A DNA stretch of 32,000 nucleotides, from assembly GCA_022646745.1 (NCBI GenBank), contig CP060262.1, positions 3,720,001 through 3,752,000 of the forward strand, read 5' to 3'. Below the pieces are notes generated by a model. That model made no database searches. It saw only the letters and a list, made by a program, of their open reading frames with translations, and was not told where the DNA came from. Of this stretch, positions 1-32,000 are shown piece by piece. This stretch comes from Planctomycetales bacterium. GTDB lineage: Bacteria; 4484-113; JAFGCY01. How positions within the stretch are numbered: position 1 is the stretch's first letter; each line of letters opens with the position of its first letter. The position numbers and the translations under genes were made by a program.

Positions 1-2354
1 GACTTTGCATACATCAATGCCCCGCTGACGGTGTCCTGGTAGACAATCGCGGGCTCACCGGAGACCAGCCCAAGGTCCGGTGCCGAGGCGTCCGTTGTTA
101 TGTCAATGTTGTCCCAGTCCGATGCGCTCATACCGTCCACGGTGCTTGCAAAGGCGAACTTCAGCCTGAGGGGGTTGCTGTCAGTATATGCAATGGCTGG
201 CTTTCCGTTGACAACTGCCATTTCCAGGTCATTGCCGTTATTGTCAAGGGTGTCAACCAGCACCATTTCCCAGTCGGCGGCATCCAGCCCGAGTGCTGTG
301 GTGGAGCGGTAGTACAGCAGTTCCTCATTGGCGCTGTCATAGCAGGCGATTGCCGGATGGCCGGCCACCTGGGCAATATCCGGGGTTGATCGTGGATCTT
401 CGCTGAGTGAAATGTCGATGCTTGTCCAGTCTGCCAGATCGTCACCGATCGTGCTGCTGGAATAGGCGTAGAACAGTCCACTGGGCACTGTAGCCCGGCG
501 ATAAGTGATCGCCGGGTGTCCCCCGATTACTGTGATTGCAGGGCTGGAATAAAGAGCGGAGGCTGCACCCGAGATTTCAAATCGCTTCCAGCCCCTGAGC
601 TTCACCAGCTGGCCTGCCACGGATTGGGCTCCTTCATCATCCGTGATTCTGACGCTCACATCCTGCAGCCCGGGGGACAGGTACAGCTGCTGGACACGGA
701 GTTCCCCCTTGTTGTCATCCTCGGCACCGGCCTCACCGAATACACCGTTGCCATCGAGGTCCCACTCAACCGTCGAGATGCTCCCGTCAGGGTCGAAGCT
801 GCCCGATGCATCAAAGTCCACCGTGATGCCGGGCTCGCCCAGCGGCGGAGTGGCAAGCAGCATCGCAACGGGAGGGAGATTCTCCGGCCCGGGGTCAGGC
901 TCAACCACGGTGATTGCGAGCGTGTCCACGTCCCAGCTTCCGTCGTCATCCAGTACCCGCAGGCGGGCATTGTAAGTGCCGGGGGTAGTGTATGTATGCT
1001 GTGCGGCCGTCACATGCAGGATGTCCGTGTCATCCCAGACATCGTAGGTTCCATCCCCGTCAAAGTCCCAGCCGCCGCCGACGACCACCCCGTCAAAGTC
1101 CGTGCTTTCCGTGCCACTGAAGTCAACGATCAAGGGGGCTGTACCTCCCGCCGGGCTTGCCATTCCGACCGCCACCGGCCGGCTGTTGCCACTGATCAGC
1201 AGGCTGACTGAGCCGAGCGCCACAGCTGTTCCCTCAATATCACTGGCTCGCACAGCCGGACGGATGATGCCCAGGCTGCCGGTGTATGCCTGTTGGATGC
1301 CACCTTCATCAGCCAGCACTTCAAATACACCATCCCCGTCCAGGTCCCAGTCGAATGTCTGTGCCCCGCTGGCGGTCAAGGGGATTGCTTCACCGATCGT
1401 GCCACTCGGGCTGCCGGCCTGCAAGCTCAGTTGGGACATGCTTCCTGGCAGCGGAGCGCCTTCAAGCAACTCAGTCGGCTGGCTGCCGTTGCCACTGATG
1501 TCAACGGCCTGCAGCATCAGGTAAGTCATTGCATTCACTTCAAGCACGAAAGCTGGGCTGCCAAGCAGGTACGGCAGCCTCTGCACGCCGACACTCTGGG
1601 GATTGATGAACTGCTTCGCTGAGTAGTACAGCTGGTAGCCAGCCAGGTCAGGTTCACTGTTTACCATCCAGTCCAGTGCCAACCCACCTGCCACTGGTGT
1701 TGCAGTAAATCCTGCTGGTGCCTGCGGAGCCGTGGAGTCTGACCCGTCGATCGGATTGGCTCCGATCGCCACCACATCCAATGCATCACCGCCGCGAACG
1801 AGCACTGCGATGAACATGTTACCAAGTGCTGAGCGGAAGTCAGCACCAGCACTTACCAGCTCCGCAAGCGGCAGGCGCACATGGCTATCCCTGAAAGGCC
1901 CGAACCAGCGCCAGCGGCCTGAGGCCTGGTCCGCCACCGCCGCAAAGTAGCTGCTTCCGGCAGCGGGGTTTGCATCCAGCCCCAGTACACCGGGCTGGTC
2001 CGCCAAAGGCAGGCGGTAGATCACATGTGCTGTTGCGGACCCGCCTGCCAGGCGGGCGGCTTCGCCATTCTCACTTACCCCCTGTACTGAGGCAAGGTAC
2101 CAGTCCCGTCCGGGCAGGAACTCACTGCTGGCATCCACCACGCTGCCACTGCGCTCCTCCCAGGGCTGCAGCCTGTCCGCGGGGAATTGCAGCCCAGTTC
2201 CATCCAGCAATGGCGCAGCGGGTTCCGTTGACCCTTCCACATTGGACATCGGTACCCCGTTGCCGCAGGACTGCACGAACATCAGGAACAGCAGAGTGCA
2301 GGAAAGGATCAGGCAGCTACGATTCAGGCAACAAACAGCAGGGAGTGTGCGCAT
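1..2354 (-). CDS. Secreted or lipoprotein-like protein with PKD domains and beta-propeller-like repeats; 3' end runs off the window (at least 784 aa)
   Basis: My hand translation of the minus strand from ATG 2354 is stop-free to position 1. GGAGAG lies 6 nt upstream of that ATG, and an alternative in-frame ATG is at 2366. The ORF is absent from the track because it has no stop in the window. The N-terminus MRTLPAVCCLNRSCLILSCTLLFLMFVQSCGNG looks like a signal peptide with a lipobox. Three PKD-type motifs are present (FDWDLDGDGVFE, WDFDGDGTYD, WDLDGNGVFGE). C-terminal repeats read GHPAITY, GHPAIACYD, NGKPAIAYTD and GEPAIVYQD. Confidence 0.75.
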   Translation of the reverse strand, partial: MRTLPAVCCLNRSCLILSCTLLFLMFVQSCGNGVPMSNVEGSTEPAAPLLDGTGLQFPADRLQPWEERSGSVVDASSEFLPGRDWYLASVQGVSENGEAARLAGGSATAHVIYRLPLADQPGVLGLDANPAAGSSYFAAVADQASGRWRWFGPFRDSHVRLPLAELVSAGADFRSALGNMFIAVLVRGGDALDVVAIGANPIDGSDSTAPQAPAGFTATPVAGGLALDWMVNSEPDLAGYQLYYSAKQFINPQSVGVQRLPYLLGSPAFVLEVNAMTYLMLQAVDISGNGSQPTELLEGAPLPGSMSQLSLQAGSPSGTIGEAIPLTASGAQTFDWDLDGDGVFEVLADEGGIQQAYTGSLGIIRPAVRASDIEGTAVALGSVSLLISGNSRPVAVGMASPAGGTAPLIVDFSGTESTDFDGVVVGGGWDFDGDGTYDVWDDTDILHVTAAQHTYTTPGTYNARLRVLDDDGSWDVDTLAITVVEPDPGPENLPPVAMLLATPPLGEPGITVDFDASGSFDPDGSISTVEWDLDGNGVFGEAGAEDDNKGELRVQQLYLSPGLQDVSVRITDDEGAQSVAGQLVKLRGWKRFEISGAASALYSSPAITVIGGHPAITYRRATVPSGLFYAYSSSTIGDDLADWTSIDISLSEDPRSTPDIAQVAGHPAIACYDSANEELLYYRSTTALGLDAADWEMVLVDTLDNNGNDLEMAVVNGKPAIAYTDSNPLRLKFAFASTVDGMSASDWDNIDITTDASAPDLGLVSGEPAIVYQDTVSGALMYAK

Positions 2355-2410
2355 ACCGCTCTCCATCGCGGGCCAGGGCCCGCTTGGTCTGATGCTTCAA
2401 GTATAGCCCG

Positions 2411-2430
2411 CTTGGCGTGCAAGCGCCAAG
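2411..2430 (-). terminator. Hairpin just downstream of the antiporter stop; weak terminator candidate
   Basis: cttggcg-tgcaag-cgccaag forms a perfect 7-bp stem 9 nt after the stop at 2439. No U-tract follows on the transcribed strand. Confidence 0.2.
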
Positions 2431-2438
2431 CAGCCCGC

Positions 2439-3413
2439 TCAGTGCATTGCGGTGAACACCAGCCAGCTGTTGTATGCGACATAGATGCACAGCAGCACCA
2501 CGCCATCAATCCGGCTGACGCGGCCCTTGCCCGGTCCACGCCAGGCCCAGCCGATGATGAACAGTGACAGCGTAAGGCCGAGCATCAGCATGATGTCCCG
2601 GCTGAACACCTCATGGCCCACCGGGAAGGGCCGGATCACCCCGATCAGGCCGACAACACCGATAGTGTTGAACAGGTTACTGCCGATCACATTGCCAAGG
2701 GCAATGTCCGGTTCACCGCGCCGGGTGGCAAGGATCGTGGATGCCAGCTCCGGCAGCGAAGTTCCGACGGCCACGATCGTCAGTCCGATAAGCAGGTCGC
2801 TGACCCCCAGCCGGCTGGCAATGTCAACCGCCCCCCAGACCAGCAGGCGAGAGCTGCCGATCAGCAGCACCAGCCCCGCCAGCAGCCAGGCGACGGACAC
2901 GCCAATGCTCATGCCGCGTTCCTGCAGCTCCTTCTTCACGTCACCGGCCAGGCTGTCCTTCCCGTCCTTCATGCCCTGCCAGTGGCTCCAGCCAATCAGC
3001 AAGACCGTCAGGGCCAGCATGATCTGTGCATCGCTGCGCTGCAGCTCGCCGTCATAGAGAAGTACTGCACTCAGCAGCGTGACCCCGGTCAGGATCGGCA
3101 GCTCCATGCGCAGCACCTTGGAATTGAATGCAATCGGCTGGATCATGGCGCTCAGGCCGAGGATCAGGGCGATGTTCGTGATGTTTGAGCCGTAGGCATT
3201 GCCAAGCGCAACCCCCGGGTTGCCCTGTGAGGCGGACAGGATGGACACGAATACCTCGGGTGCAGATGTGCCGAACCCGACCACGAGGATCCCGATCAGC
3301 AGGGGCGGCATCCCGAGGTAGCGCGCTGTATTGCTGGCACCCGCGATGAAGCGCTCCGCGCTCCAGACGAGCAGAACCAGGCCAAAGAGGATTGATAGGA
3401 TCGGGAGCAACAT
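2439..3413 (-). CDS. CaCA-family Na+/Ca2+ (K+-dependent-type) antiporter, YrbG-like inner membrane protein
   Basis: The 324-aa product is very hydrophobic. It has the two alpha-repeat signatures GFGTSAPE...GNAYGSNITNI and AVGTSLPE...GNVIGSNLFN, which are typical of CaCA/YrbG exchangers. Confidence 0.9.
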   Translation of the reverse strand: MLLPILSILFGLVLLVWSAERFIAGASNTARYLGMPPLLIGILVVGFGTSAPEVFVSILSASQGNPGVALGNAYGSNITNIALILGLSAMIQPIAFNSKVLRMELPILTGVTLLSAVLLYDGELQRSDAQIMLALTVLLIGWSHWQGMKDGKDSLAGDVKKELQERGMSIGVSVAWLLAGLVLLIGSSRLLVWGAVDIASRLGVSDLLIGLTIVAVGTSLPELASTILATRRGEPDIALGNVIGSNLFNTIGVVGLIGVIRPFPVGHEVFSRDIMLMLGLTLSLFIIGWAWRGPGKGRVSRIDGVVLLCIYVAYNSWLVFTAMH

Positions 3414-3980
3414 CAGGACATGTTTATTCTACGACCCAACAGCGTCCAGCCAGCGAAAATGCAGGCCGGCAGTCCACGACCTGCCATTATTCCCATTCAG
3501 CAGCGGAACACAGCAGTCCTTATACTCGTGGAAACTCCAAATAGAAGCATCCAAAGTATTACTGCCACGTTGAATTTGCAGGATCCTTCTGCAATTGCCG
3601 CTTGGTACTCCGGCCACTGAAGATATATGTTTTCTTGACAGGACTGTTTCTGGATTTTTTCACTTTCCCCGGCTTATCGAGCATTGGAAAACGACTCCCG
3701 CTGGTCTGGAAAATTCGGCCATTTTTCTCGCAACCCTATTTCACTGCAATCTGTAAAATGTTATATTCACAATAAGAACATTCTTCGTATGGACCATGAT
3801 CGCTTGAGGACCGGCTGAAAGTATTTCCTCTTCTTTCATGATCTGATTTTTCTCCATCTTCTGGTTTCAGGTTTGTTGACGGGCCGCTTGCTCTTTGGAA
3901 TTACATACGTGGTTTCGCATGCGATCTTGAGAATCTGTGCTGGGAGCTTCCGCTCTCGCCAACTGGCTCGTCTGGATTCC

Positions 3981-4008
3981 TTGAAAACCAGGAGCGCGCC
4001 AATATAAA
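3981..4008 (+). promoter_or_regulatory. Sigma70-like promoter candidate for the 1667-aa gene
   Basis: TTGAAA (3981-3986), a 16-nt spacer, then TATAAA (4003-4008). AGGAG at 4016-4020 lies 5 nt upstream of ATG 4026. Confidence 0.35.
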
Positions 4009-4025
4009 CACTCCCAGGAGCTTAA

Positions 4026-7000
4026 ATGCAAACCAATGTGAACTGGTATGGGCGCCTCAGCATTTTGCTGGTGGTGCTCGTGGTGGTTTTCGTAGCAGCT
4101 GCCTGCGGTGGAAATGGTAGTAACGGGCTGACTACTAGTGTCAATCCTGATCAGGCCACTTCTGCTGCACCGGACTTGTCCGGTAGAAGCAACGGAGCGG
4201 TGGATCTGGCGGTCTCCGAGAACGAGATCGGCAGGCTCAGCGCTGAACAGCAGGCATTGCTATCTGACGCGGGCTGGAACCAGCCCTACATCGTCCCCAA
4301 GGCCGGCACCCCGATCCAGGGCCCGAGCCATGAGATGCTGATGGCACAGCTTCGTGAGATGGCTGAGCGCGGCGTTACGATGCTGCCCCGCGGCGTCGAG
4401 GGAGAAGGCACGAAGGGAGCCAGCTGGCTTGACCAGCGCGGCTTCAACCCGGGCGTTGACAGTGGTCTCGTGAAGGGCCAGTACAAGGCTGATGATACCG
4501 GTGCCAACGGCGTGCCGGACTTCGGCTGCAACGCCTCCGGTGCACTGATGGCTGACAACGGCCAGTCCGACATCGAGGACGTGATCTTCGCCTACGGCGG
4601 CAGCATGCCGGCCCAGGCGATCAGCTGGGTGGCTGAGGGCCTGTCGACCATCAACCACTTCAACAGCGTCGGTGGTGGTGGTGACGATGCGTACACCGCC
4701 GTCTACCAGCTGTTCGCTGACAGTGAAAATGCAGATCCCAACAACCAGGGAAACAATGACATCGGTGAGATCGGCTACCGTGCCGACCTCGGCCCCTACG
4801 GCATCGGTTACGGCCAGGGCAGCGGCCCCAGCGGCACGCTGTGCGACGGAACCGCCTACGGTGTCCGCAATGCGTTCTGGATGACCTTCAACGAGAAGTT
4901 CTTCGGACTGCCCAGCGGGCAGGCCACGGCACTGTACAACATCCTGATTGCTCCCTCGGAAGAGGAGACCGCGGACCAGGTCAGCCCGATGGACACCTCC
5001 GCGAACTTCCAGACCTTCTACTTTGGCAACGTGTCCTCATGCTATGGGGATGCGATGATCGTCGGCATCAACGCCGCTGACAGCGGTTGCGACATGTTCG
5101 ACGAGGCCTCCAATGCGCCGTGGCAGGACCGTACGGCGGATGGCAACAGCTACCCGAACATCCTGCACAACCCGGTCTTCGGCGTGATCCTGGCCCGCTG
5201 GGCCGGCGGCAACGCCAACTCGGACAGCCAGTTCTTCGGCGACGGCAGCTTCCCGAGTGCGGCGAGCATCGTCGGCTGGCCCGTGGCCCGTCCGTTCGCA
5301 TACAACAACGGCGCCGCGCTGCTCAATGCCAATGGTGCCTACTACGCCTTCGGCCAGTTCTTCGAGAAGGGTTTCATGTGGTGGATCGACTACGACCAGA
5401 ACAGCAACCCGACCGCGAGCGACGAAGCGCAGATGTACGTCTACGACGGCAACAACACCTTCTGCGAGGGTGAGTACTCCAAGGTCGAGCCCGACGTGTT
5501 CTACGGCGGCGCTGGCGACCTCGGTGTCGGCGTGACCGTTGACGGCGTGCGCTACGGTGCCGGCGACTGGTCCTCCCCGCAGCTTTCCGACGACGGTACC
5601 TATTACCAGATCGGCATGCTGCTGGACGAGAACACCGGCATCAGCAGCGTGACCATCGCTGCCAGCGCGCACGGCTTCGGCGGTGTGACGGCTGACGGTG
5701 CCGATGTGGGCCACCCCGAGTGGGGCGCCTGCCTGTACAAGCACAGCACATGGTCATGGCGTGACGGTACGGTCACGGCAGCCGGCACGGCCTTCGATCC
5801 GAGCCAGTTCGCCCGTACCCACACCTACAGCAGCAATGCGATCAAGACCAATGTCGAGGGTGTGTACACGATCCGTAACCAGGTCGTGGACGCCGATGAC
5901 AACATCGCCTACGGTGACAGCCTTCCGATGCACCTCGGACACGGCGGCGCCGGTGGTGGCGGTGGCGACACCGAAGTCTGGGTCATCCGCAACGACGGCG
6001 GTGACTTCCAGCTCAACCTCGACGCCCTGACCGGCGACCTTGACGCCCTTGGCGTTGGCTACAGCGTGGTCGACTACAGCGCAACCGTCGCTGACGACTT
6101 CGCCGCCAACCCGAACGCGAAGGTCGCGATCTGGTACCGTGGTGGACCGGGTGGCGCGGGTGAGTCCGCGACCTACACCACCGCCTGGACCAGCGGTGAG
6201 ATGGACAACTACATCCAGCTGATGAGCGACGGCTTCGGCGTGATGCTGATGAGCCAGAACCACGGCTACGATGGAGACCTGTTCTTCACCAACGGCTGGA
6301 GTGGCATCTACGGTTATGCGACCCTGCCGGCCTCCGTCCCGGATGCCGACCGCCGCATGCCCTGGGCCTCCAGCCTGTGCACCGATGACGGTATCGGTTT
6401 CGGTGGTTCGCTTGGTTTCATCCCGACCGCCCCGAGCAACTTCATCGGTAACCCGAGCGGCGCGAACTTCGGTGCCGACGGTACCAACGCCGCGGAGCGC
6501 TACACCGGTAGTGGTTCCTCGGGCGAGCTGCCGATCAGCTTCGGCATGGCAACCGGCCGCCAGTACTGCGGTATCGGTTACTACAGCTCCTTCTTCGCGG
6601 GCTCCTGCGCAGGTCCGGCCTTCCGTGCCGGTATCGGCCACCAGCCCAACGCGCTTGGCTTCGACCTGGGCTTCCTGTCCTGGGGTAACAGCCAGGCCCC
6701 GGATGCCAACATCGGCTTCTTCCCGAGCTACAGCCACAGCTTCGGCACCGGCAAGGTGTGGAACGTTGGCTACAGCTGGGCAGGCACCAGTGTGACGGCT
6801 TCCGCTTCCGGCACGATGGACCGCGCCGACCTGCTGAACAACATCCTCGGTTGGCTGGATGACAGCCTGACCTTCGGTGGTGGCGGCGGCGGTGGCGCCG
6901 GCTTCGAGGAGTACGATGGTCCTCCGGAGATCGTCTGCGTGACCCCGATCGCCTGGGACAAGGTGAACGGTGCTGTGACGCAGGGTACCGCCGGTGTGGG

Positions 7001-9029
7001 TGGCCAGAACTACCCCGACCCGAACGGTTCCAACGTCTTCGGTCCGGACATCTCGGCCGGCTTTGACTACGCTGTTGAGTACGACACCGGCGTCCGCACC
7101 CCGGGCGACGATGACGGCGGCCTGAATGGCAACGACCTTGACTTCCAGTTCCCGTTCTACGGCTTCCTGCAGTGGGACGACACCCTCGGAGCCATCCCCG
7201 GCACCGTGGAAGCAGGCGAGATTGTTGACACCAACTACGGCGGTATCCCGCTGAGCGACATCTCCGCTGACTGGACGAAGTACAACGCCCCCTACGGCGT
7301 CACCTTCAACCCGGCCAGCCTCGCCCTGCGCCCCGCAGCAGCCTGGTTCCTGACCGAGACCAGCAACTTCGCCGCGATTGACACCGCCACTTATGGCGAT
7401 GCCTTCGGCCCGAACCTGAGCTTCAGTGACGACGACCAGATCGTTGCCACCGAGGCGATCGCGCACTGGGCACAGGGCACGATGTACGGCGGCTCCCCGG
7501 CCTACCTCGCCTGGGCGATGTACCCGGGCCACAAGAGCGTGCGTTACAACGCAGGCGGCACTGCGGTCGGCTACTACGCGGAAGGCAACATCCTCTGGGA
7601 GAACTTCATCCGCGACCACGATATCCAGGTCGGACGTAACCTGTATGCCTACCTGCGCAGCGACTACTCCTTCACCACCCCCGGCGAGGGCCGTACCGTC
7701 GACTTCGACTACCAGAACGTTGTCGGCTTCAACGGCGACCTGAACCGCAACGGCGTATTCGGTGAGGCCGCTGACAAGTTCCCGGTCCGTGTCCGCTTCT
7801 TCACCGATGTGGACGCCTACGACGATTACTTCGATGACCTGAACGGTTACCCGAACTTCTGGCCTGATGGCGACTCCTTCATTGAGGGTGGTTGCTACAT
7901 TGTCAACACCGGACTGCCGAACTACCCAGTCAGCATCTTCGACGATTCCGACGAGGATGACCCGAAGGACACCGTCAGCGGAAGTGGCCCGGCCTACAAC
8001 GTCTCCCTGTTCTTCGAGATCGCCTATGGCACAGGCCCCTACGATGTCGAACTGGACTGGAACTACGACTTCATCGGCTGGGGCAACAGTGGTTACACCA
8101 TGACCCTGCCCAACTCGCCCTTCCCACTGAATGGCAAGCTTTCCGATGTCGTCAGCGTTGACCCGACTCCAGCCGGTGGCAACGGGGACTACTTCTTCAG
8201 CCTGATGGTGACGGACAACTCCGTGCCGCAGCGCACGGACGAGTTCTTCTGGCCCGATGCGGTGCCGCTGCAGCCCAGCCTGAGCTACGTCGTCGTCAAC
8301 GACAGCACTCATCCGGGAGACCCGAGTGCCACCCAGGCCGCTGCAGCCGCGACAACGATCATGGGTACACCGGTACCGATCGTCAGCAGTGCCACCCTGA
8401 GCCCCGGTGACCTTGACGCCTATACCCTTGTGATCTGGTGCACCAACCACCGCTTCAACGCAAGCGGTGGCACGGGCCCGGGAATCGACACCCCGGACTA
8501 CAACGTGCTTGCTCCCTACCTTGACCAGGGTGGCAACCTGCTAATGTTCTGGCCCTGCCAGGGTCCGACCAGCGGCACGACCCAGATCTACTACACCCAG
8601 GCACAGAAGGACCTGTGCTCACAGTACTTCGGATACACGGGATCCCTCGTGTCATTCCGGATGTACTACCGCAACACCACCACCACCAGCTACGACCCGC
8701 ACATCACTGATGCCGGGCTGGCGAATGGACCTGGCGTCACTGGCATGAACTTCCTTGACCGCAGCAACACCAGCCCGTATTACTACAACGGTTACTGGGA
8801 GGATGCGGACATGACTGGTTCCGACCTGGCCTGGACATTCAGCACCAACCGTCGCACAATGACCTACAACGATTCAAACGGCGCAGCTGAAGGTGGCCAC
8901 TGCATGGTCAACCAGATATTCTTTGAGGGTGCATTGCCGGTCAATGTACTCGGTGGACCAGCGATTGGTACCCAGGCTGACATGCTTGAGAACATGATCA
9001 ACCGCATGGACCCACTGCTGCTGCCCTAG
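4026..9029 (+). CDS. Very large (1667 aa) predicted lipoprotein or extracellular protein of unknown function
   Basis: ATG is preceded by an AGGAG RBS. The N-terminus MQTNVNWYGRLSILLVVLVVVFVAAACGGNGSNG has a signal peptide with a lipobox-like AAAC. The protein is rich in G, D, N, Y and A and contains poly-Gly linkers (GGGGDD, GGAGGGGGD, GGGGGGGAG). High GC3 codon usage matches the neighbouring genes. I recognise no named catalytic motif. Confidence 0.8.
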   Translation: MQTNVNWYGRLSILLVVLVVVFVAAACGGNGSNGLTTSVNPDQATSAAPDLSGRSNGAVDLAVSENEIGRLSAEQQALLSDAGWNQPYIVPKAGTPIQGPSHEMLMAQLREMAERGVTMLPRGVEGEGTKGASWLDQRGFNPGVDSGLVKGQYKADDTGANGVPDFGCNASGALMADNGQSDIEDVIFAYGGSMPAQAISWVAEGLSTINHFNSVGGGGDDAYTAVYQLFADSENADPNNQGNNDIGEIGYRADLGPYGIGYGQGSGPSGTLCDGTAYGVRNAFWMTFNEKFFGLPSGQATALYNILIAPSEEETADQVSPMDTSANFQTFYFGNVSSCYGDAMIVGINAADSGCDMFDEASNAPWQDRTADGNSYPNILHNPVFGVILARWAGGNANSDSQFFGDGSFPSAASIVGWPVARPFAYNNGAALLNANGAYYAFGQFFEKGFMWWIDYDQNSNPTASDEAQMYVYDGNNTFCEGEYSKVEPDVFYGGAGDLGVGVTVDGVRYGAGDWSSPQLSDDGTYYQIGMLLDENTGISSVTIAASAHGFGGVTADGADVGHPEWGACLYKHSTWSWRDGTVTAAGTAFDPSQFARTHTYSSNAIKTNVEGVYTIRNQVVDADDNIAYGDSLPMHLGHGGAGGGGGDTEVWVIRNDGGDFQLNLDALTGDLDALGVGYSVVDYSATVADDFAANPNAKVAIWYRGGPGGAGESATYTTAWTSGEMDNYIQLMSDGFGVMLMSQNHGYDGDLFFTNGWSGIYGYATLPASVPDADRRMPWASSLCTDDGIGFGGSLGFIPTAPSNFIGNPSGANFGADGTNAAERYTGSGSSGELPISFGMATGRQYCGIGYYSSFFAGSCAGPAFRAGIGHQPNALGFDLGFLSWGNSQAPDANIGFFPSYSHSFGTGKVWNVGYSWAGTSVTASASGTMDRADLLNNILGWLDDSLTFGGGGGGGAGFEEYDGPPEIVCVTPIAWDKVNGAVTQGTAGVGGQNYPDPNGSNVFGPDISAGFDYAVEYDTGVRTPGDDDGGLNGNDLDFQFPFYGFLQWDDTLGAIPGTVEAGEIVDTNYGGIPLSDISADWTKYNAPYGVTFNPASLALRPAAAWFLTETSNFAAIDTATYGDAFGPNLSFSDDDQIVATEAIAHWAQGTMYGGSPAYLAWAMYPGHKSVRYNAGGTAVGYYAEGNILWENFIRDHDIQVGRNLYAYLRSDYSFTTPGEGRTVDFDYQNVVGFNGDLNRNGVFGEAADKFPVRVRFFTDVDAYDDYFDDLNGYPNFWPDGDSFIEGGCYIVNTGLPNYPVSIFDDSDEDDPKDTVSGSGPAYNVSLFFEIAYGTGPYDVELDWNYDFIGWGNSGYTMTLPNSPFPLNGKLSDVVSVDPTPAGGNGDYFFSLMVTDNSVPQRTDEFFWPDAVPLQPSLSYVVVNDSTHPGDPSATQAAAAATTIMGTPVPIVSSATLSPGDLDAYTLVIWCTNHRFNASGGTGPGIDTPDYNVLAPYLDQGGNLLMFWPCQGPTSGTTQIYYTQAQKDLCSQYFGYTGSLVSFRMYYRNTTTTSYDPHITDAGLANGPGVTGMNFLDRSNTSPYYYNGYWEDADMTGSDLAWTFSTNRRTMTYNDSNGAAEGGHCMVNQIFFEGALPVNVLGGPAIGTQADMLENMINRMDPLLLP

Positions 9030-9070
9030 TGTCTTCAGCCTGAGACTGATCAACTGAACTGATCAAAGCG

Positions 9071-9098
9071 CCCCGGGGCCCTGTGCCCCGGGGTTTTC
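9071..9098 (+). terminator. Rho-independent terminator after the 1667-aa gene
   Basis: ccccggggc-cctgt-gccccgggg forms a perfect 9-bp GC stem followed by TTTT. It lies 42 nt after the TAG stop at 9027-9029. Confidence 0.75.
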
Positions 9099-9148
9099 GC
9101 TTATCCGGGCCTGACTGGATGGGCGGCGCGCTAGAATAACGCACCAAA

Positions 9149-10990
9149 ATGCAGAACCACATCAGAAACATCGCGATCATCGCCCACGTTGACCACGGCA
9201 AGACCTCGCTCGTGGACGCCATGCTTCACCAGAGCGGCGTATTCCGCGAGAATGAAACCGTCGCCGAGCGTGTGATGGACTCCATGGACCTCGAGCGCGA
9301 GCGCGGGATCACCATCATGGCCAAGAACACGGCCATCAGCTACGAGGGCGTGAAGATCAACATCGTCGACACGCCGGGCCACGCCGACTTCGGCGGGGAA
9401 GTGGAGCGCACACTCAACCTTGTCGAGGGTGTGATGCTATTGGTCGATGCCGCCGAGGGCCCCCTGCCCCAGACCCGCTTCGTGCTGCAGAAGAGCCTCG
9501 CCCACGGCCTGCCGATCCTCGTGGTGATCAACAAGATTGACCGCCCGGACCGCCGCATCCGCGAGGTGGAGAATGAGATCCTCGACCTGTTCATCGACCT
9601 CGATGCCGAGGAGGACCAGCTGGAATTCCCGCTGCTCTACACCCAGGCCAAGGCCGGAGTGGCACTGACGGAGCGTCCGACGGATGCCGCGGTCGGCGAA
9701 CTCACGGCCGCCGAGTTCAGCGGTGACCTGCGTCCGCTGTTCGAGGCGATCATTGAGCAAATCCCACCTCCGTCCGGCAACCCGGAAGGCGTGCTGCAGT
9801 TCCTGGCAACGAGCCTCGCCTGGGATGACTACGTCGGCCGCATTACCGTCGGCAAGGTCGTGAGTGGCACCTTGAAGAAGGGCAATCAGGTCGTGCTCCT
9901 CAAGAAGGGCCAGCCCGCCGGTACCAGCGCGCTCACCAAGCTGTTTGGCTACGAGGGCCTGAAGCGCGTTGACACTGACAGGGTTGAAGCAGGAGACATC
10001 TGCGCCGTGGCCGGAGTGGAAGGCGCTTTCATCGGCGACACGATCGGCGATCCGGCTAACCCGCAGGCTCTGAAGAGCATCAGCGTGGAGGAACCGGCGA
10101 TCAGCATGGACTTCCACATCAATGACAGCCCGCTGGCCGGGCGCAAGGGCAAGTTCGTCACCAGCCGGCACCTGAAGGAACGCCTCGAGAAGGAGATGCT
10201 GCACAACGTCAGCCTGCGCCTCGAGCAGGGTGCGGAGGGAGAGGCCTTCCGTGTCAGTGCACGTGGTGAGCTGCAGCTGGCGGTGCTGGTGGAGACCATG
10301 CGCCGCGAGGGCTACGAACTGGCGCTGGGCCGCCCGCGTGTGATCACACGCGAAGATAACGGTAAGCAGGTTGAGCCGCTGGAGCTCGCTGTGCTGGACA
10401 TCCCGGAGGACTGCCTCGGCGTTGTCAGCGAGAAGCTGCACATGCGCGGCGGCAAGATGACGAAGATGGTCAACCACGGCAGCGGACGTGCCAGGCTGGA
10501 GTTCGAGGTGCCGACCCGCGGCCTGATCGGCTTCCGTGGCCAGTTCCTGACCGATACGCGCGGCAGCGGGATCCTGAACACGATCCTGATCGGGCAGACC
10601 GCACTGATCAACAAGGAGTTCGACCGCCGTGCCAACGGCGCGCTGGTGGCGGACCGCCCCGGCAAGGTCAGCTCATACGCCCTGTTCAACCTGCAGCAAC
10701 GCGGACGGATGTACGTCCGTCCCGGCGATGAGGTGTACGAGGGCATGATCGTCGGTGAGAATGCCCGTGACAACAACCTGCCGGTCAACATGGTGCGCGA
10801 GAAGCACCTGACAAACCACCGTGCGGCCAACGCGGATGACCTGACGAAGCTCGTGCCCCCTCGGCAGTTCACCCTGGAACAGGCGATTGAATACATCGCA
10901 GACGACGAGCTGGTGGAGGTCACACCGGAGAATTTGCGCCTGCGCAAGAAGCGCCTCGGCGGCTGGGCCAAGCAACTCGGCAAGGGATAG
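9149..10990 (+). CDS. typA: Translational GTPase TypA/BipA
   Basis: The 613-aa product has N-terminal [19 protein letters not shown] (G1), [14 protein letters not shown] (G3) and NKIDR (G4). Its length and overall layout match TypA/BipA. Confidence 0.95.
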
Positions 10991-11093
10991 GCCGCACGCA
11001 ACCCGCTCCCCTTGTGCTGGTTCACCCCGGTATAATCAGGCTGGAATGAGACTTATCGGGTGGGGACATGACATGCGACCTGGTGGAGATTCG

Positions 11094-12902
11094 ATGAACA
11101 GCACATCATCACGGCTTTACTGGCTGGCGCTGCCCGCCATCCTGTCAATCCTGGTACTTTCAATTTGTTCCTGTCCGGCCAGTGGTTCCGGAGACAACGG
11201 CAGTGCAGCCCAGTCCCCCTCCAGGCATGTTGGCAACCCGGAATTCCAGTCAGCGGAAATGCTGCCTGAAGGCAGCGCGATGCTTGGACAGCCTGTCAGC
11301 TTCCGTGCCGAGATCAGCGGTTCTGACCCCAGTGCTGAAGTGCTGGTGCTGCTCGGCGGCCTGCAGACTGTTGTCAGCCAACTGAACGATTCCGGCAAGT
11401 CACCTGATCAGGCAGCTGCCGACGGAATCTGGACCGGCACGCTCGACTGGAGCAAGGTCACGAAATCCGCCGCAGGATTGCCACTGCGCTTTGAGTACAG
11501 GGTCGAGGGCCGCGTGGTCACGTCAACGAACCTCAAGCCGGTTGACATCACAGCCAATGGCCAGGAATTCCTGTCAATGGACTGCCAGCCATCCGGCACG
11601 CTGGAGCCAGGGACCGAACTGCTGCTCACCGCCGAACTCGGGATCGGCAGGCGCAGCGGCCAGGTGCTGGCAGGCTTTGGGGAGACCGCCGAACTTGAGC
11701 TCAATGACATGGGCAAGGACGGCGACAAGCTGGCGGGTGATGGAATCTACAGCCTGCTCGCAGCTGTCCCGGTGGACCTGCCCTATGGCAATGCCACAAA
11801 GATGCATGTGCGCTATGTCGAGGATGCAGTTCAGCTGGCCGCTGCCACCGGCCCGGAGATCGTGTTGAATGCACCGCCAAGCTACATCACCGGATTGTCA
11901 ACCGAGCCGGCGGGCACCCTGCAGGTCGGTGAGCCATACACCGTCACAGTACAGCTCAACCCGGGCAGCGAGGCCACGGACATCCTGCTGGAGGTCCGTG
12001 ATGAAGGCAACCAGCACACTGCTGAGCTGGCAACACTTTCGCACGGTGGCAATGGCAGCTTCAGCCGGGACCAGTGGAGCTGGGAAGCCGGCTGGCCGCT
12101 GAAGTGGATGAGGGCCGGCGGCAGCTATACCCTGCTGGCCAGCATCCGTGACGCGGACGGCCGGATTGTCAGCCGCCGGGCACTTGGCCCGCTCATCGCT
12201 GCGGCCGACCGGCTGGCAATCGGCGAATGCAGTCTGGATCCTGGCCAGCCGCTCCTGCTCGGTGAATTCACGCTGATGGATACACGTACCAACAAGTCCA
12301 TTGAAGGCAGTTATGTCAGCCTGTTCGCCGGGGATCTGGAACTGTGCCGGATGGCCGACAACGGCCCTGCCACGGTCCAGAATGTGCCCTACTGGGTGGA
12401 TAGGCAGGCCGGCGACGCGCTGTATACCGGTGCCATCGAATGGCGAGCAATCTACAAGCAGGTGGATCTTGACAAGATACTTGAGGGCAGGCTGGAATGG
12501 CGGGACCAATCCGGGCTGCTGGCCGAGAAGGAGCTGGACGGGATTGTCATCAGGAAACCTGAACTGAAACTGGGGCGCTTCTACTTTGATCCCGGCACTC
12601 CGCTGGAGCTCGGTGGCATGGCGCTGCTGGTTGTTGAGATGAACCACTCAATGGTGCTTGGCAGGATGGACTTCCTGCTGCCAGATGGCACACTTGTCGG
12701 CAGCCACAAGTTCATTGGCAACCTCGGTGTGACCCAGCTGGACTGGACCCAGTTCACGAAGCCCGGCAGGTACGGCCCCTTCACGGCGCGCTGCTATGAC
12801 GAGGATGGCAATCTTCTCGATGAGATCAGGAGTGGCAAGGTGGAGATTGTTGATCCGGGCCCGGACGGCCCGAAGTCCCGTCCGGTGTTGCCGCGAAAGT
12901 GA
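11094..12902 (+). CDS. Predicted lipoprotein built from repeated Ig-like modules carrying a GD..AGDGIY(S/T) motif (choice-of-anchor-X-like)
   Basis: The track ORF starts at 10887, inside typA. ATG 11094 has GGTGGAG 5 nt upstream and gives MNSTSSRLYWLALPAILSILVLSICSCPASG, a signal peptide with lipobox-like Cys. Alternative starts are 11046 and 11073. Recurrent motifs are NDSGKSPDQAAADGIWTGTLDW, NDMGKDGDKLAGDGIYSLLAAV and DRQAGDALYTGAIEW. Confidence 0.7.
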   Translation: MNSTSSRLYWLALPAILSILVLSICSCPASGSGDNGSAAQSPSRHVGNPEFQSAEMLPEGSAMLGQPVSFRAEISGSDPSAEVLVLLGGLQTVVSQLNDSGKSPDQAAADGIWTGTLDWSKVTKSAAGLPLRFEYRVEGRVVTSTNLKPVDITANGQEFLSMDCQPSGTLEPGTELLLTAELGIGRRSGQVLAGFGETAELELNDMGKDGDKLAGDGIYSLLAAVPVDLPYGNATKMHVRYVEDAVQLAAATGPEIVLNAPPSYITGLSTEPAGTLQVGEPYTVTVQLNPGSEATDILLEVRDEGNQHTAELATLSHGGNGSFSRDQWSWEAGWPLKWMRAGGSYTLLASIRDADGRIVSRRALGPLIAAADRLAIGECSLDPGQPLLLGEFTLMDTRTNKSIEGSYVSLFAGDLELCRMADNGPATVQNVPYWVDRQAGDALYTGAIEWRAIYKQVDLDKILEGRLEWRDQSGLLAEKELDGIVIRKPELKLGRFYFDPGTPLELGGMALLVVEMNHSMVLGRMDFLLPDGTLVGSHKFIGNLGVTQLDWTQFTKPGRYGPFTARCYDEDGNLLDEIRSGKVEIVDPGPDGPKSRPVLPRK

Positions 12903-12939
12903 TCCATCCACATCGCTGGCCTCTTGCTGCCAACCGCCC

Positions 12940-13914
12940 TCAGGGCAGGTCCAGCAACACGCTGCCGCGCTTATGCCCACTGTCAACGCGCGTATGCGCC
13001 TCCCTGACCTGCTCCAGCGGGTAGCGGCTGTCAATCACCGGCTTCAGCACACCCTCCCCCGCCAGCCGGCAGATGTAGCGCAGGTCCTTGGCCCGCAGCT
13101 TTGCATCACGCAGACCGGTGAGGATGATCCGGGCCCGCTGGCCGCTGCTGCGTCCGGTCAGCCAGTTCTGCATCAGTATCCCGAATGACAGCACTGTGCA
13201 GAGGTAGGCTCCGTCCGGCTTGAGCACCCGGCGGCAGGCAGCGAAGCTGCTGCGTCCGACCGCATCAAACACGATGTCATAGCGGGCTTCCCCGGCTGTG
13301 AAGTCCTCACTGGCGTAGTCAATCACTTCCGTGGCACCAAGCGAGCGCACCAGTTCGGCATTGCCAGCACTGCAGACTGCGGTTACCTGTGCGCCAAAGT
13401 GCCTCGCCAGTTGCACGGCCGCACTGCCCACGCTGCCGGATGCCCCGTTCACGAGCACCTGCATCCCCTTGCGGATCCCGCCCGCATCGCGCAGGAAGGG
13501 CAGCGCCGTCATCGCCCCTTCGCTGATCGCCAGCATATCCGCGGCATCCAGCCCCTCCGGCACCTGGGCCAGCACCGCCTGCTCGTCCACACATATATAT
13601 TGGGCATGCGCACCGAAGTCGTCGCCGGTGGCCCCGACCACGATGTCGCCCTTCACAAAGCGGTCCACATCCGCACCGCACTGCTCCACCACCCCACTGT
13701 ACTCAGTACCTAGCACCGGCTTGCCCGGCTTCAGCAGACCCATCGCCAGCCTTGCCACAAACGGGCTGCCCTTGCGCATGATCACATCAGCGGTGGAAAC
13801 CGCCGCGGAACTGATCCGGACCAGCACTTCCGTACGGCCAGGTGCCGGGACCGGCCGCTGGGCAATCGAAAGCACTTCCGGCCCGCCATATTCACTAAAT
13901 ACGACTGCGCTCAT
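12940..13914 (-). CDS. NAD(P)H-dependent MDR-superfamily oxidoreductase (quinone oxidoreductase-like, zinc-independent type)
   Basis: MSAVVFSEYGGPEVL... is a canonical MDR N-terminus. GASGSVGSAAVQLA is the dinucleotide-binding motif, and the C-terminus reads HKRGSVLLDLP. The track start 14001 over-extends the gene. ATG 13947 is an alternative start that sits 6 nt after a TATAAT (13954-13959, minus strand). Confidence 0.8.
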   Translation of the reverse strand: MSAVVFSEYGGPEVLSIAQRPVPAPGRTEVLVRISSAAVSTADVIMRKGSPFVARLAMGLLKPGKPVLGTEYSGVVEQCGADVDRFVKGDIVVGATGDDFGAHAQYICVDEQAVLAQVPEGLDAADMLAISEGAMTALPFLRDAGGIRKGMQVLVNGASGSVGSAAVQLARHFGAQVTAVCSAGNAELVRSLGATEVIDYASEDFTAGEARYDIVFDAVGRSSFAACRRVLKPDGAYLCTVLSFGILMQNWLTGRSSGQRARIILTGLRDAKLRAKDLRYICRLAGEGVLKPVIDSRYPLEQVREAHTRVDSGHKRGSVLLDLP

Positions 13915-14094
13915 TGTTGATGGGGACTGCTCGGGGCTGGATGGCATCCGAGGATTATACAGTCGGCCCTCGCGCGATTGCCAACAATGGCAAACCGGCA
14001 TGTGAACAGGTCACGTTCCAACTGCTTAGGTGCCACAGCTGGCCAGCTGGACTGTGCAGAATTCAGCGTCAAATAAAGTATTTCACCTAACACC

Positions 14095-14116
14095 GATATG
14101 ATATATATGATATATT
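14095..14116. promoter_or_regulatory. AT-only tandem element in the divergent promoter region between the oxidoreductase gene and the por operon
   Basis: gatatgatatatatgatatatt contains TGATATAT twice and sits in an otherwise GC-rich genome. It lies 59-80 nt upstream of ATG 14175. A GAGGAG RBS is at 14163-14168. Confidence 0.3.
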
Positions 14117-14174
14117 CTCTATAAACGTCAGAACTGCTGAATCACAGTTTACGCCAGCGAATGAGGAGCAGTCT

Positions 14175-14744
14175 ATGAGAGAGTTGCGCATACATGGCCG
14201 CGGTGGCCAGGGCGCGGTGATAGCGTCCAAGGTCCTTGCGGTGGCGATATTCAAGGAGGGCCGCTGGGTCCAGTCCTTCCCTGCCTTCGGCGTGGAGCGG
14301 CGGGGTGCCCCCGTCACTGCCTTCCTGAGGGTGGCAGACAGCCCGGTACTCCTGCGCTGTGAGGTCACCACCCCGGATGACCTGATCGTGCTAGATCCGA
14401 CCCTGCTTGATGCAATTGACATCACCGCCGGGCTCAAGCCTGGCGGCAGCATCCTGATCAACTCAGCCGCCGCACCGGAGGCATACGCACATATCGGCCC
14501 CTATCGGATAGCGACGGTCGATGCCAGTGCGATCGCACTGAAGTACGGGCTCGGTTCACGCACGCAGCCGATCGTCAATACGGCGATCGTTGGCGCCTTC
14601 GCCGTATTCAGTGGCCTGGTCTCGCTTGACAAGGTCTGCGCTGCCATCGAGGACGAGGTCCCGCGGCATGCGGAGGAGAACGTCGCCGCCGCCCGCGAAG
14701 CTGCCGAGCTGGTCAGGATCGCACAGGAGGCCGCGCATGTCTGA
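14175..14744 (+). CDS. porG: 2-oxoacid (pyruvate-type):ferredoxin oxidoreductase gamma subunit
   Basis: MRELRIHGRGGQGAVIASKVLAVAIFKEG...FPAFGVERRGAPV is the PorG/VorG signature. Gene order is gamma-delta-alpha-beta. Substrate (pyruvate, ketoisovalerate or 2-oxoglutarate) cannot be called from sequence by eye. Confidence 0.9.
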   Translation: MRELRIHGRGGQGAVIASKVLAVAIFKEGRWVQSFPAFGVERRGAPVTAFLRVADSPVLLRCEVTTPDDLIVLDPTLLDAIDITAGLKPGGSILINSAAAPEAYAHIGPYRIATVDASAIALKYGLGSRTQPIVNTAIVGAFAVFSGLVSLDKVCAAIEDEVPRHAEENVAAAREAAELVRIAQEAAHV

Positions 14745-16497
14745 GCAGAACTTCAACACCGTGCCGCTGCACACGCCGCCACTGTCGGTCAGCAGCTCAT
14801 CCACCGAACAGAACATCACCGGCTCCTGGAAGTACATCCAGCCGGCCTACCACGACCGCGTTGCCCCCTGCATCGCTGGCTGTCCGACCGGCGTTGACAT
14901 CGAGGGCTACATGTCGCTGCTGCGCGACGGCGAACTGTCTGCGGCTATGGAGCTCCTGCAGTGCGAGAACCCGATGCCGGCGATCACCGGTCGCGTCTGC
15001 AACCACCCCTGCGAATCCCGCTGCAACCGCGCCAACTATGACGGGGCGGTTGCCATCCATGCGGTGGAGCGCGTGCTCGGGGACATGATCCTCGAGGAAC
15101 CGCTGCCGCACTGGACGATGCGCAAACATGATGAACGGATCGCCGTGATCGGCTCTGGCCCGGCCGGCCTGGCCTGCGCCTACCACCTGACGAGGCTCGG
15201 CTACAACGTCGAGGTGTTTGAGAAGGAGGAGGAGCTGGGCGGCATGCTCAGGCTGGGAATTCCCGGCTACCGCCTGCCGCGCGAGGTGCTGGACAGCCAG
15301 ATCGCGCGTTACAAGGCGATGGGCATCATCTTCCACACCGGCATGCGGGCCGGCACGGACATCGGCTGGCCGCGGCTGACAACGGAGTTCTCCGCGGTGT
15401 TCATTGCCAGCGGTGCGCATGTCAGCCGCCTGCTGGACCTTGAGGGAGACTGCAGCCGGCAGTCACTGCGCAGCGGGCTGGACTTCCTCAGGGAAGTCAA
15501 TGCCGGCGGCCGGCCGGATATCGGCAAACACGCGCTCGTGATCGGCGGTGGCAACACCGCAATGGACTGTGCCCGCACCGCGCTCAGGCTCGGTGCCGAG
15601 GTCACCGTGGTCTACCGCCGCACCCGCGCGGAGATGCCGGCCATCGATGAGGAGATCGAGGATGCCGCCCGCGAAGGTGTGAAGTTCGAATTCCTTGCTT
15701 CCCCTGAGAAGCTGTCCGGCACGGGCGGCAGGCTGCAACTGGCCTGCACCCGCATGGAGCTTGGCGAGCCTGATGCCCAGGGCCGCCGCAGGCCGGTCCC
15801 GGCTGGTGGCGAACCGCTGCTGCTGGAGGCCGACACGATCATCTCCGCCATCGGTGAGGACACTGGCCTGCATGACCTGCAGGCTGAACTTGCCGACGCG
15901 AAGCTGGCGATGAACACATGGGGCTGCGAGAAGCTCGCCAGGGTGTTCCTCGGTGGCGACGTGGCCGGGGATGAGCGCACCGTTGCCAGTGCACTCGGCG
16001 CCGGCAAGCGCTGTGCGATCTACATCGACCGCCAGCTGCGCCAGCAGCATGGAGAGGACATCCCAGAGGAGAGGCTGGAAGCGATACGCATCGGTGGCTC
16101 TGAGTCCCTGAGCATGGCGCGCTGGACCAACAGTGACCCGATCATGCGGGTCAGCCCCCAGAACGATGTGGTGCAGCCCGCTGACATCAACACGGCCTAC
16201 TTCCCGCGCGAGCCGCGCCACAATGACCGGCACGCCGCACTGCTGAAGAGCTTTGAGGAATCAAACACCGGCATCACGACCCGTGACGCACTGGCCGAGG
16301 CCGCCCGCTGCTATGAGTGCGGGGTCTGCAACGAGTGCGAACTGTGCCGGATCTACTGTGGCGAGGCCGCCATCCAGCTCGACCCGGGCAGCGGCCGCTT
16401 CGTGATCGACCTGGACCACTGCAAGGGCTGCGGCGTGTGCACGGCGGAATGTCCGCGTGGCGCACTCGTGATGGAGCGCCTTGCCAATATGGACTGA
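14737..16497 (+). CDS. GltD/NfnB/SudA-like NAD(P)H-FAD oxidoreductase fused to a PorD-type 2x[4Fe-4S] ferredoxin domain, occupying the delta-subunit position
   Basis: ATG 14737 has AGGAGG 6 nt upstream and overlaps the porG stop by 8 nt. The track start 14590 lies inside porG. N-terminal Fe-S motifs are APCIAGCPTG and GRVCNHPCESRCNR. The Rossmann segment is IAVIGSGPAGLACAYHL...GGMLRLGIPGYRLP. The C-terminus has CYECGVCNECELCRIYC and CKGCGVCTAECP. Confidence 0.85.
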   Translation: MSEQNFNTVPLHTPPLSVSSSSTEQNITGSWKYIQPAYHDRVAPCIAGCPTGVDIEGYMSLLRDGELSAAMELLQCENPMPAITGRVCNHPCESRCNRANYDGAVAIHAVERVLGDMILEEPLPHWTMRKHDERIAVIGSGPAGLACAYHLTRLGYNVEVFEKEEELGGMLRLGIPGYRLPREVLDSQIARYKAMGIIFHTGMRAGTDIGWPRLTTEFSAVFIASGAHVSRLLDLEGDCSRQSLRSGLDFLREVNAGGRPDIGKHALVIGGGNTAMDCARTALRLGAEVTVVYRRTRAEMPAIDEEIEDAAREGVKFEFLASPEKLSGTGGRLQLACTRMELGEPDAQGRRRPVPAGGEPLLLEADTIISAIGEDTGLHDLQAELADAKLAMNTWGCEKLARVFLGGDVAGDERTVASALGAGKRCAIYIDRQLRQQHGEDIPEERLEAIRIGGSESLSMARWTNSDPIMRVSPQNDVVQPADINTAYFPREPRHNDRHAALLKSFEESNTGITTRDALAEAARCYECGVCNECELCRIYCGEAAIQLDPGSGRFVIDLDHCKGCGVCTAECPRGALVMERLANMD

Positions 16498-16507
16498 GGA
16501 GCAGGAG

Positions 16508-17668
16508 ATGCAGAAGGTAATAGTTGGCAACCATGCCGTATCCTGGGGGGTCAAGCTGGCCCGCACGGAGGTGATCCCGGCCTACCCGATCACCCCCCAG
16601 ACCCAGATCGTCGAGGAGCTCTCGGAGATGTGCGCCAGCGGTGAGCTGCCGGCGCGCTTCATCAAGGTGGAGAGCGAGCACTCGGCGATGGCCTCCGCCG
16701 TCGGCGCATCAGCCGCCGGGGCACGGGCCTTCACCGCGACTTCCTCCCAGGGCCTGGCCCTGATGCATGAGATGCTGCACTGGGCCGCCGCCGCCCGCCA
16801 CCCGATCGTGATGGCGGATGTCAACCGCGCGCTCGGGCCGGGCTGGAACATCTGGACCGATCAGACGGACTCGCTTTCCCAGCGAGACACCGGCTGGCTG
16901 CAGCTCTACTGCGAGAACAACCAGGAGGTGCTCGACACCACGATCATCGCCTTCAGGCTGGCAGAGGCGCTGGACCTGCCGGTGATGCTGGTGCTTGACG
17001 CCTTCTACCTGTCTCATACCTCGGAGCCGGTTGACATCCCGGACCAGGCACTGGTTGACAGTTTCCTACCGAAGCGTGAGGCGCACTACAAGCTCGACAT
17101 AAACGAGCCACACGCCTTCAATGCGCTGGTCAAGCCGGATGACTACATGGAGATGCGCTGGCACATGCATGACGCGCAGCGCCGTGCCCTTGAGCTGTAC
17201 CCGCAGATCGAGAGCGAGTGGCTGGCGCTGACCGGCCGCTACTACGGCATGATCGAGCCCTACCGCACTGACGACGCCGAGACGGTGCTGATCACCACCG
17301 GCACCGTCACCTCCACCGCCCGTTACGTGATTGACGAACGGCGCAGCCGAGGTGAGAAGGTCGGCCTCGTCAAGATCAAGATGTTCCGCCCCTTCCCCGT
17401 CGAGGCCATGCGGGCAGCGCTGAAGGGCATTCCGCGCATCGCCGTGATTGACAGGAACATCTCGCCTGGCAACGGCGGGATTTTCGCCCAGGAGCTGCGC
17501 AGTGCACTGTACGGCAGTGACAGCGATGCAGCCCCGCAGTTCAACGGCTACATCGTCGGACTGGGCGGGCGCAACGTGACACCGGACACCATAAACGGCA
17601 TCATCGACCATGTGCAGTCCGGCGAGACAGTGGATCGACCCGACATCTGGGTGGGAGTGAAAGCATGA
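16508..17668 (+). CDS. porA: 2-oxoacid:ferredoxin oxidoreductase alpha subunit
   Basis: MQKVIVGNHAVSWG...AYPITPQT...VESEHSAMASAVGASAAGARAFTATSSQGLALMHE is the PorA signature. ATG 16508 follows GGAGCAGGAG. The track start 16481 overlaps the upstream gene. Confidence 0.9.
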   Translation: MQKVIVGNHAVSWGVKLARTEVIPAYPITPQTQIVEELSEMCASGELPARFIKVESEHSAMASAVGASAAGARAFTATSSQGLALMHEMLHWAAAARHPIVMADVNRALGPGWNIWTDQTDSLSQRDTGWLQLYCENNQEVLDTTIIAFRLAEALDLPVMLVLDAFYLSHTSEPVDIPDQALVDSFLPKREAHYKLDINEPHAFNALVKPDDYMEMRWHMHDAQRRALELYPQIESEWLALTGRYYGMIEPYRTDDAETVLITTGTVTSTARYVIDERRSRGEKVGLVKIKMFRPFPVEAMRAALKGIPRIAVIDRNISPGNGGIFAQELRSALYGSDSDAAPQFNGYIVGLGGRNVTPDTINGIIDHVQSGETVDRPDIWVGVKA

Positions 17669-18570
17669 GCCAGACCATCATCAAGGACCGGATCCCCGAA
17701 AACGAACTGCTGATGGGCGGCCACCTGGCCTGCCCCGGCTGCGGCGGCGCGCTGGCAATGCGCCTCGTGCTGAAGGAGCTGGGCCCGAAGACCATCGTGG
17801 TGCTGCCGGCCTGCTGCTGGAGCATCATCGCCGGGCCCTACCCGCAAAGCTCGCTCAAGGTGCCGCTGTACCACACGGCCTTCGAGACCGGGGCCGCAGT
17901 GGCCTCCGGCATCCGCGCCGCCCTCGACATCCAGGGCCAGCACGACACGAACGTGATCGTCTGGGCCGGTGACGGCGGCACTTTCGACATCGGCCTGCAG
18001 GCCCTGTCCGGCGCGGCCGAGCGCAATGAGGACTTCATCTACTGCTGCTATGACAACGAGGCTTACATGAACACCGGCATCCAGCGCTCCTCGGCAACGC
18101 CCTGGGGCGCCTGGACCACCACCACGCCATCGAAGCACCCGCAGGCCACTGACAAGAAGGACATCCTCGCGATCATGGCGGCGCACCGCATCCCCTACGC
18201 GGCCACCGCCTCCGTGTCCTACCCCGTTGACCTCGTTGACAAGGTGAAAAAGGCGATGTCCATCCGCGGCACCCGCTTCCTGCATATCCTCGCCCCCTGC
18301 CCGCCGGGCTGGAAGTTCGAGGACGAGCGCGCCATCGACATGGGCCGCATGGCGGTGCAGTCACGGGTCTTCCCGCTGGTGGAGGTGGAGCACGGCACTG
18401 ACTGGCGCTTCACGATGGACCCGGAGCATGTGCCGGTGCAGGACTACATCCGTGCCCAGGGCCGCTTCCGCCACCTGACGGATGAGCAGATCGGACATAT
18501 CTCGGATGCAGTGGATTACCGCTATGAGCACCTCAGGGATCTGGCGGAAAGGAGCCAGGCAAAGGTCTAG
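17665..18570 (+). CDS. porB: 2-oxoacid:ferredoxin oxidoreductase beta subunit (TPP-binding)
   Basis: Motifs GHLACPGCGG, GDGGTFDIGLQALSGAAERNED and YDNEAYMNTGIQRSSATP are present. The start overlaps the porA stop in an ATGA arrangement. Confidence 0.9.
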   Translation: MSQTIIKDRIPENELLMGGHLACPGCGGALAMRLVLKELGPKTIVVLPACCWSIIAGPYPQSSLKVPLYHTAFETGAAVASGIRAALDIQGQHDTNVIVWAGDGGTFDIGLQALSGAAERNEDFIYCCYDNEAYMNTGIQRSSATPWGAWTTTTPSKHPQATDKKDILAIMAAHRIPYAATASVSYPVDLVDKVKKAMSIRGTRFLHILAPCPPGWKFEDERAIDMGRMAVQSRVFPLVEVEHGTDWRFTMDPEHVPVQDYIRAQGRFRHLTDEQIGHISDAVDYRYEHLRDLAERSQAKV

Positions 18571-18661
18571 TCCCGCTCGACAAAATGTGCAACTAGGCCT
18601 GCGGGATGCCAACCGGAGTCTGTGCCAGTATGATTCCGCTCAAGGAATCAGGGAGCTTAGG

Positions 18662-20356
18662 ATGGCAGGATTGGACTATCACGATTCCAGCAGTGGTATC
18701 GACAGGCGACAGTGGATCAGCTTGGCGTTATTGCCGCTGCTTGCAATTGCACTGGTTTACCTGACCGGAGGCAGTCGCGTTCCGGCAGCTGCCATGTTGC
18801 AGGACAATCCGCCACCACCAGCAAACCGCTCCCCGGTTGCCAGGCTATCCGCTTCCGCTGCGTCAGGCTCCATACCACTTGAGGTCAGTTTTGACGGCTC
18901 CACCAGCGAGGACCCCGACGGTGGCGCACTCAGCTTTGATTGGGACCTCGATGGTGATGGTGTGTTTGAGGTCATTGGCGGAACTCCAGTTGTCACCCAC
19001 ACCTTCACTGAAGCCGGGATATTCACGGTCACCCTGCGGGTCACTGACAACATGCAATGGCAAGACATGGCATCAGTATCGGTCAAGGCCCTTGATGGCC
19101 AGACACCATCCTTCTTCAACCTGCTGGCACCAACACTGGCACCCGTGCAGATGCAGAAGCTGGATGCTCCAGTCGCGGAAATCGGCAGCTTCGAGGAACG
19201 TTACCCGATCTTCAGTGACAGCTGCGATGAGTATTCACTGGCCATCATCCAGAATCTGCCAACGATCTGCTTCTCCCGCAAGGAAGCAGATGGAACACAC
19301 AGCCTGTACTACATGGCGGCAAAGGACAGTCACGGCCTGTCCTGGAACTACCCCCACCAGATCTACAACGATGGATCAGGCAGTTCAGTGCTTCGCTTGC
19401 CCCGGCTGATTGAGGTTTCCGGCACAGCGGCAATCGCATTTCATGGCTACAACAAGTCCAGCGCATCCACCGGAATTGTCTATTTGAGATGCCTCGATCT
19501 GACCGGCAGCGCCTGGCTCTCCCCTGTCTCAGTAGCGGATTCCATTGTTGGGGTCAATTCATTGGAGTTCCTGATTGTGAACGGTAAACCAGCGCTTGCA
19601 TACATTGAAGCACCACATACAGCAAAGGCTGACGGCAAGCTGTATTACGAGCAGGCAGTGGATAAACTTGGCAAGGACTGGTCCCGTGATTCGCAGAAAC
19701 TGGATCAGTGGGCAAACGTCATTTCGTTATCTGTCGTGGGAGGAAAACCGGCAATAGCATTTGTCGGAAAGCGGCTGATAAAGCCCGAAACGACATGGAC
19801 TGCCGCCGAGTTCAGTCCTCCGGAAACTTTCTACATGACTGCAAACGACCCAGACGGGCTGCTCAACTGGAACCTGCCCATCACCGTCAGCAAGGATGTT
19901 TCCTATCCGGACAATGTGGAAAATGACATCGAACTGATGGAGATCGATGGCATGCCCGCCATCTCGTGGTTTGGAGGAGTTGACCCATCGACCTCCAACG
20001 GCAGGGTCGGAGCGGCATTCTACGTATTTTCCGGATGGCAATGGGTCGGTACAGGGTCGACTCCATCTGACAACGGTTTGTCGATAATGGGAATTGACCT
20101 GGCCATGGTTGGGGACACTCCATGCCTGTCCATCCTGCGCACCCACGGGCTGTCCTTGCAGTCTTCCAGCGATCACAGCGGAACTTTCTGGCAAGCAGCC
20201 CGGCAGGTTAGTCCAGATCCTCGTGCGAAATTCTTGGGGAATACAGTTTATTGGAAAAAGGACAATATCCAGTTGATTGAAGTTGATGGCAGGCCGGCCA
20301 TGCTGACGAGGCACGGCAACGGTGCCCTGATGTACATCGTCCAGATGAAGCCCTAG
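18662..20356 (+). CDS. Membrane-anchored or secreted protein with a PKD domain and beta-propeller-like repeats; paralog of the left-edge gene
   Basis: The track start 18482 lies inside porB. ATG 18662 has GGGAG 6 nt upstream. A hydrophobic anchor reads WISLALLPLLAIALVYL. The PKD domain includes EVSFDGSTSEDPDGGALSFDWDLDGDGVFE...FTVTLRVTDN. It is followed by repeats SGTAAIAFHG, NGKPALAYIE, GGKPAIAFVG, DGMPAISWFG and DGRPAMLTRHG, interleaved with D..G..W motifs that resemble Asp boxes. Confidence 0.75.
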   Translation: MAGLDYHDSSSGIDRRQWISLALLPLLAIALVYLTGGSRVPAAAMLQDNPPPPANRSPVARLSASAASGSIPLEVSFDGSTSEDPDGGALSFDWDLDGDGVFEVIGGTPVVTHTFTEAGIFTVTLRVTDNMQWQDMASVSVKALDGQTPSFFNLLAPTLAPVQMQKLDAPVAEIGSFEERYPIFSDSCDEYSLAIIQNLPTICFSRKEADGTHSLYYMAAKDSHGLSWNYPHQIYNDGSGSSVLRLPRLIEVSGTAAIAFHGYNKSSASTGIVYLRCLDLTGSAWLSPVSVADSIVGVNSLEFLIVNGKPALAYIEAPHTAKADGKLYYEQAVDKLGKDWSRDSQKLDQWANVISLSVVGGKPAIAFVGKRLIKPETTWTAAEFSPPETFYMTANDPDGLLNWNLPITVSKDVSYPDNVENDIELMEIDGMPAISWFGGVDPSTSNGRVGAAFYVFSGWQWVGTGSTPSDNGLSIMGIDLAMVGDTPCLSILRTHGLSLQSSSDHSGTFWQAARQVSPDPRAKFLGNTVYWKKDNIQLIEVDGRPAMLTRHGNGALMYIVQMKP

Positions 20357-20449
20357 GAATGGGAGCTCAGGCAATTTGGCGGTGCTAGCCGCTGCAAATG
20401 CCAGCCGGTTAAGTCCGCATAATGAGATGAAAATCGCTGGATTTGCAGT

Positions 20450-20477
20450 TTGATCTATAGTGATTCGACTGTAAAAT
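20450..20477 (+). promoter_or_regulatory. Sigma70-like promoter candidate for the Cys-rich protein gene
   Basis: TTGATC (20450-20455), a 16-nt spacer, then TAAAAT (20472-20477). The predicted transcription start falls inside the palindrome at 20482-20497. Confidence 0.4.
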
Positions 20478-20481
20478 TACC

Positions 20482-20497
20482 GTGGATAACTATCCAC
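20482..20497. promoter_or_regulatory. Perfect 7-2-7 palindrome, operator candidate; each half resembles a DnaA box
   Basis: The sequence is gtggata-ac-tatccac. In context, cGTGGATAA and cTATCCACA each match the DnaA-box consensus TGTGGATAA/TTATCCACA at 8 of 9 positions. It lies immediately downstream of the -10 candidate. Confidence 0.4.
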
Positions 20498-20530
20498 AGA
20501 TCCAGAACCAAGTTTGTTGTGAGGGATATC

Positions 20531-21136
20531 GTGAGGAAAACACTTTCAATTTGGGTGCTGCTGTGCCTGTTGGCCCTCGGGTCGGCGGCCAGCGCAGCGG
20601 AGCAGATTGACCTGAACTGCGTCAAGATGCCGCGCTGCTGCACCATCTCCTGCGTCAAGATCGACCTCGAGTGCTGTGGCTGCTACGGCGCCAGCGGCGC
20701 CCTGTGGGCCGAATTCCTCGACCGCAGCGGCAACGTGCTCGGCACGGCCACCTTCAACGGCAACTGGTGCCGTTGCGAGACCACTGCCACACTCGACAAC
20801 CCGGTCAACTCCAGCGAGGTCTGCAGCGTGCGCCTCGTCAAGGAGGATGACAGCGTCATCGTGACCTGGGGTTCCCTGCGCGTGTTCTGCGAGGGCAATT
20901 GCGACTGCGGCAAGTGGAAGATGGCCTGGAAGGGCGACCTGTGGTGCTGGGAGCCCGTGCCCGAGCCGGTGATGGATGAGCCCGTCGCCGTCGTGCCGCC
21001 GGCCCCGGTGAAGAAGCCTGCCCCGCCGGTCGTGGCGAAGAAGCCCGAGCCGAAGCATGACTTCTCCTACTTCCCGCCGCAGAAGGAAGAGGAGCCCCAG
21101 GACGAGGAAGTGATCGTCGTCATCGGTAACGGCTAA
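20531..21136 (+). CDS. Small secreted cysteine-rich protein with a Pro/Lys-rich acidic tail (unknown function)
   Basis: GTG 20531 is preceded by GAGGGA, and the product begins VRKTLSIWVLLCLLALGSAASAAE, a signal peptide. The mature region has 14 Cys in CC, CxC and CxxC patterns (RCCTISC, ECCGCYG, WCRC, CEGNCDCGKW, WCW). The tail reads PEPVMDEPVAVVPPAPVKKPAPPVVAKKPEPK. The track TTG start at 20450 coincides with the promoter candidate. Confidence 0.65.
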   Translation: MRKTLSIWVLLCLLALGSAASAAEQIDLNCVKMPRCCTISCVKIDLECCGCYGASGALWAEFLDRSGNVLGTATFNGNWCRCETTATLDNPVNSSEVCSVRLVKEDDSVIVTWGSLRVFCEGNCDCGKWKMAWKGDLWCWEPVPEPVMDEPVAVVPPAPVKKPAPPVVAKKPEPKHDFSYFPPQKEEEPQDEEVIVVIGNG

Positions 21137-21164
21137 GCCTTACCAAGCTCAACCAGAAACAAGG

Positions 21165-21201
21165 AGGCCTGCCCTGGAAGTCCAGTGGCAGGCCTTTTTT
21201 T
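21165..21201 (+). terminator. Strong rho-independent terminator between convergent genes; marks the compositional boundary
   Basis: The stem aggcctgccctgg / ccag-t-ggcaggcct has 13 bp with one bulge and an aagt loop. It is followed by a run of 7 T. Confidence 0.85.
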
Positions 21202-21243
21202 GTACGTGGTTGTCTGGAAGATGTGATTGCTACATGCGGACAA

Positions 21244-21990
21244 TCAACCGGCAATGGTCAATAAGTGCGTGATTCTCTTCGTTCTGTACTTCATTAGTCG
21301 AGATAAATTGTCCTTCCAGTTGTCAACCAGAACTGGTTCATTCCAATTCAGTTCAGAGTACCAACTTGGAACCAGATCACTGCGGAATCCTGATCTGCCG
21401 TTTAATGATTCTTCGCCATATAGATCAATGTATCGCTGGAAAAATGCGGCTTTTATATTGTCCGAGTTATCAGTAGGCCTGACGGTTCCTTTAGGCAATA
21501 AAACCACATTGCACGCACATGTAAAGTCTCCATTGGGAACAAGGTCCACGTTAATACTGGAGAAATATCTTTGCTCAAGTACAAGCTCACTTTGCTTATG
21601 TGAGAAAACGTGAGCTAACTCAAACTCACATAATCCAGTTGACTTCCATTTTGGTCCACTGTAAGCGCTTCCATATTCCAGGTAGCACCAGATATGCCTT
21701 GGAAATGTGTTGTCGTCAATGATCGCTCTAAATTGTGGATTGTATGATTTTCGTTTTCCCTGGCCACTGACGTATCTTTTTACTCCCGGGAACACACATG
21801 TTGACCCTTGAAACAGATAGCTATCCAAATCAATCTTATCTTTGAACAACTCAGCGAAATATTCCCGCTCAGCCGCATTCTGATCTGCTATTCTTTGGGC
21901 AATCTTCGGGTGGATATGATATGCGAGTGATGCAAGGATTTTACATATTCCAAGCTCATGCTCAAATATTTTATTATGTGCAATTTGCAT
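21244..21990 (-). CDS. Hypothetical protein (248 aa) with a weak HNH_2/His-Me-finger-like motif
   Basis: This is a long ORF in very AT-rich DNA. The segment CEFELAHVFSHK...NVVLLPKGTVRPTD loosely resembles the 'C..leaAHI.p ... NgllL...H..FD' pattern of HNH_2 nucleases, but the second His is absent. No signal peptide is present. Confidence 0.55.
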   Translation of the reverse strand: MQIAHNKIFEHELGICKILASLAYHIHPKIAQRIADQNAAEREYFAELFKDKIDLDSYLFQGSTCVFPGVKRYVSGQGKRKSYNPQFRAIIDDNTFPRHIWCYLEYGSAYSGPKWKSTGLCEFELAHVFSHKQSELVLEQRYFSSINVDLVPNGDFTCACNVVLLPKGTVRPTDNSDNIKAAFFQRYIDLYGEESLNGRSGFRSDLVPSWYSELNWNEPVLVDNWKDNLSRLMKYRTKRITHLLTIAG

Positions 21991-22144
21991 TATTAACTGT
22001 AACTATCAGTAACATCCTGCACATACATTGGTGGAGGGAACGTGGGCTATGGGTAGAGCATGCGCAGCGCTCCCGAGATCCAGCCGTGATACCCTGAAAG
22101 CCGTAGTCAACATTCCAACAGAAACTTCAAGGTGGTGAACAAAG

Positions 22145-22303
22145 ATGGCAAGAGGAAAGAAGTTTGATCTGAGCGCTCTTCCGATCAGGGTCGTCTACTC
22201 GGATGAACCCATGCGGGAAGAAGCCCTGCGTGATGCAATGCTTGCCTTGATGACGAGCTGGGACAACTGCAAGTCTGACATGCGAATTGATGATGATAAC
22301 TAA
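22145..22303 (+). CDS. Possible small ORF (52 aa), unknown function
   Basis: Translation is MARGKKFDLSALPIRVVYSDEPMREEALRDAMLALMTSWDNCKSDMRIDDDN. AAGGTGGTGA lies ~8 nt upstream, and an in-frame TGA sits just upstream of the ATG. The ORF is below the track's length cut-off and I recognise no homology. Confidence 0.2.
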   Translation: MARGKKFDLSALPIRVVYSDEPMREEALRDAMLALMTSWDNCKSDMRIDDDN

Positions 22304-22465
22304 TTTTGGATTCGTTCAAGACATTACTGAAAATGGATTCTGACTGTGCATGTACTTGACCTGCTCGATCAAACGGGTACGAATATATTTTCGCGATGGG
22401 CATACATCAGAATGCCGTATGAAAATTCGGCTGTAACTTCCAGTATTTGCCTTTTTGCTTGGTAA

Positions 22466-24964
22466 CTACAGAACATTCACCTTAAATTCGTGCGCTGCGA
22501 ATTCCTCATAGGGATTGTCCAAGTACAGTGTGATCGTCACATTCGATCCAGAAGGAGCAGTGATATCTACAGTTGGAGACTGCAATGATGAGTCACTCGT
22601 CGTTCCGAGCGTGCCAAAGTCCCATAACCACGTGGTAGGAATGCCATGTTTCATGGCAAATGAGAACTTCACACCTACAGCGTCAGGTGCAACGAGCGTT
22701 GGACTGACGGCTAGTACTTCCATAGACATTACGTCAATGCTGTATTCCGCTGTATCTGTATTCGCAGGATTACTGGCCTGATAGGCTGTCACGCTCAGAT
22801 CAGACCATCTACCCACTTGAGTGGCTGTGGCAGTCCGCGATCCGCCGTTTTCCGAACCCGGAAAGAATGCTTCGGGAATGTTCCATTCGTAAATGACATC
22901 AGGCGGAGGACTGCCGATTAGCACTGCCTTTATTTCAAATTGCTCGTTCGTGCCGATTTCGATTCCCGCAATCGGAGCCAGCTGGATTAGATTCTCCGCC
23001 GGGTCAATCTGCAAGGAGAAATAGAGGATAGATTCAGAATCTTCGATCAGTGGATCGCTGACAGTTACGGAGCAGGTATAGGGAACCGCCCTGGACTTTC
23101 CAAGGACAATAGTAGGAACCCGCAAGGCGCTTGTAGTCGGCGTGGCCGCTGCAGTTTCTCCATCCTGGAAGTTCCAGAGGTAGCTAAGTCGAGCCGGATC
23201 TGCATACGGACCAGCTCCATCCAAAGTCAGCACTGACACTCCAAGTGTAGCTTCGCTTCCTTCAGTTCCCAAAGCTCCTGTTACTGCGCCAAGACTGAAG
23301 TCAGGTTCATCTGAAGGCTCTGCAGTGATTGTCAATGCGAACACCTTACTCTGCTTCAGACCGGACTGCAGCGGATCGGACACCTCCACGCTGCAGATGT
23401 AGGGCGATTGTGAAGCTGAACCAAGAATTACCGTCGGACCTGCTGCTGAACTCGTTGCCGGAGTTGCCGCTGATGGCCCTTCGCCGGTCTTGAAATTCCA
23501 GCTGTATGTCAGATTCTGCAGATCTGGATAAGACAAACCGGTTTCGGAGTCCAGTATCTCAATAGTCAGTGTGGAAGCGTTGTTCTCGAGACCGGAAGTA
23601 CCCAGAACCTCGCCTAGTTTGAATTCCGATTGGCCAGGCAGAATATCAACAAAAAATTCATAGGAGGCCGGATCAGCACCCTGCTCTCCCGCAAACGAAA
23701 CGCCCAAGCTGACCGGAAACTTACCCGGCTTCACGAGGGATACGAGCGGTTCGGAAGCCTGGCTGCTTTCTGGGGAGACGCCATTCCCGAGAGTCCAGCT
23801 GAACTCCAGCTGCTCCAGAGGAATTGGTATTCCGGCACCGTCACTCACCATAGGCACCAGGCGGAGTATTTGACCAACCCGGCCTTGCAGTTCAAAATCC
23901 TGCAAGGGCTGCAAATTTGATCCGTCAAGTCCGTATTCCAACCCATCTATCTGCAGATCAGGATTGACGCGGAAAGTGAAATCATGACGGACAGCGGTCT
24001 CTTCCGCATGATTCAAAGTGAACACCCGCACGCTTCCCGGAAGCAGTAGATCCGATGCTCCCCCCAGCTGAACCAGGGGCTTTGCAGCGCCGGGTTCATC
24101 AGACGTTCCAATATTGCCAAAATCCCATTCATATCCATAGATAGATGGGTCCGCCGTATCCTGAAGCTCTAGTGAAAACTGAACCTCGCTTCCGGCTTTA
24201 CCCGCTTGCGGAGAAACCGATAGCGGGACAGGAGATTCCGGAATGAGCTGCAAAAAATTGCTCTGGTAATTGGTGTTATCAGGAAGTGCGATAGGAGTGA
24301 CACTAACATTCACCATGTAGGACTGCTTTGAAGTATCCAGGAATGTAACTACAGGATTGGCAAGTTTACTCGTACGAAAAATTGGACCTTCAGGGCTCTC
24401 GCCTTCCCTAATAGTCCATTCGAACTTGTAATCTTTCTCTGAATGTCCCGATGGTTCCAGTTCCACGGAAAAAGCAACCGGTCTTCCATATGAATCGGAA
24501 TCCCAGCTAATCTCTCCGAGACTGAAACTAAAGGGCAAGACTTCATACGTGAATTCGTACGTCTGTTCGGGCGGACTATCCCCGCTGCCCTGACGGATCC
24601 GCAGAGTCCCACTGAATTCCTCCTTGGAGTCAACATGGGCAAGCACCATCTCCGGTTCCTTTGCCGTACTGTACCTTTCCAAAGTACCGCCCTTGTCGTC
24701 TTTGGCCCAAAAGTCCCACAGGAACTCGGCAGGTGTTTTTTCGTCGCGGAACACAGCCTGGTATCTGAAGCTGGCTGTCTCTCCCGAAAACGAGCTGGCC
24801 TCGTTGACAACAGCGAGCGTATCCGGCAGATGCTGCCTGTCATTCTGCAGGTCGCGCACTGACCCACAGGACGAAGCAGTCGCGGCTATAACGCTGCACA
24901 GTAGGATTCCGCAGAAACGTTGGATGTTCCTGCAATCAGTCAGGAAAATTGCGGCGCTATTCAT
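22466..24964 (-). CDS. Predicted lipoprotein (832 aa) built from ~8 tandem PKD/Ig-like modules
   Basis: The track start 25084 lies inside the secretin gene. ATG 24964 overlaps the secretin stop by 8 nt (ATGAATAG). The N-terminus MNSAAIFLTDCRNIQRFCGILLCSVIAATASSCGS is a signal peptide with a lipobox-like Cys. Eight aromatic-x-W-[DNT]-[FIL] motifs occur (FLWDF, FEWTI, YEWDF, FSWTL, YSWNF, YLWNF, YEWNI, WLWDF), roughly one per 90-110 aa. Confidence 0.8.
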   Translation of the reverse strand: MNSAAIFLTDCRNIQRFCGILLCSVIAATASSCGSVRDLQNDRQHLPDTLAVVNEASSFSGETASFRYQAVFRDEKTPAEFLWDFWAKDDKGGTLERYSTAKEPEMVLAHVDSKEEFSGTLRIRQGSGDSPPEQTYEFTYEVLPFSFSLGEISWDSDSYGRPVAFSVELEPSGHSEKDYKFEWTIREGESPEGPIFRTSKLANPVVTFLDTSKQSYMVNVSVTPIALPDNTNYQSNFLQLIPESPVPLSVSPQAGKAGSEVQFSLELQDTADPSIYGYEWDFGNIGTSDEPGAAKPLVQLGGASDLLLPGSVRVFTLNHAEETAVRHDFTFRVNPDLQIDGLEYGLDGSNLQPLQDFELQGRVGQILRLVPMVSDGAGIPIPLEQLEFSWTLGNGVSPESSQASEPLVSLVKPGKFPVSLGVSFAGEQGADPASYEFFVDILPGQSEFKLGEVLGTSGLENNASTLTIEILDSETGLSYPDLQNLTYSWNFKTGEGPSAATPATSSAAGPTVILGSASQSPYICSVEVSDPLQSGLKQSKVFALTITAEPSDEPDFSLGAVTGALGTEGSEATLGVSVLTLDGAGPYADPARLSYLWNFQDGETAAATPTTSALRVPTIVLGKSRAVPYTCSVTVSDPLIEDSESILYFSLQIDPAENLIQLAPIAGIEIGTNEQFEIKAVLIGSPPPDVIYEWNIPEAFFPGSENGGSRTATATQVGRWSDLSVTAYQASNPANTDTAEYSIDVMSMEVLAVSPTLVAPDAVGVKFSFAMKHGIPTTWLWDFGTLGTTSDSSLQSPTVDITAPSGSNVTITLYLDNPYEEFAAHEFKVNVL

Positions 24965-27263
24965 CGAGGATCTCCGGGATGACAATGATATAGATTTCGC
25001 TGCGTTCCTTGACAATGGAGCGCTTGCGGAACAGCTTCTTAACGATCGGCATGTCGCCCAGCAGCGGGACTTTGTCGACATCAATCTGATCCTTCTCGCT
25101 GATCATGCCGGCAAGCACAAAGGGCTCTCCGTCACGCACGTTGACAATCGTCTTCAGGCTGCGGCGCAGGTAGCGCGGAGGATTGAAGGAAGTCCCTCCG
25201 ATCGTTGTGTCATTCACAAGTGTGGTGACTTCAGGCAGGACTGCGATTGTCAGCAGGTCGTCTCCGCTTATGATTGGCTTGAAGCGAAGCGTAACCCCGA
25301 TGTTCAGGTAACTGACATTGTCTGTCACCTTTGTCGTATTGTTGTTCAAATACTCTTCGGACTGAATATAAGGCACCCTGTCTATTGCGCTGTAAACAGC
25401 TTCGAAGTTCTCGATAGTGCTCAGGTCCGGTTCGGCAAGTAATGTGATTTCACCATCACGAATCAGTGTGTCAAGGCTGGCACTGAAGTTGAGACCGTTA
25501 TCCCTGGTGTAACCCTCAATTGAGTCAGTCTCATAACGATTGTTCTTGCCAAGAAACTCAGTAAATGTTGTTGCAATGCTATCTGAGGTGATATCCATGC
25601 CGAGCTGTTTCCGAGCCCGTTCACTGAATTCACAAACCCGGACTTTGAGTTTGATTCCCCTCGGCCTGCGGTCCAGGCCACGAATGATCTGCATTACACG
25701 GCTCAGGGACTCTTCACTTGGAGCTGTGACCACTATGGAATTCTGTGATATCAGGATGTTCTTCTTGCTAGCATCGTCCGGATTGAAGAAATCGCCAAAC
25801 ATATTTACTTGGGACTCCGGAAGATTCTTTTCAGCAGGTGAAATTCGTTTCTCCAGTTCTGAATTGTCAAGATTGCTAGCTTTGGTCTTTGGCTTATCTG
25901 CTGTTTCCCCGTTTTCTGGAATAGTCCCTGATTCGGGAGTTCCGTTTGCTGGAGGTGCTGCGCCTTCTTGCTTAGTACCATTATCTCCTCCACTTCCAGT
26001 TGGATTTGCATTTCCAGGTGCTCCCGCAATATTATTGTTTCCTTTGCCCGGGTTCTCTTCTCCACTAATCAGCTTAAGTAATTTTTCAATACACATTCCG
26101 AAAGACGGATCAAGCTTGCTATTTATCTTTTCAAGTTGCTTGGAGATTTCTGCTAATTCCGTAGAGAAAGTCTCAATTTCTTTAGGCAAGTCATCATAAT
26201 TCTCAATCATTGTCACTCTAAGCCATTTCAATTCACTCTTTAGCTCAACTAGATTAATTTTATCTAAATCAGCGAGTAGCTTTTTCAAATTTGCAACATC
26301 AACATTCAGCTTCTTGGTTTCCGCATTGGCTTCCTTGAGGGACTTTATCAGTCCAGGAATTTCAGAAATCTCAACCGAGACAATTCCTTTACTCTTTCCA
26401 TTGACAATACTATAGGAATTGCCGGACTGATCCATCATCAGTACCCCTTCAAATTCCTCGGAATAGGCAGGGGCAATATTCGTCAGCCACTGCAGCGCCA
26501 TCTTGCTTGTGATGAAATGCAGATCCACCCTGCCAACCGCCGGTCTGTCCCTCTCGTATTCTTGTAACTTTCCTTCCTTGTCCAGCTTTGGCATATGCAG
26601 GTTTCTCTGCATGTTGCCAATATCGACCACGGCGCTCGTTTGCTGAGGCACACCAATCCGTGGCATGCGTAACATGTATAGAAAGCCACCACCAGGCTTC
26701 TGCTGGTTGCCCTCAACTTCCACAATGCTGACGCCCAGCCGGTTGAGGTCGGTTGAATCAACGAAGCTGATCAACAGGCCATTGCCAAAACCCTTACGGT
26801 AGCAGGGTAATACTTCCCGGGCCAGACTACAACATTGCCGACACCCACAGGTATCACCGGGAAAGCCCTGGCATCTGTGACAGGAATCAGAGCTGCCATA
26901 GACACCACAGCTGCAGGGAGCATCCGTGCAACGACAGGTCAATAAGCCTGCCTGGAAATCAAGATCCTTCGAATGTACAAAGAGGCAATTGGAAAACTTC
27001 CATTTCTCAATCTGCCAATGCACTCGCTGATCAGTGCTGATGAACAGCAGATCCGATCCGCATTGCGAACACGATTTAAGGCACTCGTCTCCGCGCATCG
27101 ACTCGGGATTGAAATCCAGGCATGCTTCGCATTCCGAACAACTGCCAGATGAATCACATGTACTGTAATAGCCCATGACAGTTGAAGCTTCGGCTGCAAT
27201 CAGGAATGCAGGCTGTACCAGTAACGCAATCAACATCAGGCATAGAAAACTAGCTTTCCTCAT
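24957..27263 (-). CDS. Secretin-family outer-membrane channel (GspD/PilQ-like C-terminal domain) with an atypical Cys-rich, coiled-coil and disordered N-terminal region
   Basis: The signal peptide is MRKASFLCLMLIALLVQPAFLIAAEAS. About 130 aa follow with ~30 Cys (CSECEAC, CLKSCSQC, CRCTDAPCSCG, CHRCQGFPGDTCGCRQCC). Next comes a heptad-like region (LKEANAETKKLNVDVANLKKLLADLDKINLVELKSELKWL) and a G/N/P/T-rich linker. A secretin N-type domain follows (IVVTAPSEESLSRVMQIIRGLDRRPRGIKLKVRVCEF). The canonical secretin core ends VNVRDGEPFVLAGMISEKDQIDVDKVPLLGDMPIVKKLFRKRS...EIYIIVIPEIL. Confidence 0.85.
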   Translation of the reverse strand: MRKASFLCLMLIALLVQPAFLIAAEASTVMGYYSTCDSSGSCSECEACLDFNPESMRGDECLKSCSQCGSDLLFISTDQRVHWQIEKWKFSNCLFVHSKDLDFQAGLLTCRCTDAPCSCGVYGSSDSCHRCQGFPGDTCGCRQCCSLAREVLPCYRKGFGNGLLISFVDSTDLNRLGVSIVEVEGNQQKPGGGFLYMLRMPRIGVPQQTSAVVDIGNMQRNLHMPKLDKEGKLQEYERDRPAVGRVDLHFITSKMALQWLTNIAPAYSEEFEGVLMMDQSGNSYSIVNGKSKGIVSVEISEIPGLIKSLKEANAETKKLNVDVANLKKLLADLDKINLVELKSELKWLRVTMIENYDDLPKEIETFSTELAEISKQLEKINSKLDPSFGMCIEKLLKLISGEENPGKGNNNIAGAPGNANPTGSGGDNGTKQEGAAPPANGTPESGTIPENGETADKPKTKASNLDNSELEKRISPAEKNLPESQVNMFGDFFNPDDASKKNILISQNSIVVTAPSEESLSRVMQIIRGLDRRPRGIKLKVRVCEFSERARKQLGMDITSDSIATTFTEFLGKNNRYETDSIEGYTRDNGLNFSASLDTLIRDGEITLLAEPDLSTIENFEAVYSAIDRVPYIQSEEYLNNNTTKVTDNVSYLNIGVTLRFKPIISGDDLLTIAVLPEVTTLVNDTTIGGTSFNPPRYLRRSLKTIVNVRDGEPFVLAGMISEKDQIDVDKVPLLGDMPIVKKLFRKRSIVKERSEIYIIVIPEILDE

Positions 27264-27301
27264 CCAGCACCTCTCTGAAATGACAAGCCAATCTTATGGC
27301 T

Positions 27302-27336
27302 GGCAATTCAAGATGATGTTAGGCAATTCTCAAGAT
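27302..27336. promoter_or_regulatory. Direct repeat pair in the secretin upstream region; candidate response-regulator site
   Basis: ggcaattcaagat (27302-27314) and ggcaattctcaagat (27322-27336) start 20 nt apart, about two helical turns. They lie 39-73 nt upstream of the secretin ATG at 27263. Confidence 0.35.
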
Positions 27337-27344
27337 TAAATCAA
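27316..27344 (-). promoter_or_regulatory. Sigma70-like promoter candidate for the secretin / PKD-lipoprotein pair
   Basis: On the minus strand: TTGATT (27344-27339), a 17-nt spacer, then TAACAT (27321-27316). A GAGAGG RBS lies 7 nt before the ATG. The direct repeats overlap the spacer and the predicted transcription start. Confidence 0.3.
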
Positions 27345-27448
27345 GTCTTTTTCGTGATGTTGACAACAAGCCAATAAACCAGGGGAATACTTATGCAATT
27401 TTGATAATGTTTCACGGAGAAAAACAAGTGTGGATTCAAGCGCTTAAC

Positions 27449-28495
27449 TTAAGCACTCGGCAGTTCTACAATGAATGTGCTGCCAACAGCGACAGCGCTT
27501 TCCAGCCTGACACTGCCACCAAGCTGTTTGACAACGCTGTGCACCTTGCTAAGTCCGAGGCCCGCCCCCTGGTAATCTCCCGCGCGAGCGGCGCTTGCCC
27601 GGAAGAAGCGTTCGAAGATGCGCGGCTGCTCATCTGCCGGGATTCCGATTCCGCTGTCGTGTACAGACAACAAGACTGAACTTTCTGCAAGGTCCAGACT
27701 GACATGTACTTCTCCACCATGCGGTGAGTACTTGATCGCATTGTCAATGAGGTTGTAAATCACTTCATGCAGCGCAGGCTTATTTGCAAAGACCCTGGGC
27801 AGAACATCCACAACTGTAAGTTGAAGCTTTACATCTGACTTTGCTGCGCTTTCACGCCGGCTGTCAATGACATCCTCAGTAATCTGTCTGATATCAGTGG
27901 CCTCCAGCGGATCCGGGAATCCTGCTCTATCCAACCGGGAGAGGAAAAACAGATCGTTGATGGTGCGATTCAAACTGCCCGTCAGTCGCATGATGTTCCC
28001 GAGGTATTCATCTGTCTTACCCTGGCCGTCAGGCATAGCAATCTGAAGGGTTTCGGCATAACCCCTGATACTGGCAAGTGGCGTCTTCATTGAATGTGCC
28101 AGGCTGTCAATCAGTTGCCAATGCTCCTCGTCTTGCCTGCGTCGCTCAGCTCTGTCAAGGTGAATCAACAAAACACCTCCCTCAAGACCCAACACCAGAC
28201 TATCTAGGAATTGTGTGGCCACCGATCCATCAATCTCTATACGTTCACCAGCTGCAGGCATATTTAGTAGAACATGCTCAATGGAAGTCGACCGCAAGGA
28301 TGGCAGCATCTCAAGGAATTGGAGCGGAAACTTCGGCTCCGACAGCAGTGAATGCAGCTGGCGGAATTCCATGTTGGCATTCAATGCGAGACACTCTGAG
28401 CTCAGCAGGCATGCAGGATGCTTCAGGGCGGAACAGAGATCCAGCATGGCTTCGCCATGTAGTTGAACGCTCTTACTGTGCGAGTAAGGTAGCAC
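27449..28495 (-). CDS. Soluble (no TM segment) sensor histidine kinase, HisKA + HATPase_c
   Basis: The H-box is LAHSMKTPLASIRGYAETL and the N-box is NLIDNAIKYSPHGG. G1 is DSGIGIP..FERFFR and G2 is GAGLGLSKV. The ~130-aa N-terminal region has no hydrophobic helices. The start is either GTG 28495 or ATG 28447. Confidence 0.85.
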   Translation of the reverse strand: MLPYSHSKSVQLHGEAMLDLCSALKHPACLLSSECLALNANMEFRQLHSLLSEPKFPLQFLEMLPSLRSTSIEHVLLNMPAAGERIEIDGSVATQFLDSLVLGLEGGVLLIHLDRAERRRQDEEHWQLIDSLAHSMKTPLASIRGYAETLQIAMPDGQGKTDEYLGNIMRLTGSLNRTINDLFFLSRLDRAGFPDPLEATDIRQITEDVIDSRRESAAKSDVKLQLTVVDVLPRVFANKPALHEVIYNLIDNAIKYSPHGGEVHVSLDLAESSVLLSVHDSGIGIPADEQPRIFERFFRASAARAGDYQGAGLGLSKVHSVVKQLGGSVRLESAVAVGSTFIVELPSA

Positions 28496-28509
28496 TAATG
28501 AACAGCATA

Positions 28510-29211
28510 TCAGGCATCACCGCCCGATCCATCGAAGCGATATCCCACACCCCACTTGGTGCGGATGAACCTTCGGGCAGTACCCAGTGCCTGGCGAATG
28601 GAGCTGATGTGCACATCTATGTTGTGCGTATCTACATAAACATCATCACCAATCGCCAGATTGATCAACTGGTCACGAGTAAAAACCCGACCATCATGCT
28701 CTGCTAGGGTTTGCAGCAAGCGGAACTGTGTGGCGGTCAGGTTTATGGGAATCCCGTGAACCGTTACTTCATGCCCCAGCGTGTCAATACTGAGCTCCTC
28801 GAAGCAAAGCTGGCTACCCTTTTCCATTCCACGACTCATCCTTCGTTGAAGGGCCCGTACACGGGCAACCATTTCCCTTACACCAAATGGCTTGGTCATG
28901 TAGTCATCTGCACCAAGTTCAAGGCCACTGACTACGTCCGCCTCCTCTCCGCGGGAGGAAATTATCATAACTGGCACATTGGCCGTCTTACGACTGGCCC
29001 GCATGGCACGGCATACATCCAGGCCCTGCATGCCTGGCAACATGAGATCCAGCAGCAGCATATCCGGTGGAGACGCAAGAACTCGTTCGAGACCCTGAGT
29101 TCCATCACGGTCATGCGTGACACTGTACCCGGAATTGCTGAGATTCTCCGTGAGAATCTCCACCAGGTCGGCATCGTCTTCGATTATGTGGATTGATGCG
29201 GGAGGTGTCAT
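28510..29211 (-). CDS. OmpR/PhoB-family response regulator
   Basis: ATG 29211 is preceded by AGGA; the track start 29409 over-extends into the S8 gene. Receiver residues are present (IIEDD, LLLDLMLPG, IISSRG, YMTKPF). The winged-helix C-terminus includes LTATQFRLL...VDVHISSIRQAL...IRTKWGVGYRF. Confidence 0.9.
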   Translation of the reverse strand: MTPPASIHIIEDDADLVEILTENLSNSGYSVTHDRDGTQGLERVLASPPDMLLLDLMLPGMQGLDVCRAMRASRKTANVPVMIISSRGEEADVVSGLELGADDYMTKPFGVREMVARVRALQRRMSRGMEKGSQLCFEELSIDTLGHEVTVHGIPINLTATQFRLLQTLAEHDGRVFTRDQLINLAIGDDVYVDTHNIDVHISSIRQALGTARRFIRTKWGVGYRFDGSGGDA

Positions 29212-29236
29212 GAGGTTTTCCTGAGCTTGTAAGCAA

Positions 29237-30721
29237 TCATCTTCTACATAGGACCTTGATTGGCTTGTTAAAAAGGGAATACTTGCTTTCCGTACCAAGA
29301 TTCCTTTCCCTGGCGATACTATCGACAACAGACAGACCATTGCTTTTGATACTCCAGAAGTTGTTTGCAAGGCAACCAGCAAGGATTGGTGCAGCAAAAC
29401 TGGTGCCACTTTCTATCTTCAACTCACCATTCTTATCAATTGTGGGAACTCTTTCTCCTGGAGCATATACCTTCACATTATCAGACCTGTTTGAGCTGAC
29501 TGAAACATCAAGGAAAATTCCATTTTCTGACAGCTTGCCACAAAGGGAACCTACCGCAATCACTGAATCTTCCACACCCGGATACTGAATGGACGTTTCC
29601 GAACCGTCATTGCCTGCTGCTGCAACAATTGGCACCCCGATTGTGTCAAAGTACTTCAGAGTTCGTGCTAATCCAATATTCTTTCCCCCTTCATTCTCCC
29701 ATGTCGAAGTAATCACTACCATATTTACGGCATGGGCAGGTTCATCCTCCGTGCGATCTAGCAGGATAGATTCTATCGTAACAGGCTTCCGACCCAATAC
29801 AGAACAGAATGCCCTTAAAATGTCATCTGTGCTTGAATGTGCTCCTTCAGATATCTTGCACGGAAGAATCTTAGTCTTGTGGGATAACCCGATTCTCCTT
29901 TTGACGTGGTTGCAGCTGTATTCCCTTTGGCTGGCAATTAGTGAGGCAACCTGAGTTCCGTGACCGTGGTTGTCAATCGGCGGATCCCAGAACTTCGGTG
30001 GCACATGCCAGTTCAGTGTATGTGACCCAAGATACTGATTAACAGTTTGGAAATTATCTTGATAGATATCGGCTTCGCGCAGGTTTACCCCAGTCCCAAT
30101 TACGCCTATGATCACACAATCTTCTACTTCTGAATCATGCCGCATGCTGTCTTCACACGTACCCAGCATTTCGTACAACCAGCAATCTGAGGTAGAAAGG
30201 TCGCTGTCACCTGCCAGTGATTTTTCAGAAAAGGTTCTTACGGGCTGAGGATCCTGCCACGAGACTAACACTTGATTACGTAACTCCTTATCATTTGACA
30301 TGGACATCTGCCGCAACCATTCCGCAAAGTCACGCTCAGATGCAGGCTCACTATCTGCCGTACATAGAACCGTCACATGCACCAGGGCCGATTCCGCGAA
30401 GTCAAAATACTCAAAGTCAGCTGTACCAGTCTCGCCGATGTAGATCATATATGCTTCCAGCATCTGCACAAGCAGAACGCATATCCACTCCTGACCGATC
30501 GGTTCTCCGTTGGAATACTTTTCCACGAGCTTTACTGTCAAACTGTAAACTTTTTGGAAGATACGAACAAATTTGACGAGACGCTCATGAATTGAGGTTG
30601 TAGCATCATACTTTATGGAGTCTAGAATATTTCTGACGACAGCAATCTGTTCTTTGCTGACTTTGCCTTTATTCCGGACGAAATTGATTTCATATGTTCT
30701 TGTAACCCAATACATACTCAT
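29237..30721 (-). CDS. Cytoplasmic S8 subtilase-like protein with a ~200-aa N-terminal extra domain; catalytic Asp position occupied by Gly
   Basis: The His motif DNHGHGTQVAS, the oxyanion Asn in VAAAGNDG and the Ser motif ESGTSFAAPILAG are all present. The normally conserved (V/I)DTG motif reads VIGTGV, with the Gly codon GGG at 30095-30097. No signal peptide is present. The start is ATG 30721 or 30715 (AAGGA upstream). The track GTG start at 30808 overlaps the upstream gene. Confidence 0.8.
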   Translation of the reverse strand: MSMYWVTRTYEINFVRNKGKVSKEQIAVVRNILDSIKYDATTSIHERLVKFVRIFQKVYSLTVKLVEKYSNGEPIGQEWICVLLVQMLEAYMIYIGETGTADFEYFDFAESALVHVTVLCTADSEPASERDFAEWLRQMSMSNDKELRNQVLVSWQDPQPVRTFSEKSLAGDSDLSTSDCWLYEMLGTCEDSMRHDSEVEDCVIIGVIGTGVNLREADIYQDNFQTVNQYLGSHTLNWHVPPKFWDPPIDNHGHGTQVASLIASQREYSCNHVKRRIGLSHKTKILPCKISEGAHSSTDDILRAFCSVLGRKPVTIESILLDRTEDEPAHAVNMVVITSTWENEGGKNIGLARTLKYFDTIGVPIVAAAGNDGSETSIQYPGVEDSVIAVGSLCGKLSENGIFLDVSVSSNRSDNVKVYAPGERVPTIDKNGELKIESGTSFAAPILAGCLANNFWSIKSNGLSVVDSIARERNLGTESKYSLFNKPIKVLCRR

Positions 30722-30735
30722 TCCTTTGGAATAAA

Positions 30736-31479
30736 CTACGGGCAGGTCCACTCGATACGACACTGATTCGGGCTGCTTAAATCGTAATACGGTTTGTCGT
30801 CTTCCCACTCCGGATCACTATGAGCGTGACCAACAGCTTTGTACGAATTAATGACTTCGTCTTCCAGATATTTTTCTTCCCCACAAGTGAAATCGAGCGA
30901 ACTGCTAATGGAATTCTTCCACAGCCTATCTTTTTCGTCCATAACATAAAACGTCACTTCATAAGGGAATGTCCTTCTGATACAGGGTGTTGAGGGGGTG
31001 CAGATTGCGCATGTGTATGCCTGCCCCGTGCTGAAAGGATCGTGCTTACTAGTTGTTTTGAACCAGGGATATGATCCATCAGTGGGCTTCGGAAGCAGTT
31101 TACCCACAGGGTTTTCTTTTGCATTGACGGGTATAAGCCTGATCTCTGTCAGCACATTATCAATCTGCCCGGAAGAATTCACTGTAAAACGGATTGAGTC
31201 CTTTAGTTCATTAAGTCTTGCCATGAATGCAAACCGGACAAGAACACTGCTGTCATCTTTCACCATAGGTATCACTTTTGCCTGTGGAGTGGATTTTGCA
31301 ATCAGTGTTTCCCTCTCATTGTTCGCATAGTGATGTATTATCACGTTGTAGTGCAAATCTCCGGAAAGTGAGGAATCAAGACCAGCATAATCATTGTCAT
31401 ACAGGTATCGGCAATGACTCATACCATTGTCCGAAGCGAACACTTGAAGTTTCTGATTTGGAATCGATACGATTGTCAT
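30736..31479 (-). CDS. Hypothetical protein (247 aa), no recognisable motif; encoded directly upstream of the S8-like gene
   Basis: The ORF has AAGGAG 6 nt upstream of ATG 31479. It starts 16 nt after the TPR gene stop and ends 14 nt before the S8 start. No signal peptide, TM segment or Walker motif is present. The sequence looks beta-rich, and the C-terminal part has 6 Cys. Confidence 0.7.
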   Translation of the reverse strand: MTIVSIPNQKLQVFASDNGMSHCRYLYDNDYAGLDSSLSGDLHYNVIIHHYANNERETLIAKSTPQAKVIPMVKDDSSVLVRFAFMARLNELKDSIRFTVNSSGQIDNVLTEIRLIPVNAKENPVGKLLPKPTDGSYPWFKTTSKHDPFSTGQAYTCAICTPSTPCIRRTFPYEVTFYVMDEKDRLWKNSISSSLDFTCGEEKYLEDEVINSYKAVGHAHSDPEWEDDKPYYDLSSPNQCRIEWTCP

Positions 31480-31495
31480 GCAATTCTCCTTAGCT

Positions 31496-32000
31496 CTAAT
31501 ATATCGGAGACTCTTTATCCACGGAATTCCGCTGAGCCTGATTGACTTTTAAATCAGTGAGTTGTCTGTGAAAGTCTAGATCTACCGGTCTTCCCAGGGC
31601 CTCATACAGGGCATCAGCTCTGGCCTGGGAATCCTGCCTGCCATGTTCGTCTCCGGCCCGTTGATGAGCCATTGCCAGCATCACGATTGACCGGCCCTCG
31701 AAGATGTGCTCACCCAGTTCATTGAACAGCTCCGCAGATTGACGCAGTTCGTTGATTGCCAGTCCATGCCGCCTATCAGCTGACAATGCCCAGCCTCGTA
31801 CCTGCAGCAGGTAGGCAAACTCCGTAGGATGCTCCTCGCGATCACAACCTGCTCCCAGCAGCTGCAGTTCCTGCTGCGCTGCTTCGGCCTGACCTTCTTC
31901 CAGCAGCATTACTGCCAGATGTATTTTGACCTGATACATCATTCCCGGCAGGAGTCCCTGCTCCACCAGCCCGAGACATTCCGCATAGCGCGCACGGGCC
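31496..32000 (-). CDS. TPR-like helical-repeat protein, C-terminal part only (5' end beyond window)
   Basis: The frame stays open upstream of the track's GTG 31966 all the way to position 32000 (...ARARYAECLGLVEQGLLPGMMYQ...). The sequence has alanine-rich helix-pair repeats (AAQQELQLLGA..., FAYLLQVRGWAL..., AINELRQSAELFNELGE..., SIVMLAMAHQRAGD...). Confidence 0.6.
   Translation of the reverse strand, partial: ARARYAECLGLVEQGLLPGMMYQVKIHLAVMLLEEGQAEAAQQELQLLGAGCDREEHPTEFAYLLQVRGWALSADRRHGLAINELRQSAELFNELGEHIFEGRSIVMLAMAHQRAGDEHGRQDSQARADALYEALGRPVDLDFHRQLTDLKVNQAQRNSVDKESPIY

Follow-up and report, generated by a model that had tools for sequence, protein, structure and literature searches.

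A seven-gene planctomycete locus with an atypical secretin, a two-component system and a wholesale-replaced cassette, probably under common control

Introduction

The secretins characterised to date all, to our knowledge, depend on a dedicated motor in the inner membrane. The 32,000-nt stretch of DNA from a Planctomycetales MAG analysed here (the window) contains a secretin gene within a run of genes that also encode a PKD-domain lipoprotein, a two-component system, a subtilase-like protein and a protein of no family, and this raises the question of what such a channel might serve and whether these genes belong together. Envelope biology in the Planctomycetota is poorly understood, and literature searches on orphan secretins, on the combination of secretin, PKD and two-component genes, and on the sample accessions returned nothing relevant. 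We find that the seven-gene block is real and so far undescribed, and we infer a function for it from its gene order, its relatives and its likeness to known systems.

Results

The seven ORFs of the block are all present on the minus strand of the window and Pfam confirmed their domains, as a preliminary description of the locus had claimed. In transcription order they encode a TPR_12 protein (3' part of the gene, 31496-32000, continuing past the window end), a 247-aa protein without a family that we call X (30736-31479), an S8-like protein (29237-30715; 492 aa; Peptidase_S8), an OmpR/PhoB-family response regulator (28510-29211; 233 aa; Response_reg and Trans_reg_C), a soluble histidine kinase (27449-28495; 348 aa; HisKA and HATPase_c), a secretin (24957-27263; 768 aa; PF00263), and a PKD-domain lipoprotein (22466-24964; 832 aa by external gene calls). 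The coordinates give intergenic spacings of 16, 20, 25, 14 and 185 nt followed by an 8-nt overlap; these agree with the earlier values except for the second, which becomes 14 nt if the S8-like gene starts at an ATG two codons upstream. The segment is also more AT-rich than its flanks, as first described, with a GC content of 0.45-0.53 in 21000-32000 vs 0.59-0.67 in 1-19000. No tRNA genes were found in the window and no Rfam families in 21000-32000, and a scan for sigma-70 promoters and terminators showed no enrichment. Further variable spots adjoin the locus in the low-GC segment.

The genes probably form two transcription units, the first running from the TPR gene through X, the S8-like gene and the regulator to the kinase and the second consisting of the secretin and PKD lipoprotein genes. 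Among the seven products, N-terminal hydrophobic leaders were predicted in the secretin and the PKD protein only, so that all five products of the first unit are predicted to be cytoplasmic and both products of the second to be exported. The 8-nt overlap between the secretin and PKD genes is kept in all three lineages that carry the block, and the lipoprotein is presumably translationally coupled to the secretin. The S8-like and regulator genes overlap by 4 nt in two lineages, a tight coupling that survives the cassette differences described below, and the gap before the secretin gene measures 185-244 nt across lineages. Beyond the TPR gene lies a divergent operon encoding Haem_oxygenas_2, FeeM and Cyt-b5 proteins, followed by genes for an fn3 protein, small exported proteins and a WD40 protein.

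The preliminary description had staked its proposal on these genes co-occurring elsewhere, and the identical seven-gene order was indeed found in two further lineages (secretin identity 100, 90 and 69% across the three). In the third and more distant of them, represented by contig L009, the flanks are unrelated: SucD and NmrA lie on one side and unknown proteins of 703 and 974 aa on the other, and the Haem_oxygenas_2/FeeM/Cyt-b5 operon is missing. The distribution is narrow, being confined to three related uncultured planctomycete lineages, and as they are kin, some of the shared gene order may reflect descent and not selection. A full-length secretin search, which scored the 8,000 candidates with the most shared words, found three close and three distant relatives among those candidates. 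A metagenome scan with the secretin alignment gave just two distant, unrelated secretins, and a genome-collection scan with the TPR protein gave one irrelevant cyanobacterial TPR match. A prophage or plasmid origin was considered and is unsupported by the phage and plasmid comparisons, which matched the secretin core only and found no other phage family.

The secretin is recognisable in its C-terminal part. Pfam Secretin (PF00263) matches residues 600-766 only (120 bits), which places the core domain in that family. The GspD model TIGR02517 matches residues 442-767 at model positions 301-591, with 117.9 bits vs a cutoff of 351.35, and the protein has neither the N0-N1-N2-N3 arrangement nor the equivalog-level score of a GspD. 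Scores against the other families are similarly placed (PilQ 77 vs 284, MshL 86 vs 250, SctC 75 vs 238); the protein shows neither the cutoff-level scores nor the family-specific N-terminal domains of PilQ, RcpA or SctC, and its PDB matches cover the core only. Secretins from PDB, phages and plasmids match residues ~495-766 only and phrog_1012 matches residues 486-766, while PHROGs revealed no other phage family in the block. Phage tblastn matches are ~24% identical and restricted to the core, and the arrangement of filamentous-phage export, a pIV-like secretin beside morphogenesis genes, is not what the locus presents.

Upstream of this core, no Pfam match to Secretin_N or N0 appeared in residues 28-471 even at E<=10. 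The protein begins with a signal peptide, a Cys-rich domain, a conserved region, a helical (coiled-coil-like) stretch and a low-complexity linker, after which the C-terminal part consists of an N3-like domain and the secretin core. Judged by sequence comparison, the N-terminal two thirds (~495 residues, with many conserved Cys and the helical region) is unique, and full-length secretins of 768-779 aa with the invariant Cys occur in all three lineages. An AF2 model of the secretin was unusable (pLDDT 35). The PKD protein contains two PKD stretches according to Pfam and is 89% and 38% identical to its counterparts in the other lineages; reading its sequence reveals a lipobox-like ...ATASSC, and all three lineages have such a motif.

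Window ORFs of at least 150 aa contained no domain of a secretion ATPase, platform or pilin, as had been claimed, and no such genes lie within ~22 kb on one side and 7.5 kb on the other side of the block. The preliminary description would have been undone by T2SS, T4P or Tad genes just beyond the window, and none were found in the 7.5 kb searched there. In the two other lineages, 10 kb on either side is likewise free of secretion ATPase, platform and pilin genes. Genes for GspE, GspF and pseudopilins are thus absent from the window, the 7.5 kb beyond it and the relatives' flanks, and the term orphan holds for this neighbourhood, ~40 kb of a 4.1-Mb genome.

It is possible, if doubtful, that a T2SS, T4P or Tad machine encoded elsewhere in the genome uses this secretin as an accessory or alternative channel, in which case the block would be a regulated spare with a lipoprotein partner and no autonomous device. 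Its core and N3-like region match GspD, RcpA, pIV and PilQ, planctomycetes scatter their T2SS, T4P and Tad genes, and the ~40 kb inspected is a small part of the genome. However, N0, N1 and N2, through which the secretins of known systems dock to their inner-membrane partners, are replaced by the unique Cys-rich and helical region, which is kept in three lineages. Moreover, the scores fall far under every equivalog cutoff, and a regulator and a lipoprotein of its own accompany the gene.

The most distinctive feature of the locus, which the preliminary description missed, is a cassette with sharp boundaries, made up of X and the S8-like gene, that is replaced wholesale between relatives. When the 13.3-kb window-type contig L007 was compared by blastn with contig L011 of the second lineage, no DNA similarity was found across 29225-31570 (window coordinate = 33551 minus L007 coordinate), whereas the flanks are 88% and 91% identical. 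The replaced segment comprises the last ~25 TPR codons, X and the S8-like gene. Between the window type and the second lineage X is 27% and the S8-like protein 29% identical, vs 83-97% for the other five proteins, and in each of the three lineages these two genes are lower in GC than the rest of the block. Within the population no cassette polymorphism was seen, as 12/12 window-type contigs carry the same allele, and contigs with the window-type regulator are ~100% identical to one another.

X has no signal peptide and no transmembrane segment, and searches of Pfam, NCBIfam, PADLOC and PHROGs returned nothing for it. A word-index search of 5.8e9 proteins returned X itself only, and an exhaustive phmmer search of 1.84e9 representatives returned itself and the second-lineage allele only. 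Although X is hypervariable, at 27% and 23% identity to the syntenic genes, one central linear motif, NPxGxLxPKP, is invariant. The AF2 model of X was unusable (pLDDT 30).

The S8-like protein, predicted to be cytoplasmic, consists of an N-terminal domain of ~200 aa without a known family and a subtilase domain that belongs to PF00082 (70.2 bits vs 21.8). It is 28-29% identical to the syntenic genes. When aligned with subtilisin BPN', the three alleles share invariant H64, N155 and S221; the D32 position holds Gly in the window and second-lineage alleles and Asp in the third. A complete Asp-His-Ser triad is therefore lacking in two of the three alleles, which makes proteolysis of X doubtful there. 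A profile search with the three alleles recovered the alleles themselves and then generic subtilases at E ~1e-20. The best generic subtilase, P0012, was rejected, as its neighbours (LysM, amidohydrolase and GerE genes) are unrelated to those of the block.

The TPR protein, 575 aa at full length on identical public contigs and predicted to be cytoplasmic, is 83% and 54% identical to its counterparts in the two other lineages. It is conserved through ...EALGRPxxVDF, beyond which the tail varies. Residues ~245-421 resemble the Pins/LGN TPR array and residues 1-240 have no family match; the N-terminal regions of the TPR and S8-like proteins show no mutual similarity.

We considered whether the TPR protein, X and the S8-like protein could be a conflict module for anti-phage defence or kin discrimination, with X and the S8-like protein as its specificity-determining pair, under diversifying selection and horizontally exchanged, and the two-component system and secretin serving as output or mere neighbours. 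The sharply bounded, lowest-GC allelic cassette is consistent with this, as are the orphan status of X, the low-GC setting with adjoining variable spots, and weak sub-threshold matches to IetS/IteS S8 models and VMAP-M8. It is nevertheless unlikely, as PADLOC gave no significant system match but only generic subtilase, TPR, receiver and HATPase models, with X, the secretin and the PKD protein matching nothing, so that no known defence system was recognised. In addition, no toxin-type effector domain emerged, a single allele is shared by the 12 window-type contigs, and the catalytic Asp is missing in two S8 alleles.

The regulator and kinase have the receiver and winged-helix domains and the HisKA and HATPase_c domains, respectively, of an OmpR/PhoB-family two-component system. 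The best NCBIfam match of the regulator is PhoB, at 219.6 bits and below the cutoff of 296.2, and its identity to the second and third lineages is 97% and 78%. The kinase, which has no transmembrane segment, comprises an N-terminal domain of ~110 aa followed by HisKA and HATPase_c. Compared with the second lineage, where the match spans the C-terminal 213 aa of the gene call, it is 96% identical, and compared with the third 54%. Its scores are 167 vs a cutoff of 334 for PhoR and 195 vs 400 for PnpS, and the pair has neither the equivalog-level scores nor the membrane-anchored PhoR of the phosphate regulon.

Four 11-bp units, CTTGATTTAAT CTTGAGAATTG CCTAACATCAT CTTGAATTGCC (27302-27345, minus strand), form an array in the 185-nt gap that precedes the secretin gene, and this array is a candidate response-regulator box. 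The pattern CTTGAN6CTTGA has one match in the window, upstream of the secretin gene, where ~0.03 would be expected per 32 kb. In L007 its exact form occurs three times and always in promoter regions; the TPR gene is preceded by two copies and the secretin gene by one. In two lineages the repeat upstream of the TPR gene also faces the divergent neighbour operon. L009 has an exact box ahead of the TPR gene and, ahead of the secretin gene, a box with a single mismatch in spacers that are otherwise poorly conserved. CTTGA-N6-CTTGA, with a spacing typical of OmpR/PhoB regulators, is thus a candidate box for the regulator on the logic of the motif. Its presence upstream of the TPR, secretin and divergent operons and its retention in a distant lineage argue for one regulon.

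This direct repeat, phased at 11 bp and common to both operons, argues against the earlier suggestion of two unrelated modules that happen to adjoin. More broadly, the TPR/X/S8 genes, the secretin-lipoprotein pair and a two-component system with a housekeeping role might be functionally unrelated and adjacent only through genome kinship; the block does occur in only three related lineages, and a gap of 185-244 nt splits its two units. Such a coincidence is quite improbable, however, given the same rare repeat upstream of both units and a block that stays intact despite differing L009 flanks and internal cassette replacement. Finally, a RiPP-like cluster, with X as precursor, the S8-like protein as leader peptidase, the TPR protein as scaffold, the secretin as export route and FeeM, Haem_oxygenas_2 and Cyt-b5 as tailoring enzymes, is very improbable: it draws on weak matches, all far below cutoffs, that link the TPR protein to HaaT and the S8-like protein to PatA/PatG, and on a small biosynthetic operon next door with the same box facing it, but the 247-aa X has no repeated cores or recognisable leader, the block has no modifying enzyme or inner-membrane exporter, the neighbour operon is absent in L009, and two S8 alleles lack the Asp.

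Discussion

The seven genes are probably one locus, restricted to a small clade and under common control. As a tentative explanation, whose chance of being right as a whole we put slightly short of even, we propose that the locus is co-regulated in the following way. The soluble kinase would sense an intracellular cue and phosphorylate the OmpR/PhoB-type regulator, which would then bind the CTTGA-N6-CTTGA boxes that precede both operons, its own and that of the secretin, and, in two lineages, the box facing the divergent Haem_oxygenas_2/FeeM/Cyt-b5 operon. Binding would switch on the outer-membrane secretin channel and the lipoprotein, and the latter may be a cargo or surface-displayed partner (cf. 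PulA) or a structural accessory. The TPR protein, X and the S8-like protein would act as an accessory input module in which the Pins/LGN-like TPR array may bind the NPxGxLxPKP motif of X, while X and the S8-like protein may vary together and pass between lineages as one cassette. The regulator binding, the signal, the passenger of the channel and the interactions of X with the TPR and S8-like proteins are steps that we infer. One point counts against the hypervariable pair as the source of the signal: the sensor should then co-vary, but kinase and TPR protein alike are conserved.

A bolder version would make the locus an autonomous, signal-switched outer-membrane device, in which a secretin with a novel N-terminus and without a T2SS, T4P or Tad motor exposes or releases the co-translated PKD lipoprotein, under the control of a cytoplasmic two-component system that takes its input from an allele-swappable sensor module of TPR protein, X and pseudo-subtilase. 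We consider this unlikely at present.

A secretin without motor-docking domains, accompanied by a regulator and a lipoprotein of its own, could show how far the motor rule extends. The cassette, in turn, is a case in which an orphan protein and a subtilase-like protein, often without its Asp, are block-replaced within a conserved operon; replacement of this sort usually marks specificity or conflict functions. Both the candidate regulator box at three promoters and the candidate TPR-binding motif in X are directly testable predictions. The narrow range of three related uncultured lineages limits the general importance of the locus.

Several known systems resemble parts of the locus. As in Rap-Phr and other RRNPP systems, a TPR gene lies directly upstream of a gene with a short linear motif, a response regulator is encoded in the same operon and a subtilase-family protein is at hand; Phr peptides are matured by subtilases. 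Unlike those systems, X is long and non-secreted, the partners are all predicted to be cytoplasmic and there is no Opp-type importer. Family searches detected no homology to Rap, NprR or PlcR.

The agrBDCA system of S. aureus and comQXPA of B. subtilis likewise have a diverged cassette within a conserved operon that includes a kinase and a regulator, and the cassette of our locus similarly pairs a substrate-like with an enzyme-like protein. Unlike agr and comQXPA, the kinase sensor does not co-vary, as the DNA downstream of the cassette, whole kinase gene included, is 91% identical between two lineages. Moreover, X has 247 aa and no export signal, the S8-like enzyme has no Asp in two alleles, and different alleles were seen between lineages only and not within one population.

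The secretin differs from GspD in having no N0, N1 and N2 and no sequence past the secretin domain for an S domain, and from the T2SS in having no GspC-M, ATPase or pseudopilin gene nearby. Its N3-like domain and core are nevertheless homologous to those of GspD, and the coupling of a lipoprotein gene to the secretin gene recalls PulD and PulA, where a lipoprotein crosses or decorates the outer membrane via a secretin.

The closest parallel for the control of the locus is the PhoR-PhoB regulon. The locus differs from it in its soluble kinase, in scores below equivalog cutoffs and in its targets, a secretin and a PKD lipoprotein, and the half-site CTTGAG presumably differs from the pho box. The best model matches are nonetheless PhoB and PnpS/PhoR, and the same pairing of a receiver/winged-helix regulator with a HisKA/HATPase_c kinase is present. 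Like pho boxes, the repeats are phased at 11 bp and lie close upstream of the start codons of their putative target operons, the regulator's own operon included.

Organization and surroundings of the gene block

ORF calls and Pfam searches recovered the seven consecutive minus-strand genes preliminarily described at 22466-32000. In transcription order, these encode a TPR protein (from 31496, past the window end), the 247-aa protein X (30736-31479, no Pfam family), an S8-like protein (29237-30715, Peptidase_S8), an OmpR/PhoB-type response regulator (28510-29211, Response_reg and Trans_reg_C), a soluble histidine kinase (27449-28495, HisKA and HATPase_c), a secretin (24957-27263, Secretin at residues 600-766 of 768 only), and a PKD lipoprotein (22466-24964, PKD). 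The in-window TPR fragment has no Pfam match; public contigs with the same sequence as the window give the full product, a TPR_12 protein of 575 aa, and the TPR gene is the first of the block in these contigs and in those of a close relative. Spacings of 16, 25, 14, and 185 nt and an 8-nt overlap stand as originally reported, while the second gap comes to 20 nt (or 14, the earlier figure). The low GC content ascribed to the block was also borne out (0.45-0.53 vs 0.59-0.67 in the first 19 kb of the window). The window lies on a 4.1-Mb contig of a "Planctomycetales bacterium" MAG. Public gene calls conflict on identical DNA (L008 vs L011, contigs of the close relative): some pipelines call the secretin at 605-623 aa, thereby losing the signal peptide and Cys-rich domain, and L008 carries a 213-aa call for the kinase; the conserved forms are the long ones, at 347-348 aa (kinase) and 768-779 aa (secretin).

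The remaining window genes encode a Na/Ca exchanger, BipA, an alcohol dehydrogenase, 2-oxoacid:ferredoxin oxidoreductase subunits, a PKD protein, and several unknowns, including large ORFs of 1667 aa (4026-9029, plus) and 671 aa (10887-12902, plus) in the high-GC part with zero Pfam matches. L008 lacks the 624-aa PKD-domain protein (18482-20356, plus) at the site where the window has it, past the oxidoreductase genes and before the block, so that these close relatives differ here by an insertion or deletion. A 228-aa Cys-rich protein with a Pro/Lys-rich tail and no family match follows (20450-21136, plus; DNA 93% conserved in L008). Directly downstream of the PKD lipoprotein gene is a low-GC 248-aa gene without a family match (21244-21990, minus), a position that holds a 1347-aa protein with a weak S8 domain in the close relative (L008:15036-19079) and is a second variable spot adjoining the block. 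In two lineages, the TPR gene adjoins a divergent Haem_oxygenas_2/FeeM/Cyt-b5 operon on its upstream side, FeeM being the N-acyl amino acid synthase family. Its three genes occupy L002:109-1827 (minus strand) on a contig reaching beyond the window end, followed by an fn3 protein, small exported proteins, and a WD40 protein.

The secretin and PKD lipoprotein

The secretin carries a signal peptide in all three lineages known to hold the block, followed by an N-terminal region with many invariant Cys, a conserved region, a predicted helical stretch, a low-complexity linker, and the secretin domain at the C-terminal end. Likeness to any secretin (NCBIfam, PDB, phages, and plasmids) is confined to residues ~495-766, all scores fall far below the family-specific cutoffs, and N0, N1, and N2 domains were not detected. 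The PKD proteins of all three lineages share a lipobox-like motif. As first stated, no secretion ATPase, platform, or pilin is encoded in the rest of the window, and none occurs among the neighbours just past its end, where their presence would have spoken against a novel system. It is possible, if rather doubtful, that this is a spare secretin serving a motor encoded elsewhere.

A replaced cassette

Relative to the second lineage (L008, L011, and L012), DNA is 88% identical until ~75 nt before the TPR stop codon, lacks detectable similarity for 2.35 kb, and returns at 91% identity ~13 nt before the regulator start codon, so that the replaced stretch spans approximately 29225-31570. As the TPR protein is conserved as far as ...EALGRPxxVDF, the cassette is essentially X plus S8. 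Window-type proteins share 27% (second lineage) and 23% (third lineage, L009) identity for X, and 29% and 28% for the S8-like protein. The corresponding values are 83% and 54% for the TPR protein, 97% and 78% for the regulator, 96% (C-terminal 213 aa of that gene call only) and 54% for the kinase, 90% and 69% for the secretin, and 89% and 38% for the PKD protein, which diverges faster than the secretin. In each lineage, GC within the block is lowest in X and S8, and every contig of the window-type population carries the same cassette allele. X is an orphan in protein database searches, with NPxGxLxPKP as the sole invariant stretch among the three alleles compared.

The S8-like protein has no signal peptide, and its N-terminal domain of ~200 aa is without a known family. 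In alignment with subtilisin BPN', His64, Asn155, and Ser221 are invariant, while position 32 is Asp in the third lineage and Gly in the window allele and second lineage. At least two alleles therefore appear to be impaired or non-canonical proteases. Such an exchanged cassette could belong to a conflict or kin-recognition module, an explanation we consider unlikely.

Conservation across lineages

The preliminary description had allowed that the adjacency would be fortuitous if these genes never co-occurred elsewhere. All seven were found, in unchanged order, in two further lineages. In the second, L008 and L011 are identical over 14.3 kb and L012 has the same genes, the source being a 296-kb scaffold. 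In the distant third lineage, the block sits on a 64.5-kb JGI contig with unrelated flanks on both sides (succinyl-CoA ligase and NmrA; unknown 703- and 974-aa proteins) and the divergent operon is absent. An 8-nt overlap of the secretin and PKD genes is common to all three lineages, and the S8 and regulator genes overlap by 4 nt in the two lineages other than that of the window. We therefore regard fortuitous adjacency as improbable. No further carriers were found in any collection searched; the distribution is narrow and the carrier lineages are related to each other, which limits the wider importance of the locus.

A candidate regulator box

Four 11-bp-phased units, CTTGATTTAAT CTTGAGAATTG CCTAACATCAT CTTGAATTGCC (27345-27302), lie in the 185-nt gap that precedes the secretin gene. 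Direct repeats with this phasing near promoters are typical sites of OmpR/PhoB-family regulators. The exact box CTTGAN6CTTGA occurs once in the window, in this gap, against an expectation of 0.03 per 32 kb. L007, a 13.3-kb public contig of the window type, has three: one precedes the secretin gene, another the TPR gene (37-52 nt from its start codon), and the third, on the opposite strand, the divergent Haem_oxygenas_2 gene, at a distance of 75-90 nt. Since this last box (L002:1902-1917) faces the divergent operon, that operon may belong to the same regulon. In the third lineage, the TPR upstream box is exact and the secretin upstream box has one mismatch, while the spacer DNA around them is poorly conserved. 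The strongest evidence at hand for autoregulation by the two-component system, and for control of the secretin-PKD unit by that system, is this shared box, which the regulator is predicted from sequence to bind. A small hairpin (27287-27304, minus; GCCAGCC-ATAAGAT-TGGCT) lies past the box array, ahead of the secretin start codon; it is kept in the second lineage, not in the third, and may be due to chance or act as a 5'-UTR element.

Most economically, and tentatively, we read the locus as one regulon confined to this clade, in which a cytoplasmic two-component system would control both the operon that encodes it and two envelope proteins, the atypical secretin and PKD lipoprotein. The TPR, X, and S8-like trio would serve as an accessory or input module with an exchangeable part, X plus S8. 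Arrays of the Pins/LGN type, to which that of the TPR protein belongs, bind extended peptides, and the invariant motif of X is thus a plausible TPR ligand. That the block is instead a RiPP-like cluster seems very improbable.

Comparison with known systems

By membership tests, the locus falls outside T2SS, T4P, Tad, T3SS, and phage pIV export, outside PhoR-PhoB, RRNPP, and known defence systems, and outside catalytically complete S8 peptidases. Its parts are of known kinds and their combination is undescribed. In its putative function, the closest likeness is a two-component-controlled secretin/lipoprotein pair. The allelic cores of the agr and comQXP loci, in turn, resemble its cassette.

What the first reader, a model, noticed from the sequence alone, without database searches (positions are those of the whole stretch)
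24957..27263. Chimeric secretin in which a Cys-rich domain, coiled coil and disordered linker replace the usual N0-N3 periplasmic domains
The C-terminal ~270 aa form a textbook secretin core, preceded by a single secretin-N-type domain. The first ~480 aa are unlike GspD, PilQ, InvG or pIV. They comprise ~130 aa with ~30 cysteines in CxxC, CxC and CC patterns, an unassigned region, a heptad-like segment and a G/N/P/T-rich linker. Such a Cys density in a periplasmic domain suggests a disulfide knot or a metal-binding module. I know of no characterised secretin with this architecture.
Basis: partly seen in the sequence, partly recalled or inferred. Interest (0 to 1): 0.75.

Follow-up and report, generated by a model that had tools for sequence, protein, structure and literature searches.

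The report
Secretin pore with orphan cysteine-rich head
This is a real outer-membrane secretin channel gene from an uncultured Planctomycetales bacterium whose periplasmic half is a lineage-specific cysteine-rich module, an unassigned domain, a helical stalk and a floppy linker where no standard docking domain is detectable by sequence, and public annotations have cut the odd part off.

Summary
The ORF 24957-27263 (-), 768 aa, is real and is not a chimera. The same in-frame architecture occurs in three independent assemblies at 100, 91 and 69% identity.

- **Secretin part:** the C-terminus is a bona fide secretin core (Pfam E=1e-34; the top 40 Foldseek PDB hits are all secretins). A degenerate N3-like unit precedes it.
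- **N-terminal part:** residues 1-459 match nothing in Pfam, NCBIfam or PDB, nor an N0 profile. An exhaustive phmmer of residues 26-300 against 1.84 billion representatives found only its own cluster.
- **Cysteine count:** There are 19 Cys in residues 36-154, not about 30. All 19 are invariant, and the segment is under purifying selection (dN/dS 0.16).
- **Annotation:** the public NCBI, ENA and JGI gene models start at three different internal codons. They lose the signal peptide and the Cys-rich module.
- **Context:** the gene is translationally coupled to a PKD-repeat lipoprotein. It sits in a conserved low-GC seven-gene cassette with a two-component system, with no type II or type IV machinery nearby.
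- **Limits:** AlphaFold failed on the N-terminus (pLDDT about 30), so a cryptic N0-like fold at about 246-312 cannot be excluded.

Verdict: a new variant of a known kind, of moderate interest. The function of the head domain is inferred, not shown.

The parts
27316..27344 (-). Conserved promoter-like block (TTGATT-17 nt-TAACAT) in the histidine kinase/secretin intergenic region
   Evidence: It is nearly invariant in all three loci although synonymous sites are saturated between W and L002. It scores below the threshold of the consensus scan, so its promoter role is an inference.
27268..27275 (-). Shine-Dalgarno-like GAGAGGTG, 4 nt upstream of ATG 27261-27263
   Evidence: It is invariant in the window, L001 and L002. 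It supports M1 as the true start rather than the internal starts of the public gene models.
27186..27263 (-). Sec-type signal peptide, residues 1-26 (MRK, then a hydrophobic core, then AAEA|S)
   Evidence: Read directly from the sequence. Mean Kyte-Doolittle hydropathy of residues 4-24 is 2.34. The A-A-E-x-S cleavage motif is invariant in the orthologs. There is no twin-arginine motif and no lipobox. SignalP was not available.
26784..27185 (-). Cys-rich module, residues 27-160. It has 19 invariant Cys in the pattern C-x5-C-x2-C-x2-C-x12-C-x3-C-x2-C-x24-C-x16-C-x-C-x4-C-x-C-x8-C-x2-C-x7-C-x-C-x2-CC-x8-C
   Evidence: Sources are. dN/dS is 0.16 (W vs L001); pN is 0.23 against pS 0.87 (W vs L002). 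There is no Pfam hit even at E<=10, no PDB hit, and no relative among 1.84e9 representatives. The AF2 model is unusable.
26364..26783 (-). Unassigned, well-conserved 'mid' domain, residues 161-300. It is predicted beta-rich with one helix, and a cryptic N0-like unit is possible at ~246-312
   Evidence: It is 76% identical between the most distant orthologs, with dN/dS 0.13. There is no significant Pfam, PDB or N0-profile match. It is not a duplication of the secretin core.
26064..26363 (-). Helical, coiled-coil-like stalk, residues 301-400
   Evidence: AF2 predicts four helices (305-334, 338-354, 361-382, 386-399) at pLDDT 50-62. Heptad periodicity is significant in windows 302-336 and 344-392. 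There are weak hits to coiled-coil families. Identity is only 30% between distant orthologs, but the helical character is kept.
25887..26063 (-). Low-complexity G/N/P/T-rich linker, residues 401-459
   Evidence: Based on composition, indels among the orthologs, dN/dS of 0.94, and the absence of predicted secondary structure.
25629..25886 (-). N3-like (Secretin_N-type) unit, residues 460-545. Its second half is recognisable and its first half is divergent
   Evidence: PF03958 matches residues 507-535 at E=0.23, below threshold. The TIGR02517 GspD alignment spans 442-767. The InvG, MxiD and DR_0774 PDB alignments start at residue 507. AF2 gives strand-strand-helix-strand over 503-547 at pLDDT 70-82. 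The unit is 87% identical between distant orthologs.
24960..25628 (-). Secretin beta-barrel core, residues 546-768. There is no C-terminal S domain: the protein ends 2 residues after the Pfam match
   Evidence: PF00263 E=9.7e-35. PDB phmmer gives 22 secretin chains. The top 40 Foldseek hits are all secretins. dN/dS is 0.013-0.02.
22466..24964 (-). Translationally coupled downstream gene: an 832-aa PKD-repeat protein with a lipoprotein-type signal (conserved Cys followed by G-[ST]-x-RDL)
   Evidence: Its ATG at 24964 overlaps the secretin stop codon in ATGAATAG. PKD PF00801 matches at E=1.6e-25 over 6 stretches. The same gene follows the secretin with the same overlap in L001 and L002, and the +1 Cys is conserved.
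27449..29211 (-). Upstream two-component system: a soluble HisKA/HATPase_c histidine kinase (27449-28495) and an OmpR-type response regulator (28510-29211)
   Evidence: Pfam hits. The genes keep this position in L001 and L002. The response regulator start was chosen at ATG 29211.
29237..32000 (-). Rest of the conserved low-GC cassette: an S8 subtilase (29237-30808), a 247-aa unknown protein (30736-31479), and the C-terminal end of a TPR protein (31496 to beyond the window edge)
   Evidence: The cassette lies in different flanking contexts in L002 than in the window and L001. Its GC is lower than the flanks in all three loci. No signal peptides were seen by inspection, so a link to the secretin is uncertain.

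Best explanation
**Shown**
- Positions 24957-27263 (-) are one genuine gene for a Sec-exported, 768-aa outer-membrane secretin. It belongs to a narrow, uncultured Planctomycetales lineage.
- Residues ~546-768 form the canonical secretin barrel, and residues ~460-545 form a degenerate N3-like ring unit.
- Upstream of these, where N0/N1/N2 would normally sit, the protein carries, from pore to tip, a ~60-aa disordered linker, a ~100-aa helical stalk, and a ~275-aa lineage-specific globular head. The head is a conserved 'mid' domain plus a module with 19 invariant cysteines.

**Inferred mechanism**
- The barrel multimerises in the outer membrane like other secretins.
- The linker and helical stalk let the head reach across the periplasm.
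- The head, stabilised by disulfides or by bound metal, does the job N0 does elsewhere: it docks or anchors the pore to a partner. That partner could be an inner-membrane or periplasmic component, or the protein-rich envelope layer of Planctomycetales.
- The translationally coupled PKD-repeat lipoprotein is the most likely partner, either as cargo for surface display or as a pilotin-like accessory.
- The secretin-PKD pair has its own conserved promoter-like element. It is probably controlled by the adjacent OmpR-type two-component system.
For: **Real coding, full length**
- The long ORF, signal peptide and Cys module are in frame in three assemblies.
- dN/dS for the Cys module is 0.16 and for the mid domain 0.13. 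Synonymous sites are saturated between the distant pair while pN is only 0.14-0.23.
- A Shine-Dalgarno-like motif before M1 is conserved.
- Full-length products were called in Logan/ENA assemblies: P0024 is identical to the window ORF, and P0026 to the L001 long ORF.
- The truncated public models lack any signal peptide, which a secretin requires.

**Secretin identity:**

**Orphan N-terminus:**

**Stalk and linker:**

**Partner and context**
- An 8-nt stop/start overlap joins the secretin to a PKD lipoprotein gene.
- The seven-gene cassette is conserved in different flanks and has a lower GC than its flanks.
- No GspE/F, pilin or PilM-P genes occur in the 32-kb window or in the 22-kb loci.

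**Literature**
- Secretins are described as sharing N0 and N3, with N0 contacting the inner-membrane partners (PMC8563730).
- Cys-rich proteins are found in Planctomycetales cell-wall preparations (PMC8567305).
Against: - No structure could be obtained for residues 1-300 (pLDDT ~30). The head may therefore contain a cryptic N0-like fold.
- The docking or anchoring role is an analogy, not a test.
- Disulfide versus metal binding is undecided. The 19 Cys are an odd number, and C544 in the N3/core junction is also invariant.
- The PKD protein could simply be an unrelated co-transcribed gene.
- The three genomes are close relatives, so conserved gene order is weak evidence of function.
- The S8, TPR and 247-aa proteins appear cytoplasmic and may be an unrelated module.
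- A type II or type IV machine encoded elsewhere in the 4.1-Mb genome could not be checked.
Confidence: 0.5

Rival explanations
1. The architecture is more ordinary than it looks. Residues ~246-312 are a highly divergent N0/STN-like beta-alpha-beta-beta-alpha domain whose second helix runs into the coiled coil. The protein would then be N0 + stalk + linker + N3 + core, with a Cys-rich extension in front. It would dock to a conventional type II or type IV inner-membrane platform encoded elsewhere.
For: - By eye, 'VDLHF-ITSKMALQWLTNIA...VLMMD...IVSVEISEIPGLIKSL' follows the hydrophobic pattern of N0/STN domains.
- The best, though non-significant, hhalign and hmmsearch alignments fall in that same register.
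- The low-confidence AF2 models place strand-helix-strand there.
- The nearest relative, P0007, has a weak N0/STN match.
- P0011 sits in a pseudopilin/PilM/PilN cluster.
- My N0 profile scored a true T3SS N0 control at only 1.9%, so a negative result is not decisive.
Against: - No Pfam STN or N0 hit at E<=10.
- hhalign probability is 0.2-0.8%, against 27-97% for four of the five controls.
- hmmsearch --max gives i-E 0.83, against 1e-4 to 5e-3 for distant secretins in the same small database.
- No type II or type IV genes occur within 32 kb.
Confidence: 0.3
2. The secretin-PKD pair is a self-contained outer-membrane export or surface-display device that works without a type IV-filament-type inner-membrane machine. 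The Cys-rich head acts as a redox- or metal-dependent anchor or switch tied to the Planctomycetales envelope.
For: - No detectable N0.
- No machinery genes in the window or in two orthologous loci.
- Translational coupling to a lipoprotein.
- The cassette moves as a block with its own regulators.
- Cys-rich envelope proteins are known in this order (PMC8567305).
Against: - Every characterised secretin works with an inner-membrane ATPase-driven machine (established knowledge; PMC8563730).
- The energy source for such export would be unexplained.
- The rest of the genome was not inspected.
- There is no YTV-domain similarity.
Confidence: 0.12
3. The public gene models are right. Translation starts internally at residue ~152-168, and the upstream Cys-rich stretch is untranslated, a separate small gene, or an assembly artefact.
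For: Three pipelines (NCBI, ENA, JGI) called truncated products of 605, 623 and 612 aa.
Against: - The three models use three different non-ATG starts at non-homologous positions.
- None of them has a signal peptide.
- The upstream 160 codons are in frame with no stops, under purifying selection, and all 19 Cys are invariant.
- A conserved SD plus ATG lies at M1.
- Other callers gave the 768- and 774-aa forms.
- The ORF is colinear in independent assemblies from different samples.
Confidence: 0.03

Closest known systems
Type II secretion secretin GspD/PulD (TIGR02517; PDB 5wq8, 5w68, 6hcg, 9k8v)
   Same: It shares the C-terminal double-walled barrel domain and an N3-like unit. These are the best NCBIfam and Foldseek matches.
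   Different: The score is 117.9 against a cutoff of 351. There are no detectable N0, N1 or N2 domains, no S domain, and no gsp genes nearby. The N-terminal 459 residues are unrelated.
Short metagenomic secretins (P0007, 456 aa, weak N0 + N3 + core; P0011, 353 aa, N3 + core, in a pseudopilin/PilM/PilN cluster)
   Same: These are the closest non-orthologous sequences, at 25-32% identity over the last ~260-300 residues. They have a single Secretin_N unit, and an overlapping downstream gene follows the secretin.
   Different: They lack the Cys-rich module, the mid domain, the helical stalk and the linker. Their Secretin_N and N0 matches are detectable by Pfam, whereas ours are not.
Filamentous-phage secretin pIV (PDB 7ofh)
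   Same: It is a compact secretin with no S domain and no cap. A flexible linker separates the distal N-terminal domain from N3 (PMC8563730). The core matches at E=1.5e-6.
   Different: The distal domain of pIV is a canonical N0 that binds pI/pXI. Here the distal part is an orphan 275-aa head behind a much longer stalk and linker. There is no phage context and no phage hit.
Type IVa pilus secretin PilQ with AMIN domains
   Same: The concept is the same: accessory N-terminal domains, joined by linkers, anchor the pore to the cell envelope. This is a functional analogy, not shown here.
   Different: No AMIN domain is present, the PilQ model scores 77 against a cutoff of 284, and no pil genes are nearby.
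Cys-rich YTV-domain cell-wall proteins of Planctomycetales
   Same: They are cysteine-rich, exported, and restricted to the same bacterial order (PMC8567305).
   Different: There is no YTV (Pfam) match even at E<=10. The resemblance is one of composition and location only.

Membership tests
Secretin superfamily (PF00263) | C-terminal secretin beta-barrel domain above the Pfam gathering score | tested here: met
   120.1 bits against a cutoff of 27.5, at residues 600-766. There are 22 secretin chains in the PDB search. The top 40 Foldseek hits are all secretins.
Secretin superfamily (PF00263) | N3 (Secretin_N, PF03958) domain directly before the barrel | tested here: inconclusive
   12.1 bits against a cutoff of 28.2, covering only model positions 41-68. 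The GspD and InvG alignments do extend to residues 442 and 507. AF2 gives a confident strand-strand-helix-strand over 503-547.
Secretin superfamily (PF00263) | N0 domain at the mature N-terminus, detectable by sequence or profile | tested here: not met
   No PF21305 or PF07660 hit at E<=10. hhalign against a 5-sequence and a 79-sequence N0 profile gives probability 0.2-0.8%. hmmsearch --max gives i-E 0.83. Controls P0005, P0007, P0022 and P0018 scored 97, 91, 52 and 27%, but a T3SS N0 (P0006) scored only 1.9%.
Secretin superfamily (PF00263) | N0-like fold, whatever the sequence | not testable with these tools
   AF2 on residues 26-300 gave mean pLDDT 31.8, and the full-length model stayed below 50 for most of residues 1-310 apart from a short stretch around 224-237. 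Orthologs from the loci were not accepted as alignment rows.
Secretin superfamily (PF00263) | Sec signal peptide for export | tested here: met
   By inspection: MRK, a 21-residue hydrophobic core (mean KD 2.34) and AAEA|S, conserved in the orthologs. No SignalP run was possible.
T2SS secretin GspD (TIGR02517) | Equivalog score cutoff, and gsp genes in the neighbourhood | tested here: not met
   117.9 bits against a cutoff of 351.35. There are no GspC-M-type genes in the window, L001 or L002.
T4P secretin PilQ (TIGR02515) / MshL (TIGR02519) | Model cutoff, AMIN domains, and pilMNOP genes upstream | tested here: not met
   77 against 284.35 and 85.9 against 250.2. There are no AMIN hits and no pil genes nearby.
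T3SS secretin SctC (TIGR02516) | Model cutoff and an injectisome gene context | tested here: not met
   75 against 238.45. There are no T3SS genes nearby.
Phage pIV-type secretin | Phage or prophage context, and an N0 that binds pI | tested here: not met
   The N-terminus has no tblastn hit in 50,697 phage records. No phage-like genes were seen among the neighbours scanned against Pfam. N0 is not detected.
YTV Cys-rich cell-wall proteins (Planctomycetales) | YTV domain match | tested here: not met
   No Pfam family of any kind matches residues 26-160 at E<=10.

The most novel reading that the evidence does not exclude
This would be a secretin that has dispensed with N0-mediated docking to a type IV-filament-type inner-membrane machine. 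Together with its translationally coupled PKD lipoprotein, it would form a self-contained, two-component-regulated outer-membrane export or display device. Its orphan 19-Cys head would tether or gate the pore through disulfide or metal chemistry with the protein-rich Planctomycetales envelope.
Probability: 0.12. Interest if true: 0.75.

Novelty: new variant of a known kind. Interest (0 to 1): 0.45.

Why it matters
**Architecture.** Secretins are described as always sharing N0 and N3, with N0 as the handle that couples the outer-membrane pore to its inner-membrane motor (PMC8563730). A secretin whose distal handle is an unrelated cysteine-rich head on a helical stalk would show that the pore module can be recombined with other periplasmic anchors. 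It would also give an entry point into the poorly understood envelope and secretion biology of Planctomycetales.

**Annotation.** Three public annotation pipelines removed the unusual domain and the signal peptide. Domain-architecture surveys based on those gene models would never have seen this variant.

**Caveat.** The family is tiny (three near-orthologs from metagenomes), is uncultured, and has no usable structure model. The functional significance is therefore still conjecture.

Tried and rejected
1. **AF2 of residues 26-300** with the available alignment gave mean pLDDT 31.8 and is unusable. The full-length AF2 model is confident only for residues 503-768.
2. **Remote homologs of the N-terminus.** None was found in any search outside the gene's own cluster.
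   - The exhaustive phmmer search found only its own cluster.
   - Back-translated pattern scans of GTDB genomes and JGI metagenomes found nothing.
   - tblastn against phages and plasmids found nothing.
   - PDB phmmer at E<=10 gave only noise.
   - Pfam at E<=10 gave nothing.
3. **N0 hypothesis.** hhalign and hmmsearch against small and large N0 profiles were not significant.
4. **Internal duplication** of the secretin-domain start (LLISFVDSTDLNRLGVSI against LKVRVCEFSERARKQLGMDI) was rejected: BLASTP E>4.
5. **Relationship to the neighbouring Cys-rich ORF** at 20450-21136 was rejected: E=0.65.
6. **Relationship to the coiled-coil/TPR protein** upstream of the related short secretin P0011 was rejected: E=0.38.
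7. **Defence-system reading of the cassette.** Only a generic subtilase hit appeared in PADLOC.
8. **Heme, Fe-S and Tat export.** There is no CxxCH motif and no twin-arginine signal, by reading the sequence.
9. **Literature searches** for Planctomycetes secretins or Cys-rich secretins found nothing relevant.
10. **Consensus promoter and terminator scan** was uninformative.
Full report
**Observation.** The window holds a 768-codon ORF at exactly 24957..27263 on the minus strand.
- The C-terminus is a clear secretin. Pfam Secretin PF00263 covers residues 600-766 (E=9.7e-35, 120 bits against a cutoff of 27.5).
- Twenty-two PDB secretin chains (GspD, PilQ, InvG, MxiD, pIV, RcpA) match residues ~590-766.
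- A Foldseek search with the AF2 model returned secretins as all of its top 40 hits.
- All subtype-specific NCBIfam models score far below their cutoffs: GspD 118 against 351, MshL 86 against 250, PilQ 77 against 284, SctC 75 against 238.
- The 'secretin-N' unit before the core is only half recognisable. PF03958 matches residues 507-535 at E=0.23. The GspD and InvG alignments do extend to residues 442 and 507, and AF2 gives a confident strand-strand-helix-strand over 503-547.
- The cysteine count was overstated. There are 22 Cys in all, 19 of them in residues 36-154, and none form CxxCH (spacing).
- The helical segment is supported: four predicted helices within 305-399, and heptad periodicity in two stretches.
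- The G/N/P-rich linker is supported.

**Is the long ORF real?** At first sight the databases disagree.
- The identical NCBI protein (UNM08165.1, 'MAG: type II and III secretion system protein [Planctomycetales bacterium]', on a 4.1-Mb contig) is 605 aa. Its two relatives are 623 aa (ENA, 90% identity) and 612 aa (JGI, 69% identity).
- All three begin just after the Cys-rich region, at three different non-ATG codons, and none has a signal peptide.
- I fetched the DNA of the two relatives. In both, the reading frame continues upstream without stops to an ATG, followed by a signal peptide and the same Cys-rich module.
- In the three-way alignment all 19 cysteines are invariant. Non-Cys positions of the same segment are 61% identical between the most distant pair, so P~9e-5.
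- Nei-Gojobori estimates give dN/dS 0.16 for the Cys module and 0.13 for the next domain (window vs L001). Between the window and L002, synonymous sites are saturated (pS 0.87) while pN is 0.23.
- A GAGAGGTG Shine-Dalgarno-like motif 4 nt before the ATG is invariant.
- Other gene callers did produce the full-length products. P0024 is identical to the window ORF and P0026 to the L001 long ORF.
- The long form is therefore the gene, and the public short models are start-site errors.
- Because the same colinear ORF occurs in independent assemblies from different samples, the assembly-chimera refutation does not apply.

**What is the N-terminal part?** Nothing known, by every sequence test available.
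- Pfam and NCBIfam give only sub-threshold coiled-coil-type noise over 299-398.
- Residues 26-160 and 161-300, scanned separately at E<=10, give nothing meaningful.
- phmmer of residues 26-480 against all PDB sequences at E<=10 gives noise.
- An exhaustive phmmer of residues 26-300 against 1.84 billion cluster representatives found a single protein, its own cluster.
- Pattern-plus-tblastn scans of 185,579 reference genomes and of JGI metagenome contigs found no relative.
- Phage and plasmid collections gave no hit.

**Testing the N0 refutation criterion.**
- hhalign of the ortholog profile of residues 161-340 against a 5-sequence N0 profile gave probability 0.8%.
- Against a 79-sequence N0 profile it gave 0.3%.
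- An unfiltered hmmsearch gave i-E 0.83. Distant secretins in the same 20-sequence database scored 1e-4 to 5e-3.
- Leave-out controls scored 97, 91, 52 and 27%. A genuine T3SS N0 scored only 1.9%, so the test can miss very divergent N0 domains.
- By eye, residues ~246-312 (VDLHF-ITSKMALQWLTNIA...VLMMD...IVSVEISEIPGLIKSL) follow an N0/STN-like hydrophobic pattern. The best non-significant alignments fall in that register.
- I therefore keep a cryptic N0-like unit as a rival, at about 0.3.
- AF2 could not settle this. pLDDT was 31.8 for residues 26-300 and stayed below 50 for most of 1-310 in the full-length model.

**Evolutionary profile along the protein.** Identity is between the most distant pair (window vs L002). 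dN/dS is window vs L001, except the core row, which also covers the distant pairs.

| Segment | Identity | dN/dS |
|---|---|---|
| Secretin core | 91% | 0.013-0.02 |
| N3-like unit | 87% | 0.12 |
| Mid domain | 76% | 0.13 |
| Cys module | 67% | 0.16 |
| Helical stalk | 30% | 0.17 |
| Linker | 40%, with indels | 0.94 |

This is the pattern expected for folded, functional head and pore modules joined by a spacer whose length and physical character matter more than its sequence.

**Relatives and context.**
- Even the core is isolated. A search with residues 471-768 found only 17 proteins at E<=1e-5. The best were 25-32% identical, and all were short (300-470 aa) with Secretin_N plus Secretin only.
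- The best, P0007, has a weak N0/STN match.
- P0011 lies in a cluster with a pseudopilin and PilM/PilN-like genes, and a second secretin gene directly follows it.
- The protein therefore looks like a minimal secretin that acquired a large N-terminal extension.
- In the window, the secretin stop overlaps the start of an 832-aa PKD-repeat protein (ATGAATAG). That protein's signal peptide ends in a conserved lipobox-like Cys.
- Upstream lie a soluble histidine kinase, an OmpR-type regulator, an S8 subtilase, a 247-aa unknown protein and a TPR protein.
- The seven genes keep their order in L001 and L002. The flanks differ in L002.
- The block is 0.45-0.53 GC against ~0.62 in its flanks, in all three loci.
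- No type II, III or IV machinery gene is present in the 32-kb window or in the two 22-kb loci.
- A block TTGATT-17-TAACAT in the kinase-secretin spacer is conserved despite saturated synonymous divergence. It may be the promoter of the secretin-PKD pair.

**Mechanism.**
- Shown: a Sec-exported secretin with a canonical barrel, a degenerate N3, and an orphan N-terminal region made of linker, helical stalk and a conserved head with 19 invariant Cys.
- Inferred: the barrel multimerises in the outer membrane. The linker and stalk span the periplasm. The head, held together by disulfides or bound metal, takes over the docking or anchoring role that N0 plays in other secretins (PMC8563730).
- The coupled PKD lipoprotein is the best candidate partner, as cargo or as an accessory.
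- Cys-rich proteins are a known feature of Planctomycetales wall preparations (PMC8567305). The module has no YTV-domain similarity, so this is only a contextual hint.
- Fe-S or heme binding is unlikely, because the signal is Sec-type and there is no CxxCH.

**Comparison and novelty.**
- It is a member of the secretin superfamily.
- It is not a member of the GspD, PilQ, MshL, SctC or pIV subfamilies by their own criteria.
- Its N-terminal architecture has no counterpart in Pfam, NCBIfam or PDB, or in the literature I could search.
- I class it as a new variant of a known kind.
- Interest is moderate (0.45). The departure from the 'N0 + N3 in all secretins' rule is real at the sequence level, and public annotation has hidden it. 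The family is three near-orthologs from uncultured bacteria, the fold is unknown, and the function is conjecture.

Noticed in passing
window 26775-27263 (-); P0001, P0002, P0003: The NCBI (UNM08165.1, 605 aa), ENA (623 aa) and JGI (612 aa) gene models of this secretin start at three different internal TTG/GTG-type codons. They omit the signal peptide and the Cys-rich module. JGI even calls a spurious 78-aa gene on the opposite strand over that region (L002 9554-9790).
   Followed up: yes
window ~21000-32000; L001 ~3600-14400; L002 ~3600-14000: The TPR / unknown / S8 / response regulator / histidine kinase / secretin / PKD cassette is a low-GC block (0.45-0.53) in a ~0.62 GC genome in all three loci. 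It lies in different flanking contexts in L002. This suggests a unit that was acquired or moves as a block.
   Followed up: partly
window 20450-21136 (+): A 228-aa ORF with a signal-peptide-like N-terminus, a second Cys-rich stretch (CC, CxC, CCGCYG) and a Pro/Lys-rich tail. It has no Pfam or PADLOC hit and no significant similarity to the secretin's Cys module (E=0.65).
   Followed up: partly
window 27316-27344 (-): A conserved TTGATT-17 nt-TAACAT block lies in the kinase-secretin spacer. It overlaps an 18-nt motif TTGAGAAT(T/C)GC(C/T)TAACAT shared by the window and the distant ortholog L002; L001 reads TAGAGAATTGCATAACAT at the same place. It could be a promoter and/or a response-regulator site.
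   Followed up: partly
L004 6618-9869: In a related metagenomic locus the short secretin P0011 is preceded, with a 1-nt gap, by a signal-peptide + TPR/charged-helical protein whose C-terminal part reads like an N0 motif (DLHLNDVDLRQVINLITSRTKVTILVD). A second secretin gene follows it directly. This may be a split or tandem secretin arrangement inside a pseudopilin/PilM/PilN cluster.
   Followed up: partly
window 4026-9029 (+) and 10887-12902 (+): Very large ORFs of 1667 aa and 671 aa in the high-GC part of the window have no Pfam match at E<=0.001.
   Followed up: no
window 21244-21990 (-): A 248-aa ORF with no family match sits between the PKD gene and the high-GC flank. The corresponding place in L001 instead holds a 52-aa ORF and a 1347-aa S8-like protein, so this edge of the cassette is variable.
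   Followed up: no
window 29237-31479 (-): The S8 subtilase and the 247-aa unknown protein upstream of the two-component system show no signal peptide by inspection. The subtilase has weak PADLOC 'subtilase/IetS' hits. They may form a cytoplasmic module unrelated to secretion.
   Followed up: partly

Follow-up and report, generated by a model that had tools for sequence, protein, structure and literature searches.

The window analysed here is a stretch of 32,000 nucleotides from a Planctomycetales bacterium (contig CP060262.1), and all positions are counted from its first letter. It contains a run of minus-strand genes in which a gene for a subtilase-fold protein of family S8 lies between an orphan partner gene, hereafter unk, and the genes of a two-component system. 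The S8 gene was assigned from its open reading frame (ORF), Pfam PF00082, an AF2 model and Foldseek. The features of the locus are as follows:

22466..24964, minus strand: PKD-domain protein (called length 832 aa) that has a lipoprotein-like signal; the last conserved gene of the cassette
24957..27263, minus strand: secretin of 768 aa that carries a signal peptide and whose N-terminus is rich in Cys (domain match)
27449..28495, minus strand: soluble histidine kinase with HisKA and HATPase_c domains and no TM segment (Pfam)
28510..29211, minus strand: OmpR-type response regulator of 233 aa; its start lies 25 nt past the S8 stop
29224..31571, no strand assigned: hyperdivergent block relative to locus L007, made up of unk, S8 and the final ~75 nt of the TPR gene
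29237..30721, minus strand: S8 subtilase-fold gene
29399..29401, minus strand: AGT codon of Ser441 (nucleophile, S221) in GTSFAAP, from alignments
29609..29611, minus strand: AAT codon of Asn371 (oxyanion hole, N155) in AAAGNDG, from alignments
29960..29962, minus strand: CAC codon of His254 (BPN' H64) in HGHGT, from alignments
30095..30097, minus strand: GGG codon of Gly209 on the column of the catalytic Asp (BPN' D32), from four alignments
30122..30721, minus strand: N-terminal extension of S8, ~200 aa, predicted mostly helical
30736..31479, minus strand: unk, 247 aa, upstream neighbour of S8 and confined to this cassette
31084..31113, minus strand: linear motif N-P-x-G-x-L-x-P-x-P, aa 123-132 of unk, from an alignment
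31496..32000, minus strand: 3' part of the gene for a TPR_12 protein of 575 aa; the gene continues past the window edge (complete in L001, 328-2055)

The core of this arrangement, in the order TPR protein, unk, S8, response regulator (RR) and histidine kinase (HK), was present in all four loci. The secretin and PKD genes follow the kinase in three of them (the window, L007 and L011), and the contig of L010 ends after the kinase in an unassigned ORF. Marked by its conserved gene order, the NPxGxLxPxP motif of unk and the beta1 motif of S8 at aa 204-205, the cassette TPR-unk-S8-RR-HK-secretin-PKD is a new family, of which only four lineages are known among ~15 billion proteins. Relatives of S8 were searched by exhaustive phmmer and those of unk with a profile, and both searches led to the same four lineages only. 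With a TPR profile, no lineage beyond these four was found in 5.8 billion clusters and none in JGI metagenome contigs, and 185,579 species genomes gave a single, spurious match to a Streptomyces TPR protein. Phage or plasmid relatives were not found, except for generic S8 proteins. The TPR protein, unk, S8, the regulator and the kinase showed no TM segments or signal peptides. In the unk protein the NPxGxLxPxP motif is invariant and the rest is hypervariable; its C-terminal half is Cys-rich, its AF2 model reached a pLDDT of 34, and its profile matched nothing in the PDB or, at a weak threshold, in Pfam. The repeats of the TPR protein resemble the peptide-binding TPRs of LGN/Pins.

As a pair, unk and S8 are compositionally distinct and hyperdivergent between conserved flanks, and they diverge together. 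When the window was compared with the syntenic locus L007, the block showed no detectable DNA similarity, whereas its flanks were ~91% identical in DNA. The proteins outside the block are 96.6% (RR), 97% (HK), 90% (secretin), 89% (PKD) and 83% (TPR) identical between the two loci, as opposed to 29% for S8 and 27% for unk inside it. The same pattern of conserved flanks and divergent block was found between L010 and L011. The GC content of the block is 0.44-0.45 compared to 0.52-0.54 in the neighbouring genes, and unk and S8 are GC-poor in all four loci. The left boundary, within the C-terminus of the TPR protein, is graded, with extra divergence over its C-terminal ~190 aa, and recombination-site repeats were not found at the block boundaries. 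Two points are absent from the sequence-only reading of this locus: that S8 and its upstream neighbour are a hyperdivergent module with sharp bounds inside a conserved cassette, and that, depending on the lineage, this slot is filled by a protease with Asp or by one with Gly.

The enclosing ORF of the S8 gene spans 29237..30808 (minus strand) and offers two start candidates, ATG 30721 (494 aa, with AAAGGA 2 nt upstream) and ATG 30715 (492 aa), the latter being the NCBI call. At fold level the protein is a member of peptidase family S8, as it combines a PF00082 match (E 2.4e-19, 70.2 bits against a cut-off of 21.8) with a subtilisin-like alpha/beta fold. An N-terminal extension of ~204 aa precedes the catalytic domain, whose core was modelled by AF2 with a pLDDT of 88-96. 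The best Foldseek matches were pro-Tk-subtilisin, SUB1 and subtilisin E (E ~1e-14), and EpiP (3qfh) and a lanthipeptide-activating protease (9ekq) were also among the structural matches. The helical-looking domain of ~200 aa that had been noted from the sequence alone was likewise predicted as mostly helical, with moderate confidence (pLDDT 55-76). Its length is fixed in all four lineages, the beta1 motif always beginning at aa 204-205, and its sequence is almost unalignable. The extension matched nothing in the PDB or Pfam, including prodomains (I9), and a match to VMAP-M8 (E 0.013) was weak and taken as chance. In line with the earlier claim, no signal peptide was recognisable, since the protein has no hydrophobic N-terminal segment and no TM segment (19-residue maximum of 1.43 by Kyte-Doolittle, a heuristic used rather than SignalP). 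The label 'cytoplasmic' goes one step beyond this, as PopC shares this architecture and likewise lacks a signal peptide, yet is found in the periplasm and secreted (PMC6434023).

The minus strand around the GGG codon translates to V-I-I-G-V-I-G-T-G-V-N-L, and the claimed replacement of the triad Asp by Gly (IGTG) held in four alignments. In the phmmer alignment to sphericase ('iigvigtgvn' against 'nIAVLDTGVN') the Gly stands on the Asp column, and MAFFT alignment with BPN' puts it on Asp32. An HMM built from 113 outgroup S8 proteins aligned 'vvvAViDtGvdl' with 'VIIGVIGTGVNL', again with Gly on the triad-Asp column at top posterior. In a 117-sequence S8 alignment, the column holds D in 112 sequences and a gap in 3, all of them fragments; the window protein and P0023 alone have G there. 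A misalignment masking a real Asp is ruled out by the HMM and the 117-sequence alignment. Of the Asp-His-Ser triad required for a competent S8 protease, His254 and Ser441 are there, while the Asp column is Gly; Asn371 is in place as well, on a column invariant in 117/117 sequences, so that the His, Asn and Ser motifs were rightly described as intact.

Gly occupies this column in the sole close relative, P0023 (29% identity), too, where it is encoded by GGA rather than GGG, and other active-site codons differ between the two as well (His CAC/CAT, Ser AGT/AGC). The remaining cassette proteins, P0024 and P0025, carry Asp, which splits the column into two Gly and two Asp within the clade; the active-site H, N and S are invariant. 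Six separate assemblies from six samples were 100% identical in nucleotides over the S8 gene, GGG codon included, and the P0023 homolog was assembled three times. Every copy within an allele is 100% identical, and between alleles the synonymous sites are saturated. We conclude that the Asp to Gly change is genuine, conserved and maintained under selection in an intact subtilase fold.

With regards to the remainder of the catalytic domain, the window protein keeps 28 of the 34 positions that are at least 80% conserved in the 113 outgroup S8 proteins, and the Asp-bearing relatives keep 22 and 24. The only loss among conserved positions that is specific to the Gly-variants is D32, in a comparison of two sequences with two that has no statistical power. 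The substrate-binding or 'CHO' segment N123-x-S125-x-G127 (PMC11593635) is replaced by V-I-T-S-T in the window protein and T-[SC]-T in its relatives, and the substrate-binding residues G100/G102 are also absent from all four cassette proteins. Even the Asp-variants therefore have an unusual cleft. The segments packing against the acid site are 31-34, 64-65 and 123-125 (PMC11593635), and sequence comparison found no acidic residue in these segments. A compensating acid is, as far as sequence comparison can tell, not evident.

Our leading interpretation, held tentatively, is that the Gly-variant is an attenuated Ser-His protease which, together with its co-diverging partner, provides the two-component system with a specificity module, a binding-only pseudoprotease coming second. 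S8 and unk would form a co-evolving enzyme/partner pair, with unk as substrate or inhibitor, and would give a specific input to a cytoplasmic circuit of TPR protein, kinase and regulator that may control the downstream secretin and PKD genes. What ties S8 to unk, to the TPR protein or to the kinase is synteny and co-divergence. The Gly-variant enzyme would be attenuated and not dead: the Ser441-His254 dyad and the Asn371 oxyanion hole could support slow, essentially single-substrate cleavage of unk, or tight substrate-like binding to it. The NPxGxLxPxP linker of unk would be the obvious candidate site, and the TPR protein, whose C-terminal third co-diverges with the module, may read the result. 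In subtilisin, the D32A exchange reportedly lowered kcat ~10^4-fold and still left it far above the uncatalysed rate (attributed to Carter and Wells, 1988). We know of no natural S8 protease that is active without the Asp. The universality of Asp32 in the 112 full-length S8 proteins compared speaks against an attenuated protease, and the conservation of HGT, GN and GTS can be structural.

Other systems with a dedicated S8 protease offer partial parallels to the cassette. The triad of PopC (Q1DFT5) from Myxococcus xanthus is, as far as is known, canonical. PopC is a protein of ~50 kDa with a domainless N-terminal part, a C-terminal subtilisin and no signal peptide, is complexed and controlled by its partner PopD, has one dedicated signalling substrate and exits via an outer-membrane channel (PMC6434023). 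However, it is an active protease, it is secreted via the TonB-dependent transporter Oar and not a secretin, and hypervariability is unreported; its resemblance, with PopD, to S8 and unk is architectural and taken from the description (PMC6434023). Lantibiotic leader peptidases of the NisP/EpiP type are likewise S8 proteases for one co-encoded precursor, with an OmpR-type regulator and a kinase (LanRK) adjoining. They differ in having full triads, usually signal peptides, and short-peptide substrates, and the window cassette, unlike their loci, has no lanthipeptide synthetase or transporter and a partner of ~250 aa.

A dead pseudoprotease, in which loss of the Asp abolishes catalysis and the fold serves unk, the TPR protein or the kinase only as a scaffold for binding or sensing, is possible, and we give it appreciable if lesser weight. 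Gly is unable to accept the His N-delta1 hydrogen bond, D32 is otherwise universal in the S8 alignment, the substrate-binding strand is non-canonical and, as noted, a compensating acid is not evident. However, His, Ser and the oxyanion Asn were retained in both Gly-variants over ~70% divergence with codon turnover, and retention of the S8 consensus equals or beats that of the Asp-variants. Pro-subtilisin with D32 mutations is not known to autoprocess, and in a dead pseudoprotease the N-terminal extension would probably stay uncleaved. S8 pseudoproteases as signal transducers have a precedent in CspC and CspA, which act in Clostridioides difficile germination (PMC7200643, PMC12880746). Like the window protein, these combine an S8 fold with an incomplete triad, no secretion signal and an N-terminal region that is not removed; they are soluble signal transducers and not bulk proteases, and members with intact and broken triads coexist (PMC7200643, PMC12880746). 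Putting back their missing triad residues leaves activity unrestored, so an intact triad alone does not predict activity (PMC7200643). However, in the known S8 pseudoproteases, the Csp proteins among them, it is His and/or Ser that went and the Asp that stayed (PMC7200643), whereas the window S8 lost the Asp only. They have a classical prodomain and belong to Firmicutes spores, beside an active CspB, in contrast to the helical ~200-aa extension, the single S8 gene and the two-component/secretin context found here. No Csp structures were among the PDB sequence matches or the top 50 fold matches of S8, and no sporulation genes were found around it. That Asp-bearing versions fill the same operon slot also speaks against a dead protein and suggests that the ancestral role was catalytic.

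A broader proposal, which we consider fairly unlikely, is that unk and the Asp-less S8 are an idiomorph-like 'specificity cassette' of an undescribed cell-cell or self-recognition system. Here, S8 would cut unk at or near the NPxGxLxPxP linker to yield a Cys-rich signal, the secretin and PKD genes would help its export, and the TPR protein would read the signal back through its co-varying C-terminal repeats and gate the regulator and the soluble kinase. Incompatible signalling groups would then be set by divergent alleles that are maintained or swapped in the manner of agr or comQXP pherotypes. The agrBDCA locus of Staphylococcus and the comQXPA locus of Bacillus each contain a hypervariable segment with sharp bounds that comprises a processing enzyme and its precursor or partner. 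As in our cassette, divergence grades into the adjacent recognition component and a near-identical response regulator adjoins. However, the enzymes there are AgrB and ComQ and not S8 proteases, the precursors are short peptides, and the sensor domain of the kinase co-varies, while here the kinase is 97% identical and the TPR C-terminus co-varies. The analogy is purely structural. The Asp-to-Gly exchange could, under the recognition proposal, make catalysis need a carboxylate from the cognate partner, which, if true, would be natural partner-assisted catalysis enforcing specificity.

It is unlikely that another carboxylate (DD 299-300, E198, E317 or one in trans) replaces Asp32 in a complete, non-canonical triad. 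The candidates in trans would come from the N-terminal extension or the partner protein, and E317 lies in a family-specific insertion. Both Gly-variants, and neither Asp-variant, have an acidic residue at positions 198, 299, 300 and 317, a contrast of two against two sequences without statistical weight, and Gly would leave a cavity open to a foreign side chain or anion. By subtilisin topology, however, His64 is remote from both position 198 (BPN' ~21) and the insertion that follows helix C, and 299/300 (BPN' ~105/106) face the S4 side and not His N-delta1, besides being acidic in 19-37% of ordinary S8 proteins. The sequence-only reading had offered a pseudo-protease or a non-canonical triad with a substitute acid from EVEDC; a pseudo-protease and non-canonical catalysis are both still live, but the substitute is implausible. 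The acids of EVEDC precede the Gly by 8-11 residues and sit where strand beta1 is farthest from it (BPN' ~21-24), from where, on subtilisin topology, they cannot reach His64, and only position 198 among them is acidic in both Gly-variants.

The suggested kinship to conflict systems did not hold, and we regard it as very unlikely that S8 is an anti-phage effector, activated by a TPR sensor to cleave a toxin precursor intracellularly and diversified in an arms race as in IetAS- or gasdermin-like systems. The cassette is hypervariable, rare and low in GC and has a TPR neighbour, S8 gave a generic 'subtilase' match in PADLOC (E 2.8e-13), and IetS (IteS) is likewise an intracellular S8-family protein in a small operon. 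However, the IetS models cover only ~30-70 residues around generic S8 motifs, namely aa 243-313 for NCBIfam NF042956 (27.5 bits, the cut-off being 900) and aa 425-464 for PADLOC IetS (E 9e-8), and length and architecture differ. Membership in IetS/IetAS defence was rejected, with no full-length model match and no adjacent IetA ATPase. In none of the four loci was there an IetA ATPase, STAND NTPase, gasdermin-like gene or other recognised effector; the TPR neighbour is without an NTPase domain and the neighbouring genes are without PADLOC matches. Also against a conflict role, phage and plasmid relatives beyond generic S8 proteins are missing, and translation of the module is coupled to that of a two-component system, with a secretin following. 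Finally, that GGG is a sequencing or assembly error, as the earlier reading had allowed, or S8 a pseudogene in the making is scarcely conceivable, as nothing but the rarity of the substitution favours it, while the six independent assemblies agree completely, Gly recurs under another codon in a 29%-identical homolog itself assembled three times, ORFs of ~500 codons are unbroken in four lineages, and S8-regulator stop/start junctions are overlapping or closely spaced.

Subtilases are the textbook Asp-His-Ser family, and loss of the Asp only, with His, Ser, the oxyanion Asn and most of the consensus retained over ~70% divergence, makes the Gly-variants a clean test case. They can show if a Ser-His dyad suffices for dedicated regulatory cleavage or, alternatively, how pseudoproteases evolve from the 'acid' side, with the Asp-bearing sister proteins in the same operon slot as built-in controls. 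A sharply bounded hyperdivergent pair in a ~91%-identical cassette is a signature of specificity-determining or conflict loci, and it suggests that a soluble two-component system beside a secretin receives a regulatory input not yet described.

Two ATG starts, 30721 and 30715, lie close together in the minus-strand ORF 29237..30808. Residues of the S8 product were counted from ATG 30721, which carries AAAGGA 2 nt upstream; an identical 492-aa database entry starts at ATG 30715. The product matched Pfam Peptidase_S8 (E 2.4e-19), and the loss of its catalytic Asp, proposed in the sequence-only reading, held in four independent alignments. The codons GTG ATC ATA GGC GTA ATT GGG ACT GGG GTA AAC CTG read V-I-I-G-V-I-G-T-G-V-N-L, and the column in question is:

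30095-30097, minus strand: Gly codon GGG, on the catalytic Asp32 column of subtilisin BPN'

This placement was obtained by phmmer against sphericase, by MAFFT with BPN' and database matches, and in an alignment of 117 S8 sequences, where the column holds Asp in 112, a gap in three (fragments) and Gly only in the window protein and one homolog. In the fourth alignment, an HMM built solely from 113 outgroup S8 sequences paired 'vvvAViDtGvdl' with 'VIIGVIGTGVNL' at maximal posterior. His254, Asn371 and Ser441 are intact in HGHGT, AAAGNDG and GTSFAAP, as had been claimed, and their columns are invariant across the 117 sequences. A sequencing error at the GGG codon was not borne out, as at least six samples, each assembled separately, yielded contigs that encode the exact protein and are 100% nucleotide-identical to the window across 3.4-11.8 kb, Gly codon included.

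Neither a hydrophobic N-terminal nor a TM segment was found in the S8 product, in line with the proposed lack of a signal peptide, and its first ~200 residues were predicted, with modest confidence, to be mostly helical, as also anticipated. The outgroup HMM paired residues ~142-170 (...NDKELRNQVLVSWQDPQPV...) weakly and at low posterior with the C-terminal portion of what is usually the prodomain, which hints that the N-terminal extension may end in a prodomain remnant; a Pfam I9 match was not found in it.

Searched by word index, 5.8 billion clusters returned the window S8 itself and generic S8 proteins at 25-31% identity, nothing else. Exhaustive phmmer over 1.84 billion representatives yielded just three proteins of the same architecture.

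Same-architecture relatives of the window S8: phmmer E value, residue on the Asp32 column, motif
P0023 (nearest relative, from locus L007): 6e-35; Gly; VAVIGTGICG
P0024: 6e-19; Asp; IAVIDSGFD
P0025: 8e-16; Asp; IAILDSGFD

Between the window S8 and P0023, the codons for Gly (GGG/GGA), His (CAC/CAT) and Ser (AGT/AGC) differ, so these residues are held at the amino-acid level. Considering the 34 columns conserved to at least 80% in outgroup S8, the window protein keeps 28, P0023 and P0025 24 each and P0024 22, and D32 is the sole consensus loss peculiar to the Gly-variants. All four cassette S8 proteins have lost the N123-x-S125-x-G127 segment (BPN' numbering) and start the beta1 motif at residue 204-205, behind an extension of fixed length and barely alignable sequence.

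The cassette order is the same in all four loci: a TPR_12 protein (524-575 aa), an orphan (240-262 aa), the S8, an OmpR-type regulator (233 aa) and a histidine kinase (~347 aa), with the S8 stop overlapping or nearly abutting the regulator start. In three loci (window organism, L007 and L011) the kinase is followed by a secretin with a signal peptide and a PKD-domain protein with a lipoprotein-like one, and an ORF of no assigned identity follows the kinase at the L010 contig end. The five core proteins showed neither TM segments nor signal peptides. A TPR-profile search of 5.8 billion clusters recovered these four loci only; 185,579 species genomes and JGI metagenome contigs gave none. The TPR repeats resemble the peptide-binding TPRs of LGN/Pins, and no NTPase domain was found in the protein.

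Several further observations concern the surroundings. Since GC is 0.45-0.53 in window 19000-32000 (PKD proteins and cassette) vs 0.59-0.67 in the housekeeping part (1-19000, with BipA at 9149-10990 and a 2-oxoacid:ferredoxin oxidoreductase at 16481-18570), the whole cassette lies inside a low-GC island, in which the orphan and S8 have the lowest GC. A second PKD-domain protein (624 aa, 18482-20356, plus strand) sits at the island edge, and a 1667-aa ORF (4026-9029, plus strand) in the high-GC part. The secretin (24957-27263, minus strand) has 22 Cys, an unusually Cys-rich N-terminus and, around ~26076, an internal low-complexity G/N/P/T-rich stretch with 56% DNA identity to its L007 ortholog, vs 87-98% elsewhere in the gene. 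Beyond the window end, a 40-nt TPR-gene stretch encoding TEPTAVPVK(R/M)SRP near the N-terminus is 95% identical between L001 400-439 (a window-organism contig) and L011 7596-7635, the rest of these genes having ~66-76% DNA identity. The L011 copy precedes the called start and shares its frame with an earlier ATG, which makes a mis-called start probable. Three divergently transcribed genes upstream of the cassette, likewise beyond the window (L002 109-1827, another window-organism contig; L007 1564-3282), encode a haem-oxygenase-like (PF14518) protein, a FeeM-type N-acyl amino acid synthase and cytochrome b5. The window organism and L007 share this trio, and L010 and L011 lack it; the three genes may form a biosynthetic unit for a small molecule.

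With regards to divergence, window organism and L007 share 96.6% protein identity in the regulator, 97% in the kinase, 90% in the secretin, 89% in the PKD and 83% in the TPR protein, but only 29% in the S8 and 27% in the orphan. The flanks are ~91% identical in DNA, whereas nothing aligned from ~31571 to ~29224, even with 7-nt words. On its right this block ends sharply, 13 nt past the S8 stop, with 84% identity already over the opening 150 nt of the regulator gene. On its left, similarity fades by degrees: identity is 69-80% across the final ~600 nt of the TPR gene, and beyond column 400 of the TPR protein alignment it drops from 0.86-0.96 to 0.62-0.70. The same similarity hole, exactly over orphan plus S8, recurs when L010 or the window is compared with L011. 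In all four loci this pair is GC-poorer than its neighbours (GC3 0.32-0.33 vs 0.52-0.54 in L007, 0.51-0.52 vs 0.72-0.84 in L010); no repeats flanking the block were found. In the orphan family a single linear motif, NPxGxLxPxP, is invariant; a C-terminal Y...D..W is conserved, and the C-terminal half is rich in Cys. The family matched nothing in Pfam or PDB.

Together, orphan and S8 behave like a co-diverging, possibly exchangeable specificity module, with a conserved TPR scaffold on one side and a soluble two-component system, also conserved, on the other. We tentatively favour the Gly-variant as a Ser-His enzyme of attenuated activity that is dedicated to a single partner, because Asp- and Gly-versions fill the same cassette slot and the latter keep the active site apart from D32 at least as well as the former. 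Carter and Wells reportedly found in 1988 that D32A lowers the kcat of subtilisin ~10^4-fold. Nearly as likely is a pseudoprotease that only binds: CspC and CspA are S8 pseudoproteases able to serve as signal transducers, and they show that conserved motifs are no proof of activity (PMC7200643). A pherotype-like role of the module, or partner-assisted catalysis, appears rather improbable. Replacement of Asp32 by a substitute acid is likewise improbable, as the segments packing against the acid site (31-34, 64-65, 123-125; PMC11593635) hold no acidic residue and, within strand beta1, EVEDC, the suggested alternative, is at the wrong end.

The supposed analogy to conflict (defence) systems failed in membership tests. 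Of the earlier 'cytoplasmic' label, the missing signal peptide stands and the location itself is not proven, since PopC of Myxococcus, controlled by its partner PopD, likewise has none and is still exported (PMC6434023). The layouts of PopC and the window S8 are alike, and the third gene downstream of the latter encodes a secretin.

The subtilase fold and the concept of subtilase pseudoenzymes are already known. New, with no published description found, are a conserved loss of Asp alone, in proteins whose sisters in the same operon slot still carry it, and a hyperdivergent module of two genes inside a four-lineage cassette.
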